Positions 1 through 64,000 of a stretch of 64,000 nt of DNA are shown here, in pieces. This DNA comes from an uncultured Planctomycetota bacterium (GTDB lineage Bacteria; JAJVIF01; JAPKYR01), in assembly GCA_964354375.1 (NCBI GenBank), contig CAYGZQ010000003.1, positions 50,040 to 114,039 on the forward strand. The letters run 5' to 3'. Every line of letters begins with the position of its first letter. Within the stretch, counting starts at the first letter, position 1. The translations under genes were made by a program, and so were the position numbers. The notes under the pieces were generated by a model. It worked only from the letters and a program-made list of their open reading frames with translations. It searched no databases and had not been told where the DNA came from.

Positions 1-922
1 GCAGGAAGAAGTCGACTGGGAATACAAGTCGAAGAACGATGGAATCATGCATGCGTGCGGCCACGATTCTCATGTCGCGATGCTCATCGGGGTTGCTGCG
101 CTTCTGAAATCGAAGCCGGTACGGGGCCCGGTGAAGCTGTGTTTCCAGCCCGCGGAAGAGGGCGGCGTGGGTGCGCAGGTGATGATCGATGCGGGCGTGC
201 TGGAAAATCCACCGGTCGGCGCGGCGATGGGCATTCATGTATGGGCCAGGATTCCCACCGGAAAGATGGGGATCGTGTTCGGACCCTGCATGGCGGCGGT
301 CGATGAGTTCGAGGTGACGATCAAGGGGGTAGGGGGGCATGCGGCCTACCCGCACCTCAGTGTCGACCCCATCCTCATCGCTTCCTACACCATCACGGCC
401 CTGCAGACCATAGTCAGCCGCAACTTCGACCCGATAGATACGGCGGTTGTGACGGTCGGAAGTATCCAGGGAGGCACGGCATTCAACATCATCCCACCTG
501 AGGTGAAACTGAGGGGCACGTGCCGGACCTTCAGCGACAAGGGTCGGAAGCTGGTGAAGAAGCGATTCTTCGAGATTGTGAACGGGACGGCGAAAGCGAT
601 GGGCGGGTCGGCTGAGATCGATTTCCAGCACAAAATCCCGGCCACAGTAAACGACAAGGGTATGTGCAAAATCATCTGGGACGCAGGGGAGATGGTCCTG
701 GGCAAGGGAAAGGTCTTCGAGGACAAGCCGACCATGGGTGGGGAGGACATGGGTCTCTACCTGAGGAAAGTGCCCGGATGCTTCGGTTTCCTGGGCATGC
801 AGAACCCGAAGGCGGGCTCCGATTTCCCGCATCATCACCCGAAATTCTCGGTTGATGAGGCTGTGCTTCCGCTCGGCGTGGAGATTCTCTATCGCGCCGC
901 GGAGCTTTACTACAGCAGGTAG
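1..922 (+). CDS. M20D-family amidohydrolase (aminoacylase/hippurate hydrolase-like); 5' end cut by the window edge
   Basis: ORF 47..922 and the same frame is open back to nt 2 (…[21 protein letters not shown]…). The MHACGHD(S)H metal-binding motif is typical of M20D peptidases. Confidence 0.7.
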
Positions 923-1142
923 AAGTGATCGGCCCGTCCGGGTCCGCCGCTTTTCCAAGCGGCATCTTATTGGCAAGAGCGGACTGGAAAGTCCGCGGAC
1001 CCGGACGCACCCGTGCTTTTGGACATTGGCGGCCCCTTCCGCGCTGTGATATCATTCTATGTTGTGTGAACGATGGTTTGCCGTCGCTTCTGCATCTAAT
1101 TAGTCGGGAGGGGACGATTAAGCCGGCTTACGGAGGTCTGCG

Positions 1143-3524
1143 ATGCGTTCGAAAGCTGCACCCCTGTTCCTGTTGTGCATTCTGCTGATCCTGCTCGCTT
1201 GTATCGGCTGCTCGCACGGCGGCGCGACGGGGCCGAACCCGTTGACGCCGGGACCGTCGGGCGATCCGAGTCTTCCGAGGAGCGGAGAGGTCCAAACGAG
1301 CCATTCGCTGCTCGGCCTGTATGAGTTCATCGTGGTTCCCGACGTACCTGAGATCAGGACGGTTCCGTTACGGGACGCGATGTTCCATCTGAACGCCCTG
1401 AGATTCCTCGAGCCGCCTCCCCCGGTCAGAATCGTCCTGTCCAACTTCCAGTATGACGGACAGACAGTGGATGTGGACGTGCAGCTCGTTCATCCCTTCG
1501 CCGGACTTCCGCAGTTCACCGGCTTCGATGTGTGCGGAATCGTGATAACGTCCGGAAGCATCTCGGGCTTCAGCGATCCCGATCTTGTTGTCGCGGGGGA
1601 GGGTGACACGAGGCTCTGGAACGCGGACGGTTTCACGCGCTGGTGGAATCCGAGAGAATTCCCCTACAACAGCCAGACCCCTATGTGGGGCTATATCAAT
1701 GGCAACAAGGGCACTCCCGACGAGACGGCGCATTACACGGCCACTTTGAACGGCTTCAAGTACTTTGCGGATGGTCTGGGAGCCGGCGATACTCTGTGGC
1801 TGCTCGACCCGCTTTCGAGGGGGGTTTTCACAGCGGGATCGGCGAATACGCGTCACTACAAGATTAGATTGGGCGCTGGCCTGGTCTTCAACTACGCCGT
1901 CGATGCGTGCTGGCTTCCGCCGGACGAGACCCCGGTTATCGTCCCCGACAGCTTCCCCCCAAGCGCGAATCGCGACGAGCCCTGGCTGTTGACTGTCACT
2001 GTCACCGAGAACACGCTGTACTATGATCCGAGCGCAGGGGCGGGCGGCGGCGAACTCGGTTTGGATATGAGCTGCTACGACTGGTTCGACGCAGATCAGA
2101 ACACCGTCCGTGCGGAATGCCCCGGTGTTTTTCAGCCGACGACATCCAGCGTCCCGGTCGGCGGCAACAGCGTCTACTCAACATACCACGTTGATTTGAC
2201 CAATCCCGTTCTCACTTCGGATGATCCGATTGAGATCTGGGTGTCCGCGGAAGCGGCGATGGACTACGATGGTTTTCTTCCGGGCAAGCCCACCGCGGCG
2301 TACCTGGCTCCTCTGCAGGTTGATGTGGAGCTCCTGACTCCTCAGCAGGGCATCGTGCTGGAGTGGGGACCCGAGGGTGTGATCGATCACGCCAACCGGA
2401 TCGCCAACAATGACATCGATCCGGCAGTCATTGTGGACGGCGACGGTGAGGTCCTGATCGCGTTTGTCTGGTACTACTGGAGCAGTGTCCTTTTCAATCG
2501 TCCCTTGTTCTCCAGGTCAACTGACCAGGGGCACACTTTCAACTATTGCGAACAGGGTTACTGGCAGTCGCACAGTGTCGATGCGGACTGGAAATGCTGG
2601 AACAGCAAGTACACTCTCGGATCGGACGGGCAGGCGTTCCATTCGTATTGGGCGCCGTGCGGACACACGCTCCACAAAGCGCCCTGGGGCGGAACCTATC
2701 CCGATGTGAACGGGGGCTCGCATTCCGGACCGGAAATGGAGCATGCGGGAGAGATGCTCTATACCGCTCAGGGCTATCCGATGATGTTCGGCGACAACGG
2801 CGGCACGATCATCATGCATCGCGGCGATTACCCCAACGTCGCGGGCACCGGAACCTGGCCAGTGTTTCAAGGAACCCCGTACACCCTGGTTGCGGAGGGC
2901 ACCTCCAACTACCTCAGCCTCGCCCGATCCGCAATGAAGACATCCGACGGGCTTTGCCACCTGATCTTCTGGCACGAGGGTCTGCCATACATCAGGATGG
3001 TCTCGACGACCGATATCTCCGGCCAGAACTGGGGAGCCCCGATCCCGGTCTTCGAGGGCCTTGCGGAAATATGGGTCGGGGCGAAGGACCCGAGCCTCTG
3101 GATCGACAAGAACGACGGCTTCCACACGTCGTTGGCCGCCGAGGACTGGATGGGTAACTACCATCTCATGTACGGCTATTCCGCGACGGTCGACGGCTGG
3201 GACGAAGGTGCATTCAAAAATATCATGATAGTCCCCATCGCAGACGGCCTTAACGACACCCATGTCGTCGTCTTTGACGCCTTCGACGAAACCTACGTGT
3301 TCCTGAGTTACGAGACCGCAGGGAATGTCTGGTGCCGATATAAGAAGTTCGAGGAGAGCGAGTTCTCCGACCCGATACAGGTCAACGAGCATTTCCCCGC
3401 TAGGCTTCCGGACATCTATCCCAACGGCGGCACCGGCGCAGTCTTCGTGTACGAGGCTGACGACGGTTCGGGCAAGGACCTGACCGACATCTTTTACCGT
3501 CTGGCTGAATTCAAGGAGGAGTAA
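1143..3524 (+). CDS. Secreted lipoprotein, paralog family member A. Conserved N-terminal domain of unknown function, then an Asp-box (BNR)-containing C-terminal region.
   Basis: Lipoprotein signal MRSKAAPLFLLCILLILLACIGCSHGG; RBS GGAGGT upstream. Shared family motifs: FTGFDVCGIVI, NADGFTRWWNP, NGFKYFADGLGAGD, NTRHY, FNYAVDACW. Asp-box SRSTDQGHTF. Confidence 0.75.
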   Translation: MRSKAAPLFLLCILLILLACIGCSHGGATGPNPLTPGPSGDPSLPRSGEVQTSHSLLGLYEFIVVPDVPEIRTVPLRDAMFHLNALRFLEPPPPVRIVLSNFQYDGQTVDVDVQLVHPFAGLPQFTGFDVCGIVITSGSISGFSDPDLVVAGEGDTRLWNADGFTRWWNPREFPYNSQTPMWGYINGNKGTPDETAHYTATLNGFKYFADGLGAGDTLWLLDPLSRGVFTAGSANTRHYKIRLGAGLVFNYAVDACWLPPDETPVIVPDSFPPSANRDEPWLLTVTVTENTLYYDPSAGAGGGELGLDMSCYDWFDADQNTVRAECPGVFQPTTSSVPVGGNSVYSTYHVDLTNPVLTSDDPIEIWVSAEAAMDYDGFLPGKPTAAYLAPLQVDVELLTPQQGIVLEWGPEGVIDHANRIANNDIDPAVIVDGDGEVLIAFVWYYWSSVLFNRPLFSRSTDQGHTFNYCEQGYWQSHSVDADWKCWNSKYTLGSDGQAFHSYWAPCGHTLHKAPWGGTYPDVNGGSHSGPEMEHAGEMLYTAQGYPMMFGDNGGTIIMHRGDYPNVAGTGTWPVFQGTPYTLVAEGTSNYLSLARSAMKTSDGLCHLIFWHEGLPYIRMVSTTDISGQNWGAPIPVFEGLAEIWVGAKDPSLWIDKNDGFHTSLAAEDWMGNYHLMYGYSATVDGWDEGAFKNIMIVPIADGLNDTHVVVFDAFDETYVFLSYETAGNVWCRYKKFEESEFSDPIQVNEHFPARLPDIYPNGGTGAVFVYEADDGSGKDLTDIFYRLAEFKEE

Positions 3525-3611
3525 CCCTCCGGGGCAAGGCTGCGGGGCTGTTGAAAAAGCCCGATCTGTAGGGGCACGGCATGCCGTGCCCCTGCGTGAT
3601 GCCGCATGAAT

Positions 3612-3636
3612 GGCAGGCTGGAAAGCCTGCCCCACA
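3612..3636. repeat. 25-nt hairpin element GGCAGGCTGGAAAGCCTGCCCCACA (8-bp stem, GGAA loop). This is copy 1 of 2, in the convergent intergenic region together with a second perfect 22-nt palindrome GGGGCACGGCATGCCGTGCCCC.
   Basis: An exact copy is found at 18741..18765. Both sit just downstream of stop codons. Confidence 0.6.
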
Positions 3637-3652
3637 TCCGGATACTCACCAT

Positions 3653-5737
3653 TCAGTATATCCTGCCGATCTCCAGGGATGCGAGAGGGATCAGCGCGGG
3701 GCCGACGGTGTCGAGCCCGCCTGCAATGCAAACATACTGGCCGTCCGTCGCGACCGCAGGCACACCTCGCTTGCGCAGAAGCGAATTGATCGAGAACCAC
3801 GTGTCGTTCTTCACGTCGTAGGCATCGACATTCGGGAGCATCATGGCTGCGCTGCCTCCGCCGAACGTGTAGAACCAGTCGTCGACGATGACAGAGACAT
3901 TCCCGTCGCGACCCGGAATGATCGGCGATCGCCACGCCCATGATTTCCAGCCCGGCTCGTGATAGAGCACGTCCTGTCTGTCAGGATGCCCGCCGCATGA
4001 GATGAGATACCCGTCTCCCGCCGCGAAGCCCATCGTGGATGTCTCGAATTCCAGGTCGGTCTGACCGACGAAATCGGGTCCGGGCGGTGCGAAACTGTAA
4101 GTCTCCTGATGAAAAACCCATGAGGACCCGGTGAAATGCCGTCCCCCGGCGATATAGAATGTGTCCGTCATGAGGGCGCATCCGAGGGTCGCGAGAGGCT
4201 CGGGAAGGGTGGGCGGAGATGGGTCGGGGGTTCCTGTCGCGAGGTCGATCACAAGGCACGTGTCTGTGACAACGGTCTCTGCAAATCGCCCCCCGAAAAG
4301 GTAGGCCTTGCCTCCGAGCGTTCCGCAGCCGAACCCGTCCCGCGGCTCAGGAAGGCTCCAGGGACTGTCCCAGGTGCCCGCATCGACATCGTATCTCTCG
4401 ACAGCATCTAACGCAGTGCCTCCGGCGCTTCCCCCGAGCACCCAGAAATATCCGTCCGCGAAAAATCCCCCGGCATAGCCCCTTGGCGTGGGCATGTTGG
4501 GACCCGCGGTCCACCAGATGTTGGGATGCTCCCCCACTACCGCGCTTTCGAAGTCGACATTCGTCGTCTCGTTCCCGAGCGAATCCTGTGCTCTCAGGCA
4601 TAACGTGTGCAGGACGGGATTGAGACCCTCAAGCAGATAGGGCGGCCCCCCGATTCCGGACACTTTGTTGGCCGTATCGAAATCGAGCGTGTTGCCTTCA
4701 ACCCAGTATAAATTATACGTCACCGGACCATTTGGATCGCTCGCAGTGCCGAAATCGACAAGAATGCCCTGCAAACCCGGCGCGGCACTGATGATACCCT
4801 CATCGGCATCCCATATCGGCGGGTCATGATCCGAAAGGTCGGTCACCTCGACATCAACCCACTGGAAAAGGTGGCTGACCACGAGCTGATCTCTCGCCGT
4901 GATGAGGCAGGGATAGGTTCCGGGAGGCATGCCCAAAACGTTCTCAACCGCGCCGGCCCACAAATCTCCGGACACGTGGGACAACTGCGTTTCCGTTCCC
5001 CCGAGCGCATCCGGCTCGATCGTCACTTTGATCGTGTCGCCCTGCCAGTCCGAGACATACACACTGACCAGGGCGTCGGCACCGGGAGCCATGTCTAGGG
5101 GATCCTGTGCGAAGTCGTGGATGTCGTACGCCTCCGGGCAATGGTCCGGCCAGCTTGCATCGATCGCGTACTGAAGATCGATGAAACCCGCACCGTCCGG
5201 GAAGCCCACGATGTATGTATCGGTGGAGCTTTACAATGGGCCAAGCGCGCGATCAGGGTCCTCGGTCTCGTATGCCCGGAAACCTGCCGGAGTGGCAACT
5301 GTCGGCGGAGCGTACAGGAGAGTGTACGCGTAGGCGTTCTTGAGAACATAATCCCCCAGGGGGTATACGATGCCCCTGACATCGCGTCCGGTCAGCTTCT
5401 TCGTGAAGTTCTTCACCGTCACGTCCGCGGTGACTTCGTGGTTGACCAGATCGAGATTGGTGACAGTGATCTTGAAGCAGTCGCTGCAGTACGGGGGCAT
5501 GAGGAAGTGTGTGACGTCATAGTGCGCTTCCGGCTGACGCGCGGGCACTACACCCACCGATCGGGTTTCCAGATCGATGCTGACATTGAAAATGCCCATC
5601 AGGGCGTGCCCCGATGCCCCCCGCCCGCCGGCCTGCTGCGCCAAAGGCGGGTCGAGAGGACTCGTCCGGTTGCATCCGGACGAGAGGCTCGCGCAAATGC
5701 CGAGCAGGACCGCCAGGGTCAGTAAGTTGTATCGCAT
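3653..5737 (-). pseudogene. Paralog family member D, lipoprotein with a C-terminal Kelch-repeat beta-propeller. It is split by an in-frame TAA at 5233..5231 into ORF 5231..5737 (signal peptide plus the start of the family domain) and ORF 3653..5209 (rest of the domain plus Kelch repeats). Disrupted, or read through.
   Basis: Both ORFs are in the same frame, separated by a single TAA and 7 sense codons. The family domain spans the stop: TGRDVRGIVY before it and LQYAIDASW after it. The 518-aa part has no signal peptide of its own and starts at GTG. Kelch signatures GGFFADGYFWVLGG…W. Confidence 0.5.
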
Positions 5738-5788
5738 ACCAATCCGCCCTCCTTGCGTGTGCTGGATACGCGGTTAGCGTCCGATTAA

Positions 5789-6451
5789 TCAATCTTGCGC
5801 ATCTTTCTCGCGCGACTCATCGATGGAATCCTCCTCCGACAGACCCGGCCCCTCGACGTTGCCGGCTCTCGGTGCGCCGTTCGGAAACCTCTGCTTGAGT
5901 GCCGACGCGAGCGTATGGAGAATGAGGATATGGACCTCCTGAATTCTCTGGGTGCTGTTGCCGGGCACGATGATCGGGTAGCTCACCTGGCTGGCGATCC
6001 TGCCGCCGTGTTTTCCGAGGAGTCCGACAGTGCTGATTTCCTGCTCCCGCGCCCACGCGGCCGCGTAGAAGAGGTTCATCGACTCGCCTGACGTCGATAT
6101 CAGCCAGAGCTGGTCGTCCGGTCTGACGAGCGCACGGACCTGCTGCAGGAAAATGCGATCGAACGAGAAATCGTTGGCGACCGATGTCAGGACCGCGGTG
6201 TCGGTAGTCAGGGACACGGCGGGCAGGGGAGCGCTGTAGTGCTCGAAAGAGCCGACCAACTCGGCCGCGACATGGGACGCGTCGGCGGCGGAGCCCCCGT
6301 TGCCTGCGAAGTAGAGAGTTCCGCCCTGCTCGATCAATGCGATGGATTTCCTGATTGCCCCCGACAGTGGCGGCCAGCAGGCCGTCAGCGCCGCCTCCGT
6401 GTGGGCGATGGAGGAGCGGAACATGTCCTCGATGAGCTGCTGGTACTCCAT
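5789..6451 (-). CDS. gmhA: D-sedoheptulose-7-phosphate isomerase (SIS domain, GmhA)
   Basis: FAGNGGSAADASHVAAELVG, ISTSGES and RIQEVHILILH are collinear with GmhA. It has a short acidic C-terminal tail. Confidence 0.8.
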   Translation of the reverse strand: MEYQQLIEDMFRSSIAHTEAALTACWPPLSGAIRKSIALIEQGGTLYFAGNGGSAADASHVAAELVGSFEHYSAPLPAVSLTTDTAVLTSVANDFSFDRIFLQQVRALVRPDDQLWLISTSGESMNLFYAAAWAREQEISTVGLLGKHGGRIASQVSYPIIVPGNSTQRIQEVHILILHTLASALKQRFPNGAPRAGNVEGPGLSEEDSIDESREKDAQD

Positions 6452-6562
6452 TATCGCTTCCTCATCCCGGTCCCTCGCGTCACAGTCATTCTATTGCGTG
6501 AATGGACGTACGTCAATCGCCCGGAAGGGAAATCGGCCTTTGGAGGTGCGCCGCGTGCCCTA

Positions 6563-6592
6563 AAAAAGTAACGGGCTCTTGTCGAGCCCGTT
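6563..6592 (-). terminator. Rho-independent terminator downstream of the 6642..7352 gene
   Basis: Minus-strand hairpin AACGGGCTCGACAAGAGCCCGTT followed by ACTTTTTTA. Confidence 0.5.
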
Positions 6593-6641
6593 GGAAAGAC
6601 CGTCTAGTTGACAACTACACGGTACAACCCGTGTTCCGGGA

Positions 6642-7352
6642 TCACTGGGGATCCCAAATGCCGGCCACACCGTCAAAGAAGACAATGTCGAGAAGCCCGA
6701 AGTAAACGGGCGCACTGATTCTGACCGTAGTAACATCCAGCCCCGGAATCGTTCCGGACGGGATGTAGTACGTATCGTTCAGAACCTGGTAACCGGGCGA
6801 GATCACCCCGCTCCAGTTGTAGATCGGGTCGCCAGGCATCAGACCGCCCGGGACTATCTCACCGTACTGACCATAAGACGCATAATGCATCTCTGCGGTC
6901 ACTTCGGCAACCGATCCGAACCCACCAGGACCGCCGATATTGAACCAGAGGAGCGACAGTATGTTGATGTCATAGTCGACCGTCTGGCCGATATAGTAGT
7001 ACGGCAGACCGGCGTTCGGGCCCGTGAGAATCGTACCCGCAGGGTTGTTGTAAGTCACCCAGCAGTTTATCAGGCCGAGAGGAATCAGGTTGATGTCAAC
7101 CTGAGCACCGCGGTTCTCGATCACGTAGAACCCGTCGTCGTTTCGACCCAGAGTCCCTTGCGCCAGAACATTGCCCTGGAGATCAGTGTAGGTGTACTCA
7201 CCTACGATGGGGCTCGACAGGTCGAAGGAGTTGAAGAACTGCTCCATCGACTGATTGCCCTTGTCAGGTGCGACTGGGTTGGAACCGTTTGAGCAGCCGA
7301 CGCCGATCATGAACACGGCAACAGCTGCAAGTGCCAACACTTTTCTTAGCAT
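6642..7352 (-). CDS. Hypothetical lipoprotein
   Basis: Signal MLRKVLALAAVAVFMIGVGCSNGS; RBS AGGAGG upstream; no recognisable domain. Confidence 0.65.
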   Translation of the reverse strand: MLRKVLALAAVAVFMIGVGCSNGSNPVAPDKGNQSMEQFFNSFDLSSPIVGEYTYTDLQGNVLAQGTLGRNDDGFYVIENRGAQVDINLIPLGLINCWVTYNNPAGTILTGPNAGLPYYYIGQTVDYDINILSLLWFNIGGPGGFGSVAEVTAEMHYASYGQYGEIVPGGLMPGDPIYNWSGVISPGYQVLNDTYYIPSGTIPGLDVTTVRISAPVYFGLLDIVFFDGVAGIWDPQ

Positions 7353-7611
7353 GCTTTGCCTCCTTTCTTGTAGAATGCAAACAATGGAAAAAGCGTTACC
7401 TGTTACTGTCGTGCTCGGAGACCTTTCAAAGCACTCCGCCTGACTGCAGCCCTTATCTCAAAGTGCCCACAACGAGGACAAATGGTAGCATTCCCCGAAA
7501 GAAAAATCAACATTTGAATGAGGATTTAATGCAATCTGACACGATAATTTTACATGGGCCGAGACTGCGTTCCCGAGTGGTTCGAGTCTTTCCCCGGCCG
7601 TGAGCCTTCAT

Positions 7612-10284
7612 TCAGTATATGATTACGGCGATCTCGTCAACCCGGGGTCGCGCGTGCGCGTCCGGCGTAGCGCCGCTTCCAAAGCCGATCGCGGCCCTTA
7701 CACGTCCGATACCGTTCGGGTCCAGGTCTGCCAGGCGATACCTCGCCCAGTTGAACGGCCAGCCATATTCATTCCGCCCCCAGCCATATCGATCGTTGTA
7801 CGTGGCGGGGGTCTCGTCGAACCTGACGTTATTGTTGTTGTAGTACTGCGCGGTATAGTACGGGGTACCCTCGATGTAGTCGGCGGGACGGGCCTCACTG
7901 TATTCGTAGTAGTATTGCTGTTTGTTGTGCAGGCTCGGATCGTCGGGGACAGTGCCGACGCTCAGTCGGGCGTAGTTATCCCAGCATTCGTTCATCGGCG
8001 TCACCTGGGCGCCGAAAATCAGCTCTATGTACCATTCCTGCGTCGTTGCGGCTAAGGCCGGATCGGTCAGTATGGGCAGCGGGGGCGATGCGATGACACT
8101 CCAGATGTGCTGCCGCATATAGCCGGAGTCCGGGTCCATCATCCAGCATCCCCCGGATACTGCGCCACCGTATCCGGGTCTCTCGAACTGCCTGTAGAAC
8201 GCCTGCTCATTTCCGCCGTACCCCATGGTCCACGGGAACTTGTCCTGCGAGGCGCCGTCCGGCTCCGCGTTCTCGAGCTCGATGAACGCCCACTCGGTAG
8301 AGCCGACACTCTCGGAGTTCTTGTTACCCGCGACCGACCGGGCTTTCACCATGAAGTAATACGATCCTCCGCTGTTGTATGCGCTCTGCCCGCTCAGCAG
8401 GTTCAGGCATGACCAAACCTCCGGCGGAGTTGTCCCTATCTCTTTCCAGTTTTCCTGGTCGTCGTGAGGATCGCCGTCCCGGTATACGGCCCACTCGGCC
8501 ACAACCCCCGACACCTGGCTTCCGTCCCACCTCACGACTATCGCCGGTATATCGCTAGGGTTATTTATGTACTCGTAAGAATGAAGCGCAGTGCGTTTCA
8601 CCGAAAGCTCCAGATTCAACCCGGACGTGGGGAACTCCGGCGGGTCAGGCAGCTTGACATCCACCATCAGCGAAGCCTCGCTGTATCCGAAGGTGCCGTT
8701 CAGGTCTTTCACTCTGGTATCCACCGCATAGGAGCCCTCATCCGGGAAGCAGATGTCGATAGAGCCGTTCCCGAACGGGTGAATAGCGTCTATGTTTCCC
8801 GTCCCGTCGTTATACTCGGGCGGTGAGTCGTCTCCTATCTCCCAGGCAAAGACAAGGTCTTCGTTCAGGTCCTGGCAGTCGTAGTAGTTCTCGACGTTAT
8901 AGGTATGCACCTCGCCGGCTGTTACCTCGATCGGACCTGTGACAGGCCCCAACTGCGGCGGAGAGTTCGTACCTACATATGGCTCGTACACCTGGTAAAG
9001 GGCCAGGGGCGCATCTTCAGAGCCCTCGAACGATATCGGTAGTTCTTCAGGGCCCACTGTATAGCTTCCGAGGGGGCTGGTTGCCGCCACCAGCACCAGG
9101 GGGTCGTAGGTCTCGAAATTGTCCGGCACCAGCTCGGCGGTGAATGTCGAGATGTGAGCAGAATAGACATCCGAGCCTCCGACCTCCGTGGCGGGCACGA
9201 AATCCACGCCCAGGTCCGGCGATCCGATAAGCACCTGGTCGATCCCACCTGCTCCCTGCCACGTCGAGACATCGATCCTGACCTTCAGCACTCCACCGGA
9301 TACCGGGCAGTCCTCCAACTGCGGGTCGAAATAGAGTGAGTTAGCCTCTTCGTAAATGTCGATGTTAAAGGGCTCGAGGGAGTTGGCCGAGATCGGGAAG
9401 TCATCGAAGGACTGCGGGGGGATGTTGGCGGGTCGTTCCCAGCTTGCATCGACAGCATAATTGAAGACCATGAAGTCCGCGGCGGCAGGACCGAAATTCA
9501 GGGAGTAATGGCGGCGATTGGTGGACGAGCATGAGAAGCGACCCCGTCCAACCAGAACCAGGGGCTCCATGACCTCGTCGTTCGCACCCAGTCCGTCGGC
9601 GAAGTACTTGTAGCCGTTCACCGTGCTCGTGAAATGTGCGGCCTTGTTCGGCTTGCCCAGAAGCCCGTCCTTGTACCCGAGAATCCCGCCGCCGGTGAAT
9701 TCCGTGGGATTCCACCATCGCGTGTAACCGTCCGCGTTCTCGAGCCTGGTCTCGTCCGCTCCGGGCAGGACCAGGTACTCGCCGAGCAGGTAGTTCTCCC
9801 ATGAACCCCTGGAGATGACGATCCCGCGAACGTCGAAGCCGGTGTACTCGGGATGGCCCGGTAGAGGGTGCTGCAGGATTATGTCCAGAGATACTTTGCC
9901 TTCGGGAACATCGACTTCGAGCGTCTTCGGATCATAGGTCAAGTATTTGAGCATGACCGGCTCGAGGAGCGAGACGACATTCAGGTGCGCCGAGCTCTCT
10001 CGAAGGGGCACGATCTCAACCGTCTTCGTTCGGAGGTCCACCTGGAACCGCCACATGCCCCACAGGACGCGGTTTCCGCCCCCGATTTCGCCTTGGGATG
10101 TAAGCCGCATCCGATCGATGCCGGATGATGGATCGGGTACTACCGGGGGTGTTTGTCCGCAGCCCGGAAGCAACAACGCTGCGACCAAGAGGAGCGCTGC
10201 GGTAGCCGGCAGATGATTCGTCTTGGTTCTCATGATTCCTGAGGCCTTCCTGACGGGTTGGGACGCATGGCGACCCTCAAACAA
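7612..10284 (-). CDS. Secreted protein, paralog family member B (conserved N-terminal family domain plus a long C-terminal region)
   Basis: N-terminal hydrophobic signal. Motifs YTGFDVRGIVI, NADGYTRWWNP, NGYKYFADGLGAND, NRRHY, FNYAVDASW match the other three members. Confidence 0.75.
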   Translation of the reverse strand: MFEGRHASQPVRKASGIMRTKTNHLPATAALLLVAALLLPGCGQTPPVVPDPSSGIDRMRLTSQGEIGGGNRVLWGMWRFQVDLRTKTVEIVPLRESSAHLNVVSLLEPVMLKYLTYDPKTLEVDVPEGKVSLDIILQHPLPGHPEYTGFDVRGIVISRGSWENYLLGEYLVLPGADETRLENADGYTRWWNPTEFTGGGILGYKDGLLGKPNKAAHFTSTVNGYKYFADGLGANDEVMEPLVLVGRGRFSCSSTNRRHYSLNFGPAAADFMVFNYAVDASWERPANIPPQSFDDFPISANSLEPFNIDIYEEANSLYFDPQLEDCPVSGGVLKVRIDVSTWQGAGGIDQVLIGSPDLGVDFVPATEVGGSDVYSAHISTFTAELVPDNFETYDPLVLVAATSPLGSYTVGPEELPISFEGSEDAPLALYQVYEPYVGTNSPPQLGPVTGPIEVTAGEVHTYNVENYYDCQDLNEDLVFAWEIGDDSPPEYNDGTGNIDAIHPFGNGSIDICFPDEGSYAVDTRVKDLNGTFGYSEASLMVDVKLPDPPEFPTSGLNLELSVKRTALHSYEYINNPSDIPAIVVRWDGSQVSGVVAEWAVYRDGDPHDDQENWKEIGTTPPEVWSCLNLLSGQSAYNSGGSYYFMVKARSVAGNKNSESVGSTEWAFIELENAEPDGASQDKFPWTMGYGGNEQAFYRQFERPGYGGAVSGGCWMMDPDSGYMRQHIWSVIASPPLPILTDPALAATTQEWYIELIFGAQVTPMNECWDNYARLSVGTVPDDPSLHNKQQYYYEYSEARPADYIEGTPYYTAQYYNNNNVRFDETPATYNDRYGWGRNEYGWPFNWARYRLADLDPNGIGRVRAAIGFGSGATPDAHARPRVDEIAVIIY

Positions 10285-10529
10285 GCTCCCGACTCTGTTT
10301 ACCCAGTCACGACAACATTTAGATACATCTTACGAGAGTTTCGATAGCAGCCCGGGTTTCCCGCTGCCTGTCCCCACCCTCCTGCATGCGCTTCCGATGA
10401 ACGTAAATATTATAACAGAATACATGGTTTGTTAAAAGAAAAGCGGCGTACATGTCCGCTTCCTGCAATAAGTGGGAAAAAAGCCCGGCGTCATGCCGGG
10501 CGGATCGGGATTCCATTGACTGTGCTGCT

Positions 10530-12767
10530 TCAGCCTGGGTTGCCCTCGGTCTGATCGAGCAGGTTGTTTCCCTCCTCGTTGGGAGCTCCTTCCTGAGGCG
10601 GAGCGGTGGGCTGAAGTAGCCTCGACTGCTCATCGATCGCAGCCTGGCGTTCCTGCTCGGCCTGTTCCTTCCTCGCCGTCAGCTCGTCGACCTTCTTCTG
10701 TACGGTGTCTCTCAGCTGGCTGAGCTGATCCCGCATCTGCTGGGTCAGAGGACCGTTTGGCGCCGGAATCGGCACCTCCGGCACCAGGACCTCCGTTGCG
10801 TCCGACGATTCACCGGCGACCGAAGGCTCGGTTCCGGCAGAAGACGTATCGATATCGGCCCCATCGGCGGCGGAGCCTGTCAGCCCTTCCGACTGGCCTG
10901 CGGAAGCAGCCGGGGTCTCGGTCGTTTCCTCTTTGGCCTTGTCGATCAAGGCAATGAACGGGGCGTCAAGCGACTCAAGCGTCAGACCCATCTCATCTTC
11001 CGGCAGCACCGGGTCGGTCCAGGCCTCCGGGCGCACTCCTCCGGCGAGCTCGAGCGCCCTGTCATCGAGACTGATCATCTGGTTCAGCACAGACACGACT
11101 TTCTGCTCAAGCTCGAAATCCTCGCTTGAATACTCATGGGCAAGGCTCAGGTCGGAAATGTCCCTGGCCATGAGCTGCTGCCGGGCGATATCAAGCTGAG
11201 CCCGCTGCCAATGAGCGAATGGAGCCATGTCCTCGAGCTCAAGGGAGCGGTCTATGTTCTTCAGCGCGATGGCGAAGAAGCCCTGTTCTTGCCTCTTGAG
11301 ATCTTCCGGGAGCTCGGGGAACGTTCCTCCGAACGCTTCCGGGTTTGCCTGGAACTGAGCCCAGATGTCCTGCATCCATTTTCCCTCAACTCTGAAAGCT
11401 CTCGTGGCCCAGAGGTTGGCCGCGAGGTAGCGCAACCGCGCTTCGCCCATCTCCACCTCTACTCGGTTATCGAGTGCGACATCAAGCTTGGCGGCGTTTG
11501 TCCTGAGCGCTTCCTGGTAGTCGGCGGCGGCCAGGTCCCATTTCTCGTTGATGACATGATGCATGGCGCGAATCTCGGGATCGTAGATGACGATCTTCAT
11601 CGTCGCCTCGTCCGCCCTCACCGCCTCCGATACCCGCTGCATCGGATCCTCGGCCTTCAGGTACAGGACTCTTATGGTCGCTTCCTCGTAGTCGGCGATC
11701 ACTTCCTCGTCTGTGACAACAAGGTTCCCCTCGGCAGGCAGCTCAAGCTCGCCCGCCTCCACTTTCTTTCTCTTCTCCTCGAGCAGTTTCTGCCTGATCC
11801 CTTCCTTGGCGGACTCCCAGTCGGGACCGCTGGCGCCTGTCCTGCTCAACACTGTCACGAGCCATGCACCCATGTAGTCCGGCTGGTTGGTCGTGATCGT
11901 GAGACTGGTCTCCCCCACGGGAAGGCTGAAAGCGCTGTCGATGACGGCTTTCGGGAGATCCTTGGAGTCATGCCTCACCATCGGCACCAGTCCGCCCGCT
12001 TCGCTCGAGGATGCGTGCTCCGAGTACTGCTTGGCAGCGTCGGAAAACGGCAGTCCGCCCACAATCTCTCCCCGGATAATGTCGCACCGAGCCGAGAGCT
12101 CCGCCATGATCTCGGTTTCCTTCTGCTTCGAGATCGTTGTCACGTACTGCTGAGCCGTCAGAGTCTGGCGAATGATTCTGCGAAGTCGGACGAGAGAGTT
12201 GGTCGGATCGTACTGCTTCAGCTTCATCTCGAACGCCTTGTCTTCCTTGGCGGAGGTGAAGAGGTCGGCGATTCGCTGAAGGATGCTCTTCGAGCCGGCC
12301 GACTCGACCTGAGGCATGAGCTGGTTGCGGTACTCGTTGACTTTCTCCTCGACCTGCTCGTCCGTCACCGTGATGCCGGTTGCAGCGGCCTTGATGTCGA
12401 AGTACTCCATGTCGATCATCTGACGGAGCGTCGAATACTTGACCGAAGCCGTCCATTCCTCGGGGTGCAGCACAGCCTCGCTGGAGGACTCCTGCCTCTT
12501 GAGCTGCGCGTCATAATCCCGGTAGAAATCCTCGTACGTGATCTTGTGATCCTGGATGGTCGCGATGGCATCGCCGGGACCGGTTGTTTGCGATCCGGGA
12601 CCCTGCTCCCTCTGGTTTGCGCATCGCGATCCGCCGAAGCTAAGGCTCCCGCCGAACACGAGCGCGAGACCCGCGATTATGTATGCTATTCGGATCTTGT
12701 CGGGGTCTCTGAGAGTCGCAACGAGACCCTGTCCTCTTACTTTTCGACGACGTTTCTTACTGGCCAT
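10530..12767 (-). CDS. PpiD/SurA-like periplasmic chaperone (N-terminal membrane anchor, degenerate parvulin-like domain, E/Q-rich C-terminal tail)
   Basis: Basic N-terminus then a TM segment (IAYIIAGLALVFGG). The AGGLVPMVRHDS…FSLPVGETS segment resembles a parvulin domain. Overall architecture resembles PpiD. Confidence 0.45.
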   Translation of the reverse strand: MASKKRRRKVRGQGLVATLRDPDKIRIAYIIAGLALVFGGSLSFGGSRCANQREQGPGSQTTGPGDAIATIQDHKITYEDFYRDYDAQLKRQESSSEAVLHPEEWTASVKYSTLRQMIDMEYFDIKAAATGITVTDEQVEEKVNEYRNQLMPQVESAGSKSILQRIADLFTSAKEDKAFEMKLKQYDPTNSLVRLRRIIRQTLTAQQYVTTISKQKETEIMAELSARCDIIRGEIVGGLPFSDAAKQYSEHASSSEAGGLVPMVRHDSKDLPKAVIDSAFSLPVGETSLTITTNQPDYMGAWLVTVLSRTGASGPDWESAKEGIRQKLLEEKRKKVEAGELELPAEGNLVVTDEEVIADYEEATIRVLYLKAEDPMQRVSEAVRADEATMKIVIYDPEIRAMHHVINEKWDLAAADYQEALRTNAAKLDVALDNRVEVEMGEARLRYLAANLWATRAFRVEGKWMQDIWAQFQANPEAFGGTFPELPEDLKRQEQGFFAIALKNIDRSLELEDMAPFAHWQRAQLDIARQQLMARDISDLSLAHEYSSEDFELEQKVVSVLNQMISLDDRALELAGGVRPEAWTDPVLPEDEMGLTLESLDAPFIALIDKAKEETTETPAASAGQSEGLTGSAADGADIDTSSAGTEPSVAGESSDATEVLVPEVPIPAPNGPLTQQMRDQLSQLRDTVQKKVDELTARKEQAEQERQAAIDEQSRLLQPTAPPQEGAPNEEGNNLLDQTEGNPG

Positions 12768-13016
12768 GTCTGCTCCTCAGGTAAAGCAACGCGAGAGCAT
12801 CCCTCTCGCGGCACAATCTTTTATCGTATGCCAAACCGGCTTCTTTGTCAATTTTCCGTTGACACAGGTTATGGTTGCCCCGCTCATTCTCTCATTATCA
12901 GAGCCGCGAGCGTAAGCGAGCGGTCCTTCCCTGTCACCGACTGATGTCACCAGTTGCCGTCGGGGGGGAACTTGCTCAGGAAGGCGTCATAGCCCCGGTC
13001 TTGATTTCAAATCCTC

Positions 13017-13045
13017 TTGACGGATCGAAATATACGTGTTACAAT
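13017..13045 (+). promoter_or_regulatory. Sigma70-type promoter (TTGACG-17 nt-TACAAT) for the 13078 lipoprotein start
   Basis: Near-consensus hexamers with 17-nt spacing; RBS GGGAGGG before the ATG at 13078. Confidence 0.5.
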
Positions 13046-13077
13046 GAACTTAACAAATCAGGCTTGGGAGGGTTCTG

Positions 13078-16000
13078 ATGTGTTATCTTCCTCGCGCCGG
13101 CGTCTTGGCCTTTATTCTTCTGATTTCCCTGTCGTTTGCCTGTGATGAAAGGGGCTTGCTTTCTCCAGAAGCGCCTTCAGTCAGGTCGGATCGGGGGGCG
13201 GCTGAGGAACCGCCGGAAGTCGATTGCCCCCCTGACCCCTAGGTCCCCGTTGAGCCTGAGCCTCGTCCTCAGCATTGGAGCGGTCCATGGCCGTTGTATC
13301 GATACCGATTCGAACCTGAGATTCCGATAGAGGAGCCATACATCCCGCCGAATCCACCCGAACCGGATCCATATATCGATGGGTCTGCTGCCGTGAGAGA
13401 GACGGTGCCCGGCATCGTGGAGCCTTCTCAGGGACTCGAGCCGGCTCCGATGCCACAGTACATCCCCGCGCCGCTGTCTACGGCGCCCTGTGAAGACCTC
13501 AACCCGGATTGCGATGCTGCCGATCCCAATGGCGACCCTGATGGCGATGGATTGCCGAATCAGGAGGAGCCTGATAACGACAACGACGGAATACCCGATG
13601 AAATGGACCTGGACTGTCTGATGGCGGGCGCTTGCGATAATCCGGGGAGCCCTGAATACGAAGCTTGCCACGATGATCCGGATGATCCTGATGATGATGA
13701 CGATGGAATACCGGATGAATTCGACCCCGACTCGATAGACTCCGATGCCGACGGCATCGTAGACATCTGTGAGGATTACTGCGATCCTGAAGACAAGGCG
13801 GCAGGCTACTGGGACTTACTTCACGAGTGTTTAGGCTCGTGGGAGGGCCAAGACGAATGGACAAATGATGAGGATTGTGATGGCGTCCCCGACCCATACG
13901 AGGATTGGTGGGATAATCGCGACACTGACGGCGACGACATACCCGATGTAAGCGATCCAGACGACGACAACGATGGTAGACCGGACGACGATGACGACGA
14001 TGACGACGGCGATGGCATACTGGATGTGGCGGACCCGGACGGCGACTGTGATAACGACGGGATTCCGAACCTCTACGACTGCGAGTCTCTATGCTACACC
14101 GGGCCTACGTGTTGTTGCCGGGCCGAAGGCGTTCTCCAGCCAAAGATATGGTGGCCGGGCGAGTTCAAAGAAATGAGCGAGTTTGACTACCTGGAGGTGA
14201 TATTCATCAATTTCGGCGTTATAGATCATTGCCCCCCCTGCTACGAGTTAGGGCCCTTCCCCCCGCCAAGATACCGCGTCTTCTTGTTTCTGAACGACGT
14301 TTTGGAGGCCGTATTCAGCACCGACGAGACGGAGACAAGAGTGCTCCCCGTTGCCGTATACCGCCGTGATGCGGCGCGCAATGTGCTTGGCAAATTCGTA
14401 GACGGGCAGAATGATCTTAAGCTAATAATCGAAGACCAGTGCTGCAAGAGAGTATTGGGCATTCAGAAGGATTTCACAGTGAATGCCACGGTCTCTTACA
14501 GAGTCAAGCCATACAGAATGACGTATATTGACCGTGCGGAATTCCCGGCTGGTTATGTGAATAACCCCCTTTATAACATGCAGGGGTTCGCCGGACAGGG
14601 CCAGATACACCAAACGGATCGTTATCAACATGTGTCTTTCAGCCTCCAGGACGAGCTGCCTCACTACTCCGTTTACCTTTCACCCGAATGGTATGAGGGC
14701 TGCGCCCCAAAGGATACCTTCGCGGCTTACAGGATGGGCTCCCAAGTCGGCGTTAAAGTGGATTTCTATAGCCCGGGGACTTACGCAGCCAGCGATCACC
14801 TTTTTCTCCTCCCCTACCAGGTAGCAGGTCTGGGACCACTGCAACTCTACGCAGAAGCCCACATGGTTGTCGTTAACCGACAGAACCCAGGCGTTGTCAA
14901 ACAAGGGACTATGAAGCCTGACAGTTCGTACGGCTATGATGTGGGCCGCCAGCTTCGCCTTATCCGTTGGGATGACGACGACAGAGTGAACGCGGACGAT
15001 ATTCTGAGCGCCCGATGGATTCTTCCCTCTCCGACATTCGATGGCGTGAACGCTTGGTACGACTTCCAGAATGGACAGATCATCGGCAACAAGGTTGAAT
15101 TCACTTACTACGCCGGCGGTGTGTCGTGGGGACCTCCGGCTAATGGCGGAATTATAGAAGAATTCAGGTTCTTCACCTCATACGCCCAGAACTGGACCTC
15201 TAGATCTCATCTCTGGCCGACTGATTTCGCCCTCGAGATGGTCGGACGCTATGCAAGCGGACTGACTAACCCGCAACAGATAATGACTGCAGTTACGGCG
15301 AGAATGCGAGGCCCGAACAACGTCTGGACCAGCGAGGTGAACGATCTGAGTAATGTTACCCTGGACTATGACACAACCCAGCCCGGAAGTTATGACCCGT
15401 ATAGGGCGTTTGATGAGCTTCACGGCCCTCCGGTGGACTACATAATTTATCATTTGGAATGTGACGACTATGCTAACATCCTCACAAGATTCATGCGTGA
15501 CCAGGGCATAGACGCGGAGTCATGGTATGTGTCCGCAGGTCATGACTGCAACCAGCATCCGGGGGGACTGACTAAGAAGGAAAGGGTACGCATGTGGATG
15601 TATGCTCCCGGTGATCCCGGTGATCCCAATCCCCCGGCTTCTCCTCCTCCTTTATACAGACATCCCCCATGGCAGGCCGGATATCTACCGCGGAATGAAC
15701 ATTGGCCAATCGTTTATAACGACTTGCAGTGCTTAGACGGCGCCACGGACACGTGGGGATTTAGGTTCCATCAGGTATGCGAGTACGACGACGACATCTA
15801 TGACCCTGTGCTCTATGATGTGCAGAAGGGGATTGTGCCGTGGGACCAATACAAGCAAGACTACCTGAGTATTTGGGATCGCACGTGGGATATTCCTCCG
15901 CCTCCTTTTCCCCCAGTCCCCGGTGACCCGTGGGTCGACTGCCTCATGTTCAAGCTGCCTTACCCCTGTGCGTACGGGGTCGCTGACGAGGAACACGAAG

Positions 16001-16182
16001 GGCTCAAATCTGTGCTACAGGTAGGTGTTGAGGATCGCGACTATGTGTACAGAATCAAGCACAGCGGGTATCGCTATCCGGATCCTAACCCTGAGTCCAA
16101 TCACCAGTACGTTGTTCCCCATTTCTACATTTGGAACTGGGAGCATCCGATGGATGGGTGGCAACAACGGTTGGACCCATAA
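13078..16182 (+). pseudogene. Lipoprotein with ~20 thrombospondin-type-3-like Ca-binding repeats and a C-terminal domain carrying a transglutaminase-like Cys motif. The reading frame is broken by an in-frame TAG at 13240..13242. Disrupted, or read through.
   Basis: ATG at 13078 encodes MCYLPRAGVLAFILLISLSFAC (lipobox). TAG lies 54 codons in. The same frame continues …PPDP*VPVEPEPRPQ…YRYRFEPEIPIEEP… into ORF 13294..16182, which starts at TTG and has no signal peptide. Repeats of DPDGDGLPNQEEPDNDNDGIPDE type. C-terminal LECDDYANILTRFMRDQGIDAESWYVSAG matches the transglutaminase Cys region. Confidence 0.5.
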
Positions 16183-16216
16183 ATGGAGTACAATACTCTG
16201 CATAGGAGACAGCAAG

Positions 16217-17059
16217 ATGAATACATTACGAGGAATAACACGGACGGCCCTGGTTTTAGCGGGGCTAGTGGCTGCGATGATGATGATCTCCTGTAGTGAA
16301 AGCCCGACGAGAGCGGAGGAATTCGTCGATATCGTTCCCTGGAAAGTCGATGTGAGAGTGCCGGGTCTACAGCTTGCCGATCTCTTTCCGGACGTTAGCA
16401 GCCCCATTCGCGTGGAGCCCAATTATATCTCCTTCCATGTTACACAGGCGGTCGAAACGCCGCAGGTGTATTCGGACCAGATGCTGGCCCTGGAAATGAC
16501 TGACGAGAGACAAGACGAGGTGAGGAGAGCACTCGAACGAGTATTCCCCTCGTGGCTGGTCAGCGACAAGGTTCTGGCTCTTGTCAGACTCGATTCCCTC
16601 GATTCCTCAGAGTTCTGGATTGACAGCACTATGCACATGGGTGATCTCAAGGGAGGGTATCAATACTGGTTCAGTCTGGCGATAAGGGTGGACGATGTCA
16701 GGATCGCGGTCGCAGGCGTCCCTGAGGCGGGATTGGCCGAGGCTTGCATACTGGCCGACTACAAGAGCATCGACGAATTCGATCAACTGGCTCACCAATA
16801 TCTGAATCTCTCGGAGGACGAGAAGGCCGAAGACGATTATCGGCCAACACGGGGTCTGAGTACCGCGTCAGGCCTCATATGTGTCGACTCCGGCAGCTGG
16901 CGGACTGAGGGATACAGGATCAGAGTGGAGGAGGAATACCGGAAAGGACGTGTGCGCAGCTTCACCCGAGATTTCTCCTCGCCGGACGGCGGACAAACAC
17001 TGACAACCATAGAGTTCAACCTATCCTACGGCCAAGAGGTCTCCAAGGGCGCCGACTGA
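16217..17059 (+). CDS. Hypothetical lipoprotein
   Basis: Internal start MNTLRGITRTALVLAGLVAAMMMISCSES (lipobox); the upstream ORF extension lacks features. Confidence 0.6.
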   Translation: MNTLRGITRTALVLAGLVAAMMMISCSESPTRAEEFVDIVPWKVDVRVPGLQLADLFPDVSSPIRVEPNYISFHVTQAVETPQVYSDQMLALEMTDERQDEVRRALERVFPSWLVSDKVLALVRLDSLDSSEFWIDSTMHMGDLKGGYQYWFSLAIRVDDVRIAVAGVPEAGLAEACILADYKSIDEFDQLAHQYLNLSEDEKAEDDYRPTRGLSTASGLICVDSGSWRTEGYRIRVEEEYRKGRVRSFTRDFSSPDGGQTLTTIEFNLSYGQEVSKGAD

Positions 17060-17164
17060 TGGGTCGCGTCTCTCGATATTTTCGGCGTCCTCGTGGTTGA
17101 TTCGGTCAAGAGAATAACCACCAAGGCACCAAGGACACCAAGAAGAAAAAGAAAGAAGATCCGG

Positions 17165-18646
17165 CTACGCAGGCGCTTTCCGGATTGGCACCTTAAGCTC
17201 GCTTACAGCGGGGATTGTGAGGATAAATTCGGCGCCGCCGTCGGGATGGTTCCGCGCGATCAGCTCGCCCCCATGATGTTTCGCAATCGAGTAGCTCACC
17301 GAGAGCCCCAGGCCCGTGCCTTCCCCCGGAGGTTTGGTCGTGAAGAACGGATCGAAAATGCGCTTCAGTGACTCTTCGGGGATTCCCGGTCCCGTGTCCC
17401 TGATTCTGATCTCTATCAAATCCTCCTTGCCCGACGATTTTACGAGCCTCGATGCTATCCGAAGAGAGCCGCCGTTTTCCTTCATCGCCTGCGCCGCGTT
17501 CATGGCGAGGTTATGGATGATCTGCTGTATCTGCTTCGGATCGACCACGACCTGCGGAAGCTCATCGTCAAGGTTCCATTCGACGGTCACCCGCCGAAAG
17601 ATCGGGTGGAACTTGAAAAAGTCCAGCACCTGAATCACCAGCGCATTCAGGTCCGCTTTCTGCGGCTGGATCATCGCGGGGTTCGCGAAATCCAGAAGCC
17701 TTCGTATGATGTCCTTGATTCTGTCGATGTTCGCGAGCACTCTCTGGTACGGCTCCTCGTTGCCGCCCTCGCGTCTGACCCTTTTTGCGAGCATGTCGAT
17801 GACCGTGTAGATTCCGGCGAGGGGATTGTTGATCTCGTGGGCTATGCCCGCAGCCAGGAAGCCGGTGCTCGCGAGCTTGTCGGCCTGAAGAAGCTGCTCC
17901 TCGACCCTCACCATCTCGGTCCTGTTCTCCACGATGACAAGCACGCCTTCGACGCGCTTCTCGGGGCCCATAAGCGGCACGGCTGTGAGGCTCACCGTCA
18001 GGTCCTCCGGACCGCCTCCTCTGAGCGGCTGATTCGCAAGCGAGACCTCCTTCCCGCCGAGCCCGGCTTCGATCGCATCCGTGAGATCAGGGTTCATCGA
18101 TTTCGATATCCTGTCGAACGGCTGATCCACGAGCGTCGCCCGCTTGCCAAGCTGCATCAAGTCGGTGAATGCCCTGTTCACGGCAAGGAACCGACGATCC
18201 GTGTCAAGCGAGAAAATGCCGATCGGAGCGGCCCTGATTATCGAGCTGGCCAGCTCCGCCCGCTTGCGTATCACCTCCTCCAGCTTCTTGCGCTGCGTGA
18301 TATCGTGCGCGATTACCAGCACCCTCTCGATATCCCCGGATTCTCCCGGGATCGGGCTCGCCGACACGTACGCCGGGAACACGTCGCCGTCCGCGCGCAT
18401 AAGCAGAAGCTCGCCGTGCCAGTCCATTTGTTTGAGGGTCTGGTCGAAAAGATCCTCCGCCAGGGAGCGCGAATGCTCCTCGACCCCGCGTAGCAGGTCC
18501 CTTCCGATAATCCGTTTGGGCGGAATCCCCAGGGCCTTGCTTGCCGCAGCGTTGATGTACGTGACACGCCTCTCGGGATCGCACACCATCACCATGTTGT
18601 GCGTCTGCTCGAGATAGCGCGACAGCATTTCGGGGTTGTCGATCAT
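17165..18646 (-). CDS. Cytoplasmic PAS-domain sensor histidine kinase
   Basis: HisKA H-box [10 protein letters not shown]. HATPase_c motifs DTGPGIPEE and [12 protein letters not shown]-like repeats in the N-terminal half. No TM segment. Confidence 0.85.
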
Positions 18647-18740
18647 CCAGAAACCCTTCGAGCCCGACCCTAGGGGCCAAATTAGTATCTGATTAAACGG
18701 GGGAGCTTATCGCGACGCGCGGAATGCGCGCAGAAAAAAC

Positions 18741-18771
18741 GGCAGGCTGGAAAGCCTGCCCCACAAGATTA
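18741..18771 (-). terminator. Hairpin GGCAGGCTttccAGCCTGCC followed by GTTTTTTCT on the minus strand (copy 2 of the 25-nt element); likely terminator of the 18818..22687 gene
   Basis: Stem-loop plus T-tract 50 nt downstream of the stop codon; identical to the element at 3612..3636. Confidence 0.5.
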
Positions 18772-18817
18772 CCCGATGAAGAGTCTGAGCAAGGGACGAA
18801 TTCACCCGGCCCGGCTG

Positions 18818-21800
18818 CTACCGTCGCTTTTTCTTCTTCGGTTGCTTCCGAAATGAGAATGGGCGTCTTATCCCGTGAACCACTTTGCTGGCGGATTCCG
18901 CAACCGCGCCGCCGATGCTCGTGGCGCGGGATTTCGCCATCTCGAAATTCGCTTTGGCCTGGGCGTTGTGCGGGTCACAATCCAGCGCTTTCGCGAATTC
19001 GCGCGTCGCCTGAGTGTACAGAGCTTCCCGGAAGTAATAGCTTCCGATCGCGACGTGGGCTTCCGCGGAGTTCGGGGCTGTCGCCACGGCGAGCTCGTAT
19101 TCCTCCCTGGCCTTGTCCTTGTTGCCGCGCTCGTAGAGGATATCGGCCATACGAATGTGACCCTCTGCAAAGCCCGGAAACAGGTCGAGCGATTTCTGGC
19201 AGTGCCTCAGCGCGAGCTCGAGTTGGCCCTTGTCCTTGTATGCCTGCGCAAGCTGGAAATTCAGTGAGAAGTTGTCCGGCTTGATCTCCAGACCCTTCTG
19301 GAACTCGGCGATCGCCTTGTCGTACATCCCCTCTTCCATGTAGGCCGTGCCTTTGGTGACGTAGTGGTGTATCACCGGCGCGGCGGGGAATCTGCCGGGA
19401 AAAATCCGCTGTGTTTCGCCGACATCGCCAAACTGGATCACGACGCACGCCATGCTCTCCTTGATCGACGATCCTGCTCCCTTGTACCTGGAGCCTGCGA
19501 GCGAGATGATCCGCTCGCACGCCTCCTGCGTGTCTATCGTGCTTGTGACGCAGTTGCGGATTTCCACGTCCGACAACACGCGCCCGAGGTCCGATGTCCC
19601 CACGATGAGGACGTCTCCCGCCCTCAAATGTCTTTCGGCGGTCTCGACCTGCACCGTCAGCTCTTTCCCCAGCATGCGCTTCTCGTCGCCGCGTTTCATG
19701 AACGTGCGTATCGTGGCGCTGCGAAGCAGGTAGGCGAAGCAGGCCCCGACCTTGGCGAGGTAAAGGCGATTCTGGCTGATGGACGCGATAAGGAGCTCCG
19801 CGCCGATCGATCCTATCTTGTTGAGCCTGAAGGCCTCCTGGTTGACGATCCCGTTTGCCCTCTGCATCGCCGATATCGCGAGCTGGTTCGGGTCCTCAAG
19901 TATGTCGAGCCGGCTCAGAGACGAGTAGGAGTAGACCTGCTCGGCCTCTCTGAGCGCGAGGTCGGCGCACCTGAGGGCCTCATCGACCTGCGGGCTGATC
20001 CCCGATGCGACTCCGAACGCGCCTCGTATGCCGATGCTGGACGGGGGATAGCGCTGCGCAAACGTCATCCTCGATTCTTCCTCAGGTGGGGCCTCTTCCT
20101 CCGTCGACACCATCGCGAGGTAGCTCGAATTCCCGGGGATAAACGACAGGATCGATTCCTCGATCTCCGCCGCTGCTGCGCTTGCCTGGTAATCGTCCAG
20201 ATCCTCGATCAATTCCCCCCAGCTCGAATAGCGGGCCGTGTAGTCCTTTCTGAGCGCGCGCTCCAGAATCCGTCTCAGGTCGACTGATATCCCGGTGGCT
20301 TCGAGCCTTTCTCGCGGGTCCTCGTACACGTGCATCGCCGATATCTCGTGCGGCTCGCCGTGGAAGAGGTCGTGGCCGGTGATCAGGTAGTAGATCACAA
20401 GCGCCCACGCGTACACGTCCGACGCACCGGTCTGCTCGCCCAGCCCCGTTATCTGCTCCGGGCTGAGATACTCCGCGCGGTTGAGTTTCATGGGCGTGTC
20501 GTAGAAAACGTCTCTCTCGAAGCCCGACAGCTTTACTTTGAGCTGGGGTTTGGACACGACAAACGCGCTCTCCGGCGACAGACGCCCGTACACCTCGAAC
20601 CCTTCCGCCCTCAAATAGATCAGGGCCTCCGCGATCAGTCTTCCGACTTCGACCGCGTACCCCTCGCTCATCGGACCGTACTCGGCGACATAGTCGGCCA
20701 GAGTATGCGTCCTCAGCTCGCTAACGAAGAAATACGCGCCCTTATCGCGGCCGTGGTCGAGGACGCGGATAAGTCCCGGATGCTCGTATTCCGCCGCCAG
20801 CTTCATCCGCCCGTTCCAGGCCTCGTCCAGCTCATGGGTTTTGGGCACTCTGTAGAACCAGAGCATTACCGGGGTATCGGTGCCAAGGTGAGTTCCCGCG
20901 TACAGAACCAGGTCCTTCTCGGGTGACAGCCCGTATGCCCCTCCGATGTTCGTGAGCCGCTCTTCGAGACGGTATTTCCCCTTGATCGTCGTTCCCTGGT
21001 CTATCAGATGAATGTTGATGCCGCTGTCGGCGCTGCCGATAAGATGATCGATATCGTCGGCCAGATCGTCGTAACTCTGGTACCGCTGGAGCGGGTCCTT
21101 CTCCAGCATTTTGATCATGATGTCGTGGAAAACGAGGGGAATCTCATATCTTTCCTGGATTTTCGCCAGTGCTTCCGTCTTGATGTGGGCATCGAAGATG
21201 TCCTGGGGAAGGCCGTCGAAGAGGAAGTCGCCGGTCACTAGCCGGAACAGTATTCCCCCGAGAGCGTAGATGTCGGAGCGCTGGTCCACCGGAACATCGT
21301 CCTCGTCCAGCCACACTTCCGGCGACGCATACTGGTAACCCGTCGGCGGAACCCCGTATGTCTTGCGTATGAACCTCTCGGTCTCGTGCAGACGAAAGTC
21401 TTTGAGGAGCACCTCGTCGCCGCGCGGGTTGATGAGGATATGCTCCGGCCTGAGAGCGCCATGGGCCTCCAGAGATCCCTTGGTCTTGAGATAGGAGAGA
21501 GTGGCCAGCACCTTCCTGATAATCCTGAGAGCCTGTTCCGGCGCCAGCTTTTTTCGATCTTCGAGAACCGCAGCAAGAGAGGAGGTAACGTGCGTCTCCA
21601 CAACGTAGTACTGGTTCTTGTGCCATCCCTGGGCGATGAGATCGACCACGTGAGGGTGTTTCAGCTGCGCCCGCCCGTAGAGGTCCTTGTTGATCGCCCT
21701 GATGAAATCCTCTTCCCGCGACAGCTTATCGTCGTAGAATTTGATCGCGACGAACTTGTCGCGGCCGCGCTCGAGGGCCTTGTAGAGGCCGGAAAACTGG

Positions 21801-22687
21801 CCGCTGCCGAGCTCCTCCAGGACCTCGTAGCGGTTGTCCACGATCTCTCCCGCGAGGCTCCCCTCGGGTCGGGCCTTCTTGAAGCTGACCGCCGCCAGGG
21901 CGTACGCGACCGCCTCCTTGAACTCCGTCAGCGATGCGTAGCGCTTGGACGGATTCTTCTGCAGCGCCGCGATGAGAATCTCCTTTACCGCCATCGGAAT
22001 CTGCTTGTAGTACTCGATGTGCGGGGTGGCGTCGACATACACCTGCTGGTACCGGACCTTGGCGACATCGCTGTCATGGAAAAGCGGGAAACCCGTCAGC
22101 ATGTGATAAAGCACCATCCCGATCGAGTAGATGTCGGCCGCCTGCGTGATCTCTCCAATCCTGTGGATTTGCTCGGGTGATACGTACTTCGGGTCCTCCC
22201 ATCTCTTCCGCGGCTCCTCGTCCATCATCTCCATCGCTCGACCGACATACCAGTCGGCAAGCTTCACGTCGGTCAGCTCGTCATTAACAAGTATATTGTT
22301 CGGTTTGATCGCCAGGTGCGGGGGAAGTCCGATGTTGTATCCCGTTTCCAGCGCCTCGATCACTTTCAGCGTAATCGACAAGGCGCTGGTGAGGTCCACG
22401 GTCTCGTTCTCGATCAAATATTCTTTCAGGCTCATCGGCAGGAACTCGGTCGCAATCTTCATTCGGTCCGAATGCCTGCCGACCTCCCATACCGGCACCA
22501 GGTTGGGATGCTTGATCGTGCGAAGATTGTTCGCGACATTCTCGCATTCGTCGATGAACCCCTCGTGGACTCCGTAGGGTTCCTTGAAGATCTTTACGCA
22601 TGCCACGCGCGGGTCTTTGGGGTCTTTCCCCTTGTATACAAGGGCCGCTTCACTGCCTCGTATGCGGTCTACGGGTTCAAAAGGCAT
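18818..22687 (-). CDS. Multidomain signalling scaffold: three tandem kinase-like domains lacking catalytic residues, a degenerate PP2C-like domain and C-terminal TPR repeats
   Basis: Start is at the internal ATG 22687, which has an AGGAG RBS; the ORF-track extension to 23065 lacks support. Catalytic-loop equivalents are HLAIKPNN, HGALRPEH and YGRLSPES (no Asp). DFG equivalents are ADW, DFR and GFE. PP2C-like segment is LYLAKVGACFAYLLR…GDVLIVGTSDLG. TPR examples AYMEEGMYDKAIAEFQKGLEIKPDN. Confidence 0.8.
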   Translation of the reverse strand: MPFEPVDRIRGSEAALVYKGKDPKDPRVACVKIFKEPYGVHEGFIDECENVANNLRTIKHPNLVPVWEVGRHSDRMKIATEFLPMSLKEYLIENETVDLTSALSITLKVIEALETGYNIGLPPHLAIKPNNILVNDELTDVKLADWYVGRAMEMMDEEPRKRWEDPKYVSPEQIHRIGEITQAADIYSIGMVLYHMLTGFPLFHDSDVAKVRYQQVYVDATPHIEYYKQIPMAVKEILIAALQKNPSKRYASLTEFKEAVAYALAAVSFKKARPEGSLAGEIVDNRYEVLEELGSGQFSGLYKALERGRDKFVAIKFYDDKLSREEDFIRAINKDLYGRAQLKHPHVVDLIAQGWHKNQYYVVETHVTSSLAAVLEDRKKLAPEQALRIIRKVLATLSYLKTKGSLEAHGALRPEHILINPRGDEVLLKDFRLHETERFIRKTYGVPPTGYQYASPEVWLDEDDVPVDQRSDIYALGGILFRLVTGDFLFDGLPQDIFDAHIKTEALAKIQERYEIPLVFHDIMIKMLEKDPLQRYQSYDDLADDIDHLIGSADSGINIHLIDQGTTIKGKYRLEERLTNIGGAYGLSPEKDLVLYAGTHLGTDTPVMLWFYRVPKTHELDEAWNGRMKLAAEYEHPGLIRVLDHGRDKGAYFFVSELRTHTLADYVAEYGPMSEGYAVEVGRLIAEALIYLRAEGFEVYGRLSPESAFVVSKPQLKVKLSGFERDVFYDTPMKLNRAEYLSPEQITGLGEQTGASDVYAWALVIYYLITGHDLFHGEPHEISAMHVYEDPRERLEATGISVDLRRILERALRKDYTARYSSWGELIEDLDDYQASAAAAEIEESILSFIPGNSSYLAMVSTEEEAPPEEESRMTFAQRYPPSSIGIRGAFGVASGISPQVDEALRCADLALREAEQVYSYSSLSRLDILEDPNQLAISAMQRANGIVNQEAFRLNKIGSIGAELLIASISQNRLYLAKVGACFAYLLRSATIRTFMKRGDEKRMLGKELTVQVETAERHLRAGDVLIVGTSDLGRVLSDVEIRNCVTSTIDTQEACERIISLAGSRYKGAGSSIKESMACVVIQFGDVGETQRIFPGRFPAAPVIHHYVTKGTAYMEEGMYDKAIAEFQKGLEIKPDNFSLNFQLAQAYKDKGQLELALRHCQKSLDLFPGFAEGHIRMADILYERGNKDKAREEYELAVATAPNSAEAHVAIGSYYFREALYTQATREFAKALDCDPHNAQAKANFEMAKSRATSIGGAVAESASKVVHGIRRPFSFRKQPKKKKRR

Positions 22688-22837
22688 CAAACACTCCTGC
22701 GGAATGGTGTACCCACATCCGTCCGAATGATTATACCATTCAGACGCTTTTGAGGGCGCAAGTGTTCCCGACATATGGCTGTCGCGTAGCATGCGCGGGG
22801 TGGGGCTGTTGAAAAAACCTGTTTCGATGCCGAATCG

Positions 22838-22991
22838 GGTGGCACCCTCAGGCGGAAAGACTGCGCGAGCAGGCTTTCTGCCTGAGGGTGTTCGATCTAT
22901 TAATCCCTCTATCCATGAGGCATTCAGGTGATTGGTCCGGCACCCCCAGTCCGCCGCGGCGGACGAGGACTCGCCTGAGGGTGCCACGCCT
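22838..22991. promoter_or_regulatory. Divergent regulatory region with three copies of the motif GTGGCACCCTCAGGCG, one direct and two inverted
   Basis: Copies at 22838..22855, 22874..22890 (revcomp, 1 mismatch) and 22973..22991 (revcomp, exact 16-mer). The first two form a 17-bp-stem hairpin. Confidence 0.45.
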
Positions 22992-23045
22992 GATATGCCC
23001 TCCTTGCGCGAAATTGCGCTTTTTCGACAGCCCAGGACGCGCATG

Positions 23046-23075
23046 TTGCGCGTTTCCCGAATCATGTGATATACT
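23046..23075 (+). promoter_or_regulatory. Putative sigma70 promoter (TTGCGC…TGaTATACT, extended -10) for the radical SAM gene pair
   Basis: Extended -10 TGATATACT lies 38 nt upstream of the GTG start, with RBS AGGAGAGG. Confidence 0.4.
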
Positions 23076-23113
23076 CTGGTGGCTGTAAAAAAAATTTCAG
23101 GAGAGGAAAGAAA

Positions 23114-24619
23114 GTGACAGGGAATCCTTCGATCCTCTTTGTCGCGTTAGTACATCGCGAGTACTCACCGTTACGGTCTGCCTATTCCGGCATGGGGAAT
23201 ACCTATGAGCTTCTCCCGCACAAGTACGCGGTGCTTTCGCTTGTGGCGTGGCTGAGGGAGAACGGCTGCGACGGTCGCTATGTCTGGATTGAGAGCAACG
23301 ATCGCGAGGCAATAGCCCATGTTGAAAAGGCGATCGAGAGGTACAAGCCGGACGCGATCGGGATGAGCCTCACCACGGAAGAAGTGATCCCGCACTTCAA
23401 GATCGCCGGGGTTCTTAAGGAGAGGTATCCCGACCTGCCGATAATCGTCGGCGGGCCGCATCCGAGCGCACTTCCGGAGCATACGCTCGAGAACTTCCCT
23501 GCCGTCGATTACGTTGCGATAGGGGAGGGGGAGCGGACGCTCACCGAGTGGCTGTTCGCGATCTCTCTCGGGGGCAGAAGATCCAGGATGCGGGACATTC
23601 CCGGCCTGGCTTTTCGCGACGACGACGGCAGCATTGTCGTTACGTGTCCAAGAGAGAAAATCGAGAACATCAATGTCCTCCCGAATCCCGCCTACGATCT
23701 GATCCTCGATCCCTCGGATCCCTCCGAATCCAGACCCTGCGTGCCAATCGTCTTCTCGTACGGATGCCCCTTTTTCTGTACCTTCTGCTCCGCGGATCAC
23801 GGAAACTATCGCTTCGTCAGGCCCGTGAACGCCGTGAACCGGATTGAATGGGCGCAGAAGAAGTTCGGCGTGACCGATTTCGCCTTCTGCGACAGCTTCT
23901 GGCCGCCCTCGGGGAAGTGGCTCGACGAGTTCTGCAAAGAAATCGAAAAACGCCGGATCAGCATCAGGTTCCACTTCGAGACCCGTACGGGCGTCCTGAC
24001 TCCCAAGCAGTTCGAGAGGCTGAGGGATATCGGGGCGCAGGCGATAGCCGTAGGCGTCGAGTCCGGCGACTCCTTCGTCCTGAGGAGAATCAGGAAAGGG
24101 ATCACCGTCGATCAGGCCAAAAAGACATTCGACGCTCTCAACAGTGTCGGGATTTTCGCGCGCGCGCTTTTCATGTTCGGGAACCAGGGAGAAACCCTCG
24201 AGAGCATCCAGGCTTCAATTGACCTCATGCACAGGCTCAATGCTCCGGTTGTCACCCTCAGCGTTTTCCGTCCGCTGCCCGGCTCCGATGATTTCGGCCT
24301 GATTACCGACCGCGAGAAGGACTGGTGGATGCGCGGCGACGAATCCGGTCGATGGTGGGCGGGCGGAACTTATCCCTCCATCTGCGAGCTTTCCGTGGAA
24401 GACCTCCTGCTCCTGGCAAGGGAAGTGGGCCTGCGTTACCCGCTGCGGGCATCGTATGTCCTCCAGCACATCATCGGCGGAAGTCTTTCTATGAAATACC
24501 GCATGGTTGCCGCGCGAATCTTCCTTGCGCATCTCAGACGCTACCTCCTCGGCATTTCGGAGAGGTACGAGTTTCTGCGCACCCTCATTCGGGGCGCAAA
24601 GACGATGCTGAGAAGCTGA
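23114..24619 (+). CDS. B12-binding-domain radical SAM enzyme (class B radical SAM, methyltransferase-like), paralog 1
   Basis: CxxxCxxC cluster GCPFFCTFC. N-terminal cobalamin-binding-like domain (…DAIGMSLTTEEV…IIVGGPHPS…). Start is GTG 23114 with an RBS, or ATG 23066. Confidence 0.8.
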   Translation: MTGNPSILFVALVHREYSPLRSAYSGMGNTYELLPHKYAVLSLVAWLRENGCDGRYVWIESNDREAIAHVEKAIERYKPDAIGMSLTTEEVIPHFKIAGVLKERYPDLPIIVGGPHPSALPEHTLENFPAVDYVAIGEGERTLTEWLFAISLGGRRSRMRDIPGLAFRDDDGSIVVTCPREKIENINVLPNPAYDLILDPSDPSESRPCVPIVFSYGCPFFCTFCSADHGNYRFVRPVNAVNRIEWAQKKFGVTDFAFCDSFWPPSGKWLDEFCKEIEKRRISIRFHFETRTGVLTPKQFERLRDIGAQAIAVGVESGDSFVLRRIRKGITVDQAKKTFDALNSVGIFARALFMFGNQGETLESIQASIDLMHRLNAPVVTLSVFRPLPGSDDFGLITDREKDWWMRGDESGRWWAGGTYPSICELSVEDLLLLAREVGLRYPLRASYVLQHIIGGSLSMKYRMVAARIFLAHLRRYLLGISERYEFLRTLIRGAKTMLRS

Positions 24620-24728
24620 CCATCCCCGGTTTTCCCACAGCATTCCTGCGAATCCTTCTCTTCGCATGCTCGTCATAAGGCTGCCCAGACCCCTGCGTGT
24701 GCGCCGTGCTATACTCGATACTAACCTG

Positions 24729-26222
24729 ATGGACGAGAAGCCCACGATCCTCTTCATCGCGCTCATCCCTCGCGACTACTCGCCCTACTACGCCAAAACC
24801 TACGGCATGGAGCGGTCGTTCGACCTCATGCCGCACAAGTACGCCATTCTCACATTGGTGTCGTGGCTGAGGGAAAACGGCTGCGAGGGGCACTATGTCT
24901 GGGTCGATGGGCCCGACGAGGAAGGCCTCGGGACGATCGACAAGGCCATCGAGCTCTGCAATCCCGATGCCCTCGGGTTCAGCCTCACCACCGAGGAAAT
25001 GGCTCCCCATTACCGGCTTATCGAGCTTCTGAAGCAGAGGCATCCCGACCTTCCGGTGATCATCGGCGGACCACATGTGACGGCGGAGCCCGTGCATTCT
25101 CTCGATCTCTTTCCGCTTGTCGATTTCGTTGCCGTAGGCGAAGGGGAGCGGACTCTGACGGAACTCCTCCACAGGATCGCAGCGGGTCACGGCGATGATG
25201 AATTAACGTCCACCAGGAGCATCGGTTTCCGCGACAGCTCGGGAAGGATCGTCATCACTGCGCCAAGGGAAAAAATCAACGACATCAACATCCTCCCGGA
25301 CCCGGCGTACGATCTGATAACGGAGTCCGACCAGCCCGCCGATCGGCGCTCGGCCTTCCCCATAATCTGCTCCTACGGCTGCTACTTCTTCTGCTCGTTC
25401 TGTTCGGTCGAGCACGGGAACTACCGGTGCGTCGCGCCCGAGAGGGTCGTGGATCGCATATATCGGGCTCAGAGGCAGTACGGGATCGAGTACTTCGCAA
25501 TACGCGACAGCTTCTGGCCGCCGACGCGTGAATGGCTGGACAGGTTCTGCAGCGAAGTCGAGAAGCGTAAGCTGAAAATCCAGTTTCATTTTCAGACCCG
25601 CGCGGGGACGCTCACAGACGAGCACATGAGCCGATTGAAGAAGATCGGCGCGCAGGCGATCGGAATCGGCGTCGAGGCGGGCGATCCCGCCATTCTGAAA
25701 AGCATCCGCAAGGGCATCACGGTGAACATGGCGCGGAAAACCGTCGCGGCCCTCAATCAGGCGGGGATTTTCTCGATCACGTTTTTCATCTTCGGGAACA
25801 AGGGGGAGAATCCCCGGACCATACAGGCGTCGGTCGATCTCGCTCGCGAGATGAACCCATCGATGTCTCTCTTCCATGTCCTCTCTCCGCTTCCCGGCGC
25901 TGAGGCGTTCAAATCGGTTCCGGACGGTCGGAAGGACTGGTGGTTGAACAGCATTTCCATGCCGCCTTCTATCTGCGACGTTGAGCCCGAGGGACTGGGA
26001 CATCTCGCCAATGAGGCGTTTCTCAGGTACCCGCTAAGATGGTCGTACTTCCGCCAGCATGTCGTCGGGGCCAGACTGTCCCCCGATTTCCGCCGTATCG
26101 CAAGGCGCATCTTCTTTGTGCACGTGAGAAAATACATCCTGGGGATTTCCGAGCGCTACGGTCCGACGAGAAATCTCATACGCTGGGTCAAATCGATGCT
26201 GCGCCGGTCCGGTAGCTGCTAG
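24729..26222 (+). CDS. B12-binding-domain radical SAM enzyme, paralog 2
   Basis: GCYFFCSFC motif; collinear with paralog 1 along its whole length; start MDEKPTILFIAL. Confidence 0.8.
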   Translation: MDEKPTILFIALIPRDYSPYYAKTYGMERSFDLMPHKYAILTLVSWLRENGCEGHYVWVDGPDEEGLGTIDKAIELCNPDALGFSLTTEEMAPHYRLIELLKQRHPDLPVIIGGPHVTAEPVHSLDLFPLVDFVAVGEGERTLTELLHRIAAGHGDDELTSTRSIGFRDSSGRIVITAPREKINDINILPDPAYDLITESDQPADRRSAFPIICSYGCYFFCSFCSVEHGNYRCVAPERVVDRIYRAQRQYGIEYFAIRDSFWPPTREWLDRFCSEVEKRKLKIQFHFQTRAGTLTDEHMSRLKKIGAQAIGIGVEAGDPAILKSIRKGITVNMARKTVAALNQAGIFSITFFIFGNKGENPRTIQASVDLAREMNPSMSLFHVLSPLPGAEAFKSVPDGRKDWWLNSISMPPSICDVEPEGLGHLANEAFLRYPLRWSYFRQHVVGARLSPDFRRIARRIFFVHVRKYILGISERYGPTRNLIRWVKSMLRRSGSC

Positions 26223-26241
26223 CTTTTTCGTCTTCGAAAAA

Positions 26242-26350
26242 GTAGCTGCTACCGGAGGATCACTGCGCCGGTAGCAGCTACCTTACCGCTCGCTGTGCTC
26301 GCGGCAAGGATAGCAGCTACCGGCAATACTACCGGAGGATCACTGCGCCG
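26242..26350. repeat. Intergenic repeat cluster: a perfect 14-bp inverted repeat GTAGCTGCTACCGG/CCGGTAGCAGCTAC, extra copies of the GTAGCTGCTA core, and a 22-bp direct repeat TACCGGAGGATCACTGCGCCGG (x2)
   Basis: Read directly between the paralog-2 stop (26222) and the ccdA start (26387); a TATAAT box at 26360 follows. Confidence 0.6.
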
Positions 26351-26386
26351 GACACATGCTATAATCGCCCGACCTGAGGTGACCTC

Positions 26387-27352
26387 GTGCAAGAAACACA
26401 GACGATGACATATCCCCTGGCGTTCCTGGGAGGACTCGTCAGCTTCATCACCCCGTGCGTGCTTCCGCTCGTGCCGGTCTACCTGAGCATTCTCTCCGGC
26501 ACTTCGTTCAACCAACTGACCGGCAGGGGCGGCGAGCTTACCGCGCAGGAACGCTCGGACATCCATAAGCGCGTGATTTTCAATGCGCTCGCGTTCATCA
26601 TCGGATTCTCGATCATCTTTATCGCGTCCGGAATCGTGGCGGGAAGCCTCGGCGAGTGGCTCAAGAATTTTCAGGGCAAGTACGGTCCCTCCGTCACAAA
26701 CTGGCTGCTTCTCATCTTCGGCGTTGTTCTTGTGGTGCTCGGACTCAACATGGCGGGCATCTGGAAACCCCGCTTTCTCAACGCGGAGGCCAGGTTCCAG
26801 TTGCAGAAGGGGAAATTCGGAGTCATCTCCTCCGGCATCGTCGGCGCCGCATTCGCTTTCGGATGGACCCCCTGTATCGGTCCGATCCTGGCCATAATCT
26901 GGGGGGTCGCCGCCGAAAGCGGATCACGTCTCACCGGCGGCCTGCTGCTCGCGACATACTCGCTCGGCCTTGCCGTCCCGTTCTTTCTCTCGGCTTTGTC
27001 GGTGAACGGCCTTCTCGCCTTCACGGGCAGAATGAAGCGGCATTTCCACACAGTGGAGATCGTGATAGGGACTATTCTTATTATTCTCGGACTGGGGATG
27101 GGCTACTTCGGTGGGTACGGCATGAAGACCGGTGTGGACGGGCTCACCCCGATCAGGCAGAACATGGGCTGGCTGTGGACATACTCCACCGAGCTCGAGC
27201 AGGGTCTGTCCCAACAGCCTCAAGGCTCCGAGCAGACCGAGGAGCCCGCCGTTTGGAAGGAGGAGATCGAGGCCACACAGGAAAGCGCGCAGCCTGTAGA
27301 GGACAAACCTGTTGTCGGCGGAAACGCCCCGCCTGCTGCGTCGGGCCCTTAG
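26387..27352 (+). CDS. ccdA: Cytochrome c-type biogenesis / thiol-disulfide transporter CcdA (DsbD family) with a Q/E-rich C-terminal tail
   Basis: FLGGLVSFITPCVLPLVPVYLS signature; multiple TM helices. Confidence 0.75.
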   Translation: MQETQTMTYPLAFLGGLVSFITPCVLPLVPVYLSILSGTSFNQLTGRGGELTAQERSDIHKRVIFNALAFIIGFSIIFIASGIVAGSLGEWLKNFQGKYGPSVTNWLLLIFGVVLVVLGLNMAGIWKPRFLNAEARFQLQKGKFGVISSGIVGAAFAFGWTPCIGPILAIIWGVAAESGSRLTGGLLLATYSLGLAVPFFLSALSVNGLLAFTGRMKRHFHTVEIVIGTILIILGLGMGYFGGYGMKTGVDGLTPIRQNMGWLWTYSTELEQGLSQQPQGSEQTEEPAVWKEEIEATQESAQPVEDKPVVGGNAPPAASGP

Positions 27353-27472
27353 TCTCACTCGCAGTCGGCTTGGGTTCGGAGACGAAAAATCAGCCCGGGA
27401 CATCGCCCCGGGCTTTTCGATATGGAGAATATCATGGAGATAGGTGCTTGCTGTCCTTATGGATGGCGGCCA

Positions 27473-28687
27473 CTATTCATCGACGGGCTGGAGGACAATG
27501 TCGATCACGGTGAACTGGTCCGGGAAGACAACCACCGGCCCCTGGTGGACATAGGGCTGGAACTTGTCCTTCATACACTCAAGCTGATACTTGCCCGGCT
27601 TCACCGGATCGAACCTGTAAAGCCCCTTGGGGCTTGTCACTTCCCACATGACGAGCGGCGGAGCGTCTGGATCGTCGGGATTCGGGTGGATTAACCTCAC
27701 AATCGCCTCGGGAACAGGCTTTCCTTCAGGATCCGAGACCTTCCCCTCAACGCCGCCGCAATTCGCGGGCTCGAGGTGGAAGTTGATCATGTTCTGTCCC
27801 GGATGGACGTCCCATAATCGATGTCCCACATTGAAGCATGGAGCCTTGGCCCACAACTGATGCGGTCCCAGCGGGATGGGCGGGAACAGATAGACCCCGT
27901 GTTTGTTGGTGAAGGTCTCGATTTTCTTAGCGCCCGGCACGCCGATCGGCTCAAGTTCGACCAGGGCGTGGGGAATCGGCTTGGGAGCCTGCATCGGACC
28001 TGTCACTACAAATCCGCCCACGATGCCGAAATCGAGCTTCGCAGGGAGGAACAGGTTCTTCTGCACCTCGCCCTCGGCGATCACGAAGACCTGGTCCTTC
28101 GCAGTCGCATGTTCCGGGGCAAAGGCGAGGACAAGCCCCGGTCCGGCGGGCGCATCGGGAACGTTGTAGTAACCGTTTTCGTCCGTGAAATCAGCCCCGA
28201 AATTCTCGGTCTGGTTGAACACGACAACAAAGGCCTTCTTTACCGGGCCAAGTTGATCATGCACGAATCCCCAGACCGTGCCGCGATCGATCTCAGGATC
28301 GGGATCGCCGAATTCCTGCGCGTTTCGCGCCGCCAGCACAACGGTGGTCTTGTACACGACCTCCCCGTCGATTCGAGCTTCAAGTGCAGTTTCGACCTCT
28401 TCATCGACGCCGTAGATTGTGAATGAGCCGTCTTCCCCGGTCCATCCGGCGATCTCGCCGTCGATGTAGATTTCCGCCCACGCCAGAGGGTCGCCGTTGG
28501 AGTCGGTCAGGACCCCGCTGAATGTGCCGTCGGCGGCTGTCCTCGTCCCCTCGCCGGTGTCGGATGACGCGACGACCTCAGACGCTCCGGGCGCGGCTGG
28601 GCTGCTCGCGCCGGTGCAGCCCAGTATTCCCCAAAGCGACCATAGTGCGAGAAGGAGGAGGACTGATGTTGCGGTTCGACTTATCAT
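27473..28687 (-). CDS. Lipoprotein with four tandem carboxypeptidase-regulatory-like (CarboxypepD_reg) domains
   Basis: Start MISRTATSVLLLLALWSLWGILGCTG with RBS GGAGAGG. Repeats of GxVxDxxGxPLxxAxIxI…GxYxF type. Confidence 0.65.
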   Translation of the reverse strand: MISRTATSVLLLLALWSLWGILGCTGASSPAAPGASEVVASSDTGEGTRTAADGTFSGVLTDSNGDPLAWAEIYIDGEIAGWTGEDGSFTIYGVDEEVETALEARIDGEVVYKTTVVLAARNAQEFGDPDPEIDRGTVWGFVHDQLGPVKKAFVVVFNQTENFGADFTDENGYYNVPDAPAGPGLVLAFAPEHATAKDQVFVIAEGEVQKNLFLPAKLDFGIVGGFVVTGPMQAPKPIPHALVELEPIGVPGAKKIETFTNKHGVYLFPPIPLGPHQLWAKAPCFNVGHRLWDVHPGQNMINFHLEPANCGGVEGKVSDPEGKPVPEAIVRLIHPNPDDPDAPPLVMWEVTSPKGLYRFDPVKPGKYQLECMKDKFQPYVHQGPVVVFPDQFTVIDIVLQPVDE

Positions 28688-28819
28688 GTCGGGTACCTCT
28701 CCGTTCAGTTGGTATTTGTACGTAACGGGGTTCCCTCGAAAGGAAACCGGTACCCACATCCTTGCTGTCTGAGGTGTCTGACGAATCCGCGCGGACAATG
28801 TTCCCGGGACCGGGGCGAA

Positions 28820-28848
28820 AGAAAAATCCCGGCCGATGTCGGCCGGGG
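28820..28848 (-). terminator. Rho-independent terminator after flgI
   Basis: Minus-strand hairpin CCCGGCCGACATCGGCCGGG followed by ATTTTTCTTTC. Confidence 0.55.
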
Positions 28849-28885
28849 ACGCTTGAGAGGAGGCTGTAATGCGTAGGAATGGAGG

Positions 28886-30124
28886 CTAGATGATTACGAG
28901 TTCCGCCTGGAGTGCGCCGGAGGCTTCGAGAGCCTGGAAGATGGCGACGATGTCCCTCGGCGTCGCGCCCAGGGCATTCAGGGCCGTCACGAGGTCCGCC
29001 GACGTGATGCGCACGAACTGAGCGGGCGTTTCCTGGACCTCCACTCCGGCCCTGGGAATGGCCATGGAGAATCCGCCGCTGTAGGGTGGGGGCTGTCCGG
29101 CCTCGAAGGATTGAGTGACGGTAATCGACAATGCGCCGTGCGCAATCGCCACCGGAATTATCTGCACGCCCGCGCCCATGACTATCGTGCCGGTTCGCTC
29201 GTTGATGACCACCTTGTTCGCAATATCCGGTTGGATCGTAAGGTTCTCGATCTCCGAGATGAACCGCACGGTATCGTTTCTATACTCGTCGGGCACCCTG
29301 ATATTCACGCTTGCCGGGTCCTGGGCTTCCACGAGACGGATCGACGGGAATGCGGTCACGATGGCGTCCCTGAGACGGATCGCAGTGGTGAAATCAGGAT
29401 TCATCAGGACGAGAGTCACAATGTCGTCCTGCACGAAGCTGAAGTCGACCTCTGTTTCCACGTACGCCCCGTTAGGTATTCGGCCCACTGTGAGGAAATT
29501 CGTCTGACGTCGCGCTCCCGCCCCACCTGCCGCTCCGCCGGCGGTGCCGAATCCGGCAAGGCTTACCGGGCCCTGCGCGACCGCATAAATCTCGCCGTTC
29601 GCAGCCCTAAGCGGGGACATGATCAATGTTCCGCCCTGAAGGCTCTGGGCGTCGCCCATCGCCGATACGGTGATATCCACCGTGTCTCCCTCGCGCGCGA
29701 ACGCGGGGAGGTCACAGGTGATCATCACGAGCGCGAAGTTCTTGACCTTGATCCCGGTCGGATCGGTCGGCAATCCGGCGCGCTCGAGCAAGTTGGCGAT
29801 CGCCTGCGCTGTAAAGTCGACGGAAGACGCGTTGTCGCCGGTACCGGCAAGCCCGGTGACAAGGCCGATGCCGTAAAGCTGGTTCCCGCGCACCCCAAGA
29901 ACGCGGGCGATATCCTTCACCCTGACAAGCGGCGCCTCCGAGTAATAGATCGGTTCTGCGAACTCCCATACGTCGGGCGTCTGACCGGTGTCACTGGCGG
30001 CAGCATCCGGCGCAGGCGCGGCAGGAGGCGTTTCCTGTCCGAATGCAGCCAGGGGAGCCGCTCCCAGGATGATTATCAGAGTCAACCTGATGAGAGTGTC
30101 TGCTATCTGTTTGATCGAGCACAT
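28886..30124 (-). CDS. flgI: Flagellar P-ring protein FlgI
   Basis: RVKDIARVLGVRGNQLYGIGLVTGLAGTGD matches the FlgI signature; signal peptide from the internal start MCSIKQIADTLIRL. Confidence 0.85.
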   Translation of the reverse strand: MCSIKQIADTLIRLTLIIILGAAPLAAFGQETPPAAPAPDAAASDTGQTPDVWEFAEPIYYSEAPLVRVKDIARVLGVRGNQLYGIGLVTGLAGTGDNASSVDFTAQAIANLLERAGLPTDPTGIKVKNFALVMITCDLPAFAREGDTVDITVSAMGDAQSLQGGTLIMSPLRAANGEIYAVAQGPVSLAGFGTAGGAAGGAGARRQTNFLTVGRIPNGAYVETEVDFSFVQDDIVTLVLMNPDFTTAIRLRDAIVTAFPSIRLVEAQDPASVNIRVPDEYRNDTVRFISEIENLTIQPDIANKVVINERTGTIVMGAGVQIIPVAIAHGALSITVTQSFEAGQPPPYSGGFSMAIPRAGVEVQETPAQFVRITSADLVTALNALGATPRDIVAIFQALEASGALQAELVII

Positions 30125-30176
30125 TGCGTTGTCGAGTAGAGTCCTCTTTCCTGCTGTCCGTCGAAAGCTTCCGACG

Positions 30177-30800
30177 TCAGAAGAAGAAATTGAATATTCT
30201 GGACAGGATTCCGTCGTGCTGGCGGTCGGCGATGATTCCCTCGCCCTGGTAGAGGACTTCCATGTCGGCGATCTGGCTCGAAAGAATCGTGTTGTCGATC
30301 GTGACATCGTCCGGACGGATCACGCCTCGGATGGTCAGCTCAGCGGAATCCTTGGCAATCGTGATCGAACGCAGACCCTCGATGACGAGATTTCCGTTGG
30401 GAAGGATGTCCACAACCGTCGCGGTGACCTGGGTGGTGAACGTCCCGGCGGTCGACACTCTTCCGTCGCCCTGGAATGTCTCCTTCGGCGTGAAGGTCAG
30501 GTCTTCGATGGGGGCGATGGTCTCGGGCAGGTCGGCTATCCATTGCAGAAAACCCTTGACCGAGATCTGACCGTCGGTATTGAGGCTCTTGTCGGTTTCT
30601 GTCGACGCGCGGTTGGTCGCGGAGGTTGTTTCGGAGATCAGGATCGTGACAAGATCGCCGATCTGGGCCGCCCTGTCGCACGTTATCAGGTCGCAACCGT
30701 CCTCGTCGAAAAGGCTCGTGGCCGACGAGGGCAGGGGGACAAGAAGTCCCAGGACGATTATCATTGAGAAGATTAAATAGCGCATGTTTGCTTTCCTCAT
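30177..30800 (-). CDS. flgH: Flagellar L-ring protein FlgH
   Basis: Size, signal peptide, IGDLVTILISETTSA motif and position between flgA and flgI. Confidence 0.75.
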   Translation of the reverse strand: MRKANMRYLIFSMIIVLGLLVPLPSSATSLFDEDGCDLITCDRAAQIGDLVTILISETTSATNRASTETDKSLNTDGQISVKGFLQWIADLPETIAPIEDLTFTPKETFQGDGRVSTAGTFTTQVTATVVDILPNGNLVIEGLRSITIAKDSAELTIRGVIRPDDVTIDNTILSSQIADMEVLYQGEGIIADRQHDGILSRIFNFFF

Positions 30801-30820
30801 TGAACGAATAATGTGCCCAT

Positions 30821-31564
30821 CTAATCCTGAATATTTATTTCCGCCCTTGATTGTCCTGTGACAACGGCCGTTATGATCGCGTTGGAATCGGGGTTCCTCA
30901 CACGGATTTCCTCGCCGAGACGTCCCGAGTCGAGCGCGATGCCGTGCAGCGTGACCGTTGCGGCACCGATCGGAACGACGACGGTCACCGCATCGCCCCG
31001 AACCACCAGGATCGGCAGTTCCACCATGGCGCTTGTCAGCACCCGGCCCGCGGGGATGTCAGTGCGAGCCGCGAGGCCTGCGATCTCCTCGAAGCTCCGA
31101 TAGACGTCACCTGACGGAAGCTCCTTCACGTTGACGATCGTTTCCTCGACATCGTCTTCCGTCAGGACCTGCCCGCGCTCGATTTCTCTCGCGGCGGCAA
31201 CCGCGGGGACCGTGACTTTCAGATACGGGCCTGGATCGAAGCGAAGATACAGCGTGCCGTCGACGCGAACTTCCACCGAGACAGCGCCGATGTCCTTGAT
31301 GCCGTTGGGAGTGCGCTCGAGGACCGCCTGCACCTCGATCAGTCCGTCGCTGTAGACCGTTATGTCGCTGGGAGTCTGGTCGATCTCGACCGTGCAACCT
31401 GCAGAGGCCCATGGATCGCTTGTGAGCACCAGGTTCCGGGCGGCCTCCAGAAGCCAGCCCGAGTTAAGGGTCCGGGAACCGGACGCGTTCACCCGGCTGA
31501 GTCCCGTCAGCGCGCAGATCGTAACAAGTGCCGCCATGAATCTTATGAAAGGCTGACTGGTCAT
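30821..31564 (-). CDS. flgA: Flagellar basal-body P-ring formation protein FlgA
   Basis: Signal peptide, C-terminal SAF-like region (RVLTSAMVELPILVVRGD…IRVRNPDSNAII) and conserved gene order. Confidence 0.7.
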   Translation of the reverse strand: MTSQPFIRFMAALVTICALTGLSRVNASGSRTLNSGWLLEAARNLVLTSDPWASAGCTVEIDQTPSDITVYSDGLIEVQAVLERTPNGIKDIGAVSVEVRVDGTLYLRFDPGPYLKVTVPAVAAAREIERGQVLTEDDVEETIVNVKELPSGDVYRSFEEIAGLAARTDIPAGRVLTSAMVELPILVVRGDAVTVVVPIGAATVTLHGIALDSGRLGEEIRVRNPDSNAIITAVVTGQSRAEINIQD

Positions 31565-31830
31565 CTTGAATCATGCAAACTCTCCGGCGGTCCGCCGGAG
31601 CAGTGCTGGAAATATCAAAGGGGAGGGGAGAAGAGTTCCTTTAATTGTTTCTGTGGTGACGTGGGCGCCGCGCCTCCGGAACAGCCCGCTTCGCAACCCT
31701 CTCTTGCGAAGAAGCCGGATAATTTTTGCCCCTTGCGGCCGGGCCTCATCGCCCTTTATGGACTCTTCCCCCTCCCTGTGAAAGTCACTCGTCGTCTCTT
31801 GCTTTCGTCTTCACCTCCCCACGGTGAGAA

Positions 31831-32619
31831 TTATCGCGCAAGATTGTTGGAGATACTCAGGAGCTGATCCGCCACGCTCACAGCGCGGGAGTTGGTCTCA
31901 AACGCGCGCTGGGCGATGATGAGCTGGATCAATTCCTCGACGATTGACACATTGCTGGCCTCAATGAAGCCCTGGGCGATCTGGCCGAAACCTTCCTCGC
32001 CGGGAGTTCCGGTGACCGGGTCGCCCGAGGCGTCGGTCTGCCGGTAAAGGTTCTGGCCTATGGTTTCCAGACCTGCAGGGTTCTGGAACCTGACCAGTTG
32101 TATCTGCCCTACCTGCGTGAGGGTCGTGTCGCTGCCCACCTGCACCGACACGGTGCCGTCGCTCGCCACTTCGACACGCACGGCATCGGCCGGGATCGTG
32201 ATGGGCGGCTCGATATAGAGCCCGTCCGCGGTCACCACGTTACCCTCGGAGTCGAGCTTGAACGTTCCGTCACGCGTGTAGGCCGCCGATCCATCCGCCA
32301 GCGTGACCTGGAAAAACCCGTCGCCGCTGATCATCAGGTCCAACGGGTTCCCGGTCGACTGTGCGGCGCCAAGGAGGAAGATTTTCTGGGTCGCGATCGG
32401 CCTTACACCGTGACCAACCCTGAGGCTCGTGGGAACCATCGAACCGGTCAGGGTGCTCTGACCGGCCCTGCGGTAGGTCTGGTAGAGAAGGTCCTGGAAA
32501 TTCAGCCTGTCCCGCTTGAAGCCGGGAGTGTTCGCGTTCGCGATGTTATTCGCGATAACGTCGGTGTTCATCTGCTGGGCCTGCATGCCCGTTGCCGCCG
32601 TGAATAACGCTCGAATCAT
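31831..32619 (-). CDS. flgG: Flagellar basal-body rod protein FlgG
   Basis: MIRALFTAATGMQAQQMNTDVIANNIANANTPGFK N-terminus; C-terminal rod-protein motif. Confidence 0.85.
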   Translation of the reverse strand: MIRALFTAATGMQAQQMNTDVIANNIANANTPGFKRDRLNFQDLLYQTYRRAGQSTLTGSMVPTSLRVGHGVRPIATQKIFLLGAAQSTGNPLDLMISGDGFFQVTLADGSAAYTRDGTFKLDSEGNVVTADGLYIEPPITIPADAVRVEVASDGTVSVQVGSDTTLTQVGQIQLVRFQNPAGLETIGQNLYRQTDASGDPVTGTPGEEGFGQIAQGFIEASNVSIVEELIQLIIAQRAFETNSRAVSVADQLLSISNNLAR

Positions 32620-32664
32620 GCTTAACTGCCCTCGCTTAGTGCCGCAACCGCATCCATCCGCGTC

Positions 32665-32763
32665 CTAGTACGGGACGAACGCGGTTGCCAGGTAGAGAAC
32701 CAGCAGAACGACCCACAGACATAGGTCCCCAAGGTCGTCCCGCATTCGTCGGAGCATCAACAT
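32665..32763 (-). CDS. Putative 32-aa hydrophobic peptide (MLMLRRMRDDLGDLCLWVVLLVLYLATAFVPY) between flgF and flgG
   Basis: ATG preceded by GGAGGAA. It is below the ORF-track size cut-off and lies in the only intergenic gap of the rod/ring operon. Confidence 0.35.
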   Translation of the reverse strand: MLMLRRMRDDLGDLCLWVVLLVLYLATAFVPY

Positions 32764-32854
32764 CGGGTTCCTCCTGTATCTGTTCTGTTCTCGCTAATCC
32801 TCATTCTCCCCCCAACCCGGTCGACTGATGTTGATTATTGATTTACAGATCCAC

Positions 32855-33646
32855 CTAACCCGGTAACCTGCCCAGCTCGTTGCTTACGCGATTGAGACTC
32901 TGGTTAAACATATCGACAGCTCTCGCCGCAGCTTCATAGGACCGTTGCGCCGAAATGAGCTGCACGAGGGAATCTATGGCGTTCACATTGCTGCCCTCGA
33001 TCACACCCTGCTCGATTGTGGAGTTGAGCGCGTCGAAGGGGGGCGCCGAGGTCGGGTCCACAGTTCTGAAAAACGTCGAGCCCTCTTTCTCGATCAAGCT
33101 TATGTCGGGGAATTCGACGATCCTGAGCATGCCCACCGGGAGACTGTCCTGAGTTATCTCGCCGTTCTGCCTGATGATTATCGGCGAGGGCGACGTGATT
33201 AAGATGGGCTGACGGTTAGAGCCCTGGACCGCATAGCCGGACTGGTTCACGATCCTGCCCTGGCTGTCCAGCATGAAGCTGCCGGCTCGCGTGTAGCGCT
33301 CTCCCTGCGGAGTATCGACGACGAAGAAGCCCGGACCCTTGAGGTAGAGATCGAGCGGATTGCCGGTGGTCTTGGGCACACCCTGGGAGAAATCAACGTA
33401 TTCGCTTTCAGCGATGGGCCCTCCGAGGTTCATCCATCCCACCCTGGGCGGGATGGCCTTCATCCGCAGAGGCGGTTCGGGCGGAGACTCGAGCCGCGAC
33501 ATCAGCATGTCCCCGAACGACCTCATCGCGATTCGGTCGCCCTTGAACCCGTCGGTGGAGACGTTCGCAAGGTTGTTCGCCACCGTCTCAACTTCATGAG
33601 CGCGGTAGCGCATTGCGTTCGCAGCAGCGTAAAGACCTCGAAGCAT
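32855..33646 (-). CDS. flgF: Flagellar basal-body rod protein FlgF
   Basis: Start is the internal Met MLRGLYAAANAMRY (rod-protein N-motif, ANNLANVSTDGFK); the ORF-track N-extension is discarded. Confidence 0.75.
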   Translation of the reverse strand: MLRGLYAAANAMRYRAHEVETVANNLANVSTDGFKGDRIAMRSFGDMLMSRLESPPEPPLRMKAIPPRVGWMNLGGPIAESEYVDFSQGVPKTTGNPLDLYLKGPGFFVVDTPQGERYTRAGSFMLDSQGRIVNQSGYAVQGSNRQPILITSPSPIIIRQNGEITQDSLPVGMLRIVEFPDISLIEKEGSTFFRTVDPTSAPPFDALNSTIEQGVIEGSNVNAIDSLVQLISAQRSYEAAARAVDMFNQSLNRVSNELGRLPG

Positions 33647-33779
33647 AGGAGAACACCGGACCTGGGGGCGATTCTTCTCGCCCATTCTGTTTATCGGAAA
33701 GAGAGTGGGGGGCTGAACGAGGAACGGGATGCAAGAGGCGGGAAAAGTGGACCCGAATGGCCTCCGGCTTCCGATGAAA

Positions 33780-34184
33780 CTACCTTCTTCTGCGACGCAT
33801 CTGAAGACGTGGTTTTCTTTGGCTACCGCTCGCCCAGATCTCGGCCTTGGACCGATCGCCGTATTTGTTCTGCATGGAAGCGTGTCGTTTCTTCGCCGAC
33901 GCGGAGCCGGCAATGTCGTAAATGAGATAAACCGGAAGGCCCCAGAAGTGAAAGACCGAGAAGAAGGCCCACCAGAAATACATGTTGCCGTGCTTCCGAC
34001 CCAGGATTTCGGCGAACACCCTGGTAAGCAGGAACCATGTTGCGGAGCCGAAGATCGCGAGCACGGGCCAGGCGGCGTTGTCGAAATCGAGCGGATGGTA
34101 CAGGCGAGCTTTGTTTATCAGCCAGTAGACCGGATGATAGTAGATCATGTAGATATAAATGAAACGCCAGACCGAGTACCACAT
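33780..34184 (-). CDS. Small multi-pass membrane protein (~134 aa), unknown function
   Basis: Start MWYSVWRFIYIYMIYY with RBS AGAGGA; 3-4 predicted TM helices. Confidence 0.5.
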   Translation of the reverse strand: MWYSVWRFIYIYMIYYHPVYWLINKARLYHPLDFDNAAWPVLAIFGSATWFLLTRVFAEILGRKHGNMYFWWAFFSVFHFWGLPVYLIYDIAGSASAKKRHASMQNKYGDRSKAEIWASGSQRKPRLQMRRRRR

Positions 34185-34315
34185 AACTGTGTTTTCCTCT
34201 GCTCCAAGCCTGCTTATACCATCGGTACGTCCCCGGTGAAATTCATAAGCCACTGTGACCGAAAAAAACGGGCTCGACAAAAGCCCGTCAATATTCGCGC
34301 GATCTCGTCCACTTG

Positions 34316-35311
34316 CTACTCGCTGGTCACATTTATGATTATTTCCGCCGAGTCGCTTGCGCCCTTGTTGTCCTCGACCGTGCATGTGATCTTGCATGAT
34401 GCGGCCTCATCGGGGGCGCGCCAGACCGCGACGTTTTCGTTCACCGAGTTGAACGTGCCCTTGTCCGCAGTCCAGTTGTACTCGAGCGGGTCGTTGTCAT
34501 CGTCGGTGACCTCGAGAGTTATCGTTACGAGCTGGTTCAGTGTCACGCTGTTGCCGGGATTGAGGTCCCATCCCTGTACGACAGGGGCATGATTTTCCTG
34601 CACGATGACGGGGATGATCCTCGACACGTTTCCGCCCGCCTGATCCGAGACAATGAGCGTGATCTGGAAGCTGCCGGGTGCAGGGCTCAGCCACTTCGCC
34701 TCGCCTTCTCCCTCGGACGTGAAGTAGCCTCCGCTCGCTTGCCACTCGTATTCAAGCGGAAGGTTCCCATCCGGATCGTTCGCCTCAACCGTGACGGTCA
34801 CCTCTTCATTCACGAAGGGGTTGTTGTTGGAAATCTCGAGTCCGGTTATCACCGGCTGCTTGTTTGCGTTCACCTCGACCACCACGGTCTCCTGCGACGG
34901 GGTGCCGTAGTAATCGCGGACCTCCACAAGGAAACGGTAGAAGCCGGTCACGGACGGGGCGGTCCAGATGCACGGGTTCTCGTCAAGGACTATGAAGAAA
35001 TCATTGGGGTTGAACGTGCCCGTCCCACCCCCGACTCTCTCCACGGCCCACGTGAACGAGTACCAGGCCTGGTCGGGATTCTCCCCTGCATCCGGGTCCG
35101 TGTAACTTACCTTGATGGTGAGGACACTGCCGGGCTCCATCTGCAGCGTGCCGGCGGGAACCGCTGCGGTGCCCTCCACCGTGAAATCGAAACCCTGGAT
35201 GATCACGGGCCTGTTTGTGTTCTCGGCCGTCTTGTCGCAGGACGCGACCATCAAGGTCAAAACGGCTGGAGCGATGACCCACAGCATCCGTCTCAGGACA
35301 CAATCTCGCAT
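34316..35311 (-). CDS. Lipoprotein with three Ig-like/PKD-like repeats
   Basis: Signal with lipobox (…LMVASCDKT). Roughly 90-aa repeats each contain DPDG(N/D)…LEYEW…G.F. Confidence 0.65.
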   Translation of the reverse strand: MRDCVLRRMLWVIAPAVLTLMVASCDKTAENTNRPVIIQGFDFTVEGTAAVPAGTLQMEPGSVLTIKVSYTDPDAGENPDQAWYSFTWAVERVGGGTGTFNPNDFFIVLDENPCIWTAPSVTGFYRFLVEVRDYYGTPSQETVVVEVNANKQPVITGLEISNNNPFVNEEVTVTVEANDPDGNLPLEYEWQASGGYFTSEGEGEAKWLSPAPGSFQITLIVSDQAGGNVSRIIPVIVQENHAPVVQGWDLNPGNSVTLNQLVTITLEVTDDDNDPLEYNWTADKGTFNSVNENVAVWRAPDEAASCKITCTVEDNKGASDSAEIIINVTSE

Positions 35312-35359
35312 CTCGTCTCTTTCCTCCGGTGCAAGTGAATGAACTACAAGTCAGACGAA

Positions 35360-37906
35360 CTATCCAATGTCATAAATGTCCGGACTCGAAATGCGCTGAT
35401 CCTGCGGTGTGGACTCGGGCTGAGTCTGCTCTTCGCCGGAGTCCTCAGTGTCTGAGGCCCCGCCGTCCGAACCCTCAGCCCCTCCTTGATCGCCGCCCTC
35501 CGAAGTTGAATCGATGGGCCGGCCGGTCTCAGGGTCAATCTCGGTAGGACCGACAACAGCGGGTTCCTCTGCGCCGGGCAACTTGAACAGATCGATGGGC
35601 TCGAATGCAGGCTGCTGATCGAGCCACCGGATCGTCTCGGCGAGGCCCGTCAGCAGCGGATTGGCCCTGGTCAGCGCAAGGTAGTTTATCGTATGCCAGG
35701 CAAGCTCAGGCTTGTCAAAACTCTCATCGGGAATGGGGAATGACGGGACGAGAAGCCTTCTGCCGGCCCAGACGTCGTGCACCTCGAGGCTGTTGATCTG
35801 CCGCAGGTAGGCAATCAGGAACGCTTCGGCATGATAGCGGGCGGACTGCGCATCCATGTCCGGCGGAATCTCTATTCCGGCCATCATGCGAAGGTTGTCC
35901 ACCATGCGAAGCTTCCTCACGACCTGCAAAAGCGTGAGCATCACCGGATCGTTCGCCGAGTACGCAACGATCTGATCCTCCGGCACGGTCGGTTTCCCCG
36001 ATGTGATGTCGATTCCCCTGAGGTCCACGGTCTTCAGTATGTATTCGCCGGGGAAAAGGACATTGTCGAGGTTGTCCAGGACATCCGTGCCGATGGGCAG
36101 GAGGTACGGGTCCACTATGCGGTACGGATTTGTCTCGCCGCTGTACGACCTCGGAGTGGCTTCCTCGGCCACGTGAGGAGTTATGACTATTATGATCTCC
36201 GTGCGGTCCTTGATCTGGCGCGTGCGACGGAAAGCTGAGCCGATCAGAGGAAGGTCGCCCAGTATCGGAATCTTGTAAGTCCTGGTTTCAAGCTCAGTCG
36301 AGATCAGCCCGCCCAGGATCAGTGATTGATGATTGGGGATTCGGACGATGGTCGAGACCTCGCGCGTATTCAATTGCGGGGCCACGAGGCTGAGCTCGCT
36401 GACCACGTTGTTGAGTGTCTCGACATTCGAGACCACCGCGTTGACCTGCATCTGCACCTCGTCCCCGCCCTGACCGATCCTGGGCTTGATGTTGAGGGTT
36501 ATTCCGACCGGGACGAAGTTGATGTTGAAAACGCTGCGGTTGTCGCCGGTCTGTGTCTCCTGCACGACGGGGACCTGTCGGCCGATGGTGATAATGGCCT
36601 GCCTGCCGTCCACAGTCACGACCTTCGGCCTTGCACGCACGGTTGCTTTTCCGTCCAGGATCAGGGCAGCCAGGGCCGCGCTGAAGCTTCCTGCGGGCTC
36701 ACCAGCATCGTCGTACGTAAAGAAATTCCCGCCACCCGCGCCGCCGCTGCCCGACGAACTCCCGCTTTCGCCCGGAAACACCGGGTTCACCGTTCCGGAC
36801 AGGATGTCGTCCAGCCCCGAAACCTGCCTGAGACCCAGGTCCGACATATCGTCCACGTTGAGCTCGATCACCTGCGCCTCGATCAGAACCTGCCTCGCCG
36901 GAACGTCGATCAGCGCAAGAAACTGCTCCAGTGATGCCATCTCGGACGAGGTCCCGAACACGATCAGCTTGTTGATGTCGGTCGTGGCGACAGGATTCTC
37001 GAACGACAGCACGCTGAACTGGTTGCCCTGGATGCCTCCTCCGCCGCCCTCGGTGAAGCGCGTCGACAGCTCGTTTGCCGTCGAGTTCACCTGCGGAGCA
37101 GCATAGATGATCGGTCCCGCACCCGACTGGAGCGCGGTCAATACCGCCTGGTCGGTTCCCGTGGTTGTGTTGACCGCATTGAATCCGGCGGCCTTCAGGC
37201 TGTTTATGGCTTCATCCACCTGCAGGTAGTACAGGTTGACTACGTGAAATGTCCGCATGCTGACAGGCTGATCGATCGTGACCAGAAGGTTCTTGACGGA
37301 GCCGATGAGCCCCTGCTCGTTGGACGTCGCCCGTATATAAACCTGGTATCCCTGGTACCCCAGCGGCTGCACATTGAACGCCTGCACGGCCGCTTCCATG
37401 TTCGGGATGTAGAACGTGACCTGGCCCGCGCCCTCAGCGTTCCTTGCGTAGATTATGAAATTGTCCGACGAGGGCGTGAGTTTCACCATCCCGATGAAAT
37501 TGTTCATGATCTCGTCGAGCTTCACTGCGAATTCGCTCGGGGAGAGATTTCTGACCGTGAAGGAATCGATGAGTTCCGGCGGAGGCGGCGCCGGAGGCTG
37601 CGGGGGAGGATCGATGGTCTGGAGAATCTCCTTGGCGATGTCGATGAGGTCCCTCGGTCCCTGTAACACTATCCTGTCGCTGACGGACGCGATGGTCGTG
37701 ATGACAAGGTCGTCGCGGCTGATCCCCACAAGTTCCAGATTCGCGTAGAGTTGGAGGATGGCCTCTTCCTGGCTCAGGTTGTAGATCGGGACGAATTCCA
37801 TGTCCCGCTCGGTGTCCTGCGCCTGGGCCGCAGAAAGCCCGGCCAGAAATAACAGGCAAAGGCACACACCTAGAGTGCGCCTGAATCGGGCGACCGATAC
37901 CTTCAT
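35360..37906 (-). CDS. Secretin (GspD/PilQ family) with a ~250-aa acidic C-terminal extension
   Basis: Secretin signature ILGDLPLIGSAFRRTRQIKDRTEIIIVITPHV. Signal peptide from start MKVSVARFRRTLGVCLCLLFLAGLSAAQA (RBS GAAGGAG). Confidence 0.8.
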   Translation of the reverse strand: MKVSVARFRRTLGVCLCLLFLAGLSAAQAQDTERDMEFVPIYNLSQEEAILQLYANLELVGISRDDLVITTIASVSDRIVLQGPRDLIDIAKEILQTIDPPPQPPAPPPPELIDSFTVRNLSPSEFAVKLDEIMNNFIGMVKLTPSSDNFIIYARNAEGAGQVTFYIPNMEAAVQAFNVQPLGYQGYQVYIRATSNEQGLIGSVKNLLVTIDQPVSMRTFHVVNLYYLQVDEAINSLKAAGFNAVNTTTGTDQAVLTALQSGAGPIIYAAPQVNSTANELSTRFTEGGGGGIQGNQFSVLSFENPVATTDINKLIVFGTSSEMASLEQFLALIDVPARQVLIEAQVIELNVDDMSDLGLRQVSGLDDILSGTVNPVFPGESGSSSGSGGAGGGNFFTYDDAGEPAGSFSAALAALILDGKATVRARPKVVTVDGRQAIITIGRQVPVVQETQTGDNRSVFNINFVPVGITLNIKPRIGQGGDEVQMQVNAVVSNVETLNNVVSELSLVAPQLNTREVSTIVRIPNHQSLILGGLISTELETRTYKIPILGDLPLIGSAFRRTRQIKDRTEIIIVITPHVAEEATPRSYSGETNPYRIVDPYLLPIGTDVLDNLDNVLFPGEYILKTVDLRGIDITSGKPTVPEDQIVAYSANDPVMLTLLQVVRKLRMVDNLRMMAGIEIPPDMDAQSARYHAEAFLIAYLRQINSLEVHDVWAGRRLLVPSFPIPDESFDKPELAWHTINYLALTRANPLLTGLAETIRWLDQQPAFEPIDLFKLPGAEEPAVVGPTEIDPETGRPIDSTSEGGDQGGAEGSDGGASDTEDSGEEQTQPESTPQDQRISSPDIYDIG

Positions 37907-38067
37907 CGCCTTGACTCCTTCTCTTCTGATTCCGCCAAAGAGACTACTGGAAGATACAGATCCCTGGCCAACCAATAATATCATCTTTCTCCTCCGGTTC
38001 ATGAACTAATAGGATTGATTTTCCGCCGATTTTGACCGTTTTCCTGCTACCCTGTACAATCGGCGCT

Positions 38068-38709
38068 ATGCAAGAACCGCAACCGTCCCCGAAAGCCTCC
38101 CTGGGGCCGATCCTGTATCTCGTCCGTCATGGCGAGACTGAATACAACAGGAAAAGGATTTTCCAGGGCCGCAGCGACATCCCTCTCAATGACCGCGGGA
38201 TCGAGCAGGCCTGCGCCCTGAGGGAGCTTTTGGTTCCTGTTCCCCTGACTCGAGCTTTCGTCTCTCCGCTTGACAGGGCGAAGAGAACCGCAGCCATTAT
38301 CTTAGAAGACAGAGAAGTGCCTCAAACGGTTGAGGAAAGGCTCACGGAAATTTTCTTTGGGGAGTGGGAGGGTACGCCTGAGGAGACCGTCAAGCTGACA
38401 TGGGTCGAGGACTACATGGACTATCGGAACGACATGTCCCGCTTCCGTCCCCGGAACGGGGAGAGCGCTTTGGAGGCACAGAGACGTTCGGGCGAATGGT
38501 GGGACGAAATCTCAATCCGGTACTCCTCACCCGATGAACACATCCTGGTCGTCTCTCACCAGTCGCTGAATGCGGTCCTCGCGTGCTATGTCGCAGGGGT
38601 CCATCTCAAGGACGCCTGGCAGGTCTTCAAGACGAAGCCCGGGGAAGTGATGAAAATCATGCCGGGCAGATTCCCCCAGATCAGCCGGATGATTCCCGAT
38701 ATAGGGTAG
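38068..38709 (+). CDS. Histidine phosphatase family protein (phosphoglycerate mutase-like)
   Basis: LVRHGETEYN…RG.EQA catalytic-core motif. ATG 38068 is preferred over TTG 38032. Confidence 0.75.
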   Translation: MQEPQPSPKASLGPILYLVRHGETEYNRKRIFQGRSDIPLNDRGIEQACALRELLVPVPLTRAFVSPLDRAKRTAAIILEDREVPQTVEERLTEIFFGEWEGTPEETVKLTWVEDYMDYRNDMSRFRPRNGESALEAQRRSGEWWDEISIRYSSPDEHILVVSHQSLNAVLACYVAGVHLKDAWQVFKTKPGEVMKIMPGRFPQISRMIPDIG

Positions 38710-38755
38710 TTGCGCTCGGGGCTGTTGAGATTCTCATCTAAGCGAGTCACCCTCA

Positions 38756-38872
38756 TTCCCCCCCGCTTCGCAGGGGAGAGGTTTTCGACCCAACCGTCCC
38801 CCCCGGTCTTCCTTTAAACTAACCATCCCCCCCGGTCTTCCGGGGGGGATTATAGGGGGGGGCATACCTGCC
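38756..38872. repeat. Intergenic homopolymer-rich repeats: two copies of TCCCCCCCGGTCTTCC, the second forming a C7GG/CCG7 hairpin, with flanking G8 and C8 runs
   Basis: Read directly from the sequence. The ORF 38734..38973 overlapping it is rejected. Confidence 0.45.
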
Positions 38873-39084
38873 GCGTCCGGGAGCGTTTTAGTGTCGGATT
38901 GAACGTCCGATATTGGCAGAAGGGGTATTTGTGGCATATAATGTTCCCGACAAGGGGCGATGGTTCGATCCATCGTCGCATTTTCGGCATCATAACTAAT
39001 GCATGACCCTTGGCATGCTCTTTGAGTTTTAGTCTTTATAACCTGACATTATTATATTATTATATCATTCAAAAGGAGCGCAAC

Positions 39085-40164
39085 ATGGGTCTTCGTTTCA
39101 TGAAGGGCGTGTGCCTCTTCCTCGGCGGGGTCCTCGGTTACGCAATCGCGCTGCTTCTGCAGCCCTACCTGGGCAGCGAGAAGTACGACGAAGTCAAGAG
39201 CATTGTCCCCAACCTTCCCGGCATAATCATCGTGTTCGCCCTGGTCGGGTTCATGCTCGCCAGCATTGCGTACCGCGGTCTCATAAGGTTCAACGAGTGG
39301 TTTCTCAAGCTGATCCTGCAATCCAACGGTCCCAGGCTGGTCAACGGCATCCTGGGCGGGGTTATGGGCCTTGTCCTCGCGTTAGTGATTGACGTGTATT
39401 TCATCAACACGTTTTTCAGCACTCTCGCTGGAGACTACGGGGGCTTCATTTTCCTGGCCTGGGTGGGGATCATCATCATCCTCGTCTACCTCGGTGCGTT
39501 CTTCATGGCCAGCGTGAGGATCGGGATCGGCTCCGAAGAGGGCGGGGATGTCGCGGCTGCAAGCCCCAAAGTGCTCGACACGAACATCATCATTGATGGC
39601 CGAATCTCGGACATCATCCGCTCGAAATTCCTTGAGGGTCTCGTCATCGTGCCCCAAAGCGTGCTGAAGGAGCTCCATAAGCTCGCGGATTCGACCGACA
39701 CTCTGAAGCGCAACCGCGGACGTCTGGGTCTGGAGCATCTGAACAAAATTCAGGAAGCCCAGGACATCAGTATCCAGATTTACGACGATTTCTCCGAGCC
39801 GGACGAGGACACGTTTGACGTCGACAGCCACCTGGTCAGCATCGCCAAGAAAATCGGGGGGAGCATTGTCACGAACGACTACAACCTGAACAAGGTCGCT
39901 GTGCTCCAGGGCGTGCCGGTTCTCAACATCAACGAGCTCGCGAATGCCCTGAAGCCGGTCTTTCTCCCCGGCGAGAATCTCCAGGTGCAGATTATCAAGC
40001 ATGGCAAGGAATCGGGTCAGGGCGTGGCCTATCTTGACGACGGCACCATGATCGTGGTCGAGGGCGGCGACAGCTACATCGGCTGCAATGTCGATGTCGC
40101 GGTGACCAGCATCCTCCAGACCGTCGCGGGCAGGCTGATTTTCGCCAAGCCCCTGAAGGGGTAG
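39085..40164 (+). CDS. Membrane-anchored PIN-domain / TRAM-domain protein (YacL-like)
   Basis: N-terminal TM helices. PIN core [13 protein letters not shown]…[10 protein letters not shown]-terminal TRAM-like β-barrel segment. Start at ATG 39085 with RBS AAGGAG. Confidence 0.75.
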
Positions 40165-40201
40165 TGACTTCAGGTCAGTGTTCTCTCTCGGTGAAGACAG
40201 C

Positions 40202-40228
40202 AGGCCCCGTTACGGGGCCTTTTTTTTG
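40202..40228 (+). terminator. Rho-independent terminator
   Basis: AGGCCCCGTTACGGGGCCT followed by T8. Confidence 0.75.
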
Positions 40229-40405
40229 AGCCGATCTGAAGGAACCGAGTCATGAATCGGCGAGAGAAGCCTGTCTTCTGCCCTGCGTCTTCACTTCACT
40301 GCCGAATCCTGCTACACTACCGCCACTGCGACAGGGGAATCCGGCCGGAGCCGGTGCAGGTTATCGACATTCCCTGACTTCGATTGTCGGCAAGGAGGAC
40401 GCCAC

Positions 40406-41101
40406 ATGTCCGACCAGTGGTACTACATGGACAACCAGCAGACCAGACAGGGTCCGGTGTCTCAGGAAGTGCTGGAGATCATGCTGTCAGACGGCGTGTT
40501 GCCCGGCGGAGCGCTTGTATGGGCGCCTCATCTGCCGTCCTGGATGCCGGCGAGGCAGGTCGCCGATCTTCACTGGACCCAGCCCCTGTATGCTCCCCCG
40601 GACCCGCAGTCGATCTCGCCCCCGTCAGGCGCGCAGCAGCCCGCGCCGCGCCCGGCGGCGCCTCAGGCTCAGCTGCCCTCTTATGCCCAGCAGCCTTCCT
40701 ATTCCCAGCAGCAGTACGCCCCCCCGCGTCAGCAGCAGCCGACGGCCCAGGTTATGTACGGAATGGACGACGAAGCCATGATTCGATCTCTTTCATCGGC
40801 TGAAAATACGTCCGGGGTTGTCTGGTTGATCATCGCCATTCTCCAGATTCTCAGCTGTGCAGCCATAATAGCCGGAGTCTGGAACATATTCGCAGCCACC
40901 ACCAGCTTCAAGCTCTCCAAGAGGATTCTGACAAGAGACCCGGCGATTCCCTCGATCTACGAGAACATGCAGACGAACCTGATAATCACTCTGGTGATCA
41001 ACCTGGTTCTGGGCGGGCTTATCGGAGCGCTGTGGGTCATTTACGATTTCAATGTGCGCTCGAGGGTTCTGGCGAACGCCCATTTGTTTACGGGCCGATA
41101 G
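40406..41101 (+). CDS. Membrane protein with an N-terminal DUF4339 (GYF-like) domain, a P/Q-rich linker and C-terminal TM helices
   Basis: WYY…QGPVS…L…G.L…ALVWAP.LPSWMPA pattern. Confidence 0.55.
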   Translation: MSDQWYYMDNQQTRQGPVSQEVLEIMLSDGVLPGGALVWAPHLPSWMPARQVADLHWTQPLYAPPDPQSISPPSGAQQPAPRPAAPQAQLPSYAQQPSYSQQQYAPPRQQQPTAQVMYGMDDEAMIRSLSSAENTSGVVWLIIAILQILSCAAIIAGVWNIFAATTSFKLSKRILTRDPAIPSIYENMQTNLIITLVINLVLGGLIGALWVIYDFNVRSRVLANAHLFTGR

Positions 41102-41168
41102 CCCGACCTGATGCCGGCTCCGACGGGGAAAGGAAGGCTTCGAGAGCCCTGTCGAATCGCGAAGTCAT

Positions 41169-41196
41169 GACCGGGATCGACCCGGTCGTTTTTTTC
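41169..41196 (+). terminator. Rho-independent terminator
   Basis: GACCGGGATCGACCCGGTC followed by GTTTTTTT. Confidence 0.65.
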
Positions 41197-41298
41197 CGCC
41201 TCGGACTCTCCCGGCTATCGCTATTTATGCTATAATATCGCCGTACGCTGCAGGACTGATCTCCCTTTTCGCATAACTAAAATGGGAGATGTGCAATT

Positions 41299-41805
41299 AT
41301 GGGATCAGCAAGAGTTGCAGGCATAGTCCGTGTCGCCGGGGCGCTCATAATCCTCCTGTGGTCCATGAGCCCGCTTGGCCTGGCGTCCTGCACAAAGGCC
41401 CGGAGCGGTGCGGGGAAAATCGATCCCGAGCTGGAGAGATCGCGCCTCGCCGAAGCTTCAAGCCTTCTTGACAAGGGCGCGTACGACGAGGCGATCGATA
41501 AGTGCAACCAGATCATCGCGTGCAACCCGAACTGCGCATACGCTTATCTTGTCCGCGGGAATTCCCATTTCAGAAAAGACGAGCGAGAACTGGCAATAGA
41601 GGACTACTCAAAAACGATCGAGCTCGATCCCGACAACGCGAAGGCGTACTGTAATCGGGGATCGGTGCTGGCGAAAAATGGGGAGCTGGTGGCCGCAATC
41701 AAGGACCTCCAGAAGGCGCTGGATCTGGATCCATATCTGGCTGAAGCTCGCCAGATGCTTCAACGGGCCGAGCACGAACTCAGCCTGCAGCAGACCGGGG
41801 AGTAG
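41299..41805 (+). CDS. TPR-repeat lipoprotein
   Basis: Signal/lipobox …GLASCTKA; three TPR units (AYAYLVRGNSHF…, AKAYCNRGSVL…). Confidence 0.7.
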   Translation: MGSARVAGIVRVAGALIILLWSMSPLGLASCTKARSGAGKIDPELERSRLAEASSLLDKGAYDEAIDKCNQIIACNPNCAYAYLVRGNSHFRKDERELAIEDYSKTIELDPDNAKAYCNRGSVLAKNGELVAAIKDLQKALDLDPYLAEARQMLQRAEHELSLQQTGE

Positions 41806-41853
41806 AATGCGTATCCTGCGCATGGCTCTCACTTGTATGTTACAATCCGTTGC

Positions 41854-42573
41854 ATGAAAACCGCTTGCTGCATTGTCGCAGCCGGTCAGGGGAGTCGACT
41901 CGGCGAGGAGTGGGCCGGTACGCCTAAAGCGCTGGTTCCGATCCTCGGACGTGCGATGCTCTATTACTCCCTCCACGCTTTCGACAATGCCGGTCCAATC
42001 GACAGATTCGTCATCGCGGCTCCAGAGGATTCGGTGAAGGTTTTCCGGGAGCAAGCAAGGATATGGGGGTTTTCCCGGCCGTCGGAAGTCGTGGCCGGCG
42101 GCGAGACCCGTGCCCAAAGCGTTCTGAACGCGCTTAGAGAGCTGAAAGCGGACCCTCCGGACATTGTTCTTATTCACGACTGCGCGAGGCCGTGTCTGAC
42201 CTCGGAGATGATATCGGCCCTTTTTCAGGCATCGTCCGGCGGTAAGGCCTGTGTGCTTGGGCATCCGACAGTCGACACGCTCAGGGAGGTCGAGGGCGAC
42301 AGGATCGTGCTCGAGATCGATCGATCCGCCGTCGCGGCCCTGGAGACTCCGCAGCTGTTCCCGTATCAACGGATTCTGGAGCTGCATGAGCAGTCCCAGG
42401 GAGATGAGGAACTGCCCGACGACACCACCTTATTCACTCGCGCGGGCGAATACGTGAAACTTGTTTATCATGAAGGCAGCAACATAAAGGTGACGTATCC
42501 AGAGGACATCGCGGCGGCCGAAGGGATACTCTTCCAGAGGGGCTGGCAGGACGCCGGGGAAGGAGAGGAATAG
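41854..42573 (+). CDS. ispD: 2-C-methyl-D-erythritol 4-phosphate cytidylyltransferase IspD
   Basis: MKTACCIVAAGQGSRLG…PKALVPILGR N-terminal signature, with ispF immediately downstream. Confidence 0.85.
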   Translation: MKTACCIVAAGQGSRLGEEWAGTPKALVPILGRAMLYYSLHAFDNAGPIDRFVIAAPEDSVKVFREQARIWGFSRPSEVVAGGETRAQSVLNALRELKADPPDIVLIHDCARPCLTSEMISALFQASSGGKACVLGHPTVDTLREVEGDRIVLEIDRSAVAALETPQLFPYQRILELHEQSQGDEELPDDTTLFTRAGEYVKLVYHEGSNIKVTYPEDIAAAEGILFQRGWQDAGEGEE

Positions 42574-43575
42574 ATGTCTCCGACCGGACCCGAGAACGCT
42601 GCCTGGCGCGTCGGCATCGGATACGACGTCCACCGGCTTGTCGAGGGCAGAAAGCTCATCCTCGGCGGCGTGAAAATCGCCCATCCCACCGGCCTTCTCG
42701 GACATTCCGATGCGGACGTCCTCGCTCATACCGTGATGAGTGCACTTCTCGGTGCGATGGCCGCGGGAAGCCTTGGCGACCATTTCCCCGACACCGACCC
42801 GCAATACAAAAACATCTCGTCCATCGACCTACTTGAGCGAGTCAGGATCCTCATGGAGGAAAGCGGGTGGGTGCTTGAGAATGTCGATTGTATGGTTATA
42901 TGCGACGCTCCAAGACTTGCTCCACATATTGAGCTCATGAGAATGAACCTTTCGGAGGCTCTGCGTGTTCCAATAGAATGCGTGTCGGTCAAGGCGACCA
43001 GCACCGAGGGGCTTGGATACACCGGGACTGGAGAGGGGATCGCCGCGCAGGCGATCTGCCTTCTGAAAATGCCCGGAGAGGAGACCGAGAAGCCTGCCAA
43101 GGATAAGCGAAAATCCGAGAAAACGAAGAAAAAGCCTCAGATGCCGCCGCCCTTGCCGACGATCCGTCCGGGCGAGCTGGAGGGATGCGTTGCGCAGATA
43201 GACGGCGCATCGTCCGGGAACCCGGGACCGTCCGGTATCGGGATAGTTTTTGAAAATCCCGCCGGACATATGATCGGGAAGCTTGCGGAGTCGATCGGCG
43301 AGCGAACGAACAACCAGGCTGAATACCTGGCCGCCATCAGGGCGGCCGAGATATGCGCGGAGTGGGGGGTCAGGAAGCTTTACATCCTGACCGACAGCGA
43401 ATTGTTGTCGAAGCAGCTGGGTGGTTCATACAGGGTCAAGAATCCGGGGATACTAAGACTGTATAAGCGTCTTTCAGAGATTCTGTCGGGGTTCGAGAAA
43501 TGGAAAGTGAAACATGTGAGCCGTGAGGAGAACAAGGAAGCCGACAGGCTGAGTAGGGCGGCCTTGAAAAAGTAG
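42574..43575 (+). CDS. ispF: Fusion protein: MEcPP synthase IspF (N-terminal) plus RNase HI-like domain (C-terminal), joined by a Lys-rich linker
   Basis: IspF: GIGYDVHRLVEGRKLILGGV…GHSDADVLAHT. RNase H: IDGASSGNPGPSGIGIV (D), TNNQAEYLAAI (E), ILTDSELL (D), ENKEADRLSRAA (D). Linker EKPAKDKRKSEKTKKKPQMPPPLP. Confidence 0.85.
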   Translation: MSPTGPENAAWRVGIGYDVHRLVEGRKLILGGVKIAHPTGLLGHSDADVLAHTVMSALLGAMAAGSLGDHFPDTDPQYKNISSIDLLERVRILMEESGWVLENVDCMVICDAPRLAPHIELMRMNLSEALRVPIECVSVKATSTEGLGYTGTGEGIAAQAICLLKMPGEETEKPAKDKRKSEKTKKKPQMPPPLPTIRPGELEGCVAQIDGASSGNPGPSGIGIVFENPAGHMIGKLAESIGERTNNQAEYLAAIRAAEICAEWGVRKLYILTDSELLSKQLGGSYRVKNPGILRLYKRLSEILSGFEKWKVKHVSREENKEADRLSRAALKK

Positions 43576-43599
43576 GGCGGAAGCATATACTAGCAAGGT

Positions 43600-43997
43600 T
43601 TGGGGAGCAGGCGAGGCGATCGCCGTCGTGGGCCCCGAGATTTTCGAGGGGCGCACGTCGGAGGAAAGTCCGAGCACCGCAGGGCAGGACGCTGGGTAAT
43701 ACCCAGGCGGCGCGAGCCGATGGAAAGTGCAAAGAAACCAGACCGCCCGGGCGGAAGCCCGGGTAAGGGTGTGAAGGTGAGGCAAGAGCTCACCGGCGGC
43801 CTGGCGACAGGTCCGTGCAAGCAAACCCCGTCCGGTGCAAGTCAAATCGGGAATACAGGGCTGCCCGTCCTTTCCCGAGGTAGACGCTGGAGGCAGACGG
43901 TAACGTCTGTCGTAGATGGATGATCGCGAGCCAGGGTCCCGAGCGTTGCGAAGGACCGGGCGGAACAGAACTCGGCTTATCGTCCGCTCCCCTTTCA
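43600..43997 (+). ncRNA. rnpB: RNase P RNA (bacterial type A)
   Basis: GGAGGAAAGTCCGAGCACCGCAGGGCAGG (P4 and surrounding region), GGTAAGGGTGAAGGTG, GCAAGAGCTCACCG and ACAGAACTCGGCTTATCG. The P1 strands GGGGAGCAGGCGA and TCGTCCGCTCCCC define the ends. Confidence 0.88.
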
Positions 43998-44101
43998 GCC
44001 CCTGGTCCGGCGAAGGGCTGATGTTGAAGACTTTGCGCTTTCGTGGCTGAGAAACCGATAGACATGGCGAGTCCCCGGACATCCGGGTTGAGGAAAGACT
44101 G

Positions 44102-46387
44102 GTGAATGAAATGCAAAGGCAGATTACTTACTTGCTCGCGGCAGCTTTGACTCTGTCGCTACTTACTTCCTGCGGCGGAGTCGCGTCGAATCCGACATCT
44201 CCGAATTTCAACCAGCCCGGTCAGGGCGGAACGGCCGGCCAGCAGGGAGCCGCAGGGGAACAGACCGGCTTGCCCGGCCTGCCCGGACAGGTGTCCGGCG
44301 GCGGGGCGGCCATGGGTGAGCAGATCCTCGAGGGCACCTATGACACGCTCTGGCCTCAGGGGCTGAGCGCCATGGAAGGCGGTCAGGTGGTTAACGCCGC
44401 GCAGTGCTTCAAGAGCGCTTTGGCACAGGATTCCACAAAGGTCGATGCCGCTCTTGCCTACGCGGTGTCCGACGTCATGCGCGACCATCGAAGGTATTCG
44501 GTCTTCCTGCATCCCGGGGTGGACAAGCTCTTCATGAACACCCCCCTTATCGGACATGCAGAGGTCTTCCCCAATCCCTTCCTGCCCGAGGATTCCTACT
44601 TTCTCAGGCTTGCCGCTCTCGGCTACAGAACCAGGAAACTGGTCCCAATGATGACCTACCCCATACTGGCACCTGTCGATACAGAGCTGTTCTTCACCCC
44701 GGATACATACCTGGCGCTTTCGGGCCTGCGGCAGGAGGGCAATCAGACCGGCACGCAGACCACAATGGGTGGGACCGGTTCAGATGCAGGTGGAAACACT
44801 GTTGCTCCACCCGGTGGAGGGCCACCGCATGGCCCGCAGCCGCCGGCACCGCCACCGCCGGGCGGCGAGTCCACCCAGGGAGTCCACAAGCTGAACCTGG
44901 CTCCCCCCAAGCCCGCTGATGCGAAGCAGGGTCCGGGACCGGGCACCGGGTCCGGATCCGACACGGACCGGGGCGGGAACACCCCACCTGGGGGAACAAT
45001 CGGCGGGCTGGGCTTCGGCCTCGAGGGTCCGGCTGGGCCCCCTAAGGCGCTTCCCGAGAGGGATGAAGCCATTTCTGAACTTGAATGGGAAACGTTGTTG
45101 TCCGAGTACAGGGACGGCGCGTCCCGCGACGGAGCCGACATGTTCCTGTGTGCCAACTTCTACGAAAACCTGAGGACGCTCCACGAGGAAGTCATCGAAC
45201 ACATCACGAATCTGGAGAATGTCCGGTCCGGTGCCGAGGCCGAGGGCTACTCGCTAAGTCTGCCCTTCAACTCGATCGACGGCACCAAGAAAGTGACCAT
45301 GGCGCTCGATGTGGACGACTATCATCTGATCCTTGATTATTTTAAGCTCCTCGATGTCCTGCTCAGCTACGTGGAAGCCTACAATCATGAACTCCAGTAT
45401 ATGCTGCCGACCGATTCAATCGCGGACATGAACGGCGACCAGATTCTCACACCTGACGAGTATCTGCCCGACGCCCCGTTTGGCACTCTCGACCAGGGCG
45501 GCAAAGACACCCTTGGCGGCCTCCTCCCTGCTTTCACCGGTGCGCTCACGATCCTGAACAACGACATGCGTCCGTTACTTCAGGCCACCCAGCTTATCCA
45601 GGCGGGCGATCCTGAGAAGAAGGAAATATTCTATCTGTCGAGCTTCCATCGCAATTACATTCTCATTGAGGAATGGACAGATCTTGTTCAGTCCATCGGT
45701 GAGAAATCCTCCGGCGGTACCGCAATCAAGCTGGCGAGCGGCGCGGACATCGTCGAGGCCGTCGCGGTGTACGATGCTCTCTTCGTCACTCCCCTCGAGG
45801 ACATACGGGGTCCGCTGCCGTCGTACGATTTCGCGACACGGGCGCTGATTACGGATGAAGAGGGGAAATGGAGCAGCGATCCGACATTCGGCGGCTTCTT
45901 CCCCGAGGGTCTGAGCGCTGAGGGGACATACTCGACCGCAGGGCGTTTTTCCGCGGCCGTATACGATGAGCAGATGGGCAGGGCTGTAGGAGACAAGGTA
46001 AACCTCGGTGACCTTAGTGGCGATGTCGGTGAGACCGGGCTGGTGACTGTCAATAACGCTCTCATCAACGAGCTCACCGGGACTCCGTTTGCAGTGTTCG
46101 ACAAGGACGGCGAGGAAGTCGGGACCGGCGCCGTCCGGACTCTGTTCGAGGTGATCCCCCTGTTCGACGTGGCCAAGATCAGCATGATGCTCGCGCCGAT
46201 GATCGGCGGTGGGCCTGAGGGAATGATTCAGGAGGCCACTGGCGCAACCGGCACAAGCGCGCCGGCGGAAGGTGTCGGCCCTGAGCCGACTCCTCCGGCC
46301 GAGGGCGCCGCCGATCAGAACGGCGAAGGAACCGGCGGAAACGGTGAGAAGCCCGTCGATACGGACGGCGAACAGAAGCCCGCTTGA
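44102..46387 (+). CDS. Large hypothetical lipoprotein with G/P-rich low-complexity segments
   Basis: Signal/lipobox MNEMQRQITYLLAAALTLSLLTSCGG; RBS GAGGAAAG. Confidence 0.65.
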   Translation: MNEMQRQITYLLAAALTLSLLTSCGGVASNPTSPNFNQPGQGGTAGQQGAAGEQTGLPGLPGQVSGGGAAMGEQILEGTYDTLWPQGLSAMEGGQVVNAAQCFKSALAQDSTKVDAALAYAVSDVMRDHRRYSVFLHPGVDKLFMNTPLIGHAEVFPNPFLPEDSYFLRLAALGYRTRKLVPMMTYPILAPVDTELFFTPDTYLALSGLRQEGNQTGTQTTMGGTGSDAGGNTVAPPGGGPPHGPQPPAPPPPGGESTQGVHKLNLAPPKPADAKQGPGPGTGSGSDTDRGGNTPPGGTIGGLGFGLEGPAGPPKALPERDEAISELEWETLLSEYRDGASRDGADMFLCANFYENLRTLHEEVIEHITNLENVRSGAEAEGYSLSLPFNSIDGTKKVTMALDVDDYHLILDYFKLLDVLLSYVEAYNHELQYMLPTDSIADMNGDQILTPDEYLPDAPFGTLDQGGKDTLGGLLPAFTGALTILNNDMRPLLQATQLIQAGDPEKKEIFYLSSFHRNYILIEEWTDLVQSIGEKSSGGTAIKLASGADIVEAVAVYDALFVTPLEDIRGPLPSYDFATRALITDEEGKWSSDPTFGGFFPEGLSAEGTYSTAGRFSAAVYDEQMGRAVGDKVNLGDLSGDVGETGLVTVNNALINELTGTPFAVFDKDGEEVGTGAVRTLFEVIPLFDVAKISMMLAPMIGGGPEGMIQEATGATGTSAPAEGVGPEPTPPAEGAADQNGEGTGGNGEKPVDTDGEQKPA

Positions 46388-46447
46388 GTTGCAGAATCGC
46401 TTGAGCCGATTAACCCGACCGCCGGTTCGCCGGTGGTCGTTTACATT

Positions 46448-47302
46448 ATGCCGATCGACACACACTGCCACCTTACCCTACGATTCGATCCCGGTGAGAT
46501 TGCCCAGGTTCTGGATCGCGCTCTCAGGGCAGGCGTCCAAGGAGTCATCTTGGTCGGCTACTGTCCCGTGCATTACAGGAAGACCGCCGACATACTGGAC
46601 GGCTTCGGCACCGGCGGCTGGACTCTCCCTGCGCTCGCCGGGACTATAGGCATCCACCCTCACGAAGCGGACAATCACTCGCCGTCTGACATTGACAAGC
46701 TCCGCCCGGAGCTGGATCGTCCCGACATTGTCGCCATCGGTGAGACCGGACTCGATTTCTTTCGCGACTACGCCGACCGCAACAGGCAGAAGGAGCTTTT
46801 CCGGGCCCAGGTGAAACTCTCGGCCGACAGCGGCTTTCCACTTGTGATACACTCCCGCAATGCGTTTGACCGCACGGTCGCGATACTTCGCGAGGTGAGG
46901 CTTCCTGAGCGCCCCGGTGTATTCCACTGCTACGGCTACGGGCCTGATGAGGTCGAGACGATAATCGGCATGGGGTTCTTTGTGTCCTTCGCGGGTAATC
47001 TTACTTATCCGAGTGCATCCGATCTGCACCAGGCTTCGAAGCGGGTGCCGGGGGACCGCGTTCTGGTCGAGACCGACAGCCCGTTTCTCGTGCCGCAGAA
47101 AGCGAAGAACCGCAAGGTCAAACGGAATGAGCCTCAGTACGTAGCCGAGATATTCGTCAGGCTGGCTGAACTCCGCGGATGGGACCCCATCGAGGCCGAA
47201 TCTGCTATGATTGCCAATACGCTTTCCTGTTTTCCGAGGCTTCGCGACATCGGATCCTGGTCCTTGCTCTCCGCGAGTCAAAGCAGGGAGGCGTCGATCT
47301 AG
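46448..47302 (+). CDS. tatD: TatD-family metal-dependent DNase/hydrolase
   Basis: MPIDTHCHL, GETGLDF and VIHSRNA motifs. Confidence 0.85.
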   Translation: MPIDTHCHLTLRFDPGEIAQVLDRALRAGVQGVILVGYCPVHYRKTADILDGFGTGGWTLPALAGTIGIHPHEADNHSPSDIDKLRPELDRPDIVAIGETGLDFFRDYADRNRQKELFRAQVKLSADSGFPLVIHSRNAFDRTVAILREVRLPERPGVFHCYGYGPDEVETIIGMGFFVSFAGNLTYPSASDLHQASKRVPGDRVLVETDSPFLVPQKAKNRKVKRNEPQYVAEIFVRLAELRGWDPIEAESAMIANTLSCFPRLRDIGSWSLLSASQSREASI

Positions 47303-48124
47303 ATGGCCACCCGATATTTCATAGCGTTGTCCGTGGTGTTGGCCGGTATCGACCAGATTACCAAGTATCTCGCGATCAGGCTGGTCGATTTCGAGAGGCT
47401 TGAGGCGCTCCTGTCCGGCCAGATCAGTCCCGAGCGGAACGAGATTATCCCCGATTTCTACTACCTGACTCTGACGTTCAATAAGGGCATCGCCTGGGGC
47501 ATGCTTCCCGAATGGAGCGAGTACTTCACCTACTTCGCCATCATCATGGTGCTCGTCATCCTGATGATCCTGAGGAAGCTGGATCGTGACGAGGTCTGGC
47601 TGAAGATAGCGCTCGCGTTCCAGATGGCGGGCGCGATCGGCAACATGTCCGACCGTCTGATTCACCACAGGGTGACCGATTTTGTCGATGTGGTCCTTTT
47701 CCCGGGCACGAGATGGCAGTACGACTGGCCGATTTTCAATCTTGCCGACAGCTTCGTGGTAATCGGGACCGTCGTCCTTGTGCTGGTGCTGGTTTTCGCG
47801 AAGGAAGCCAGACCTGAGCCTTCCGAGGTGCAGGCGCAGCCCGTTTCGGGCGACCTTTCCGCACTGCCTGCGAGCGGCGCCTGGGAGAGTGTCGAGAGGC
47901 TCCAGGGCAGCGTGCCGACTGAGGAGGGTCTTGTCGAGATACCGGCCGAGTCGCGCTCCGAGATGCTCGCCCCCTTCGAGGAAGCTGCGTTTCGGGCGGA
48001 AGAGATCGAGGAGCCGCTTGGCACCCGTCCGCCTGCAGGCGACGAGAAGGTTCACGAGCCTGATTCGGTGGTTGATCGCGACAAGCTGGACGAGTTGAGC
48101 AAACGTCCCGAGCGGGATGAGTAG
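47303..48124 (+). CDS. lspA: Lipoprotein signal peptidase II with a ~100-aa acidic C-terminal extension
   Basis: GIDQITKY, FNKGIAWG and FNLADSFVVIG motifs; 4 TM helices. Confidence 0.8.
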   Translation: MATRYFIALSVVLAGIDQITKYLAIRLVDFERLEALLSGQISPERNEIIPDFYYLTLTFNKGIAWGMLPEWSEYFTYFAIIMVLVILMILRKLDRDEVWLKIALAFQMAGAIGNMSDRLIHHRVTDFVDVVLFPGTRWQYDWPIFNLADSFVVIGTVVLVLVLVFAKEARPEPSEVQAQPVSGDLSALPASGAWESVERLQGSVPTEEGLVEIPAESRSEMLAPFEEAAFRAEEIEEPLGTRPPAGDEKVHEPDSVVDRDKLDELSKRPERDE

Positions 48125-48132
48125 CGCCGAAA

Positions 48133-49209
48133 ATGGAACCGTCATTGTTTCGACATGCCGGTGAGGTGAGTGAAGATCAGGCAGGGAAACGTCTCGATTC
48201 GTTCCTGCTGGGTTTTCCTTTCACCCACTTCGACAATCGACTCGGACCGTCGCGCACCACTCTGCAGAAGTGGATCGATGAGGGGTGCGTTCGGGTGAAC
48301 GATGAGGTCAAGGCGGACAAATCCTACCGGGTGCGCGCAGGCGACATCGTCTCGATCGAGGTCCCGATACGGCCGGACATCATGGTTCCGCCGCCGGAGC
48401 CTCTCGACATCGGGATCGTCTTCCAGGACCCCTACATCATCGTCATCGACAAGCCCGCCGGCATATCGAGCCATCCCGTGACTCACGCCATGACCGGCTC
48501 AGTCGTGAATTTTCTCTACTACAAGAAAGTCCCGCTTCCTCCCACATCGCACCCGCTGCGTCCCGGCATCGTACATCGCCTCGACAAGAACACTACCGGC
48601 CTCATGGTCGTCGCCTGCACCGACACGGCCGCGGCAAAGCTGATCGAAATGATCAAGAGACGCGAGGTGGAGCGCACTTACATCGCCATCGTCTGGGGCA
48701 ATCCCCCGCTGAATTCCGGCATAATCGACGCTCCCATTGCCAGATGTCAGAAGGATCGCAAGAAGATGGCTGTCACTCGCGGCGCGAGCGGGAAACCCGC
48801 CCTCACCCATTACCGCGTTCTTGCGAGATACCCGGCGTTCTCTTTCGTCGCCTGCAAGCTCGACACCGGACGGACGCACCAGATACGCGTGCATATGTCC
48901 TACATCGGTTACCCCGTCGCCGGAGATCCCGTCTACGGCGGTCGACACGCGCAGGACAAGATAACAACTGCACTCGCTTCCGTGCAGAAGTACGATCCCC
49001 AGTTGAAGAGCACCGAGCGCATTCTCAGGCAAATTGCCGCGATTCTCACAAGGGACAACGTTCACCTCCTTCACGCCGCAATGCTTCGATTCCCTCACCC
49101 GATAACGGGCGAGAAGCTTTCGTTCAAGGTCGAGCCTCACGGCAAGTTCAATGAGGTGCTCGGACTTCTCAACACACTTCCGCACGAGGAGACCGCAGAT
49201 GCGCTTTGA
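48133..49209 (+). CDS. rluD: RluA-family 23S rRNA pseudouridine synthase (RluD-like, with S4 domain)
   Basis: N-terminal S4 domain; VHRLDKNTTGLMVVA and GRTHQIRVHM catalytic motifs. Confidence 0.8.
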   Translation: MEPSLFRHAGEVSEDQAGKRLDSFLLGFPFTHFDNRLGPSRTTLQKWIDEGCVRVNDEVKADKSYRVRAGDIVSIEVPIRPDIMVPPPEPLDIGIVFQDPYIIVIDKPAGISSHPVTHAMTGSVVNFLYYKKVPLPPTSHPLRPGIVHRLDKNTTGLMVVACTDTAAAKLIEMIKRREVERTYIAIVWGNPPLNSGIIDAPIARCQKDRKKMAVTRGASGKPALTHYRVLARYPAFSFVACKLDTGRTHQIRVHMSYIGYPVAGDPVYGGRHAQDKITTALASVQKYDPQLKSTERILRQIAAILTRDNVHLLHAAMLRFPHPITGEKLSFKVEPHGKFNEVLGLLNTLPHEETADAL

Positions 49210-50323
49210 TGTCGCTCACACCGACTCCAATGCACGTGCGGGCCTGATGCAGACGGCGTATGGGACCGTCGAGACTCCCGCCTTCATGCCGTGCGCGACA
49301 ATCGGCGCGGTCAAGGGTGTGAGATGGGATGAGCTCGAGGAACTCGGCTATGCCCTTATCCTCATGAACAGCCTCCACCTCCATCTTCGTCCCGGAGCGG
49401 ATACGGTGAGCGACCTCGGCGGAATTCACGCCTTCTCGTCCTTCCGAAAATCGATCCTCACCGATTCCGGCGGATATCAGTTTTTCAGCCTGAAGGGTCT
49501 GTATCGGATCGACGACGACGGCGTGGGGTTTCAGTCGCCATACGACGGCAGCCATCACCGCTTCACCCCCGAGAGTGTCGTCGAGCTCCAGGTGAAGCTC
49601 GGGTCCGACATCATGATGCCGCTCGACCATTGCGCCCCGGGCGATTCGCCGAGACAGGGATTTGTCGAGGCGGGCGAACGGACGGTCAGGTGGCTGGAAA
49701 GAGCGAAGAGACGTTTCGCGGAAATCGCCGACCCGGCCCGTCAGGCGCTTTTCGGCATCTTTCAGGGCGGGACCTGTCTGGATCTCCGCCGCGAATTCCT
49801 CGAAAAATCAATCGAGCTTGACATGCCCGGCTACGCGATGGGCGGGATCAGTGTAGGGGAGGACCGCGTCGAGGGGCAGGATGTCGTGGATGAAGTCATC
49901 CCTCTGATGCCCGCGGACAAGCCTCGCTACCTCATGGGCGTCGGCCTTCCGGAGCAGATGCTGGCCGGGATACGAGCCGGGATCGATCTGTTCGATTGCG
50001 TCCTCCCCACGCGCATGGCGAGGAACGGCACTCTGTTCACGAGCGCCGGTCGACTGAATCTGAAGAACTCTCGATTCAGGAATGAGGCGGGTCCTCTCGA
50101 TCCGAAATGCTCCTGCACGACCTGCCAAAGATATTCAAGAGCTTACCTTTCACATCTATACAAATCCGGCGACCCGGGCGTGCTGGGCCTTCTCTCGCTC
50201 CACAACCTGGCTTACTACCTGAGGCTGGTTCAGGACGCCCGCAAGGCGATCATTGCCGACCGTTTTGACTCGTGGAAAGCCGCGACCGAGTCGGGATGGC
50301 GGCACGAGGATAGCGACACGTAG
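49199..50323 (+). CDS. tgt: Queuine tRNA-ribosyltransferase (tRNA-guanine transglycosylase)
   Basis: MRFDVAHTDSNARAGLMQTAYGTVETPAFMP N-terminus; Zn-binding CxCxxC…H at the C-terminus; overlaps the rluD stop by 11 nt. Confidence 0.9.
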   Translation: MRFDVAHTDSNARAGLMQTAYGTVETPAFMPCATIGAVKGVRWDELEELGYALILMNSLHLHLRPGADTVSDLGGIHAFSSFRKSILTDSGGYQFFSLKGLYRIDDDGVGFQSPYDGSHHRFTPESVVELQVKLGSDIMMPLDHCAPGDSPRQGFVEAGERTVRWLERAKRRFAEIADPARQALFGIFQGGTCLDLRREFLEKSIELDMPGYAMGGISVGEDRVEGQDVVDEVIPLMPADKPRYLMGVGLPEQMLAGIRAGIDLFDCVLPTRMARNGTLFTSAGRLNLKNSRFRNEAGPLDPKCSCTTCQRYSRAYLSHLYKSGDPGVLGLLSLHNLAYYLRLVQDARKAIIADRFDSWKAATESGWRHEDSDT

Positions 50324-50338
50324 GCGGGGAATCCTCGT

Positions 50339-50428
50339 ATCCAAGGCCCGAACGTTAGTGAGGGCGCCTTCTCGTGAACGATCCGCTCGAGAGACCTGAG
50401 CGCCCTCACTTACATTCGGGCCTTGGAT
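50339..50428. repeat. Long imperfect inverted repeat with ~27-bp arms and a ~32-nt loop, between tgt and the DUF167 gene
   Basis: TATCCAAGGCCCGAACGTTAGTGAGGGCGC … GCGCCCTCACTTACATTCGGGCCTTGGATG; no T-tract follows. Confidence 0.6.
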
Positions 50429-50491
50429 GCAAGCATTGATCACGTTTCTCGAGCTTTTTGCTATACTGGCGGCCTCGCGAGCGGGATTTCC

Positions 50492-50782
50492 ATGCTGAAG
50501 CTGACCGAACAATCCGGCGCTGTTGAGTTCGAGGTGCTGGCGAAGCCGAAAGCCTCGCGAAATGAGATCATTGGGGTGCATGACGGGGCGCTGAAGGTTG
50601 CCGTCACCGCTCCCCCTGAAAAAGGCAAGGCCAACGCGGCGATTGTGAAACTGCTGTCCGAGATTCTTGAGGTGCCGCCATCTTCAATCGAGATTGTCTC
50701 GGGGGAGACATCCAGACGGAAGCGCGTACGCATCGAGGGTGTCGATGCCGCGGACATGGCGAGGCTGGCCGGGGGATCGTAA
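50492..50782 (+). CDS. DUF167 (YggU-family) protein
   Basis: Matches …LKV.V.A.P.KGKAN.A…L…L…EIV.G.TSR.K.V family members. Confidence 0.65.
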   Translation: MLKLTEQSGAVEFEVLAKPKASRNEIIGVHDGALKVAVTAPPEKGKANAAIVKLLSEILEVPPSSIEIVSGETSRRKRVRIEGVDAADMARLAGGS

Positions 50783-50795
50783 GTTGAGTCCTGAC

Positions 50796-51374
50796 ATGCG
50801 CATTATCGCGGGCATGTGGAAGGGACGGAAGATATCGTCCTTCTCCTCAGGCTACCGTCCTACCGCCGCGGTCGTGAAGAAGAGCCTGTTCGACACGATC
50901 GGAACGGACATCGAGGACGCGGGATTTCTTGACCTGTTCGCAGGCGCGGGAGCGGTCGGACTGGAGGCATTAAGCAGAGGTGCAGGGTTCGTGTGTTTTG
51001 TCGAGAACAACGATTCGAGGGTTGGCGTTCTCCGGAGGAACCTTGAGATACTCGGAGCGCCCCGCGACTCGTTCGGGGTGTTCGGACTGGATTACCTGGG
51101 GGCGCTGCAGATGATGAGGGATCGGGGAGCGGTTTTCGATTTCATTTACGTGGACCCCCCCTACAAAGGTCCCGTTCCGCGGCGTATACTTGCCGAGATC
51201 GTGGCGTCCCGTGTTCTTGCCGAGGACGGCCTTCTTATCCTGGAGGCGGACCGTCGCAATGGCAGGGAGGTCCTCGATTCGGCCCCTGAGGAGCTGTACC
51301 CGTTGCGGGAGCGGCTTCATGGGGGAACGGCGCTGATATTTTTCAGGTGGCGGCGCGAGCCGACGGAGGCCTGA
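50796..51374 (+). CDS. rsmD: 16S rRNA (guanine966-N2)-methyltransferase RsmD
   Basis: MRIIAGMWKGRKI…, LDLFAGAGAVGLEALSRGA, DFIYVDPPY. Confidence 0.8.
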   Translation: MRIIAGMWKGRKISSFSSGYRPTAAVVKKSLFDTIGTDIEDAGFLDLFAGAGAVGLEALSRGAGFVCFVENNDSRVGVLRRNLEILGAPRDSFGVFGLDYLGALQMMRDRGAVFDFIYVDPPYKGPVPRRILAEIVASRVLAEDGLLILEADRRNGREVLDSAPEELYPLRERLHGGTALIFFRWRREPTEA

Positions 51375-51404
51375 ACCGAGCATTTTTGTTAAACGGAGTA
51401 TTTC

Positions 51405-51866
51405 ATGAGAGGAATATATCCCGGGACATTCGATCCGATCACGAACGGTCACCTGGACATAATCGATCGCGCCAGGAGGATCGTGGACAGCCTTGTCGTC
51501 GCGGTCGGCGATAACCCTCAGAAAGTGCGCACGTTTGATCTGGAGACCCGTGTCAAAATGGTCCGCGAGAGCATCCCCGACTCGTGGAATATCGAAGTGG
51601 TGACATTCTCGGGGCTGCTTGTGGACGCTGCGCGGGACGCGGGCGCGAAGGTCATCGTCCGCGGCCTCAGGGCGATCAGCGATTACGAGTTAGAGGTCCA
51701 GATGGCGATCGTCAATCGAAGCCTCAACAAGGACATCGACACGATCATCCTTGTCGCGAGCCACCAGTATTCGTTCATCTCAAGTTCGCTCATGAAAGAA
51801 ATCGCCCGCTTCGGCGGCGACATAAGCCAGTTCGTGCCGAAATCGGCTTTGAAGTATTTCAAGTGA
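51405..51866 (+). CDS. coaD: Phosphopantetheine adenylyltransferase
   Basis: MRGIYPGTFDPITNGHLDII N-terminus; length matches. Confidence 0.9.
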   Translation: MRGIYPGTFDPITNGHLDIIDRARRIVDSLVVAVGDNPQKVRTFDLETRVKMVRESIPDSWNIEVVTFSGLLVDAARDAGAKVIVRGLRAISDYELEVQMAIVNRSLNKDIDTIILVASHQYSFISSSLMKEIARFGGDISQFVPKSALKYFK

Positions 51867-51895
51867 AGTAAGGGAAAGAGGGTGAGAGGCGGCCT

Positions 51896-52366
51896 ATGAT
51901 CGAATCGCCCGACATCATCGAGCGGCTCAGGGCTCTGGTTGAGAGCGGGGGGGCGTTCATGGCCCTGTTCGACCGCTCCATGGTTCAGCGCTCTCGAGCG
52001 CTCGAGCTGATCGAGGTGCTTCTGGAATCGCTGCCGGAGGAACTGGAGCAGGCGAAGAGCATTCTTGAGCGCCAGGACCAGATTCTCGAGGAAGCCCGAC
52101 AGCAGGCGGGGGAGATTGTCGATGACGCAGTGAAGCGGGCCGAGCGTCTTGTGGACGCCGATTCGATCACCAGGCGTGCCCGCGAGCGCTCCGACGAGAT
52201 CATGGACGACAGCGACAGGTATGTCGTCGAGCGTCTTGAATCGCTGGAACACGAATTGAACACGCTGCTCTCCGAGGTCCGTGCGGGGATGGAGTCGATG
52301 CAATCGAGGACTCAGAGCGGAAGGGGTCGCGCTGTGGACAACGGCTCATCCCTTGACAAGGGTTGA
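51896..52366 (+). CDS. Hypothetical coiled-coil protein at the position usually held by yceD/DUF177 upstream of rpmF
   Basis: 156-aa ORF, helical and charged, no Cys pairs; call rests on conserved neighbourhood only. Confidence 0.45.
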
Positions 52367-52414
52367 GTACCCGATTATACTACCGCAGCCTTCATTGTCT
52401 GAACGAGGCCGATT

Positions 52415-52609
52415 ATGGCATTACCGAAATACAAGCTTTCGAGGTCCAACACGAAACAGAGACGCGCCGCATGGAAGGCTCAGCCGCCGGAGCTGGGCAC
52501 CTGTCCGTCCTGCGGAAAATCCAGACCTTCGCATACAATCTGCCCACACTGTGGTTTCTATAAGGGCCGTCAATTCAAGCCCCGCAGGCGTGAGAAGCGG
52601 GAAGAGTAA
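52415..52609 (+). CDS. rpmF: 50S ribosomal protein L32
   Basis: [18 protein letters not shown]…CPSCG…CPHCGFYKG. Confidence 0.85.
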
Positions 52610-52625
52610 CCACCGAGGAGATATC

Positions 52626-52868
52626 ATGAACGAAGAGATTTTCGAGAAGCTCAAGGGCATCATCGTTGAGCAGCTTGGGGTTAAGGAAACCGAGATCAGA
52701 CCTGAGGCACACTTCGCCGACGATCTCGGCGCCGACAGCCTTGACATCGTCGAGATGATCATGGCCGTGGAGGAAGAGTTCGCCATTCAGGTTTCCGACG
52801 AAGAAGCCGAATCCCTCCAGACCGTCGCGGACGTCATCCGCTTCATCAAAGAACACAAGGAAAGCTGA
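52626..52868 (+). CDS. acpP: Acyl carrier protein
   Basis: [20 protein letters not shown] with the phosphopantetheinylated Ser in DSLD. Start is ATG 52626 with RBS GAGGAG, not the longer ORF-track start. Confidence 0.85.
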
Positions 52869-52903
52869 ACCCAGGACGTCTATTCCTTGAACCCTGGCAA
52901 TTC

Positions 52904-52929
52904 GGAGGATGACATGTCCTCCTTTTTTT
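52904..52929 (+). terminator. Rho-independent terminator after acpP
   Basis: GGAGGATGACATGTCCTCC followed by T7. Confidence 0.65.
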
Positions 52930-52997
52930 GCTTTAGCGCAAAAGAGAATTCGCCTCCCCGGGCGAACCTTGTGCTGAACAGGTCTCTTACTTGGAGC

Positions 52998-53801
52998 TTA
53001 CTTCAAGGGTGCGCGGTTTACAGGACTCGCAGCGGCTTCCGGATCGTACAGACGGCGCGAGTACAGGTAGTACCCGATGCCCATCAGGGAAACCGCCAGA
53101 CCCACGGCGATCGCCACGGGCGGGTCGAGCAGGGTGTGCCTGAGGAGCGTGGGATCGAGGTACCATCTGACGAAATAGAAAGCGAAACCGGCCCCGGCCG
53201 CTCCGCCCGCCGCCGCGAAAGTCTGTTTCATTGCAAGCGACAGGGATTTCCGCTCTGTGTATATCCCGAAGAAAAGCGTGATCAGGCCGATCAGGGGCGA
53301 CGCGATCGAGAACCTGGTAATGCAGATGTTGGCGCAGCCGAGCACGATCAGAACGCCCGATACCATCCTCATCAGGCGAGAGCGGTTCATTCCCCGCATG
53401 CGCGACCCTACGAGGTGCGAGATCAGCACGCCCGCCGTCCCGATACATCCGGCGCTTACCGCAGCCACCGACAAGTCGATCATCCCGAAGCGATAGAGGT
53501 AGAAGGCCGCGTTCGCGAGCAGAACCGCCGCTATGACACCGATGGTAAACGATATCCGACCGGAGAAGACCCTGATGTTCTCCGAATTCAGCAGCGCGAA
53601 TCCGGCCAGCTTGATGTACCCCACGAATCTGCTGACCACAAGAATGCTCGTAGCCAGCAGGATCAGTATGCGCCGGTCTTCCTCGGAAGACACGAGCATG
53701 ATGTTCGGCACACCGGCAATCAGCGCCGTGACGCCATAGATCATCAGAAACAGCGCGCTCCTGGTGCGGTAACGTTCGAATGGTCGCGACGGTTTACCCA
53801 T
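52998..53801 (-). CDS. Polytopic membrane protein (~8 TM), unknown function
   Basis: Hydrophobicity pattern only. Confidence 0.5.
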   Translation of the reverse strand: MGKPSRPFERYRTRSALFLMIYGVTALIAGVPNIMLVSSEEDRRILILLATSILVVSRFVGYIKLAGFALLNSENIRVFSGRISFTIGVIAAVLLANAAFYLYRFGMIDLSVAAVSAGCIGTAGVLISHLVGSRMRGMNRSRLMRMVSGVLIVLGCANICITRFSIASPLIGLITLFFGIYTERKSLSLAMKQTFAAAGGAAGAGFAFYFVRWYLDPTLLRHTLLDPPVAIAVGLAVSLMGIGYYLYSRRLYDPEAAASPVNRAPLK

Positions 53802-53987
53802 AACAAAAAAGCCGGGCCGCTCTGTGACGACACCCGATCCTCTGGCTTATCTTAACACGTTCCGACTCCAAGGCCAATAGCCCTCATGCTCGGTGGGGGG
53901 TTCGGTCCATTCGGACACCTTGTCGACCTGCGCGGCCGCAGGTACACGCCCCTCGACTCTCCCCCCATTAAGATCGATTAAACCTCA

Positions 53988-56369
53988 TTAATCGTACACT
54001 ATCGGGACGGAAATCACGAAAATCGTGAGGGCGTGCTGCTCCAGCTCCCCCCGACTGACCCTGACATCGGACGATACACCGGAGGATGCGAGCATGAGAT
54101 AAGCCCTCTGGGGGCGGCCCGTTGTCCAGGACTGGGTGTAGTACTGCGATCGTCCCACCGGCATCGCATAGACCTGCTTCCACAGCTCCTGAAGCACCTG
54201 TCCCATGAGTTGGTCGATCGCATTCATGCCGGGTCCCTGCAATCTGGACGGGAAATCGCCCTGGTATTCCGGGGCAAGCCCCTCGCCCCGGTTGATCTCC
54301 TCTCCGTCGACAAGGTTGCAGTCGAGGTGAATCTCCGTGCCCTCCGGGACCACATTCTTCCCCACCGTCAGCGCACGCGAGGATACGGAGATCCGTCCCG
54401 CAACTGCCGGGAACGACAGCTTTGCGTCGAGCTTGAGGTGAGCCGTGGTCGGGCCGACCGTCAGCTTGCCGGTGGCCGTCAGCTCGGGTGCCTGCCGACG
54501 CATGACAAACGTGCGCTCGCCCAAACCGTCGGCACGCATCGAGACAGCCTCCAGAGGGAGGTCCGGGAGGCTGATTTTCGATCCTTCCTCGACTGTGACC
54601 GTGCCGTATGGCCATACCGCGGGGTCCGCCAGCTCGTCCAGAATGGCGTTCGAATGATTCCACGTGAGCGTGTGTGGGGCCGAAGATGTCGCGCTGTACG
54701 ACATGCACGAGTATACGTGGGATTGTCCGCCTGTCGCTCCAGAGGACTCCTCGGGAACGATCGCCTCGCACCAGTACAGGTTTGCCTCGTTCAGCCTGAC
54801 CTTCTCCGATGAGGGTTTTCCGGTCCTGAAAAAGGCGATGCCAGTGAAGACCACGGACCATAGTATGAACGTGGCCAGAATGATATTTCCCCGACCTTTC
54901 GCCAGGATTGCGATGATCGGCAACGCGAGGAGGTAGATCAGCACTGGTCCGAGAGCGTTGAGCCATCTCATCACCCGGCCCGGACCGCCTCCCGAGCCCT
55001 GCCTGAAAAAGGTCTGGATTCTCGCGTCGTAAAATCCTCTGAACTGGATCACCGAGTCGGCGGCAAGCTGGCGTGCCGGAGAGAAAGGATCGAGAAGCCC
55101 GTAGACGGCGAGCAGTCCGATCGGCGGATCGCCGGCGGCTGGTCCGCCCTCGAACGGATCGAATGCCGCGAATCCCGCGTGACCTCCTCCAAGCGTCCGG
55201 ACAACGAGTATCGGCGACGTCATCCCGGAGACTGTGACCGTCTCGCATTCGACCGCAGGCGTGACCAAGACCGTATTGTAGCTGTCAGGGCGATTCCACA
55301 CATTCTGCGCCGCATCCTCCCCTGCGTCGGGGACTCCGTCACCGCTCGATTCCTCCGGGGGAGTGAAAACCTCCCCGTGAATGCCCCGGGTCTTGCCGGT
55401 GGCCCTTCGAGGCATGAAGCTGTCGAATCCGCCCTCCGGCAAGATTCGGTCGCACGTCTCCAGAAACGCTTCGATCGGCACCGATCCCTGCCCCTGCGCG
55501 GCCGTCACAGCGAGCAATTGATCGCTCTCCCAGCCGTCCACCGGATCGATCCCGTCCTCGTAATAGATCAGCATGTTTCCGCCGTGAAGAACGTACTCCA
55601 GGATCGTGTCTTTCTTCTGTCGGTCCAGAGCGAGGTACGTGCTCACATTTGTCGCGATGAGGCTCACGCTCTCGAGGAGGATCGCGTTGGAGGGCAGATC
55701 GCCGGGGTCGAGAACAACCGGGAAGATCTTCGGAGGATACTCGACAAGGCCTCCGGACGGATGCACGCCCTTCCAAGCCATGTTCAGAAATCCGGGATTG
55801 TTGCCCAGGAACAGGTTCTCCAAAGGCCCCCACGGCGTTCCAAGATGGATGACGAGGCTATCGAACTGGCTGAGCATCCAGGAGTCCAGGTTCACCTGCT
55901 TCAGGGGGTCTCCGTTTGCGCTCAGCACGCTCACCGGCACCGTGCACGGGCTTTTGTCGAAGCAGCCGAAACATCCAATCTCAACTTTCTGCCGCGCGCC
56001 GGGGGGGATAATGATCGGCTGAGTGTAGTAGGTCGGCGGGACCCATCCCTGCATGTCCGCAAGCGCCCAACCCTCCAGCAGGTCCCCCTTGTTCTCGATC
56101 AGGAGGCTTATGGGCGACGGAGTCTGGATTCGGTAGTATCCACCGAATCCCACGGAGCCCGTGAACTCGATGTTTCTGGACCCTGCCTGTGCGTGCAACG
56201 GCCGCGCGGAGGTGAAGACAAGGCAGAGGAAAGTCAACAGAAAGACGCAAAATCGCAGAGAATCGATACCCCCCCTTTGTTCCCCCCCAAGGTGGGGGAC
56301 GGCGAGGAACCGATATCGGAGATGAGTCCGACCTGTCAGTTCAGTGGAATGCGGCCTTGTTCTGAGCAT
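53988..56369 (-). CDS. Large membrane-anchored protein (N-terminal signal/anchor and mid-protein TM helices); paralogous to 57082..59790
   Basis: Start is 6 nt after the upstream stop. Shares the …L.E.V..GG..I… segment and overall architecture with the 902-aa protein. Confidence 0.55.
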   Translation of the reverse strand: MLRTRPHSTELTGRTHLRYRFLAVPHLGGEQRGGIDSLRFCVFLLTFLCLVFTSARPLHAQAGSRNIEFTGSVGFGGYYRIQTPSPISLLIENKGDLLEGWALADMQGWVPPTYYTQPIIIPPGARQKVEIGCFGCFDKSPCTVPVSVLSANGDPLKQVNLDSWMLSQFDSLVIHLGTPWGPLENLFLGNNPGFLNMAWKGVHPSGGLVEYPPKIFPVVLDPGDLPSNAILLESVSLIATNVSTYLALDRQKKDTILEYVLHGGNMLIYYEDGIDPVDGWESDQLLAVTAAQGQGSVPIEAFLETCDRILPEGGFDSFMPRRATGKTRGIHGEVFTPPEESSGDGVPDAGEDAAQNVWNRPDSYNTVLVTPAVECETVTVSGMTSPILVVRTLGGGHAGFAAFDPFEGGPAAGDPPIGLLAVYGLLDPFSPARQLAADSVIQFRGFYDARIQTFFRQGSGGGPGRVMRWLNALGPVLIYLLALPIIAILAKGRGNIILATFILWSVVFTGIAFFRTGKPSSEKVRLNEANLYWCEAIVPEESSGATGGQSHVYSCMSYSATSSAPHTLTWNHSNAILDELADPAVWPYGTVTVEEGSKISLPDLPLEAVSMRADGLGERTFVMRRQAPELTATGKLTVGPTTAHLKLDAKLSFPAVAGRISVSSRALTVGKNVVPEGTEIHLDCNLVDGEEINRGEGLAPEYQGDFPSRLQGPGMNAIDQLMGQVLQELWKQVYAMPVGRSQYYTQSWTTGRPQRAYLMLASSGVSSDVRVSRGELEQHALTIFVISVPIVYD

Positions 56370-56375
56370 CCGGGG

Positions 56376-57092
56376 TCAAATTGTAGCACGGGTTTTGGTG
56401 AAGGGCAGGGGCAGGGCATGGAGCGTGATCGCGATGACGGCGAGAAGCGCGTGAAACGACACGGCGGTCCAGTCCGATTGCACGATCTCGCGCGCCTGCG
56501 GAGCGATCAGAAACGCGTCAGCCATCCCGCGTGCCAGATGAACGGAGCCCGCGAAAATCCAGGCCGTCAGGGGTCGAAGGCGGGGATGCGGCGCACGGGA
56601 AAGGGCGAAATCGACTCCCCAGGCCATCATCGTGCCGAGAATCATCAGGTCTATGACAGCGGTCGCGAGCGCAGCGGGTCCGGGGAACGCGTTTGAGCCC
56701 GCGATCATGGGCATGCTGAGGAGGATGAAGAGGCCGTACAACGTCAGGGCCGACAAGGGAAGTACGCCGCCGGAGAAAGGTTGGCACGCGGCTGTGTCGA
56801 CCAGGTGTCTCTGGACTCCGTGCCAGTACACCAGAACGGAGGGAATGATCAGAAGGCCCGCGAGCGCCAGCATGGAATGAGGGCCGAATGCGCCTCTGGA
56901 CGGGCAGAGAAGGCTGAAGCCGAACGGGTCGATCGACTGGAACGCGTCGCCCCTGAACGGGGATGTGCCGCCCGAGAACGGCAGCATGCAGGCAAGCAGG
57001 AGAAAAAACGCCATGAGCCATTCCGGACGCGCCAGGATTCGACCGAGAAGGATCGGGACCGGAGAGAATATGGATGCTTGGTCACGAAGCAT
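56376..57092 (-). CDS. 6-TM membrane protein (possibly permease-like)
   Basis: Hydrophobicity. Overlaps the upstream gene by 11 nt and precedes the downstream gene by 6 nt, consistent with translational coupling. Confidence 0.55.
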   Translation of the reverse strand: MLRDQASIFSPVPILLGRILARPEWLMAFFLLLACMLPFSGGTSPFRGDAFQSIDPFGFSLLCPSRGAFGPHSMLALAGLLIIPSVLVYWHGVQRHLVDTAACQPFSGGVLPLSALTLYGLFILLSMPMIAGSNAFPGPAALATAVIDLMILGTMMAWGVDFALSRAPHPRLRPLTAWIFAGSVHLARGMADAFLIAPQAREIVQSDWTAVSFHALLAVIAITLHALPLPFTKTRATI

Positions 57093-59790
57093 TTATGGTG
57101 ATGCCGTTCAGGGCGATGATATCGCCCGCGACCGCGGAGTCGCCTTCGATCCTCAGATACAGAGTTCTCCTGTCGGGGGCGAAGTACCTTTCAACATCGT
57201 TCAGCCTTATCATCACCCTGCCCCTCGTCGAGCCGAACTCGGGCATGCGCACCCATATCCCCTGTTCATGGTTGAAGACCCAGACAGTGAAAGGAGCGCT
57301 CGTGTCGGTCGTGCCGACGCTCACGCGAAGCATCGCGGGAAGGTCGACCGACGGCCCGGTGGGGGGAAGACTGATCGAGTAAACCATCTGCCCGTCCGTC
57401 AGGAGAAGCGCGCCGGAGGGCTCGATCTCCATGTTTGCGGCGGAAAGGGCGACGATCTGGCCTTCGGCTCCCTCGACGGGCGAATTGCCCTTCTCGATGA
57501 CCAGCGGAATGTGGATGAGGACGAGCGTTTCCTCATTGTTGGCTCTGATGCGCGGGCTGGACAGAGCCCGGTCGCCCGCCGAGGACCTCCAGCCCGCAAG
57601 CACGAGCTCGTCGGCGCCGGAGCTGTGCGTCGGCCTGGCGTTGAGGACCTCCAGCGCCCCATCGCGAAGCCTGCGCGACCTCGGCGTTACCTGGCTCCCC
57701 ATCGTCCCAAGCGATATCGAGTCCGCACGCGAGTCGGTCAGAAGATCGAAATCGATCGAGCCGTTCCGAAGTCCGGCCTCCGACCCGGCCTGGAGACGTT
57801 TACCTACGAACTGTCCCTGCGTGTAATAGTACAGGAACGGCTCCTGAAGATCGTAGTTCAGCGCGACATTGAGTTTTCCGACAAGATGGTATCCATCCAG
57901 CGACACGTTCTCCAGGAACGCCGATCCGGGGCTCTCGCACGCGCCGGAGCTCTCGAGATGGAGCTCCGACCAGATCTTGATGTACGCGTCGCTTACGAAC
58001 GCATCGCCCCGCTTCCCGTGCTGAACGAGGTTCAACATGTCTGAAGGAGAAACATCCTGTTGAGACATGCCGTACATGGGCGACTGGATCGACGGTGTCT
58101 CGAGGCGCCTGATGAGGTCCCGGCCCGTCTCAAGCTCGACGTCGTAACGCCTGGCAGCCGGACTGAACAGGCTGAACCAGCTCGATTCCCACGCGGTCTG
58201 CGCCGACGGAAACGCATCCAGTACGTTTACCCTCGCAAGCATCAGCCTGGCGCCCTTCGTGCTCAGCGCCCAGCTGTACGATGCGATCACGAACGCCGCC
58301 ACCACAAGGGGAATCGTGTACCACAGCCACTCCCGTCTCCGCATCCTCAGGAGGATGAAGTAGTTGACCGGACCGACCACGATGATATATGCGACGAGAA
58401 ACAGGGCGACCGATTTCACCGCGGGAAGCGCTGTCAGGTTGTCGGATTGAAGGAGGTTGTCGATGTCATAGGAGAGCCTGTAGCGGGACCGCTCCACGAA
58501 CGGATTCGGGTTCTGCCCACCCCGACCCCATCCGTAGCGGTACGGGGACTCGGTCTTCACTATCGGCCTAATTCGATCGTCCGCGGCCATCAGGTAGCCC
58601 ATCATGAACGTCAGGTAATCCCCCAGACCCGCGCTCGTGGTCGCTTTCATTGCGCCCAGGTTGAGCCCGGAAAGAAGGATGTCGCCCTCCCCAAGTTTCA
58701 GGTGCTGAAGGACTGGAATGTCGCCTTCCGCAAAGAGGGTTCTTGCGCTTGCCTGGGGCGCGAAAGTGACCGGGAAGTCCCCCGTTATCGGATTGTGCCC
58801 TGTGAGACCGGGGACCGTTCTCAGCTCGGCCAGCGTGGTCCTCACGGTGGGTTCCGTGATTGCCGACGGTCCGGCCCAGCCGCTTCCGTCGATCGCACCG
58901 GTCAGAAACGATCCCTGGTAACGATTCGGATCCTCTCCGAGCCAGATGATCACTCTGCCGCCGGATACGATCCACTCCGCCAGGGCGGCCTTCTGTTCCT
59001 CCGTGAGTTCGTAGAAGCGCCGCGTGTTCAGGATCAGGCCCTCGACGGACTCGTAACCCTCGGGACGATCGGGAAGGCCGGACGGTTTGATCCAGACCAT
59101 CAGAGGGTCCGCGGGGGAGTAGCGAATATTCGGCGGAGGGGACCCTCCGCTGGTGTACGGACTCCGGTAGCTTCCGTGTGTAGGTCCCTGAGCTTCAGCA
59201 GCGAAACGCGCTATGTCGGCGAACGACGGACCCTCCGGAAGGGAAACGCCGCTCAGGAATACGAAATCGGCGCCTTCGTCCGCGACCTCGACCCACAGCC
59301 TCTCCTCATCCAGAAGGCTTTTCAAGTCAATCACTTCGGTGGCCACAGGCGTGGTCTCAACGTACTGCACGTAGATCGAAGGCGACGGGTCCGCCTCGAG
59401 GAAATAGGGGTACAGGAAGTAGGTCTTTCTTGAGTTTGTCGGGATGTCGCACTCGGCTAGGAAAGTGGCGGTAAGCGGATTCGCTGTGTCCTGGCTGACG
59501 ACCCTCAGTTGCCCCTTGCGGGACGGTCCCGAATTCTCCAGCGTCACCCTGATCGGGAAGTAGCAGCCCTGGCGGATGAAACCGTCCAAAACCTGGCGCG
59601 CTTCCATCTTGAGCCCTTCTGCGTTCTTCTCCGCGCCCTGGCCCGGCTCGCTTTCGGTCTGAGCGACCGCATGTCCCGTGAACAGAACGGCCAAAGCGAG
59701 AAGCATCAACACGAACCAGGTCGCGGATTTGGGCCCTGACGATCCTTTCCTCTTGATGTGGATCCCCGGCTGTCGCTTTGATGAGGTCAT
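57082..59790 (-). CDS. Large membrane-anchored protein with signal peptide and internal TM pair; first gene of a 3-4 gene membrane module
   Basis: Signal …FVLMLLALAVLFTGHAVAQT; TM helices around residues 470-520; EEQKAALAEWIVSGGRVIIWLG segment. Confidence 0.55.
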   Translation of the reverse strand: MTSSKRQPGIHIKRKGSSGPKSATWFVLMLLALAVLFTGHAVAQTESEPGQGAEKNAEGLKMEARQVLDGFIRQGCYFPIRVTLENSGPSRKGQLRVVSQDTANPLTATFLAECDIPTNSRKTYFLYPYFLEADPSPSIYVQYVETTPVATEVIDLKSLLDEERLWVEVADEGADFVFLSGVSLPEGPSFADIARFAAEAQGPTHGSYRSPYTSGGSPPPNIRYSPADPLMVWIKPSGLPDRPEGYESVEGLILNTRRFYELTEEQKAALAEWIVSGGRVIIWLGEDPNRYQGSFLTGAIDGSGWAGPSAITEPTVRTTLAELRTVPGLTGHNPITGDFPVTFAPQASARTLFAEGDIPVLQHLKLGEGDILLSGLNLGAMKATTSAGLGDYLTFMMGYLMAADDRIRPIVKTESPYRYGWGRGGQNPNPFVERSRYRLSYDIDNLLQSDNLTALPAVKSVALFLVAYIIVVGPVNYFILLRMRRREWLWYTIPLVVAAFVIASYSWALSTKGARLMLARVNVLDAFPSAQTAWESSWFSLFSPAARRYDVELETGRDLIRRLETPSIQSPMYGMSQQDVSPSDMLNLVQHGKRGDAFVSDAYIKIWSELHLESSGACESPGSAFLENVSLDGYHLVGKLNVALNYDLQEPFLYYYTQGQFVGKRLQAGSEAGLRNGSIDFDLLTDSRADSISLGTMGSQVTPRSRRLRDGALEVLNARPTHSSGADELVLAGWRSSAGDRALSSPRIRANNEETLVLIHIPLVIEKGNSPVEGAEGQIVALSAANMEIEPSGALLLTDGQMVYSISLPPTGPSVDLPAMLRVSVGTTDTSAPFTVWVFNHEQGIWVRMPEFGSTRGRVMIRLNDVERYFAPDRRTLYLRIEGDSAVAGDIIALNGITINAS

Positions 59791-60158
59791 ATTTCCCTAC
59801 GCCACAGTCTGAAAATCGTCCTTCATCGAAATCGAGGAACTCACTATATCAGACCGAATGAGGCATTGAAAGTTCAGCCAGCAGCGTGGTTTCGAGTCAC
59901 CCGGGAGTGTTGATGCAGCAACGGTGTCCATCTCCCTGATTTCCTGGGGACGGTCCGAACGGGCAGGGGAGGACAAAGTGTCCCCTGTCGGCGGAATTGC
60001 GGGGATATAGCATAATATGCCTAGAGATTCTGAGCCGGTCGGCCTCCCGGTGGCCATCAGCAAAGGGATTCAGCGGCCTCTTAAATCTGCGCTATAATGT
60101 GCCATTTGGTACAATAACTGCCCCGTTACGCTCACAACACCTTCGGGAGTGTCCGACC

Positions 60159-61913
60159 ATGAAAATGTCGCGCCTCGCGTTCCTCTTATCTTTTCTCTTC
60201 CTGGCCGCAGCGCTTTCGTCCTGTGGCGGAAGCGACCCTGTCACCGGCGGGCCGGGCAACACCCCGGACCCTCCTGTCTTCGGCCTCAACACGGACGGGG
60301 TGAGCATCGATGCCCAGGATGCCGGGCAAGGAACGTGGAGGCTCTCCATCGCACCGGGAAGCTCTCATCTTGTTACATACAGCCCGCCCGGCGGCTATGC
60401 AGACGCCATTTTCGAAGCCCGGTGCTCCGATGGTTCATGGCGCGTGGACGGGAAAGATGCCGGCAAGTGCATCGCTACGCGCGACCGCTCCCTCGAATGG
60501 GTTGCACCTTCCTCCACCGCCGAAGTGCAGCTCCTGTTCTTTCCCAGTGACCCTGGAAGCGGGCTCAAGTTAGGCATGATGGTTGTTGTGTCGGATGAAT
60601 GGTATATGAATCCTCGCCGGCCGGTTCCGTATGACCGCGAGGCTACATTCGCGAATCCGTTGACGGGCGAAAAAGTCGTGGCGGCTGCAGGAGAGCTCCT
60701 CATAAAACTGGCGAGCGATCAGCCGGTCACCGCGGTTCTGTCACTCAGGGCGGGCCGGGACTACGAAGTGCTGGAGAGAGTCAGCGCGACCGATCCGGTG
60801 TTCAGGGTCCGACTGAATTCATCGGTGGACATCGGCAGCGCATGGCTCGAGCTTGTCAATGATCCGAGAGTGGCGGTTGTTGAGCCCAACTATCTCGCAT
60901 ATCCGACGGTGGTTCCGGACGATCCCGATTACGGGAACAAGCACGAGTTTCCGATGATCGACGCCCCGCTGGCCTGGGACATGGCGACCGGCTCGCCTGA
61001 CGTGTGGGTGGCAGTTGTCGACACCGGCGCGGATCGCGATCATCCCGATCTTGCCGCCAACGTGCTGCCGGGCGCGGATTTCATCCTCGGGGGCGACGGG
61101 CTCGGAGGCGAGACCCCGGGCGACGGCATCGACAACAACCAGGACGGGTGTGTCGATCAGAACGTGGGACACGGAACGCATGTCGCAGGAATCATTGCAG
61201 CCCAGGCGTTCAACGGCGTCGGGGCCTGCGGAATAGCATACAACACAGCAATACTGCCCCTGAGAATCTTCCCCACAAACGGCGATACCGGCGCGACCTT
61301 CTCGAGCATTATCGAGGCCGTCGAATATGCCACAGCCGAGAGCAACGTGAAGGTCATCAGCATGTCCATAGGGACCACGTACGAGTCGAGCCTGCTTCAG
61401 TCCGCCATAAACGACGCCTGGGCGGCGGGCAAGGTGCTGGTCGCGGCCGCTGCGAACTCGAACACGAGCGCGGAATTTTTCCCGGCTGCGCATGATAATG
61501 TCATCGCCGTGGCGGCCCTCAACAAGAGCGGGACCAAGGCGAGTTTCTCGAACTACGGCGCCTGGGTCGACATCTCGGCTTACGGGACCGGCATCTACTC
61601 GACATATTTCGACAACATGTATGCCTATATGTCGGGAACTAGCATGGCGTGCCCGCTGGTCTCGGGTTGCGTTGCGCTGCTCTTCTCCTATGACCCAACC
61701 TTGTCGAACGAGCAGTGCGTGGACATGATTTTCAGTTTCACGGACGATGTATACGAAGCGAATCCCGACTATCCCGGTCAGCTCGGCAGCGGCATTGTGA
61801 ACCCGTACATGGCGATGGACGGGCTGAATCACAGCCAGCCGGGCGGTGTCGGGGATGCGGGCAGCGACGGAAGTGTCTCAGACACCCGGATCGAGCCGGG
61901 CCCGAAAGCCTAG
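60159..61913 (+). CDS. Subtilisin-like (S8) serine peptidase lipoprotein
   Basis: Catalytic triad motifs VAVVDTGAD, HGTHVAGIIA and GTSMACPLVSG. Start MKMSRLAFLLSFLFLAAALSSCGG. Confidence 0.85.
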   Translation: MKMSRLAFLLSFLFLAAALSSCGGSDPVTGGPGNTPDPPVFGLNTDGVSIDAQDAGQGTWRLSIAPGSSHLVTYSPPGGYADAIFEARCSDGSWRVDGKDAGKCIATRDRSLEWVAPSSTAEVQLLFFPSDPGSGLKLGMMVVVSDEWYMNPRRPVPYDREATFANPLTGEKVVAAAGELLIKLASDQPVTAVLSLRAGRDYEVLERVSATDPVFRVRLNSSVDIGSAWLELVNDPRVAVVEPNYLAYPTVVPDDPDYGNKHEFPMIDAPLAWDMATGSPDVWVAVVDTGADRDHPDLAANVLPGADFILGGDGLGGETPGDGIDNNQDGCVDQNVGHGTHVAGIIAAQAFNGVGACGIAYNTAILPLRIFPTNGDTGATFSSIIEAVEYATAESNVKVISMSIGTTYESSLLQSAINDAWAAGKVLVAAAANSNTSAEFFPAAHDNVIAVAALNKSGTKASFSNYGAWVDISAYGTGIYSTYFDNMYAYMSGTSMACPLVSGCVALLFSYDPTLSNEQCVDMIFSFTDDVYEANPDYPGQLGSGIVNPYMAMDGLNHSQPGGVGDAGSDGSVSDTRIEPGPKA

Positions 61914-61961
61914 CGACGAACCGGGAGAACAGATTCAATGAGTTGACTGGAGGACGCGAAA

Positions 61962-62543
61962 ATGAACGGACAAAGACTGGCGATAGGTCTTATCATACTT
62001 TTCCTCTGCGCCATGTGCCTCATCCAGACTTCGATGACAGGCTGCAGTTCTGCAGACAAGTCTGCAGGTGCGGCGGCATCCGATTCCGCCGACGCCGACT
62101 CCCCGTTCTTCCACGGAACGAGCGACAGTGAAGAGTCACCCGATCAGTGGGAGGCGGTCTCCGAAAAAGTCCTGGACCAGATCAAGGACATGTACGCCGA
62201 CAGCGGAGTCGAGATCCGGGCCCTTGAGAGAAGCCACTACGGAGCCCCCGGAATAAGGTGCAGCCTCGTAAGGAAGGAGGCCGTTCCGACCCGGAAACAG
62301 CTCCTCGACGGCATGTATCTCCTGTACCTTACGTTTCCCCGCCAGAAGGTCTACATGGTCGACCTGGGCGAGGACACTCAGGACAGGCTGGAGACCCGAT
62401 GGGAGGCGCTTGCCGCGTTCGCTGAGGCCGGCTATTCGTTCGAGACCGGCCCGGGCGAGACTGAGAGCTTCTGGTCGATCCTGACCGCGGCGGACTCCGC
62501 CAACCAGCAGGGGAAATCGATCCAGACCGAATCATCCGATTAG
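61962..62543 (+). CDS. Hypothetical lipoprotein
   Basis: Signal/lipobox …SMTGCSSA; RBS GGAGGA. Confidence 0.6.
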   Translation: MNGQRLAIGLIILFLCAMCLIQTSMTGCSSADKSAGAAASDSADADSPFFHGTSDSEESPDQWEAVSEKVLDQIKDMYADSGVEIRALERSHYGAPGIRCSLVRKEAVPTRKQLLDGMYLLYLTFPRQKVYMVDLGEDTQDRLETRWEALAAFAEAGYSFETGPGETESFWSILTAADSANQQGKSIQTESSD

Positions 62544-62572
62544 ATCTTTCTGAAACAAATCCCTGGAGCCTC

Positions 62573-62598
62573 GGCGCGGATTTTTCCGCGCCTTTTTG
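62573..62598 (+). terminator. Rho-independent terminator
   Basis: GGCGCGGATTTTTCCGCGCC followed by TTTTT. Confidence 0.65.
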
Positions 62599-62865
62599 CC
62601 TTTCCCGCTCGCTTCCGACCTTGGTCACCGCTTCTCCGCCGGAATCCCAGGGGAATATTTTCTGCCGGTTAAGTGGTCTGGACGGTTGACAGAGCCGTAA
62701 TAAGATTATAATCTTTAATGTGTCGGTTTCGGGGGACATTCTATACCTCTGGCGATGCTTCTTGCTCGTATCCCATTTTCAAGTGGAACTCGTTGGGTTC
62801 TGCCATATTATTCAAGACGCCTGCCGAACTTAGAACCGGCCGCGCGTTAACATGGAGGCGAATCG

Positions 62866-64000
62866 ATGCCTGATGGAAGAACCGTGAAGACATTGGAGCG
62901 TGCTCGACTTTCCAGTTTCCTTATATACGCTCTATTGCTCATCTTCCTGTTGCCCGGCTGCGGAGGCAAGGGAGCCGGCGATGTTACCGCTCCCGCGACG
63001 GACAAGAATCCATCCACGGACGGACCTCCCGCGCTTACCGCCGCAATAGACTATCCGCCTTCGGTTCCAGGGCAGGTCGGTGGTAAGGCGTCCTGGGGAC
63101 TGTGGGACATCGCCCTCGACCGCGAATCCGGGTTCCAGGTCGTTCCCTTGAGAGGTGTCGAGTATTCGCTTAATGTCAACACCTTCCTGCAGCCCCCCAT
63201 GGGCAGTCTCGCGAACCTCCAGATCAATGTCGTCAACATGGAGAAGCTCTTCATCGCGGGCGATGTCACCGTGGATGTCTCGATCAGCCATCCCTTCCCG
63301 GCGGCTTCCCAGTTCACCGGCTTCGATGTTCTCGGGGTGATCATAGGCAAGGGTACCTTCGTTGCCAACTCCGACATCGGCATCGTCTTTGCCGACCCTC
63401 ACAAGAATCCTGTGTTGAAGAACGCGGACGGGTACACGCGCTGGATGAACCAGCTTGAGTTCACGACGGAGGGCTTACGGGGCTATACAGAGGGTGCCAG
63501 GGGGAAGAAGGGCCAGTTCTGGAATTCGTCCCTCAACGGTTACAAGTACTTCGCGACTAACCTCTATCCCACGGAATCGATCGTCGAATTCTACCAAAGC
63601 TCGTCCATGGTCTCTCAGCGCGGGATGTTCTCCACCAATGCGACAAACACGAGGCGATACGATCTGCATTTCCCGATGGTCGGGGGCTTTCCGGACGTGC
63701 GGTTCCAGTACGCAGTGGTTGCGAGCTGGGTCGAGCCCGTCAACATTCCGCCCCACAATCTTCCGGGGGATTTCCCGGCCGCCGCAAACATGCAGGAGGC
63801 CTTCCATTGCGAGATCTCCACGGTCGGCAGCAGCCTTTACTGGAACAACATGTACGACAACGGCGGAGACCTTTTCCTCACCCTGGAGATTTTCGACTGG
63901 CAGGGCATGACGAATCTCTCCGGCGTCGCGGGCGAGATCAAGCAGGTCACCCTTGACAGCCCGGACGAGTTCATCAACAACGGCAGCAAGATGGTGTTCG
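62866..64000 (+). CDS. Lipoprotein, paralog family member C (N-terminal family domain); 3' end runs off the window
   Basis: MPDGRTVKTLERARLSSFLIYALLLIFLLPGCGG lipobox. Family motifs FTGFDVLGVIIG, NADGYTRWMNQ, NGYKYFATNLY, NTRRY, FQYAVVASW. Not in the ORF track because no stop lies inside the window. Confidence 0.7.
   Translation, partial: MPDGRTVKTLERARLSSFLIYALLLIFLLPGCGGKGAGDVTAPATDKNPSTDGPPALTAAIDYPPSVPGQVGGKASWGLWDIALDRESGFQVVPLRGVEYSLNVNTFLQPPMGSLANLQINVVNMEKLFIAGDVTVDVSISHPFPAASQFTGFDVLGVIIGKGTFVANSDIGIVFADPHKNPVLKNADGYTRWMNQLEFTTEGLRGYTEGARGKKGQFWNSSLNGYKYFATNLYPTESIVEFYQSSSMVSQRGMFSTNATNTRRYDLHFPMVGGFPDVRFQYAVVASWVEPVNIPPHNLPGDFPAAANMQEAFHCEISTVGSSLYWNNMYDNGGDLFLTLEIFDWQGMTNLSGVAGEIKQVTLDSPDEFINNGSKMVF

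Follow-up and report, generated by a model that had tools for sequence, protein, structure and literature searches.

The locus is an ordinary rod, P-ring and L-ring flagellar operon with two lineage-specific additions. One is a gene, probably real and independently translated to judge from its conservation, for a 32-residue peptide between flgF and flgG. The other, between flgG and flgA, appears to be a structured RNA with a strongly covarying closing helix (P1) that has not been described previously.

A rod and ring operon with two long spacers

The genes were identified by Pfam and NCBIfam matches in the window, the whole 64-kb stretch of DNA that was analysed. They lie on the minus strand in the order flgF, small open reading frame (ORF), flgG, flgA, flgH and flgI (Table 1). 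FlgF scored just under the cut-off of TIGR02490 (176.7 versus 178.5 bits), but its best match was still flgF and it had the full Pfam rod architecture; its clade comprises 33 homologues with 56 to 93% identity. The flgI ORF spans 30307..28886, and its likely start is at 30124 because of the signal-peptide-like N terminus there (MCSIKQ...) and the lengths of the relatives (396 to 427 residues). The next gene, behind the terminator-like hairpin, encodes a CarboxypepD_reg-domain protein. The gene order, the strand and a terminator 3' of flgI, all proposed earlier from the sequence only, were thus borne out by the domain matches and by a hairpin with a T run. The same sequence-only reading had called the operon compact, with one sizeable gap. 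With internal spacers of 235 nt (flgF-flgG) and 266 nt (flgG-flgA, 31565..31830), the operon is not especially compact, and the overlooked second gap is the larger one and contains the structured RNA.

Table 1. Features of the flg locus, in window positions
Feature	Position	Strand	Basis
Sigma-28 (FliA)-type promoter-like site, TTCAG-N14-(T)CCGATAA	33691..33717	-	Pattern conservation
5' UTR hairpin, GGGCGAGAAGAATCGCCC	33666..33683	-	Terminator/hairpin scan; relatives judged by eye
flgF (proximal rod protein), 263 aa	32855..33646	-	Pfam Flg_bb_rod, LlgE_F_G_D1, Flg_bbr_C
Orphan purine-rich box, GGGGGGAGAAUGAGG (relatives UCGGGAGGAG)	32799..32813	-	Conserved in flgF-flgG spacer alignment
Probable small gene, 32-aa peptide with basic N terminus and one hydrophobic helix	32665..32763	-	Synteny, substitution pattern, hydropathy, AlphaFold2
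Strong hairpin across small-gene stop codon	32644..32688	-	Window and a few relatives only
flgG (distal rod protein), 262 aa	31831..32619	-	TIGR02488 flgG_G_neg, 356.4 bits (cut-off 252.75); Pfam match
Orphan Shine-Dalgarno-like box, GGGGAGGUGA, 11-20 nt past flgG stop	31811..31820	-	Alignment of relatives
Conserved, probably structured RNA	31620..31777	-	nhmmer, covariation, folding z-score
Second hairpin, CUCCGGCGG-ACC-GCCGGAG	31582..31600	-	Seen in most relatives
flgA (P-ring assembly chaperone)	30821..31564	-	Pfam ChapFlgA and SAF; TIGR03170, 110.6 bits (cut-off 54.65)
flgH (L-ring lipoprotein)	30177..30800	-	Pfam FlgH, 158.7 bits (cut-off 27)
flgI (P-ring protein)	28886..30124	-	Pfam FlgI, 394 bits; NF003676, 381 bits (cut-off 300)
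Intrinsic-terminator-like hairpin, 8 G-C pairs and T run, operon end	28828..28847	-	Terminator scan

Upstream of flgF, the pattern T[TA][TC]AG-N14/15-CCGATAA was found 47 to 50 nt 5' of the ATG in all 13 lineages compared, and two matches to the composite pattern were found in the window, where 0.06 were expected. Its assignment to sigma-28 is based on the published consensus, TAAAG-N14-GCCGATAA. The hairpin in the 5' untranslated region keeps its position in the relatives, with a stem that varies in sequence (GGGTAT..ATACCC; GGGTAC..GTGCCC), as judged by eye rather than by a formal count. Between it and flgF comes GGUG, at 9 nt from the ATG (7 to 10 nt across lineages). The scan found no terminator-like site between flgF and the small ORF, and the small gene would be cotranscribed with flgF and flgG from the sigma-28-type promoter.

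The absence of flgJ, to which attention had been drawn before, holds for the operon in the window and its relatives and for the 64-kb window. The ORFs scanned in the window include none with a FlgJ-type domain (Rod_binding and/or glucosaminidase). In the relatives, flgJ is absent within 6 kb, and in all 13 related loci flgI is followed directly by unrelated genes. The weight that had been put on this absence is nevertheless uninformative, because flagellar genes are dispersed here and a fused two-domain FlgJ is found mainly in beta- and gamma-proteobacteria (PMC8517470). The dispersal is clear in this lineage, as the scanned ORFs of the 64 kb yielded no further flagellar gene. If neither the peptide nor the RNA were flagellar, the locus would be a plain rod and ring operon and the missing flgJ would mean nothing.

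A probable small gene between flgF and flgG

The small ORF runs from an ATG at 32763 to a TAG at 32665 (99 nt) and encodes MLMLRRMRDDLGDLCLWVVLLVLYLATAFVPY. A Shine-Dalgarno sequence, AGGAGGAA (32775..32768), precedes the ATG by 6 nt; the GGAGGAA-preceded ORF of the sequence-only reading is therefore present, with its ribosome-binding site confirmed. Conservation in synteny, which that reading had proposed as a check, was found as well. All sequences compared were metagenomic DNA. An ORF occupies the same place, with coding-type substitutions, in 10 of 13 related lineages whose FlgF proteins are 59 to 93% identical (the window, L031/32, L037, L038, L039/40, L041, L043, L045, L046 and L042/47, the last with a longer version of 75 residues). 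The position between flgF and flgG is that of the loci seen, which leaves out family members P0127 and P0129 to P0132. Exactly 32 codons are kept in 8 of 9 lineages without frameshifting indels, though the lengths of the flanking spacers vary, and all carriers have a GGAGG-type site 5 to 8 nt upstream of the start. Gene callers had already called the ORF in four assemblies.

The substitution pattern also points to translation. The mean pairwise differences at codon positions 1, 2 and 3 were 0.42, 0.27 and 0.54, respectively (third > first > second). The mean synonymous difference (pS) in the ORF frame was 0.62 and the nonsynonymous one (pN) 0.34, a relation that was lost or reversed in the shifted frames (pS/pN of 0.42/0.40 and 0.29/0.45). 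The pN/pS ratio is only rough because synonymous sites are near saturation. It was about 0.8 in the L043/L046 pair, so the constraint on the peptide is modest. The peptide also evolves faster than FlgF: its identity to the window version is 38 to 63%, and that of FlgF in the same comparisons is 59 to 74%. Three lineages retain deletion remnants of the ORF (L033, L035 and L044, the last with a Shine-Dalgarno sequence and ATG-TGA), and therefore the gene is ancestral and was secondarily lost. Because of its conservation in synteny and its coding-type substitution pattern, we regard the ORF as a real small gene.

A profile of the peptide matched only the small-ORF sites in six-frame translations of 126 loci and the window. 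Among 1.8 billion representative proteins, about 11 sequence clusters were found, all of 32 to 64 residues and unnamed, and a separate database search gave 6 clusters of short unnamed homologues. No Pfam or NCBIfam family matched (Pfam matches at E <= 10 were only chance ones), no larger homologue was detected, and database and family searches found no homology to known flagellar proteins. Judged from these searches, the family appears restricted to one group of uncultured bacteria.

The charged N terminus and single transmembrane helix proposed earlier fit the predictions. Residues 1 to 13 contain four arginines and have a mean Kyte-Doolittle value of -0.56, compared with 2.25 for residues 14 to 32, and AlphaFold2 predicted a single helix over residues 2 to 28 (pLDDT, 84.8). 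The basic N terminus (MLKxRRxR[DE]) would be cytoplasmic, the helix would cross the membrane, and a tail of 3 to 5 residues (TVPxG[IF] in most relatives) would be periplasmic.

A structured RNA between flgG and flgA

In the flgG-flgA spacer, nhmmer found a conserved element once at each locus of the clade and nowhere in about 110 distant flgF loci. Its 16-bp P1 helix has its 5' arm at 31777..31762 and its 3' arm at 31636..31620. It encloses an inner hairpin (31711..31689, loop GAGAGGG) and two near-invariant blocks, GGGCGAUGAGGCC at 31754..31742 and GCCCACGUCACC at 31666..31655. Both sides changed in 11 of the 16 pairs of P1, and none of 500 shuffles reached the observed covariation score, in a manual alignment fitted to the helix. 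Paired cells amounted to 88 to 92% in P1 versus 51 to 68% in slid controls, and the folding z-score was -2.6. No Rfam family matched at gathering thresholds; at E <= 10 the matches were at chance level (best E = 0.085, 22 bits against a 115-bit cut-off).

Further sequence features flank the element. Upstream, the orphan Shine-Dalgarno-like box reads GAGGUGA in 9 of 13 lineages and GGAGGG in 3 more, is absent in one, and is followed by no conserved ORF. An alternative fold in which an upstream GGAGG box pairs with the C-rich arm was only marginally better than shuffles. About 8 of 12 lineages have a U-rich run 3' of P1. The second hairpin is shared by most relatives (L034, L043 and L045 lack it) and is followed by AGUUUGC and then by a weak GUGA-type ribosome-binding site of flgA; the scan did not pick it out as a terminator. 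The RNA most likely tunes transcription or translation passing from the type-III-exported rod genes to the Sec-exported ring genes, a role that we infer only from where the RNA lies and from the U-rich run and the hairpin 3' of it. With its solid covariation it is a new candidate regulatory RNA. Should it respond to a signal, rod and ring synthesis would be separated by a checkpoint of a kind not known from any model organism.

Possible roles of the peptide and comparison with known systems

A small unannotated flagellar assembly or regulatory peptide had been suggested before. The first part of this suggestion stands, as the gene appears real and is absent from the called proteins; for the flagellar role, synteny is the sole support. 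We see a roughly even chance that the peptide is a single-pass inner-membrane peptide encoded by a genuine gene that is ancestral to the lineage and cotranscribed with flgF and flgG. During rod building, it could modulate the basal body or be a small accessory subunit of it in the membrane, possibly in contact with the MS-ring/export-gate complex or another membrane component. Such a role would be helpful rather than essential, since three lineages deleted the gene and kept the rest of the operon. Annotation routinely overlooks small membrane proteins, several of which modulate large machines. The conserved one encoded between the two rod genes is a specific candidate for a flagellar accessory factor peculiar to this lineage, a deep and uncultured group of bacteria. 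A fuller picture is speculative and probably not correct as a whole: a peptide that is a new basal-body or rod-assembly factor, an RNA of about 160 nt that is a riboswitch or protein-binding attenuator gating FlgA/H/I relative to FlgF/G, and a drive by the sigma-28-type promoter.

The small ORF could instead be a cis-acting leader or upstream ORF: ribosomes translating it, or pausing where it ends, would remodel the mRNA and set flgG translation or stability, leaving the released peptide without a job. TnaC, SecM and MifM are likewise encoded by short ORFs directly before a regulated gene. The small ORF lies 13 to 45 nt upstream of flgG, the whole flgF-flgG spacer folds better than shuffles (z = -3.6), and a very stable hairpin covers the stop codon in the window (z = -4.75), reminiscent of these systems. 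At termination, the 32-residue chain would still be inside the ribosomal tunnel; its conservation along the whole length, including the C-terminal P-x-G-[IF]-stop motif, and the dispensability of the gene in three lineages would also agree with a leader. However, the stop-codon hairpin is not conserved: z was -2.9 in L046, -1.7 in L043 and -0.1 to -0.9 in five others, so that it is weak in 5 of 9 lineages and significant in 2 or 3, with a different pairing register. The flgG ribosome-binding site falls outside it. A chain of 32 residues is too short for force-sensing arrest of the MifM/SecM type, and the peptide is not known to match any arrest motif. Moreover, leader peptides do not need a basic N terminus followed by 19 hydrophobic residues, and the relatives extended N-terminally to 64 to 75 residues fit a protein better. 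We consider a leader function unlikely.

Type I toxins are peptides of 20 to 50 residues with one transmembrane helix, and the size and composition of the peptide, its strong ribosome-binding site and its sporadic loss would suit a toxin-like or unrelated membrane peptide lodged in the spacer and carried along without a flagellar role. This is very improbable: lineages with FlgF identities as low as 59% carry one copy each at the same syntenic position, neither the loci nor the window contain a second copy, and the gene shares the strand and the transcription unit of its neighbours. The scan revealed no evident antisense promoter or RNA element in the region, and stable vertical inheritance is atypical for toxin-antitoxin loci. 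We give still less credence to an untranslated regulatory element of RNA or DNA in which the open frame is incidental. The spacer does hold a conserved noncoding box, the purine-rich one, which is also conserved in lineages without the small ORF and has neither a conserved ORF behind it nor a consistent hairpin, and the structured RNA in the neighbouring spacer shows that RNA-level conservation exists in the operon. Nevertheless, the substitutions are frame specific, with the third position most variable and pS exceeding pN only in the ORF frame. The frame stays open over 32 codons with compensating C-terminal changes, the start codon and ribosome-binding site are conserved, and the amino acids are better conserved than the nucleotides.

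Among known proteins, the membrane peptide that we favour can be compared with AcrZ, KdpF, CydX and MgtS, which are small single-pass membrane accessory subunits of larger complexes. They share with it a length of about 30 to 50 residues, one hydrophobic helix, a gene in or beside the operon of the complex, fast evolution, frequent lack of annotation and frequent nonessentiality. There is no sequence similarity, and the likeness concerns a possible mode of working, not family membership. FliO, a bitopic protein of about 100 to 125 residues with a soluble domain, assists assembly of FliP and the export gate and is encoded beside fliP. It is likewise a single-pass, poorly conserved flagellar membrane protein; identity with FliO was rejected because the peptide has no Pfam FliO match and fliP is absent among the window ORFs scanned.

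Structured RNAs of flagellar operons include the c-di-GMP-I riboswitch upstream of flgB in Clostridioides difficile and the flg-Rhizobiales motif. As in our locus, these are conserved RNAs before flagellar structural genes, followed by terminator-like elements. The flgG-flgA RNA differs in lying within an operon between two genes, in its 16-bp closing helix with G-rich and C-rich arms, in its conserved nucleotides and in giving no match to them in Rfam at E <= 10. Riboswitches have been reviewed elsewhere (PMC11477304).

Compared with flgBCDEFGHIJKL and flgAMN of Salmonella and E. coli, the operon has the same FlgF, FlgG, FlgA, FlgH and FlgI, with FlgF before FlgG and FlgH before FlgI. In contrast to the enterobacterial operons, flgA lies inside it, between flgG and flgH; flgB, flgC, flgD and flgE are missing upstream and flgJ, flgK and flgL downstream; and an extra 32-residue gene and an internal structured RNA are present. 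The rod and ring genes belong to class 2 in Salmonella, whereas here they stand behind a sigma-28-type promoter, and if this promoter does drive the whole unit, the flagellar gene hierarchy of this lineage would be unlike the textbook one.

The flagellar operon and its relatives

All five flagellar proteins were placed in their own families by Pfam. With the NCBIfam models, FlgG (356 bits; cut-off, 252.75), FlgI (381 bits; cut-off, 300) and FlgA (110.6 bits; cut-off, 54.65) passed the threshold, and FlgF had the flgF model as its best match at 176.7 bits, under the cut-off of 178.5. The start of flgI would most likely lie at position 30124, where the signal-peptide-like sequence MCSIKQIADTLIRLTLIIILGAAPLAAFG begins. 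The sequence-only reading was right to place the five genes on the minus strand, with a small ORF preceded by a Shine-Dalgarno sequence and with a hairpin and T run after flgI. However, it had described a compact operon with one sizeable gap; flgG and flgA are separated by a further internal spacer that is larger still (266 nt), and with two such spacers (235 and 266 nt) the operon is not especially compact. Apart from the small gene, the structured RNA in the flgG-flgA spacer and what is apparently a FliA-type promoter, it is ordinary.

Positions in the window of the flagellar genes, the elements between them and the adjoining genes
Feature	Position	Strand	Assignment or remark
134-aa polytopic membrane protein	33780..34184	minus	begins MWYSVWRFIYIYMIYYH
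Sigma-28-type promoter-like motif	33691..33717	minus	upstream of flgF
5' UTR hairpin	33666..33683	minus	between promoter-like site and flgF
flgF	33646..32855	minus	Pfam; NCBIfam flgF model
Purine-rich box	32799..32813	minus	flgF-flgG spacer
Small ORF, ATG to TAG	32763..32665	minus	235-nt flgF-flgG spacer
Stop-codon hairpin, 19 bp	32644..32688	minus	over small-gene stop codon
flgG	32619..31831	minus	Pfam; NCBIfam TIGR02488
flgG-flgA spacer	31565..31830	minus	element core 31777..31620
Orphan box GGGGAGGUGA	31820..31811	minus	
P1 (closing helix), G-rich arm	31777..31762	minus	
A-rich linker		minus	between P1 5' arm and GGGCGAUGAGGCC block
Near-invariant block GGGCGAUGAGGCC	31754..31742	minus	
Variable inner domain	hairpin 31711..31689	minus	hairpin with purine-rich (G)GAGGG loop
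Near-invariant block GCCCACGUCACC	31666..31655	minus	
Second A-rich linker		minus	between GCCCACGUCACC block and P1 3' arm
P1, C-rich arm	31636..31620	minus	
U-rich run		minus	directly 3' of P1
Further hairpin	31600..31582	minus	in most lineages
Weak GUGA-type site		minus	about 6 nt 5' of flgA start
flgA	31564..30821	minus	Pfam; NCBIfam C-terminal domain model
flgH	30800..30177	minus	Pfam
flgI	ORF 30307..28886	minus	Pfam; NCBIfam NF003676
Terminator-like hairpin	28847..28828	minus	eight G-C pairs and T run, just 3' of flgI
CarboxypepD_reg-domain protein	27473..28798	minus	behind the terminator

Among one genome per species, no FlgF relative closer than 38% identity was found. In a large protein collection, 33 FlgF proteins formed a discrete clade (56-93% identity), the next identity being 42%. 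The DNA around twelve of the clade proteins was compared, some of these loci being paired (L033/34 and L035/36), and a further metagenome scan with the clade alignment gave at least one extra clade locus, L047, a duplicate of L042. Together with the window, the sample amounted to 13 distinct lineages. The order flgF-flgG-flgA-flgH-flgI was identical in all of them and was followed by unrelated genes, and most shared a secretin, a PKD-repeat protein and a small polytopic membrane protein as upstream neighbours. Beyond its own clade, the next relatives of the window tRNA-guanine transglycosylase were 51-53% identical and labelled Hydrogenedentota, Fimbriimonadales or Desulfovibrio, so the source lineage is deep-branching and uncultured. 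The window also carries a class A bacterial RNase P RNA (43604..43994, plus strand, 245 bits), which could help to place the lineage phylogenetically. Just before it, one ORF (42574..43575, plus strand) joins an IspF (YgbB) domain to an RNase H/RVT_3-like domain, an unusual fusion.

The 134-aa membrane protein directly upstream of the flgF promoter had no Pfam or NCBIfam match; most relatives have counterparts of 130-152 aa, also without Pfam hits, and the secretin and PKD-repeat protein upstream of it are both syntenic. On the other side, a CarboxypepD_reg-domain protein follows flgI in L035, L037, L041 and L045 as well as in the window, often with a DsbD-like membrane protein after it. Mu-like gpT or phage capsid genes (L043, 10849..12252; L044, 1..852) indicated prophage insertions near the operon.

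Upstream of flgF, the motif T[TA][TC]AG-N14/15-CCGATAA was present 47-50 nt 5' of the start codon in 13/13 lineages. Both its sequence and its spacing are those of sigma-28 (FliA) promoters; it is apparently a promoter of this type, which is unusual for rod and ring genes. The pattern occurred twice in the window, versus 0.06 expected. The second match (38887..38913, plus strand) lies about 95 nt 5' of a gene for a PIN-domain protein (39010..40164), which several relatives have in synteny. The stems of the 5' UTR hairpin differ by lineage with pairing kept, as judged by eye, and are followed by a conserved GGUG ribosome-binding element, 9 nt before the flgF ATG in the window and 7-10 nt across lineages.

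The sequence-only reading had also remarked on the absence of flgJ. When ORFs of at least 180 aa and ORFs in the gaps between genes were scanned, no FlgJ-type domain was found in the operon or the 64-kb window, nor was a FlgJ-type gene found within 6 kb of the operon in the relatives. No other flagellar gene was found in the 64-kb window either. Therefore, this lineage scatters its flagellar genes. The remark is uninformative, and the missing flgJ carries little weight. The gene may be elsewhere in the genome, possibly in a single-domain form with a separate lytic enzyme, an arrangement common outside the beta- and gamma-proteobacteria (PMC8517470).

A small gene between flgF and flgG

The small ORF in the flgF-flgG spacer has the ribosome-binding site AGGAGGAA six bases 5' of its ATG. 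Translation of the corresponding spacers revealed it in nine lineages, including the window, and in L042/L047 the conserved C-terminal two-thirds of the peptide lies within a 75-codon ORF. A GGAGG-type site was found 5-8 nt 5' of the start in every copy. Eight of the nine copies have exactly 32 codons despite varying lengths of the flanking spacer; the window and L031 reach this length through a two-codon insertion offset by an earlier stop.

Small peptides encoded between flgF and flgG in the window and in related metagenomic loci
Locus	Peptide
Window	MLMLRRMRDDLGDLCLWVVLLVLYLATAFVPY
L031	identical to window except final F
L037	MLKFRRLQNNLEDIFIGTVLLLLYLATIPLGI
L038	MLMLRRMQNNLGEMITWVVLLVLYLATLPLGTWLGMQ
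L039	MLKLRRMQDELAEVFMWVILLVLYLCTVPVGI
L041	MLKLRRFRDSLYVYILWLLLMVLYLATVPAGF
L043	TTG start, then HKYRRFRDEMADLLLWFVLLVIYVMTIPLGI
L045	MLKIQRIRETFIDWCVWAILAAMYLLTVPSGY
L046	MLKHKRFREELTDLCMWFVLLVLYLMTIPAGI

When six-frame translations of 126 loci and of the window were searched with a profile built from the nine peptides, it matched only the sites of these ORFs. It gave no second copy in any of the loci and nothing significant in the approximately 110 flgF loci from other phyla. In four assemblies the ORF had already been annotated by gene callers. The window version itself is absent from the protein collection; its 90% cluster, P0122, has the L031 sequence as single member. No earlier description of a small ORF in the flgF-flgG interval was found in the literature. 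Other small ORFs, behind orphan GGAGG boxes or in the flgG-flgA gap, were not conserved.

That the ORF is non-coding is unlikely in view of its frame-specific substitution pattern. By pairwise Nei-Gojobori comparison, the mean synonymous and non-synonymous differences were 0.62 and 0.34 in its own frame, versus 0.42/0.40 and 0.29/0.45 in the shifted frames, and the mean pairwise differences at codon positions 1, 2 and 3 were 0.42, 0.27 and 0.54. Strict synteny with a single copy likewise makes a toxin-like hitchhiker unlikely. Foremost among the rivals is a cis-acting leader for flgG, and the window itself speaks for it: the spacer folds well (z = -3.6), and the hairpin over the stop codon is very stable (z = -4.75). 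However, the stop-codon region was unremarkable in five of the nine lineages, and the flgG ribosome-binding site lies outside the hairpin. We rejected this hairpin as a conserved regulatory device: strong in the window, it was matched in L046, weakly in L043 and in no other relative, and it is probably lineage specific. We are confident, short of certainty, that the small ORF is a real coding gene.

Short flgF-flgG spacers of 98-125 nt without the small ORF were found in L033/34, L035/36 and L044. Because remnants remain recognizable there (a ribosome-binding region followed by ATG-TGA in L044; GGAAC(A)AACCC kept and the start codon gone in L033 and L035), the small gene is ancestral to the clade and has been deleted at least twice.

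The spacer between flgG and flgA

The flgG-flgA spacer was conserved in blocks in 13/13 lineages, and its nucleotide profile matched each clade locus exactly once and nothing else, the flgF loci of other phyla included. No Rfam family matched, either at curated thresholds or with the limit relaxed to E <= 10, and no report of an RNA motif before flgA was found in the literature. MAFFT lost the register of the P1 arms, and from the raw spacer alignment RNAalifold retrieved P1 only in part, so the arms were aligned by hand with N as padding. In this alignment, which was made to fit the helix, the 16 P1 pairs were 86-92% paired, 11 of them changed on both sides (GC, CG, AU, UA, GU and UG), and the covariation score was reached by 0/500 shuffles. 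Sliding the 3' partner by 1-3 columns reduced pairing to 51-68%. The helix contains many G-U pairs, and these fit only the sense strand of flg. The two near-invariant blocks can pair in two registers, GAUG/CGUC or GGCG/CGUC, each favoured by different variant lineages and neither with double-sided changes. L039, L043 and L046 lack most of the inner domain, and the window copy of the element folds better than shuffles (z = -2.6). On these comparisons, the element is a previously undescribed structured RNA.

A cis-acting role of the RNA is suggested by where it lies, by the U-run 3' of P1 and by the hairpin beyond. It would set read-through or translation from flgF and flgG into flgA, flgH and flgI, with type III-exported rod proteins on one side of it and Sec-exported FlgA, FlgH and FlgI on the other. 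A convincing alternative fold of the element was not found. An antiterminator pairing the upstream GGAGGUGA box with the P1 C-rich arm was rejected, its duplexes being marginally above shuffles and far weaker than P1. A TTGACA-like box just 5' of P1 was rejected as an internal promoter; it has no usable -10 box, and transcription starting there would leave out the 5' arm of P1, an arm whose covariation, rich in G-U pairs, is at the RNA level. Resemblances to a hammerhead (CUGAUGA/GUC) and to the rod shape of 6S RNA had no Rfam support.

Shine-Dalgarno-like boxes lie shortly after the stops of flgF (the purine-rich box, UCGGGAGGAG in most relatives) and flgG (GGAGGUGA, 31811..31820). No conserved ORF was found behind either, and they are possible ribosome- or CsrA-type binding sites. 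The UCGGGAGGAG-type box was retained where the small gene was lost; when tried as a CsrA-site-type hairpin it gave no consistent fold, a result that speaks neither for nor against such a site.

Properties and possible role of the small peptide

The peptide had no Pfam or NCBIfam match. A word-indexed search of 5.8 billion proteins, made with a family alignment that had the 75-aa version as its first sequence, gave six clusters. Exhaustive profile searching of 1.84 billion representatives gave eleven clusters that are genuine, besides one spurious repeat protein. The genuine ones are all unnamed and 32-64 residues long, with the conserved part C-terminal; therefore, the peptide is not part of any larger known protein. 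Its first 13 residues are basic and polar (mean hydropathy, -0.56), and residues 14-32 are hydrophobic (2.25). AlphaFold2 with the family alignment predicted one helix from residue 2 to 28 (pLDDT, 84.8). Three residues, R6, W17 and Y24, do not vary, and the tail generally reads T-[VI]-P-x-G-[IF]. The positive-inside rule predicts a cytoplasmic N terminus and a short tail in the periplasm.

Constraint on the peptide is real but moderate, as usual for very small membrane proteins, because it diverges faster than FlgF (38-63% identity to the window peptide where FlgF is 59-74% identical) and one close pair had a pN/pS near 0.8. Conservation in synteny was borne out by the nine lineages and the 75-codon version, and the small ORF therefore deserves to be treated as the gene of a new, lineage-restricted family of predicted single-helix membrane peptides.

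The small gene would initiate translation independently within the rod-gene transcription unit. A flagellar function is plausible, at slightly less than even odds, and any particular partner is much less probable. The gene is restricted to one lineage and dispensable in some of its members. Most likely, its product would serve the flagellar basal body, or the assembly of that structure, as a small accessory membrane subunit or modulator, similar in kind to the accessory membrane subunits AcrZ, KdpF and CydX.

Follow-up and report, generated by a model that had tools for sequence, protein, structure and literature searches.

MEcPP synthase (IspF) of the MEP pathway converts CDP-ME2P to MEcPP and CMP, and in all solved structures it is a homotrimer with the active sites at the subunit interfaces. 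Besides the monofunctional enzyme (YgbB; e.g. B. subtilis 5IWX and E. coli 1GX1), a natural fusion involving IspF is known in the bifunctional IspDF (C. jejuni 1W55; 8XHU), where the partner is the pathway neighbor IspD, located at the N-terminus of IspF. Type-1 RNases H of the Sto/Halo/LC11 kind are found as stand-alone proteins of ~130-145 aa (PF13456-like, annotated as "ribonuclease HI family protein"), and they also form one half of RnhC (Rv2228c, MSMEG_4305), in which the RNase HI is joined to a CobC acid phosphatase. Streptomyces SCO2299 is likewise a bifunctional RNase HI-CobC acid phosphatase. The two RnhC domains were shown to be functionally dissociable in vivo, and the linker between them is highly variable (PMC7466739; bioRxiv 10.1101/2022.11.09.515703).

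The gene described here lies in a 64-kb stretch of DNA (the window, meaning the whole stretch that was analyzed) and encodes an IspF followed by a linker and an RNase HI domain. Both enzymes are textbook proteins; for the two in one polypeptide, a literature search for an IspF-RNase H fusion returned nothing relevant, so the architecture appears to be undescribed, as a preliminary description made from this sequence had supposed. The window protein resembles monofunctional IspF in fold, Zn ligands, and gene position after ispD, and differs from it by an extra C-terminal extension of ~170 aa (linker plus RNase H). In contrast to IspDF, ispD is a separate gene here, and the partner is unrelated to the pathway and sits at the C-terminus. 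With the stand-alone RNases HI, which are single-domain unlike the window fusion, the C-terminal domain shares ~50% identity, the DEDD motifs, and the absence of a basic protrusion. The closest likeness is to RnhC: its RNase HI is of the same subfamily (3HST, E 1.9e-19), there too a variable linker connects the RNase HI with a small-molecule metabolic enzyme, and the protein is likewise restricted to particular lineages. The differences are that the partner is IspF of the MEP pathway instead of a histidine phosphatase, that the domain order is reversed with the RNase H at the C-terminus, that solved structures show the IspF partner as a trimer, and that RnhC has been reported from Actinomycetales only whereas the present architecture occurs in several deep lineages.

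Organization of the locus

The features of the locus are as follows.

41833..42573, + strand: ispD (CDP-ME synthase), a gene of its own (Pfam IspD PF01128, E 5.9e-45)
42574..43575, + strand: IspF-linker-RNase HI fusion ORF, 333 aa plus stop codon, unbroken from the ATG at 42574 to the TAG at 43573-43575
42604..43071, + strand: IspF (MEcPP synthase) domain, aa 11-166
43072..43143, + strand: disordered polyampholyte tether, aa 167-190, in which the acidic patch EETE precedes the Lys-rich run KDKRKSEKTKKK
43144..43185, + strand: N-terminal extension of the RNase H module, aa 191-204, with the conserved motif PPLPxI(K/R)PGE
43186..43572, + strand: catalytic core of the type-1 RNase H, aa 205-333, with D210/E250/D274/D324 as DEDD tetrad and without the basic protrusion (alphaC)
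43564..43591, + strand: sigma-70-like rnpB promoter, TTGAAA-16 nt-TATACT, neighboring context outside the enzyme
43604..43994, + strand: rnpB, bacterial class A RNase P RNA (245 bits), starting 28 nt past the fusion stop codon

The TAG stop codon of ispD directly abuts the ATG of the fusion gene, whose Shine-Dalgarno-like GGAGAGG sits within the last ispD codons, and ispD lies directly upstream of the fusion gene in every related locus that we looked at. The preliminary description was therefore right in treating ispD as a separate gene immediately upstream, and also in reading IspF and RNase HI as one gene with a Lys-rich linker: the ORF is uninterrupted, and both domains exceed their Pfam thresholds by far. 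No second ispF or rnh was found within the 64-kb window. GC and GC3 are homogeneous along the fusion gene, which led us to reject a recent horizontal insertion of rnh. Database annotations name the fusion proteins only "MEcPP synthase", so the RNase H half has been overlooked. A separate CobC-like gene is present ~4 kb upstream of the fusion gene.

On the downstream side, the -35 element of the rnpB promoter falls inside the last Leu-Lys-Lys codons of the fusion. This promoter has 10/12 matches, and neither its -35 nor its -10 element varies across 6 loci. The rnpB gene directly follows the fusion throughout the window clade (same position in L003 and L006-L009) and lies 305 nt downstream in L010; it was not found downstream of the fusion in L012, L015, and L017. 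As it is missing in three fusion lineages and has its own conserved promoter, we rejected a functional partnership between rnpB and the RNase H domain and treat the adjacency as lineage-specific synteny, not as a general partnership with the fusion.

The IspF domain

The N-terminal domain is a complete IspF with intact catalytic residues. Pfam YgbB/IspF (PF02542) matches aa 12-164 with E 1.4e-62 and 211 bits (cut-off 26.7), spanning profile positions 2-154 of 155, and NCBIfam TIGR00151 (ispF) reaches 198.6 bits, its cut-off being 116.45. In an alignment of 33 fusions, which share 42-92% identity with the window protein, the Zn ligands D18, H20, and H52 are invariant, as is the GHSDADV motif (G43-H44-S45-D46-A47-D48-V49); both align with B. 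subtilis IspF (5IWX, 180.8 bits). In E. coli IspF numbering, the Zn2+ ligands are Asp8, His10, and His42. The completeness of the MEcPP synthase, claimed in the preliminary description, is thus borne out by profiles and ligands alike.

In the AF2 model, block-mean pLDDT is 81-97 over aa 11-140 and falls to 69-81 over aa 141-170. Foldseek aligns the IspF part with many solved IspF structures at TM 0.92-0.95 and rmsd 1.3-1.6 Å. The best stand-alone IspF proteins are 63-66% identical to the fusion IspF when the domains are excised and then aligned explicitly, as was done for all comparisons between stand-alone and fused proteins. The window protein is not an IspDF (PRK09382, NF006899), since its IspF half matches alone, with 201.7 bits against a cut-off of 417.

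The RNase H domain

Two Pfam families cover the C-terminal domain: RVT_3 (PF13456; aa 209-329, E 3.1e-19, 69.5 bits, gathering score 21.6) and RNase_H (PF00075; aa 209-330, E 2.8e-9, 37.7 bits, gathering score 25.8). D210, E250, D274, and D324 align with D10, E48, D70, and D134 of E. coli RNase HI, in an alignment of which only the motifs count. All four carboxylates, reported as intact in the preliminary description, are invariant in the 33 fusions together with the motifs around them (DGAS.GNPGP, TNN.AEY, DS, and R..N..AD). Relative to the E. coli enzyme there is a 10-residue gap at ITQWIHNWKK, i.e. where the basic protrusion would be; Pfam found no hybrid-binding domain in the fusion ORF. 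The AF2 model gives the RNase H block means of pLDDT 89-98 and the secondary structure b1-b2-b3-aA-b4-aB-aD-b5-aE.

Its nearest relatives of known structure are Halobacterium RNase HI (4E19), the Rv2228c N-domain (3HST; the second-best match, from a protein that is itself a fusion), LC11 (3U3G), and S. tokodaii RNase HI (2EHG). The domain belongs to the type-1 Sto/Halo/LC11/Rv2228c-N subfamily without basic protrusion. It scores below the cut-offs of the NCBIfam RNase HI equivalogs (RnaseHI_Halo NF041306, 100.4 vs 300; RNAseHI_Thmprot NF041175, 79 vs 140; PRK00203, 31.2 vs 160) and is thus related to all three families and a member of none. PRK07238 (bifunctional RNase H/acid phosphatase) matches aa 208-331; the window protein is nevertheless not an RnhC, as only the RNase H half matches (86 vs 326 bits) and the ORF has no His_Phos domain. 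Close relatives of this RNase H carry other accessory parts: there are a tandem RNase H and proteins in which an HTH-like N-terminal extension leads into a K/R-rich segment.

The linker

The linker (aa 167-204, PGEETEKPAKDKRKSEKTKKKPQMPPPLPTIRPGELEG) is ~38 aa long and consists of 26% K/R, 18% D/E, and 21% P. Within the clade its composition is kept while its sequence is not (26% K/R, 19% D/E, and 14% P, compared with 12/13/4% in the domains), its columns are variable with indels in frame, and its length by HMM boundaries is 35-45 aa in 37 clusters. In the N-terminal extension of the RNase H, L194 and P195 are conserved at 90% or more; a PLPKI.P motif is also N-terminal in the closest stand-alone RNase H proteins (P0127/129/130/148/151). 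In more distant fusion clades the linkers are charged, yet not always basic (net charge between -6 and +7, length 10 to 68 aa), so any benefit of a basic tether may hold for the window clade only.

In the AF2 model, pLDDT is below 50 at aa 170-186 and climbs from 53 to 84 across aa 191-204. Over the whole model, pLDDT averages 86.4, 210/333 residues reach 90 or above, and pTM is 0.50. Given this pTM and the low linker pLDDT, no fixed interdomain interface is predicted.

Two ways of making a separate product from this gene were considered and rejected. For a dnaX-like programmed frameshift that would yield a short IspF-only product, the A-runs are conserved neither in position nor in phase and are absent in L009 and most distant fusions, and the out-of-frame stops lie 2-68 codons off without any pattern. 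For a separate RNase H from an internal start codon, M190 is not conserved.

Distribution and origin of the fusion

A search among relatives, which the preliminary description had proposed, found the same architecture in 37 clusters (formed at 90% identity) from one uncultivated lineage, 60-92% identical and drawn from independent NCBI, ENA, JGI, and Logan assemblies. Every examined contig of this lineage carries the fusion, always in conserved synteny, and the fusion and the lineage's TGT are found on the same contigs. By TGT, the nearest relatives with a name, at ~52%, are Hydrogenedentota and Fimbriimonadales, and a scan of genome contigs with one protein gave only two distant RNase H hits. 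Carriers of the fusion include the MAGs GCA_030614715.1, GCA_048633415.1, and GCA_054402695.1 and an 827-kb JGI contig (Ga0366824_1000003). At least 11 further representatives have the architecture at only 36-44% identity. In four distant fusions with readable neighborhoods, IspD is only 28-34% identical to the window IspD. Altogether at least five deep lineages have the architecture, always with IspF first and RNase H second and at the ispD-ispF locus.

These data settle whether ispF and rnhA were merged by a sequencing or assembly error. The linker DNA is A-rich and prone to indel errors, and one protein, P0123, is the sole IspF-only member of the window's cluster; its exception is explained by a frameshift 60 nt from the contig end. 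A stop or frameshift hidden by assembly is at odds with a frame that stays continuous through linkers of differing length in 37 independently assembled clusters, and it is likewise kept in the at least 11 distant representatives. The artefact reading is effectively refuted. The suggestion of a recent fusion by loss of a stop codon also fails: the fusion is fixed with conserved synteny throughout a clade of such divergence, it is present in lineages whose IspD is only ~30% identical, and its GC and GC3 are homogeneous. The fusion is an old one, and it is found again in several deep, uncultivated lineages of bacteria.

In bootstrapped NJ trees of the two domains the fusions were monophyletic in 0/100 replicates, which suggests that the fusion arose repeatedly; the deep nodes are weakly resolved, and because the trees are distance-based, the domains short, and the stand-alone proteins sampled with a bias toward window-like ones, multiple origins are likely, not proven. 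A pre-fusion state of adjacent, separate ispF and rnh was looked for in 80 stand-alone loci of the RNase H subfamily, the best among the first 600 pattern matches, and was not found: none of them has an ispF gene less than 4 kb away. A sample of this size could miss rare pre-fusion cases. No fission products were seen in any complete locus of the window clade.

Interpretation of the fusion

On balance, we favor a genuine bifunctional enzyme with two independent activities that is inherited with its gene neighborhood across the window clade. With two separate catalytic domains, the term "moonlighting", offered in the preliminary description, does not suit the protein. The N-terminal domain would be the housekeeping IspF of the MEP pathway, at the canonical spot after ispD in the yacL-ispD-ispF cluster, and the C-terminal domain a putatively competent type-1 RNase H hydrolyzing the RNA strand of RNA:DNA hybrids. 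Joined by a ~25-aa disordered tether, acidic and then Lys-rich, the two most likely act independently, as in mycobacterial RnhC. The arrangement could be beneficial in three ways: the essential operon would provide constitutive, stoichiometric expression of the RNase H; the IspF homotrimer probably displays three RNase H domains, which would give avidity; and the basic tether may confer a non-specific affinity for nucleic acids, which is otherwise missing from this subfamily because it has neither the basic protrusion nor a hybrid-binding domain.

The joining of the same active and independent domains could also be neutral: rnh would have come to lie downstream of ispF, the stop codon would have been lost, and drift would have fixed a fusion that confers no advantage. 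This is the published view of MSMEG_4305/RnhC, based on a variable linker, unequal evolutionary rates of the domains, and cost-free domain removal (PMC7466739), and the window clade shows the same pattern, with lowest identities to the window protein of 70% for IspF and 58% for RNase H, a linker of variable sequence, and no interdomain interface in the AF2 prediction. However, drift alone explains poorly why the architecture recurs in several deep lineages without monophyly in the trees. The lack of fission products in the complete loci of the clade and the conserved linker composition within it also speak against neutrality; we regard a purely neutral fusion as possible, though rather unlikely. 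Much less probable still is a C-terminal domain that only binds nucleic acids, or that cleaves dsRNA or another substrate instead of acting as a hybrid-specific RNase H. The RNase_H match is modest next to that of RVT_3, every NCBIfam RNase HI equivalog score is under its cut-off, and S. tokodaii RNase HI cleaves dsRNA as well. Against this stand the invariant DEDD tetrad with its surrounding motifs and the four closest structures (4E19, 3HST, 3U3G, and 2EHG), which are of experimentally characterized RNases H.

A functional coupling of the two halves goes beyond the bifunctional enzyme that we favor. The RNase H and the basic tether could place IspF at the nucleoid or at R-loops; alternatively, the RNase H could be gated by IspF ligands. 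Either would tie the processing of RNA:DNA hybrids to MEcPP, which signals oxidative stress and displaces nucleoid proteins. In E. coli, MEcPP binds to H-NS and prevents it from binding DNA (PMC11582573); it frees the histone-like Hc1 in Chlamydia, and it builds up under oxidative stress (PMC11192765). The metabolic domain of mycobacterial RnhC affects carotenoid (isoprenoid) pigmentation and oxidative-stress sensitivity, and the fusion of IspF with RNase HI is recurrent, with one and the same domain order each time. All of this is circumstantial, however; the model (pTM 0.50) predicts no interface, the RnhC precedent is one of independent domains, and the 0/80 count of ispF near stand-alone loci (best 80 of the first 600) indicates no wider genomic association of this RNase H subfamily with ispF. 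Coupling of this kind is unlikely in our view. If the fusion did arise repeatedly and independently, this hints at a functional link more specific than mere co-expression; that such a link, coupling local MEcPP production to hybrid removal, drove the repeated fusion of IspF with RNase HI seems equally doubtful.

Implications

The fusion is a second example, apparently of multiple origin, in which a Sto-type RNase HI shares a polypeptide with a small-molecule enzyme, and with a second independent system the "drift versus function" argument about mycobacterial RnhC becomes testable. It can also serve as a natural experiment on the means by which RNases H that lack a basic protrusion attain substrate affinity, possibly via oligomeric display and a basic tether. 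As long as the architecture goes unrecognized, it leads to miscounts in MEP-pathway reconstructions and in RNase H censuses of these uncultivated lineages. If the two activities were indeed coupled, the fusion would physically connect MEcPP stress signaling with R-loop and hybrid processing and genome maintenance.

An unbroken IspF-RNase H reading frame

A single unbroken frame of 333 codons encodes an IspF domain, a linker and an RNase HI domain. A Shine-Dalgarno-like GGAGAGG stands just 5' of its ATG, GC and GC3 are even over this and the flanking genes, and neither a further ispF nor a further rnh was found in the 64-kb window. The elements at the locus are:

41833..42573, ispD, a gene of its own whose TAG stop directly abuts the fusion ATG
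42574..43575 (+), the IspF-RNase H fusion gene
43564..43591, sigma-70-like promoter of rnpB (TTGAAA-16 nt-TATACT)
43604..43994, rnpB, class A RNase P RNA (245 bits)

Pfam YgbB/IspF matches aa 12-164 (E 1.4e-62), RVT_3 aa 209-329 (E 3.1e-19) and RNase_H aa 209-330 (E 2.8e-9). The protein passes the NCBIfam ispF model TIGR00151 (198.6 bits, cut-off 116.45), and its C-terminal half hits several NCBIfam RNase HI models without reaching any of their equivalog cut-offs (the models of the Halobacterium and Thermoprotei types, and the RNase H portion of the mycobacterial RNase H/acid phosphatase model). On every testable point it is an IspF with a Sto-type RNase HI domain; it does not qualify as an IspDF, an RnhC-type RNase H/phosphatase or an NCBIfam RNase HI equivalog. 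The preliminary description of a complete IspF, a Lys-rich linker, an RNase H with the DEDD carboxylates and a separate ispD was thus right in every particular.

In the window, ispD and the fusion share one reading frame, with a single TAG followed by ATG (42571-42576), and read-through would yield an IspD-IspF-RNase H chain; this junction is not conserved, the two genes in relatives overlapping by 1-4 nt or lying 18-27 nt apart. Downstream, rnpB starts 28 nt past the fusion stop codon throughout the window clade (close relatives with the same gene order), with no terminator-like site between the two genes. Its promoter, invariant in six loci, overlaps the last Leu-Lys-Lys codons of the fusion, so that the DNA for the conserved ...ALKK C-terminus doubles in part as the -35 element.

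Age and distribution of the fusion

With the full-length protein as query, 37 clusters (90% identity) were recovered, all with these three Pfam domains, 280-342 aa long and 60-92% identical; they stem from NCBI, ENA, JGI and Logan assemblies. The frame is kept in 37/37 across linkers of unequal length (35-45 aa by HMM boundaries), which answers the read-level question of whether a stop or frameshift lay hidden at the domain junction. No split ispF and rnh were seen among complete loci of the clade. The fusion is real and old; shared by all these clusters, it does not bear out the earlier suggestion of a recent loss of a stop codon. The sole IspF-only cluster member, P0123 (163 aa; gene call at 3001-3492 of locus L011, JGI Ga0315294_10003982), was rejected as a split gene: its frameshift lies 60 nt from the contig end, an example of a contig-end error mimicking a split gene.

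Six window-clade loci share one gene order: secretin, CobC-like His_Phos_1 gene, PIN-TRAM (YacL), ispD, fusion, rnpB, a 730-820-aa protein without Pfam match, TatD, LspA, RluD and TGT. The lineage is uncultivated; its TGT proteins, on contigs equal in size to the fusion-bearing ones, have their nearest named relatives in Hydrogenedentota and Fimbriimonadales (~52%). The 761-aa protein of the window (44102-46387), directly 3' of rnpB in all clade loci (727-823 aa), has no Pfam or NCBIfam match; its N-terminus resembles a lipoprotein signal (…LTSCGG), and a long stretch of it is rich in Gly and Pro. Elsewhere in the window are a 1414-aa protein (18818-23065, - strand) with three kinase stretches (Pfam Pkinase and PK_Tyr_Ser-Thr, ~aa 140-661) and C-terminal TPR repeats, and a tandem gene pair (23066-26222; 517 and 518 aa) for paralogous B12-binding radical SAM proteins.

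A wider search of 1.84 billion cluster representatives returned more full-length fusions, only 36-44% identical (P0364, P0365, P0367-P0371, P0381, P0400, P0411 and P0456), all with both Pfam domains. Five neighbourhoods were looked up and four were readable (L010, L012, L015, L017), the contig of L014 (P0369) being too short. In 4/4 the fusion follows ispD, where ispF canonically stands in the widespread (mcsB/clpC/radA/carD)-yacL-ispD-ispF cluster; the genes 3' of it vary (rnpB, polA or opposite-strand genes), and IspD is 28-34% identical to that of the window, against 53-68% inside the window clade. In L015 (7447-10086; GCA_054402695.1, P0400 lineage), polA (DNA polymerase I) lies 3' of the IspF-RNase H gene across a 364-nt gap in which Rfam matches nothing. 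Primer removal involves both Pol I and RNase H, but the arrangement could be coincidence.

Domain by domain, stand-alone proteins are nearer to the window protein than the distant fusions are.

Domain identity to the window protein, and support in neighbour-joining (NJ) trees with 100 bootstrap replicates
Measure; RNase H; IspF
Best stand-alone proteins, identity; 50-53%; 63-66%
Distant fusions, identity; 34-46%; 37-54%
Window clade monophyletic; 100/100; 96/100
All fusions monophyletic; 0/100; 0/100
First joiner of window clade stand-alone-only; 91/100; 66/100
First joiner of window clade fusion-only; 0/100; 0/100

No ispF was found within 4 kb of a stand-alone RNase H of the subfamily at 80 loci (the best 80 of the first 600 pattern matches). 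Together, the identities, the trees and these loci favour the view that the two families were joined several times independently, each time in the same order. Given short domains, a distance-based method and a biased set of stand-alone proteins, we consider this likely but not proven.

Catalytic residues, structure and linker

Across 33 aligned full-length fusions, IspF keeps its Zn ligands D18, H20 and H52 and the GHSDADV motif without change, and RNase H keeps D210, E250, D274 and D324. Pairwise, the latter correspond to D10/E48/D70/D134 of E. coli RNase HI (only the motifs of this alignment count), and in the same alignment a deletion falls exactly at the E. coli basic protrusion; helix alphaC is missing from the AlphaFold2 model. 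The solved RNases H closest by sequence are those of Halobacterium (RNase HI, 4E19), M. tuberculosis (Rv2228c N-domain, 3HST), metagenomic LC11 (RNase H1, 3U3G/4H8K) and S. tokodaii (RNase HI, 2EHG). Judged by sequence, the domain belongs to this type-1 subfamily, which has neither basic protrusion nor hybrid-binding domain.

The AlphaFold2 model has a mean pLDDT of 86.4 (at least 90 in 210/333 residues), with block means of 81-97 over most of IspF and 89-98 over RNase H, whereas residues 170-186 are disordered (pLDDT <50). With a pTM of only 0.50, it predicts no fixed orientation of the two domains relative to each other. The predicted IspF half superposes on solved IspF with TM 0.92-0.95, its best sequence match being B. 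subtilis IspF 5IWX.

The 38-aa inter-domain segment has two parts:

aa 167-190, polyampholyte, acidic then Lys-rich, sequence free to drift with composition kept
aa 191-204, conserved PPLPxI(K/R)PGE motif

In the full set of 50 fusions the whole segment averages 26% K/R, 19% D/E and 14% P, against 12, 13 and 4% in the domains. Since the closest stand-alone RNases H have a similar motif at their very N-terminus (MQQIPLPKITPQ...), we assign aa 191-204 to the RNase H module, not the tether. Four stand-alone relatives of ~223 aa (P0172, P0191, P0210, P0228) carry a conserved, HTH-like-looking N-terminal extension (MLLSIDRVLRLLAEGKSLEKIAELA...) followed by a K/R-rich segment, a further accessory module of the subfamily, and P0406 (313 aa) is a tandem RNase H-RNase H with a Pro/Lys-rich linker. 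From such relatives, the subfamily seems prone to gaining partners. P0449 (318 aa) is an IspF-dUTPase fusion.

Discussion

Two intact catalytic domains are joined here by a disordered, charged tether, in an essential-operon position and with long-term conservation. The protein would perform the IspF reaction and, separately, degrade the RNA strand of RNA:DNA hybrids. As IspF is trimeric in all solved structures, the fusion would hold out three RNase H domains, each on a flexible tether; in the window clade these tethers are basic, and the arrangement could offset the missing basic protrusion. We lean, by a little over even chances, towards an independent bifunctional enzyme that benefits from co-expression, avidity or tethering. 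That the fusion is an artefact is scarcely conceivable given the intact frames, and it seems very improbable that the RNase H-like domain, with its invariant carboxylates, has a non-canonical function.

The closest precedent is mycobacterial RnhC (Rv2228c/MSMEG_4305), in which the same RNase HI subfamily is fused, but to a CobC phosphatase. Its domains are functionally dissociable in vivo and its linker is highly variable (PMC7466739; bioRxiv 10.1101/2022.11.09.515703); the phosphatase, not the RNase H, domain lies behind its rifampicin, oxidative-stress and carotenoid-pigmentation phenotypes (bioRxiv 10.1101/2022.11.09.515703), and its authors put fixation down to drift (PMC7466739). Fixation by pure drift is a minority prospect for the present fusion. 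True functional coupling of IspF and RNase H we regard as doubtful. MEcPP, the product of IspF, builds up under oxidative stress; it binds H-NS and keeps it off DNA in E. coli (PMC11582573), and in Chlamydia it detaches the histone-like Hc1 from DNA (PMC11192765, a review), so that IspF, when tied to an enzyme that acts on nucleic acid, could connect the making of MEcPP with the nucleoid or with R-loops. Coupling would sit well with the recurrence of the fusion, but no interface is predicted between the domains and, at the 80 stand-alone loci, ispF has no wider genomic association with the RNase H subfamily; beyond recurrence nothing else measured backs this link, which is speculative.

A CobC-like histidine phosphatase gene (38032-38709) lies ~4 kb upstream of the fusion, in synteny conserved over the clade. 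The model that fits it best is alpha-ribazole phosphatase TIGR03162 (143.8 bits, short of the cut-off); a further match is to the 'bifunctional RNase H/acid phosphatase' model, in its phosphatase half. The parallel with RnhC is curious, but the gene does not adjoin the fusion and its family is a generic one.

Our literature search yielded no account of an IspF-RNase H fusion, and source annotations label these proteins MEcPP synthase only. The fusion is a new domain architecture from known parts. It is conserved, seems to have recurred and is open to experiment, but in the known precedent a similar fusion proved functionally uncoupled.

Follow-up and report, generated by a model that had tools for sequence, protein, structure and literature searches.

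What kind of system is represented by a membrane gene module that lacks any recognisable ATPase gene? The question arises from four genes on the minus strand of the window, the whole 64,000-nucleotide stretch of Planctomycetota DNA analysed here, which a sequence-only reading had described as a co-directional module of two large paralogous signal-anchored proteins and two polytopic membrane proteins. This description is correct, and all four open reading frames were confirmed at their proposed positions and lengths: gene A (57082..59790, 902 aa), gene B (56376..57092, 238 aa, a six-TM protein), gene C (53988..56369, 793 aa) and gene D (52998..53801, 267 aa, an eight-TM protein). The proposed limits of the module were too narrow, leaving out three conserved lipoprotein genes. 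The conserved unit has seven genes, A to D on the minus strand and, divergently on the plus strand, a subtilase (S8) lipoprotein gene (60159..61913, 584 aa, starting MKMSRLAF), gene F (61962..62543, a small lipoprotein of 193 aa) and gene G, whose 5' part (62866..64000, 378 aa) runs past the window end. All seven products are envelope proteins by their signal peptides and TM segments, together with lipoboxes in three of them. Conserved synteny, suggested earlier as a check, was found: orthologues of the cluster occur in about 20 metagenomic loci at 30-95% identity, in Planctomycetota wherever the locus is labelled, and we found the cluster only in some uncultured members of this phylum. Because orthologues are retained over this range of identity in so many loci, the genes are, on comparative evidence, under selection.

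Within the minus-strand genes the spacing of A, B and C is tight across the syntenic loci. In the window the start of B lies within the end of A, the two overlapping by 11 nt (ATGCTTCGTGA), and C starts 6 nt after the stop codon of B. Translational coupling had been proposed for all four genes. D, however, is not translationally coupled to C because the two are separated by a 186-nt spacer (53802..53987, minus strand), and D may have its own promoter. The spacer contains a weak terminator-like hairpin (53831-53816); such hairpins are not commoner in the region than in shuffled sequence. D comes after C wherever the locus is long enough, with the exception of one locus (L009) in which about 7 kb of sequence yielded no D, and in another (L008) the gap between C and D is 1.4 kb. 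Both divergent promoters presumably lie within the 368-nt intergenic region between A and the subtilase gene (59791..60158), in which a sigma-70 consensus site was not found.

A and C are built alike. In each, a signal peptide at the N-terminus precedes some 420 aa of soluble sequence; a TM hairpin of two helices follows (aa 463-510 in A and aa 472-514 in C) and then a second soluble region, as the sequence-only reading had recognised. In A the soluble parts comprise a beta-sandwich (aa ~57-175), a non-catalytic GATase1-like/DUF4350-DUF7408-like domain (aa ~228-400) and a beta-rich C-terminal domain (aa ~620-900), and C has the same architecture of beta-sandwich and GATase1-like domain, TM hairpin and C-terminal domain. 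The AF2 model of A is poor overall (mean pLDDT 57), its confident parts being residues 57-175, 228-285 and 620-900, and a Foldseek search with it returned generic beta-sandwich/CBM-like folds only. Similarity between A and C was detected in the N-terminal ~270 aa only (BLASTP E 5e-4; hhalign of the two profiles 95%, E 2.9e-8). Judged by these comparisons, C is a divergent paralogue of A, the kinship being real but remote.

The wider relationships of A are extensive. A profile of A retrieved 6114 cluster representatives at E<=1e-3, of which 2838 reached E<=1e-10, and an HMM of 40 remote relatives in turn matched A at E 5.6e-116 over aa 27-889, while matching C at E 7e-19 over aa 43-272 only. 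In hhalign the alignment of the 17 full-length A orthologues (A1) matched an Anaerolineae protein, P0019, with 99.8% over aa 46-868. These matches show A to be a genuine member of an unnamed superfamily of ~800-aa proteins that is very large. Conservation across the whole superfamily peaks in the TM hairpin (profile positions ~440-540), which in A is encoded at 58261..58404 on the minus strand and bears the motif GPVNYFILL...RRREWLWYTIP. Among the 40 remote relatives, 32 match DUF7408, 22 DUF4350, five GATase1_like and one ThuA, and none matches PF09822 (E<=0.01) or any GldG model. A and C themselves have no Pfam or NCBIfam match at E<=0.1, bar one unrelated match at 0.06. They match neither the GldG and ABC_transp_aux family models (PF09822, TIGR03521) nor any ThuA or GATase model, and they are not direct members of DUF7408 or DUF4350; the link of A to the last two families is, as far as profile matches show, a transitive one through its relatives. 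There is also no invariant or nearly invariant Cys or His in the A family between residues 228 and 400. The ThuA/amidotransferase-like segment claimed for both large proteins is thus upheld indirectly, through the Pfam matches of relatives found by HMM, and not by any match of A or C themselves, and their relation to the ThuA/GATase fold appears to be at clan level only.

The genomic neighbourhood of the remote A homologues suggests a connection with ABC transport. In six of the seven informative loci an ABC ATPase gene lies directly downstream of the A homologue, P0036 being the exception, and in four of these six an ABC2_membrane permease gene comes next. As for the other two, the contig of L029 stops after the ATPase gene, and in L013 a toxin gene pair is inserted where the permease gene would follow. 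Because relatives of A adjoin ABC ATPase and permease genes, the analogy with GldFG is better founded than first thought; the sequence-only reading had called the fit poor and thereby understated what is now, with the predicted fold of B, the best lead, while membership of A or C in the GldG family itself found no match. The superfamily-type context, an ATPase gene and then a permease gene, is absent from the window and from all orthologous loci. No ORF of at least 80 aa in the whole window has a Walker-A motif, bar two spurious matches, in agreement with the earlier statement that no ATPase gene is present, and no P-loop/Walker-A ORF was found in 21 orthologous loci with flanks of up to 10 kb. 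The same scan recovered the ATPases of L012-L015 and L029, which served as a positive control. As the scans covered one window and flanks of at most 10 kb, an ATPase gene could lie in another part of the genome. A GldG-type context, with a GldA-type ATPase and a GldF-type permease, is likewise not present, there being no Walker-A ORF and B being permease-like by predicted fold only.

B has five strong hydrophobic peaks and, in its AF2 model, six TM helices and an N-terminal elbow-like helix at residues 11-20. In this model it is predicted to have the fold of an ABC-2 (type V exporter) permease, with the six TM helices of that fold. The Foldseek matches of the model, with E-values of >=0.18, fall short of significance, and identity to NosY (PDB 7o0y) and other type V exporters is only 5-15%, with no signal at the sequence level. 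ABC2_membrane models matched none of the 24 B-family members at E<=1, so that B was not accepted as a member of that family by sequence; hhalign and hmmsearch of B against the permeases beside remote A homologues were negative, and no PDB chain is similar to B in sequence. Because B shows no sequence similarity to permeases, its assignment as one rests on a single AF2 model, for which the 24 input sequences were fairly similar to one another. The conserved positions of B lie mainly on the periplasmic side: the motif PFRGD...DPFGFSLLxPS of periplasmic loop 1 shows high conservation and the cytoplasmic loops little, with an entropy of 2.93 bits in the cytoplasmic TM2-TM3 loop vs 0.8-1.0 in both TM1 and periplasmic loop 1. 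Residues D55, D148, D192 and H214 are conserved as well. No other protein of the cluster is as conserved as D (57-95% identity). D has 7-8 hydrophobic segments, and a topology of eight TM helices with both termini inside agrees with the positive-inside rule; the cytoplasmic N-terminus (PFERYRTRSALF) is nearly invariant. D has no Pfam or PDB sequence match, none of six D-family members is matched by ABC2_membrane models at E<=1, and D shows no sequence similarity to the permeases beside remote A homologues.

On the plus strand, the subtilase has the lipobox LSSC, matches Peptidase_S8 (PF00082) at 3.9e-48 (164.7 bits vs a cutoff of 21.8) and has intact catalytic D-H-S motifs (DTG 288, HGT 338, GTSMA 495). 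The three motifs are kept in its orthologues, except that GTSMA is missing from the partial L005 sequence and L010 has HGS. F has the lipobox MTGC and no known domain in a Pfam search. G has the lipobox LPGC, and a full-length orthologue of 1243 aa gives an Ig-like Big_13 signal. G orthologues come right after F in L003-L009, L018, L019 and L021 (53-95% identity).

We consider it about an even chance that the seven genes form a lineage-specific envelope module derived from an exporter of the ABC-2 type that had a large accessory protein in the periplasm. On this interpretation the accessory gene would have been duplicated in the clade to give A and C, and B would have taken the permease position, keeping the ABC-2 fold with sequence similarity no longer detectable; the unrelated eight-TM protein D would have been added, and the ATPase gene lost from the locus. 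We infer that A to D form a physical complex with a functional tie to the lipoprotein operon. The inner-membrane core would consist of B, probably dimeric, and perhaps of D as well; A and C might dock on this core by their TM hairpins and hold two large assemblies above it in the periplasm. The two assemblies may serve as a platform handling an envelope substrate or partner, for which the most likely candidates would be the co-conserved lipoproteins, namely the putatively active subtilase, F and G, the last being large and Ig-like, and the nearly invariant cytoplasmic tail of D would give whatever cytoplasmic contact remains. Because conservation in B is periplasmic, and lowest where an ATPase would dock, we lean towards a module that no longer uses a dedicated ATPase.

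A conventional ABC-2 exporter, which we regard as rather unlikely, would have A and C as GldG-like proteins, B (perhaps with D) as the permease and an ATPase encoded elsewhere, with ATP hydrolysis powering either export or mechanotransmission in the periplasm, as in NosDFY, GldAFG or LptB2FG. The ABC genes beside most remote A homologues and the predicted fold of B, including its elbow-like helix, agree with such an exporter, and the nearly invariant N-terminal peptide of D could bind a cytoplasmic partner. However, ATPase genes of ABC-2 systems normally adjoin their permease genes, unlike here, where 21 orthologous loci have no P-loop ORF within 10 kb, and conservation along B is lowest in the loop expected to hold the coupling helix. 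A to D might instead be a novel membrane complex functionally unrelated to ABC transporters, the likeness of B being generic six-helix-bundle similarity or a modelling artefact and A and C reusing a common periplasmic scaffold domain. The lack of a sequence link between B and any ABC2 family and its Foldseek E-values are in keeping with this, and the four conserved D and H residues and periplasmic PFRGD/DPFGFSLL of B could suit an enzyme or a receptor; we think this alternative quite improbable.

The tie to the lipoproteins can also be doubted, since A-D and the subtilase, F and G could be two unrelated operons that are neighbours only through ancestral gene order. The housekeeping genes on the other flank (ACP-CoaD-RsmD-TGT-RluD, on the D side) are likewise syntenic in many loci, so the synteny with the lipoprotein operon could in part reflect shared ancestry rather than function, and the G-like gene is only 33% identical in L001 and L010 and is displaced in L001. 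Against this, the subtilase and F genes adjoin A divergently in every locus reaching that far, down to an A identity of 38%, including L003 and L021 with a different D-side flank, and all products are envelope proteins; we hold two unrelated operons to be rather unlikely. The last alternative is a system of the Bat/aerotolerance type (MoxR-DUF58-BatA-VWA), an analogy raised in the sequence-only reading, or of the type VII secretion type (mycosin with Ecc proteins). MoxR, DUF58, BatA and VWA genes do occur downstream of two remote A homologues, and the best NCBIfam match of the subtilase is the mycosin model (TIGR03921). Its 173.7 bits are far under the equivalog cutoff of 278.75, the window has no EccC-type ATPase, and no VWA, BatA, DUF58, AAA+ or Ecc-like domain is found in the seven proteins or the window. 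We therefore judge this alternative highly improbable and, for the window, effectively refuted. The proteins were found to match no ABC-auxiliary or aerotolerance operon that has been characterised.

Among known systems, the Bat and MoxR-DUF58-VWA clusters are likewise envelope-associated and include membrane proteins with GATase1_like domains, but the BatA N-terminal domain, VWA, DUF58 and MoxR AAA+ are all absent from the cluster and the window; the seven proteins and the 27 other window ORFs have no defining Pfam match, and the window has no P-loop. Type V ABC exporters (NosDFY, ABCG2, PmtCD, Wzm-Wzt, CcmAB) are a further comparison: the cluster lacks a NosF-like ATPase, a NosD beta-helix protein and any nos genes, and B has an unconserved cytoplasmic coupling region. 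Closer is GldA-GldF-GldG of Bacteroidota, which likewise has a large membrane-anchored periplasmic accessory protein carrying a flavodoxin/GATase1-like domain and a six-TM permease of the ABC-2 type, the counterpart in the cluster, B, being one by predicted fold; DUF4350 has also been tied to GldG by HHpred (PMC5898192). Unlike GldG, A and C carry an internal TM hairpin and then a second periplasmic domain of 280-390 aa, and the cluster, hosted by Planctomycetota, has two accessory paralogues and an extra eight-TM protein and no GldA-like ATPase gene. The superfamily (for example P0018, P0019 from Anaerolineae, P0050, P0067 and P0091) provides full-length homologues of A, which share its beta-sandwich and C-terminal domain as well as the GATase1-like domain with LPDRxEGY...GG and the TM hairpin with GPxNYxxL/RREWxW. 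In other phyla its members have an ATPase gene and usually an ABC-2 permease gene adjacent, whereas the window clade has no ATPase gene adjacent and none that can be recognised as an ABC2_membrane permease gene, and the clade has a second, strongly diverged copy (C), its own B and D and the divergent lipoprotein protease operon.

The four-gene membrane module proposed in the sequence-only reading was recovered on the minus strand with identical open reading frames: A (57082-59790, 902 aa), B (56376-57092, 238 aa), C (53988-56369, 793 aa) and D (52998-53801, 267 aa). The four genes are real, and about 20 loci from metagenomes or MAGs carry orthologues with 30-95% identity. The A stop and the B start overlap by 11 nt (ATGCTTCGTGA) and the B stop is 6 nt from the C start, whereas C and D are separated by a 186-nt spacer in which a T-run comes after a weak hairpin. 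A, B and C are therefore tightly coupled while D may be initiated separately, so the translational coupling suggested for all four genes holds for the first three and is questionable for D. Terminator-like hairpins are no commoner in this region than in shuffled sequence. By hydropathy A and C have the same architecture. An apparently cleavable signal peptide precedes a soluble stretch of about 420 aa; next comes a hairpin of two helices (463-510 in A, 472-514 in C), and a further soluble part of 390 aa in A or 280 aa in C completes the chain. Since the chain passes the membrane twice, both large domains of each protein are periplasmic. Six TM helices were assigned to B, from five strong hydropathy peaks and the six helices of an AF2 model, and eight to D, for which the positive-inside rule gives an N-in/C-in topology.

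Direct Pfam and NCBIfam annotation of A-D gave nothing usable, and no model from either collection matched A or C. The close family of A consists of 17 full-length relatives, all metagenomic. When 1.84 billion cluster representatives were searched with a profile of this family, 6114 proteins matched at E<=1e-3, of which 2838 also passed E<=1e-10; their length is mostly about 800 aa. A superfamily HMM built from only 40 remote proteins matches A at E 5.6e-116 over almost its full length (aa 27-889) and C at E 7e-19 over the N-terminal 230 aa. In a profile-profile comparison the A and C families align over the N-terminal ~270 aa with 95% probability (E 2.9e-8). Together these matches indicate that C is a strongly diverged paralogue of A, and the kinship of the two large proteins seen in the earlier reading is thereby upheld. 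No further A/C paralogues were found in the window with the superfamily HMM. Across the A superfamily the TM hairpin is the segment most strongly shared, and its motif reads GPxNYxxL...RREWxWxTIP. Among the 40 remote members, 32 match DUF7408, 22 match DUF4350, five match GATase1_like and one matches ThuA; none matches ABC_transp_aux or any NCBIfam family. DUF4350 has been tied to GldG by HHpred (PMC5898192). Sequence comparison thus places A in an unnamed superfamily whose members bear DUF7408 and DUF4350.

The segment LPDRxEGY...ALxEWVxxGGxxI/V, in which a likeness to ThuA and class-I amidotransferases had been noticed, is the conserved core of the GATase1-like domain. The alignment of the A family has no conserved Cys or His in this domain, which makes it a non-catalytic flavodoxin/GATase1-like scaffold. 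In the AF2 model of A (mean pLDDT 57) the confident parts are a beta-sandwich (57-175), part of an alpha/beta domain (228-285) and a beta-rich C-terminal region (620-900). Given this pLDDT and Foldseek matches in the PDB to generic beta-sandwich, CBM or Doc1-like folds only, the model was rejected as a ground for assigning A a function. PDB sequence searches with profiles of A, B, C and D gave chance-level matches only.

Eight remote homologues of A were looked up and seven of the loci proved informative, the contig of the eighth, P0047, stopping at the gene itself. An ABC_tran ATPase gene lies directly after the A homologue in six of the seven, P0036 being the one exception. At P0018, P0019, P0050 and P0091 the ATPase gene is followed by an ABC2_membrane permease gene; at P0067 the contig ends right behind the ATPase gene. 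At P0020 a PemK toxin gene pair is inserted behind the ATPase gene, interrupting the ABC operon, and no permease gene was seen there. These neighbours show that A belongs to a widespread class of ABC-2 transporter accessory proteins. Near P0020, one gene (L013, 2170-4377, minus strand) encodes an ABC-2 permease in fusion with an intramembrane protease domain that is Rce1-like (CPBP). Further downstream of two remote homologues are MoxR-type AAA+ genes (L012, 16500-22442; L031, 12413-12481), and L012 also carries DUF58, BatA and VWA genes, fragmented in a way that suggests frameshifts. These neighbours hint at a recurrent tie between the accessory superfamily and Bat/MoxR clusters.

B and D are unrelated to each other. 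A profile search with B, which has no Pfam domain, returned only 23 close orthologues. Its AF2 model, made from 24 sequences, has a pLDDT of 78 and a pTM of 0.79 and consists of six TM helices preceded by a short N-terminal one; further fold matches are ABCA4, CcmB, ABCG5, ABCG1, KpsM, ABCA3, Wzm and LptG. Of all proteins in the cluster D is conserved best (57-95% identity), and it has no detectable relatives outside the cluster and no Pfam or PDB match. Neither B nor D could be identified by sequence as a diverged ABC2_membrane_2 permease, as hhalign and hmmsearch comparisons with the permeases beside the remote A homologues were negative.

In every locus of sufficient reach the four genes are part of a larger unit, in which S8, F and G, in that order, diverge from A, B, C and D. 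S8 (60159-61913, plus strand) encodes a subtilase with the lipobox LSSC and intact DTG/HGT/GTSMA motifs, and F (61962-62543, plus strand) a small lipoprotein with the lipobox MTGC. G (62866-64000, plus strand) encodes a large lipoprotein with the lipobox LPGC and extends past the end of the window, with no stop codon inside. G is 53-95% identical across ten loci, and a full-length orthologue has 1243 aa with Ig-like Big_13 as its sole domain signal. Two open reading frames, on the minus strand at 62932-63402 and on the plus strand at 63455-63910, were considered as conserved small genes and rejected as alternative-frame shadows of G. All orthologous loci with a named taxon are from Planctomycetota. 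The conserved unit is therefore seven genes in one lineage, which extends the original four-gene module. Because the far flank on the D side, the housekeeping genes ACP, CoaD, RsmD, TGT and RluD, is also syntenic in many loci (L003 and L021 depart from this pattern), synteny supports a functional tie between the two divergent operons but falls short of proof. The ACP open reading frame (52281-52868, plus strand) has 195 aa from a GTG start with the ACP domain at aa 117-193 only; the true start is probably much later, or alternatively an upstream 156-aa coiled-coil-like open reading frame (51896-52366) overlaps it. An LspA (Peptidase_A8) gene of 273 aa (47303-48124, plus strand), with the domain at aa 10-165 only and a C-terminal extension of about 100 aa, lies 5 kb from this cluster encoding three lipoproteins.

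Pfam scans of the 27 other open reading frames in the window identified housekeeping and unrelated genes only. A plus-strand gene at 42574-43575 encodes an unusual fusion: an IspF/YgbB domain (aa 12-164, E 1.4e-62) is joined to an RNase H-like part at the C-terminus (RVT_3/RNase_H, aa 209-330). It lies directly upstream of a bacterial RNase P class A RNA gene (43604-43994, plus strand, 245 bits), the only Rfam match in the window. On the minus strand are a 1415-aa protein (18818-23065) in which three stretches of protein kinase domain precede TPR repeats and an 880-aa secretin of the type II/III secretion or pilus family (35360-38002). Four large open reading frames are without Pfam matches: 1143-3524 (plus, 793 aa), 7612-10284 (minus, 890 aa), 13294-16182 (plus, 962 aa) and 44102-46387 (plus, 761 aa). 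The first two are similar in size to C and A, respectively, and are unrelated to them by HMM.

The earlier observation that the module has no ATPase gene was borne out. Among the open reading frames of the window (64 kb, minimum length 80 aa) a Walker-A scan gave no candidate, only two spurious loose matches. Nor was there one in any of 21 orthologous loci, scanned together with as much as 10 kb of flank; as a positive control, the identical scan recovers the ABC ATPases in the loci of the remote homologues. These scans cover the locus and its surroundings, and an ATPase encoded in trans, elsewhere in the genome, is a less likely but serious alternative. The nearly invariant cytoplasmic N-terminal peptide of D, PFERYRTRSALF, shows that some cytoplasmic contact matters. 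In B, conservation peaks in TM1 and periplasmic loop 1 (PFRGD...DPFGFSLLxPS) and reaches its minimum on the cytoplasmic side, to which the TM2-TM3 loop belongs (entropy of 2.93 bits versus 0.8-1.0). In type V exporters this loop contains the coupling helix. From this pattern, and from the consistent lack of an ATPase in cis, we tend to favour a form that has become independent of a dedicated ATPase. In its strongest version, B would be a permease of the ABC-2 (type V exporter) fold whose nucleotide-binding partner is gone for good and would form, with D and the GldG-like, hairpin-anchored A and C, an ATP-independent platform in the inner membrane that positions or activates the subtilase lipoprotein and its large lipoprotein partner in the periplasm; we regard this version as improbable.

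In the simplest account, the ancestor would have been an [accessory]-[ATPase]-[ABC-2 permease] operon. The accessory gene may have been duplicated in the planctomycetal clade, giving A and C, while the permease diverged past sequence recognition to become B, a new 8-TM subunit, D, joined, and the ATPase gene moved out of the locus or disappeared altogether. The resulting unit would then have been fixed beside the lipoprotein operon of F, G and the putatively active subtilase S8. NosDFY, GldAFG and Lpt are ABC-2 machines that work in the periplasm through accessory proteins. By analogy with these, we infer that B, perhaps together with D, would make up a core in the inner membrane and that A and C would dock to it through their hairpins, their large periplasmic domains serving as a platform for the lipoproteins or another envelope substrate.

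If true, this would provide a first handle on a very large, unnamed superfamily of ABC-associated periplasmic accessory proteins, which has DUF labels only and comprises more than 6000 clusters at 50% identity. It would also be a natural case of an exporter core retained with no ATPase gene in cis, bearing on the evolution of 'mechanotransmission' machines of the ABC-2 kind (NosDFY, GldAFG and Lpt, for example) and on the roles of their accessory proteins. The unit would be a candidate envelope machine, confined to an uncultured planctomycetal lineage and tied to a subtilase and surface lipoproteins. If B has lost its nucleotide-binding partner, an ABC exporter core would have been given a new role, either that of a passive scaffold or that of a machine driven by another energy source. 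The practical weight is modest, as the clade is narrow, with no cultured members, and no substrate can be named.

Among known systems, the Bat-like analogy drawn earlier has to be abandoned, and with it a type VII/mycosin reading, as every defining domain is missing from the window and the cluster falls outside the Bat and mycosin families. It is also distinct from GldG/ABC_transp_aux, from ThuA and the catalytic GATase families, so that the amidotransferase likeness does not extend to membership, and, by sequence, from the ABC2_membrane families. The cluster was not found described in the literature on DUF7408/DUF4350, on the structure of GldG or on ABC-2 permeases that lack an ATPase. The GldFG-like analogy, which had been put forward with doubt, did point in the right direction, as the ATPase and ABC-2 permease genes beside the A homologues indicate. 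From one predicted fold and gene context, the cluster can coherently be read as a putative ABC-2 exporter with accessory proteins and clade-specific subunits, without an ATPase gene nearby, and the systems nearest to it in their working are those of the GldFG and NosDFY types.
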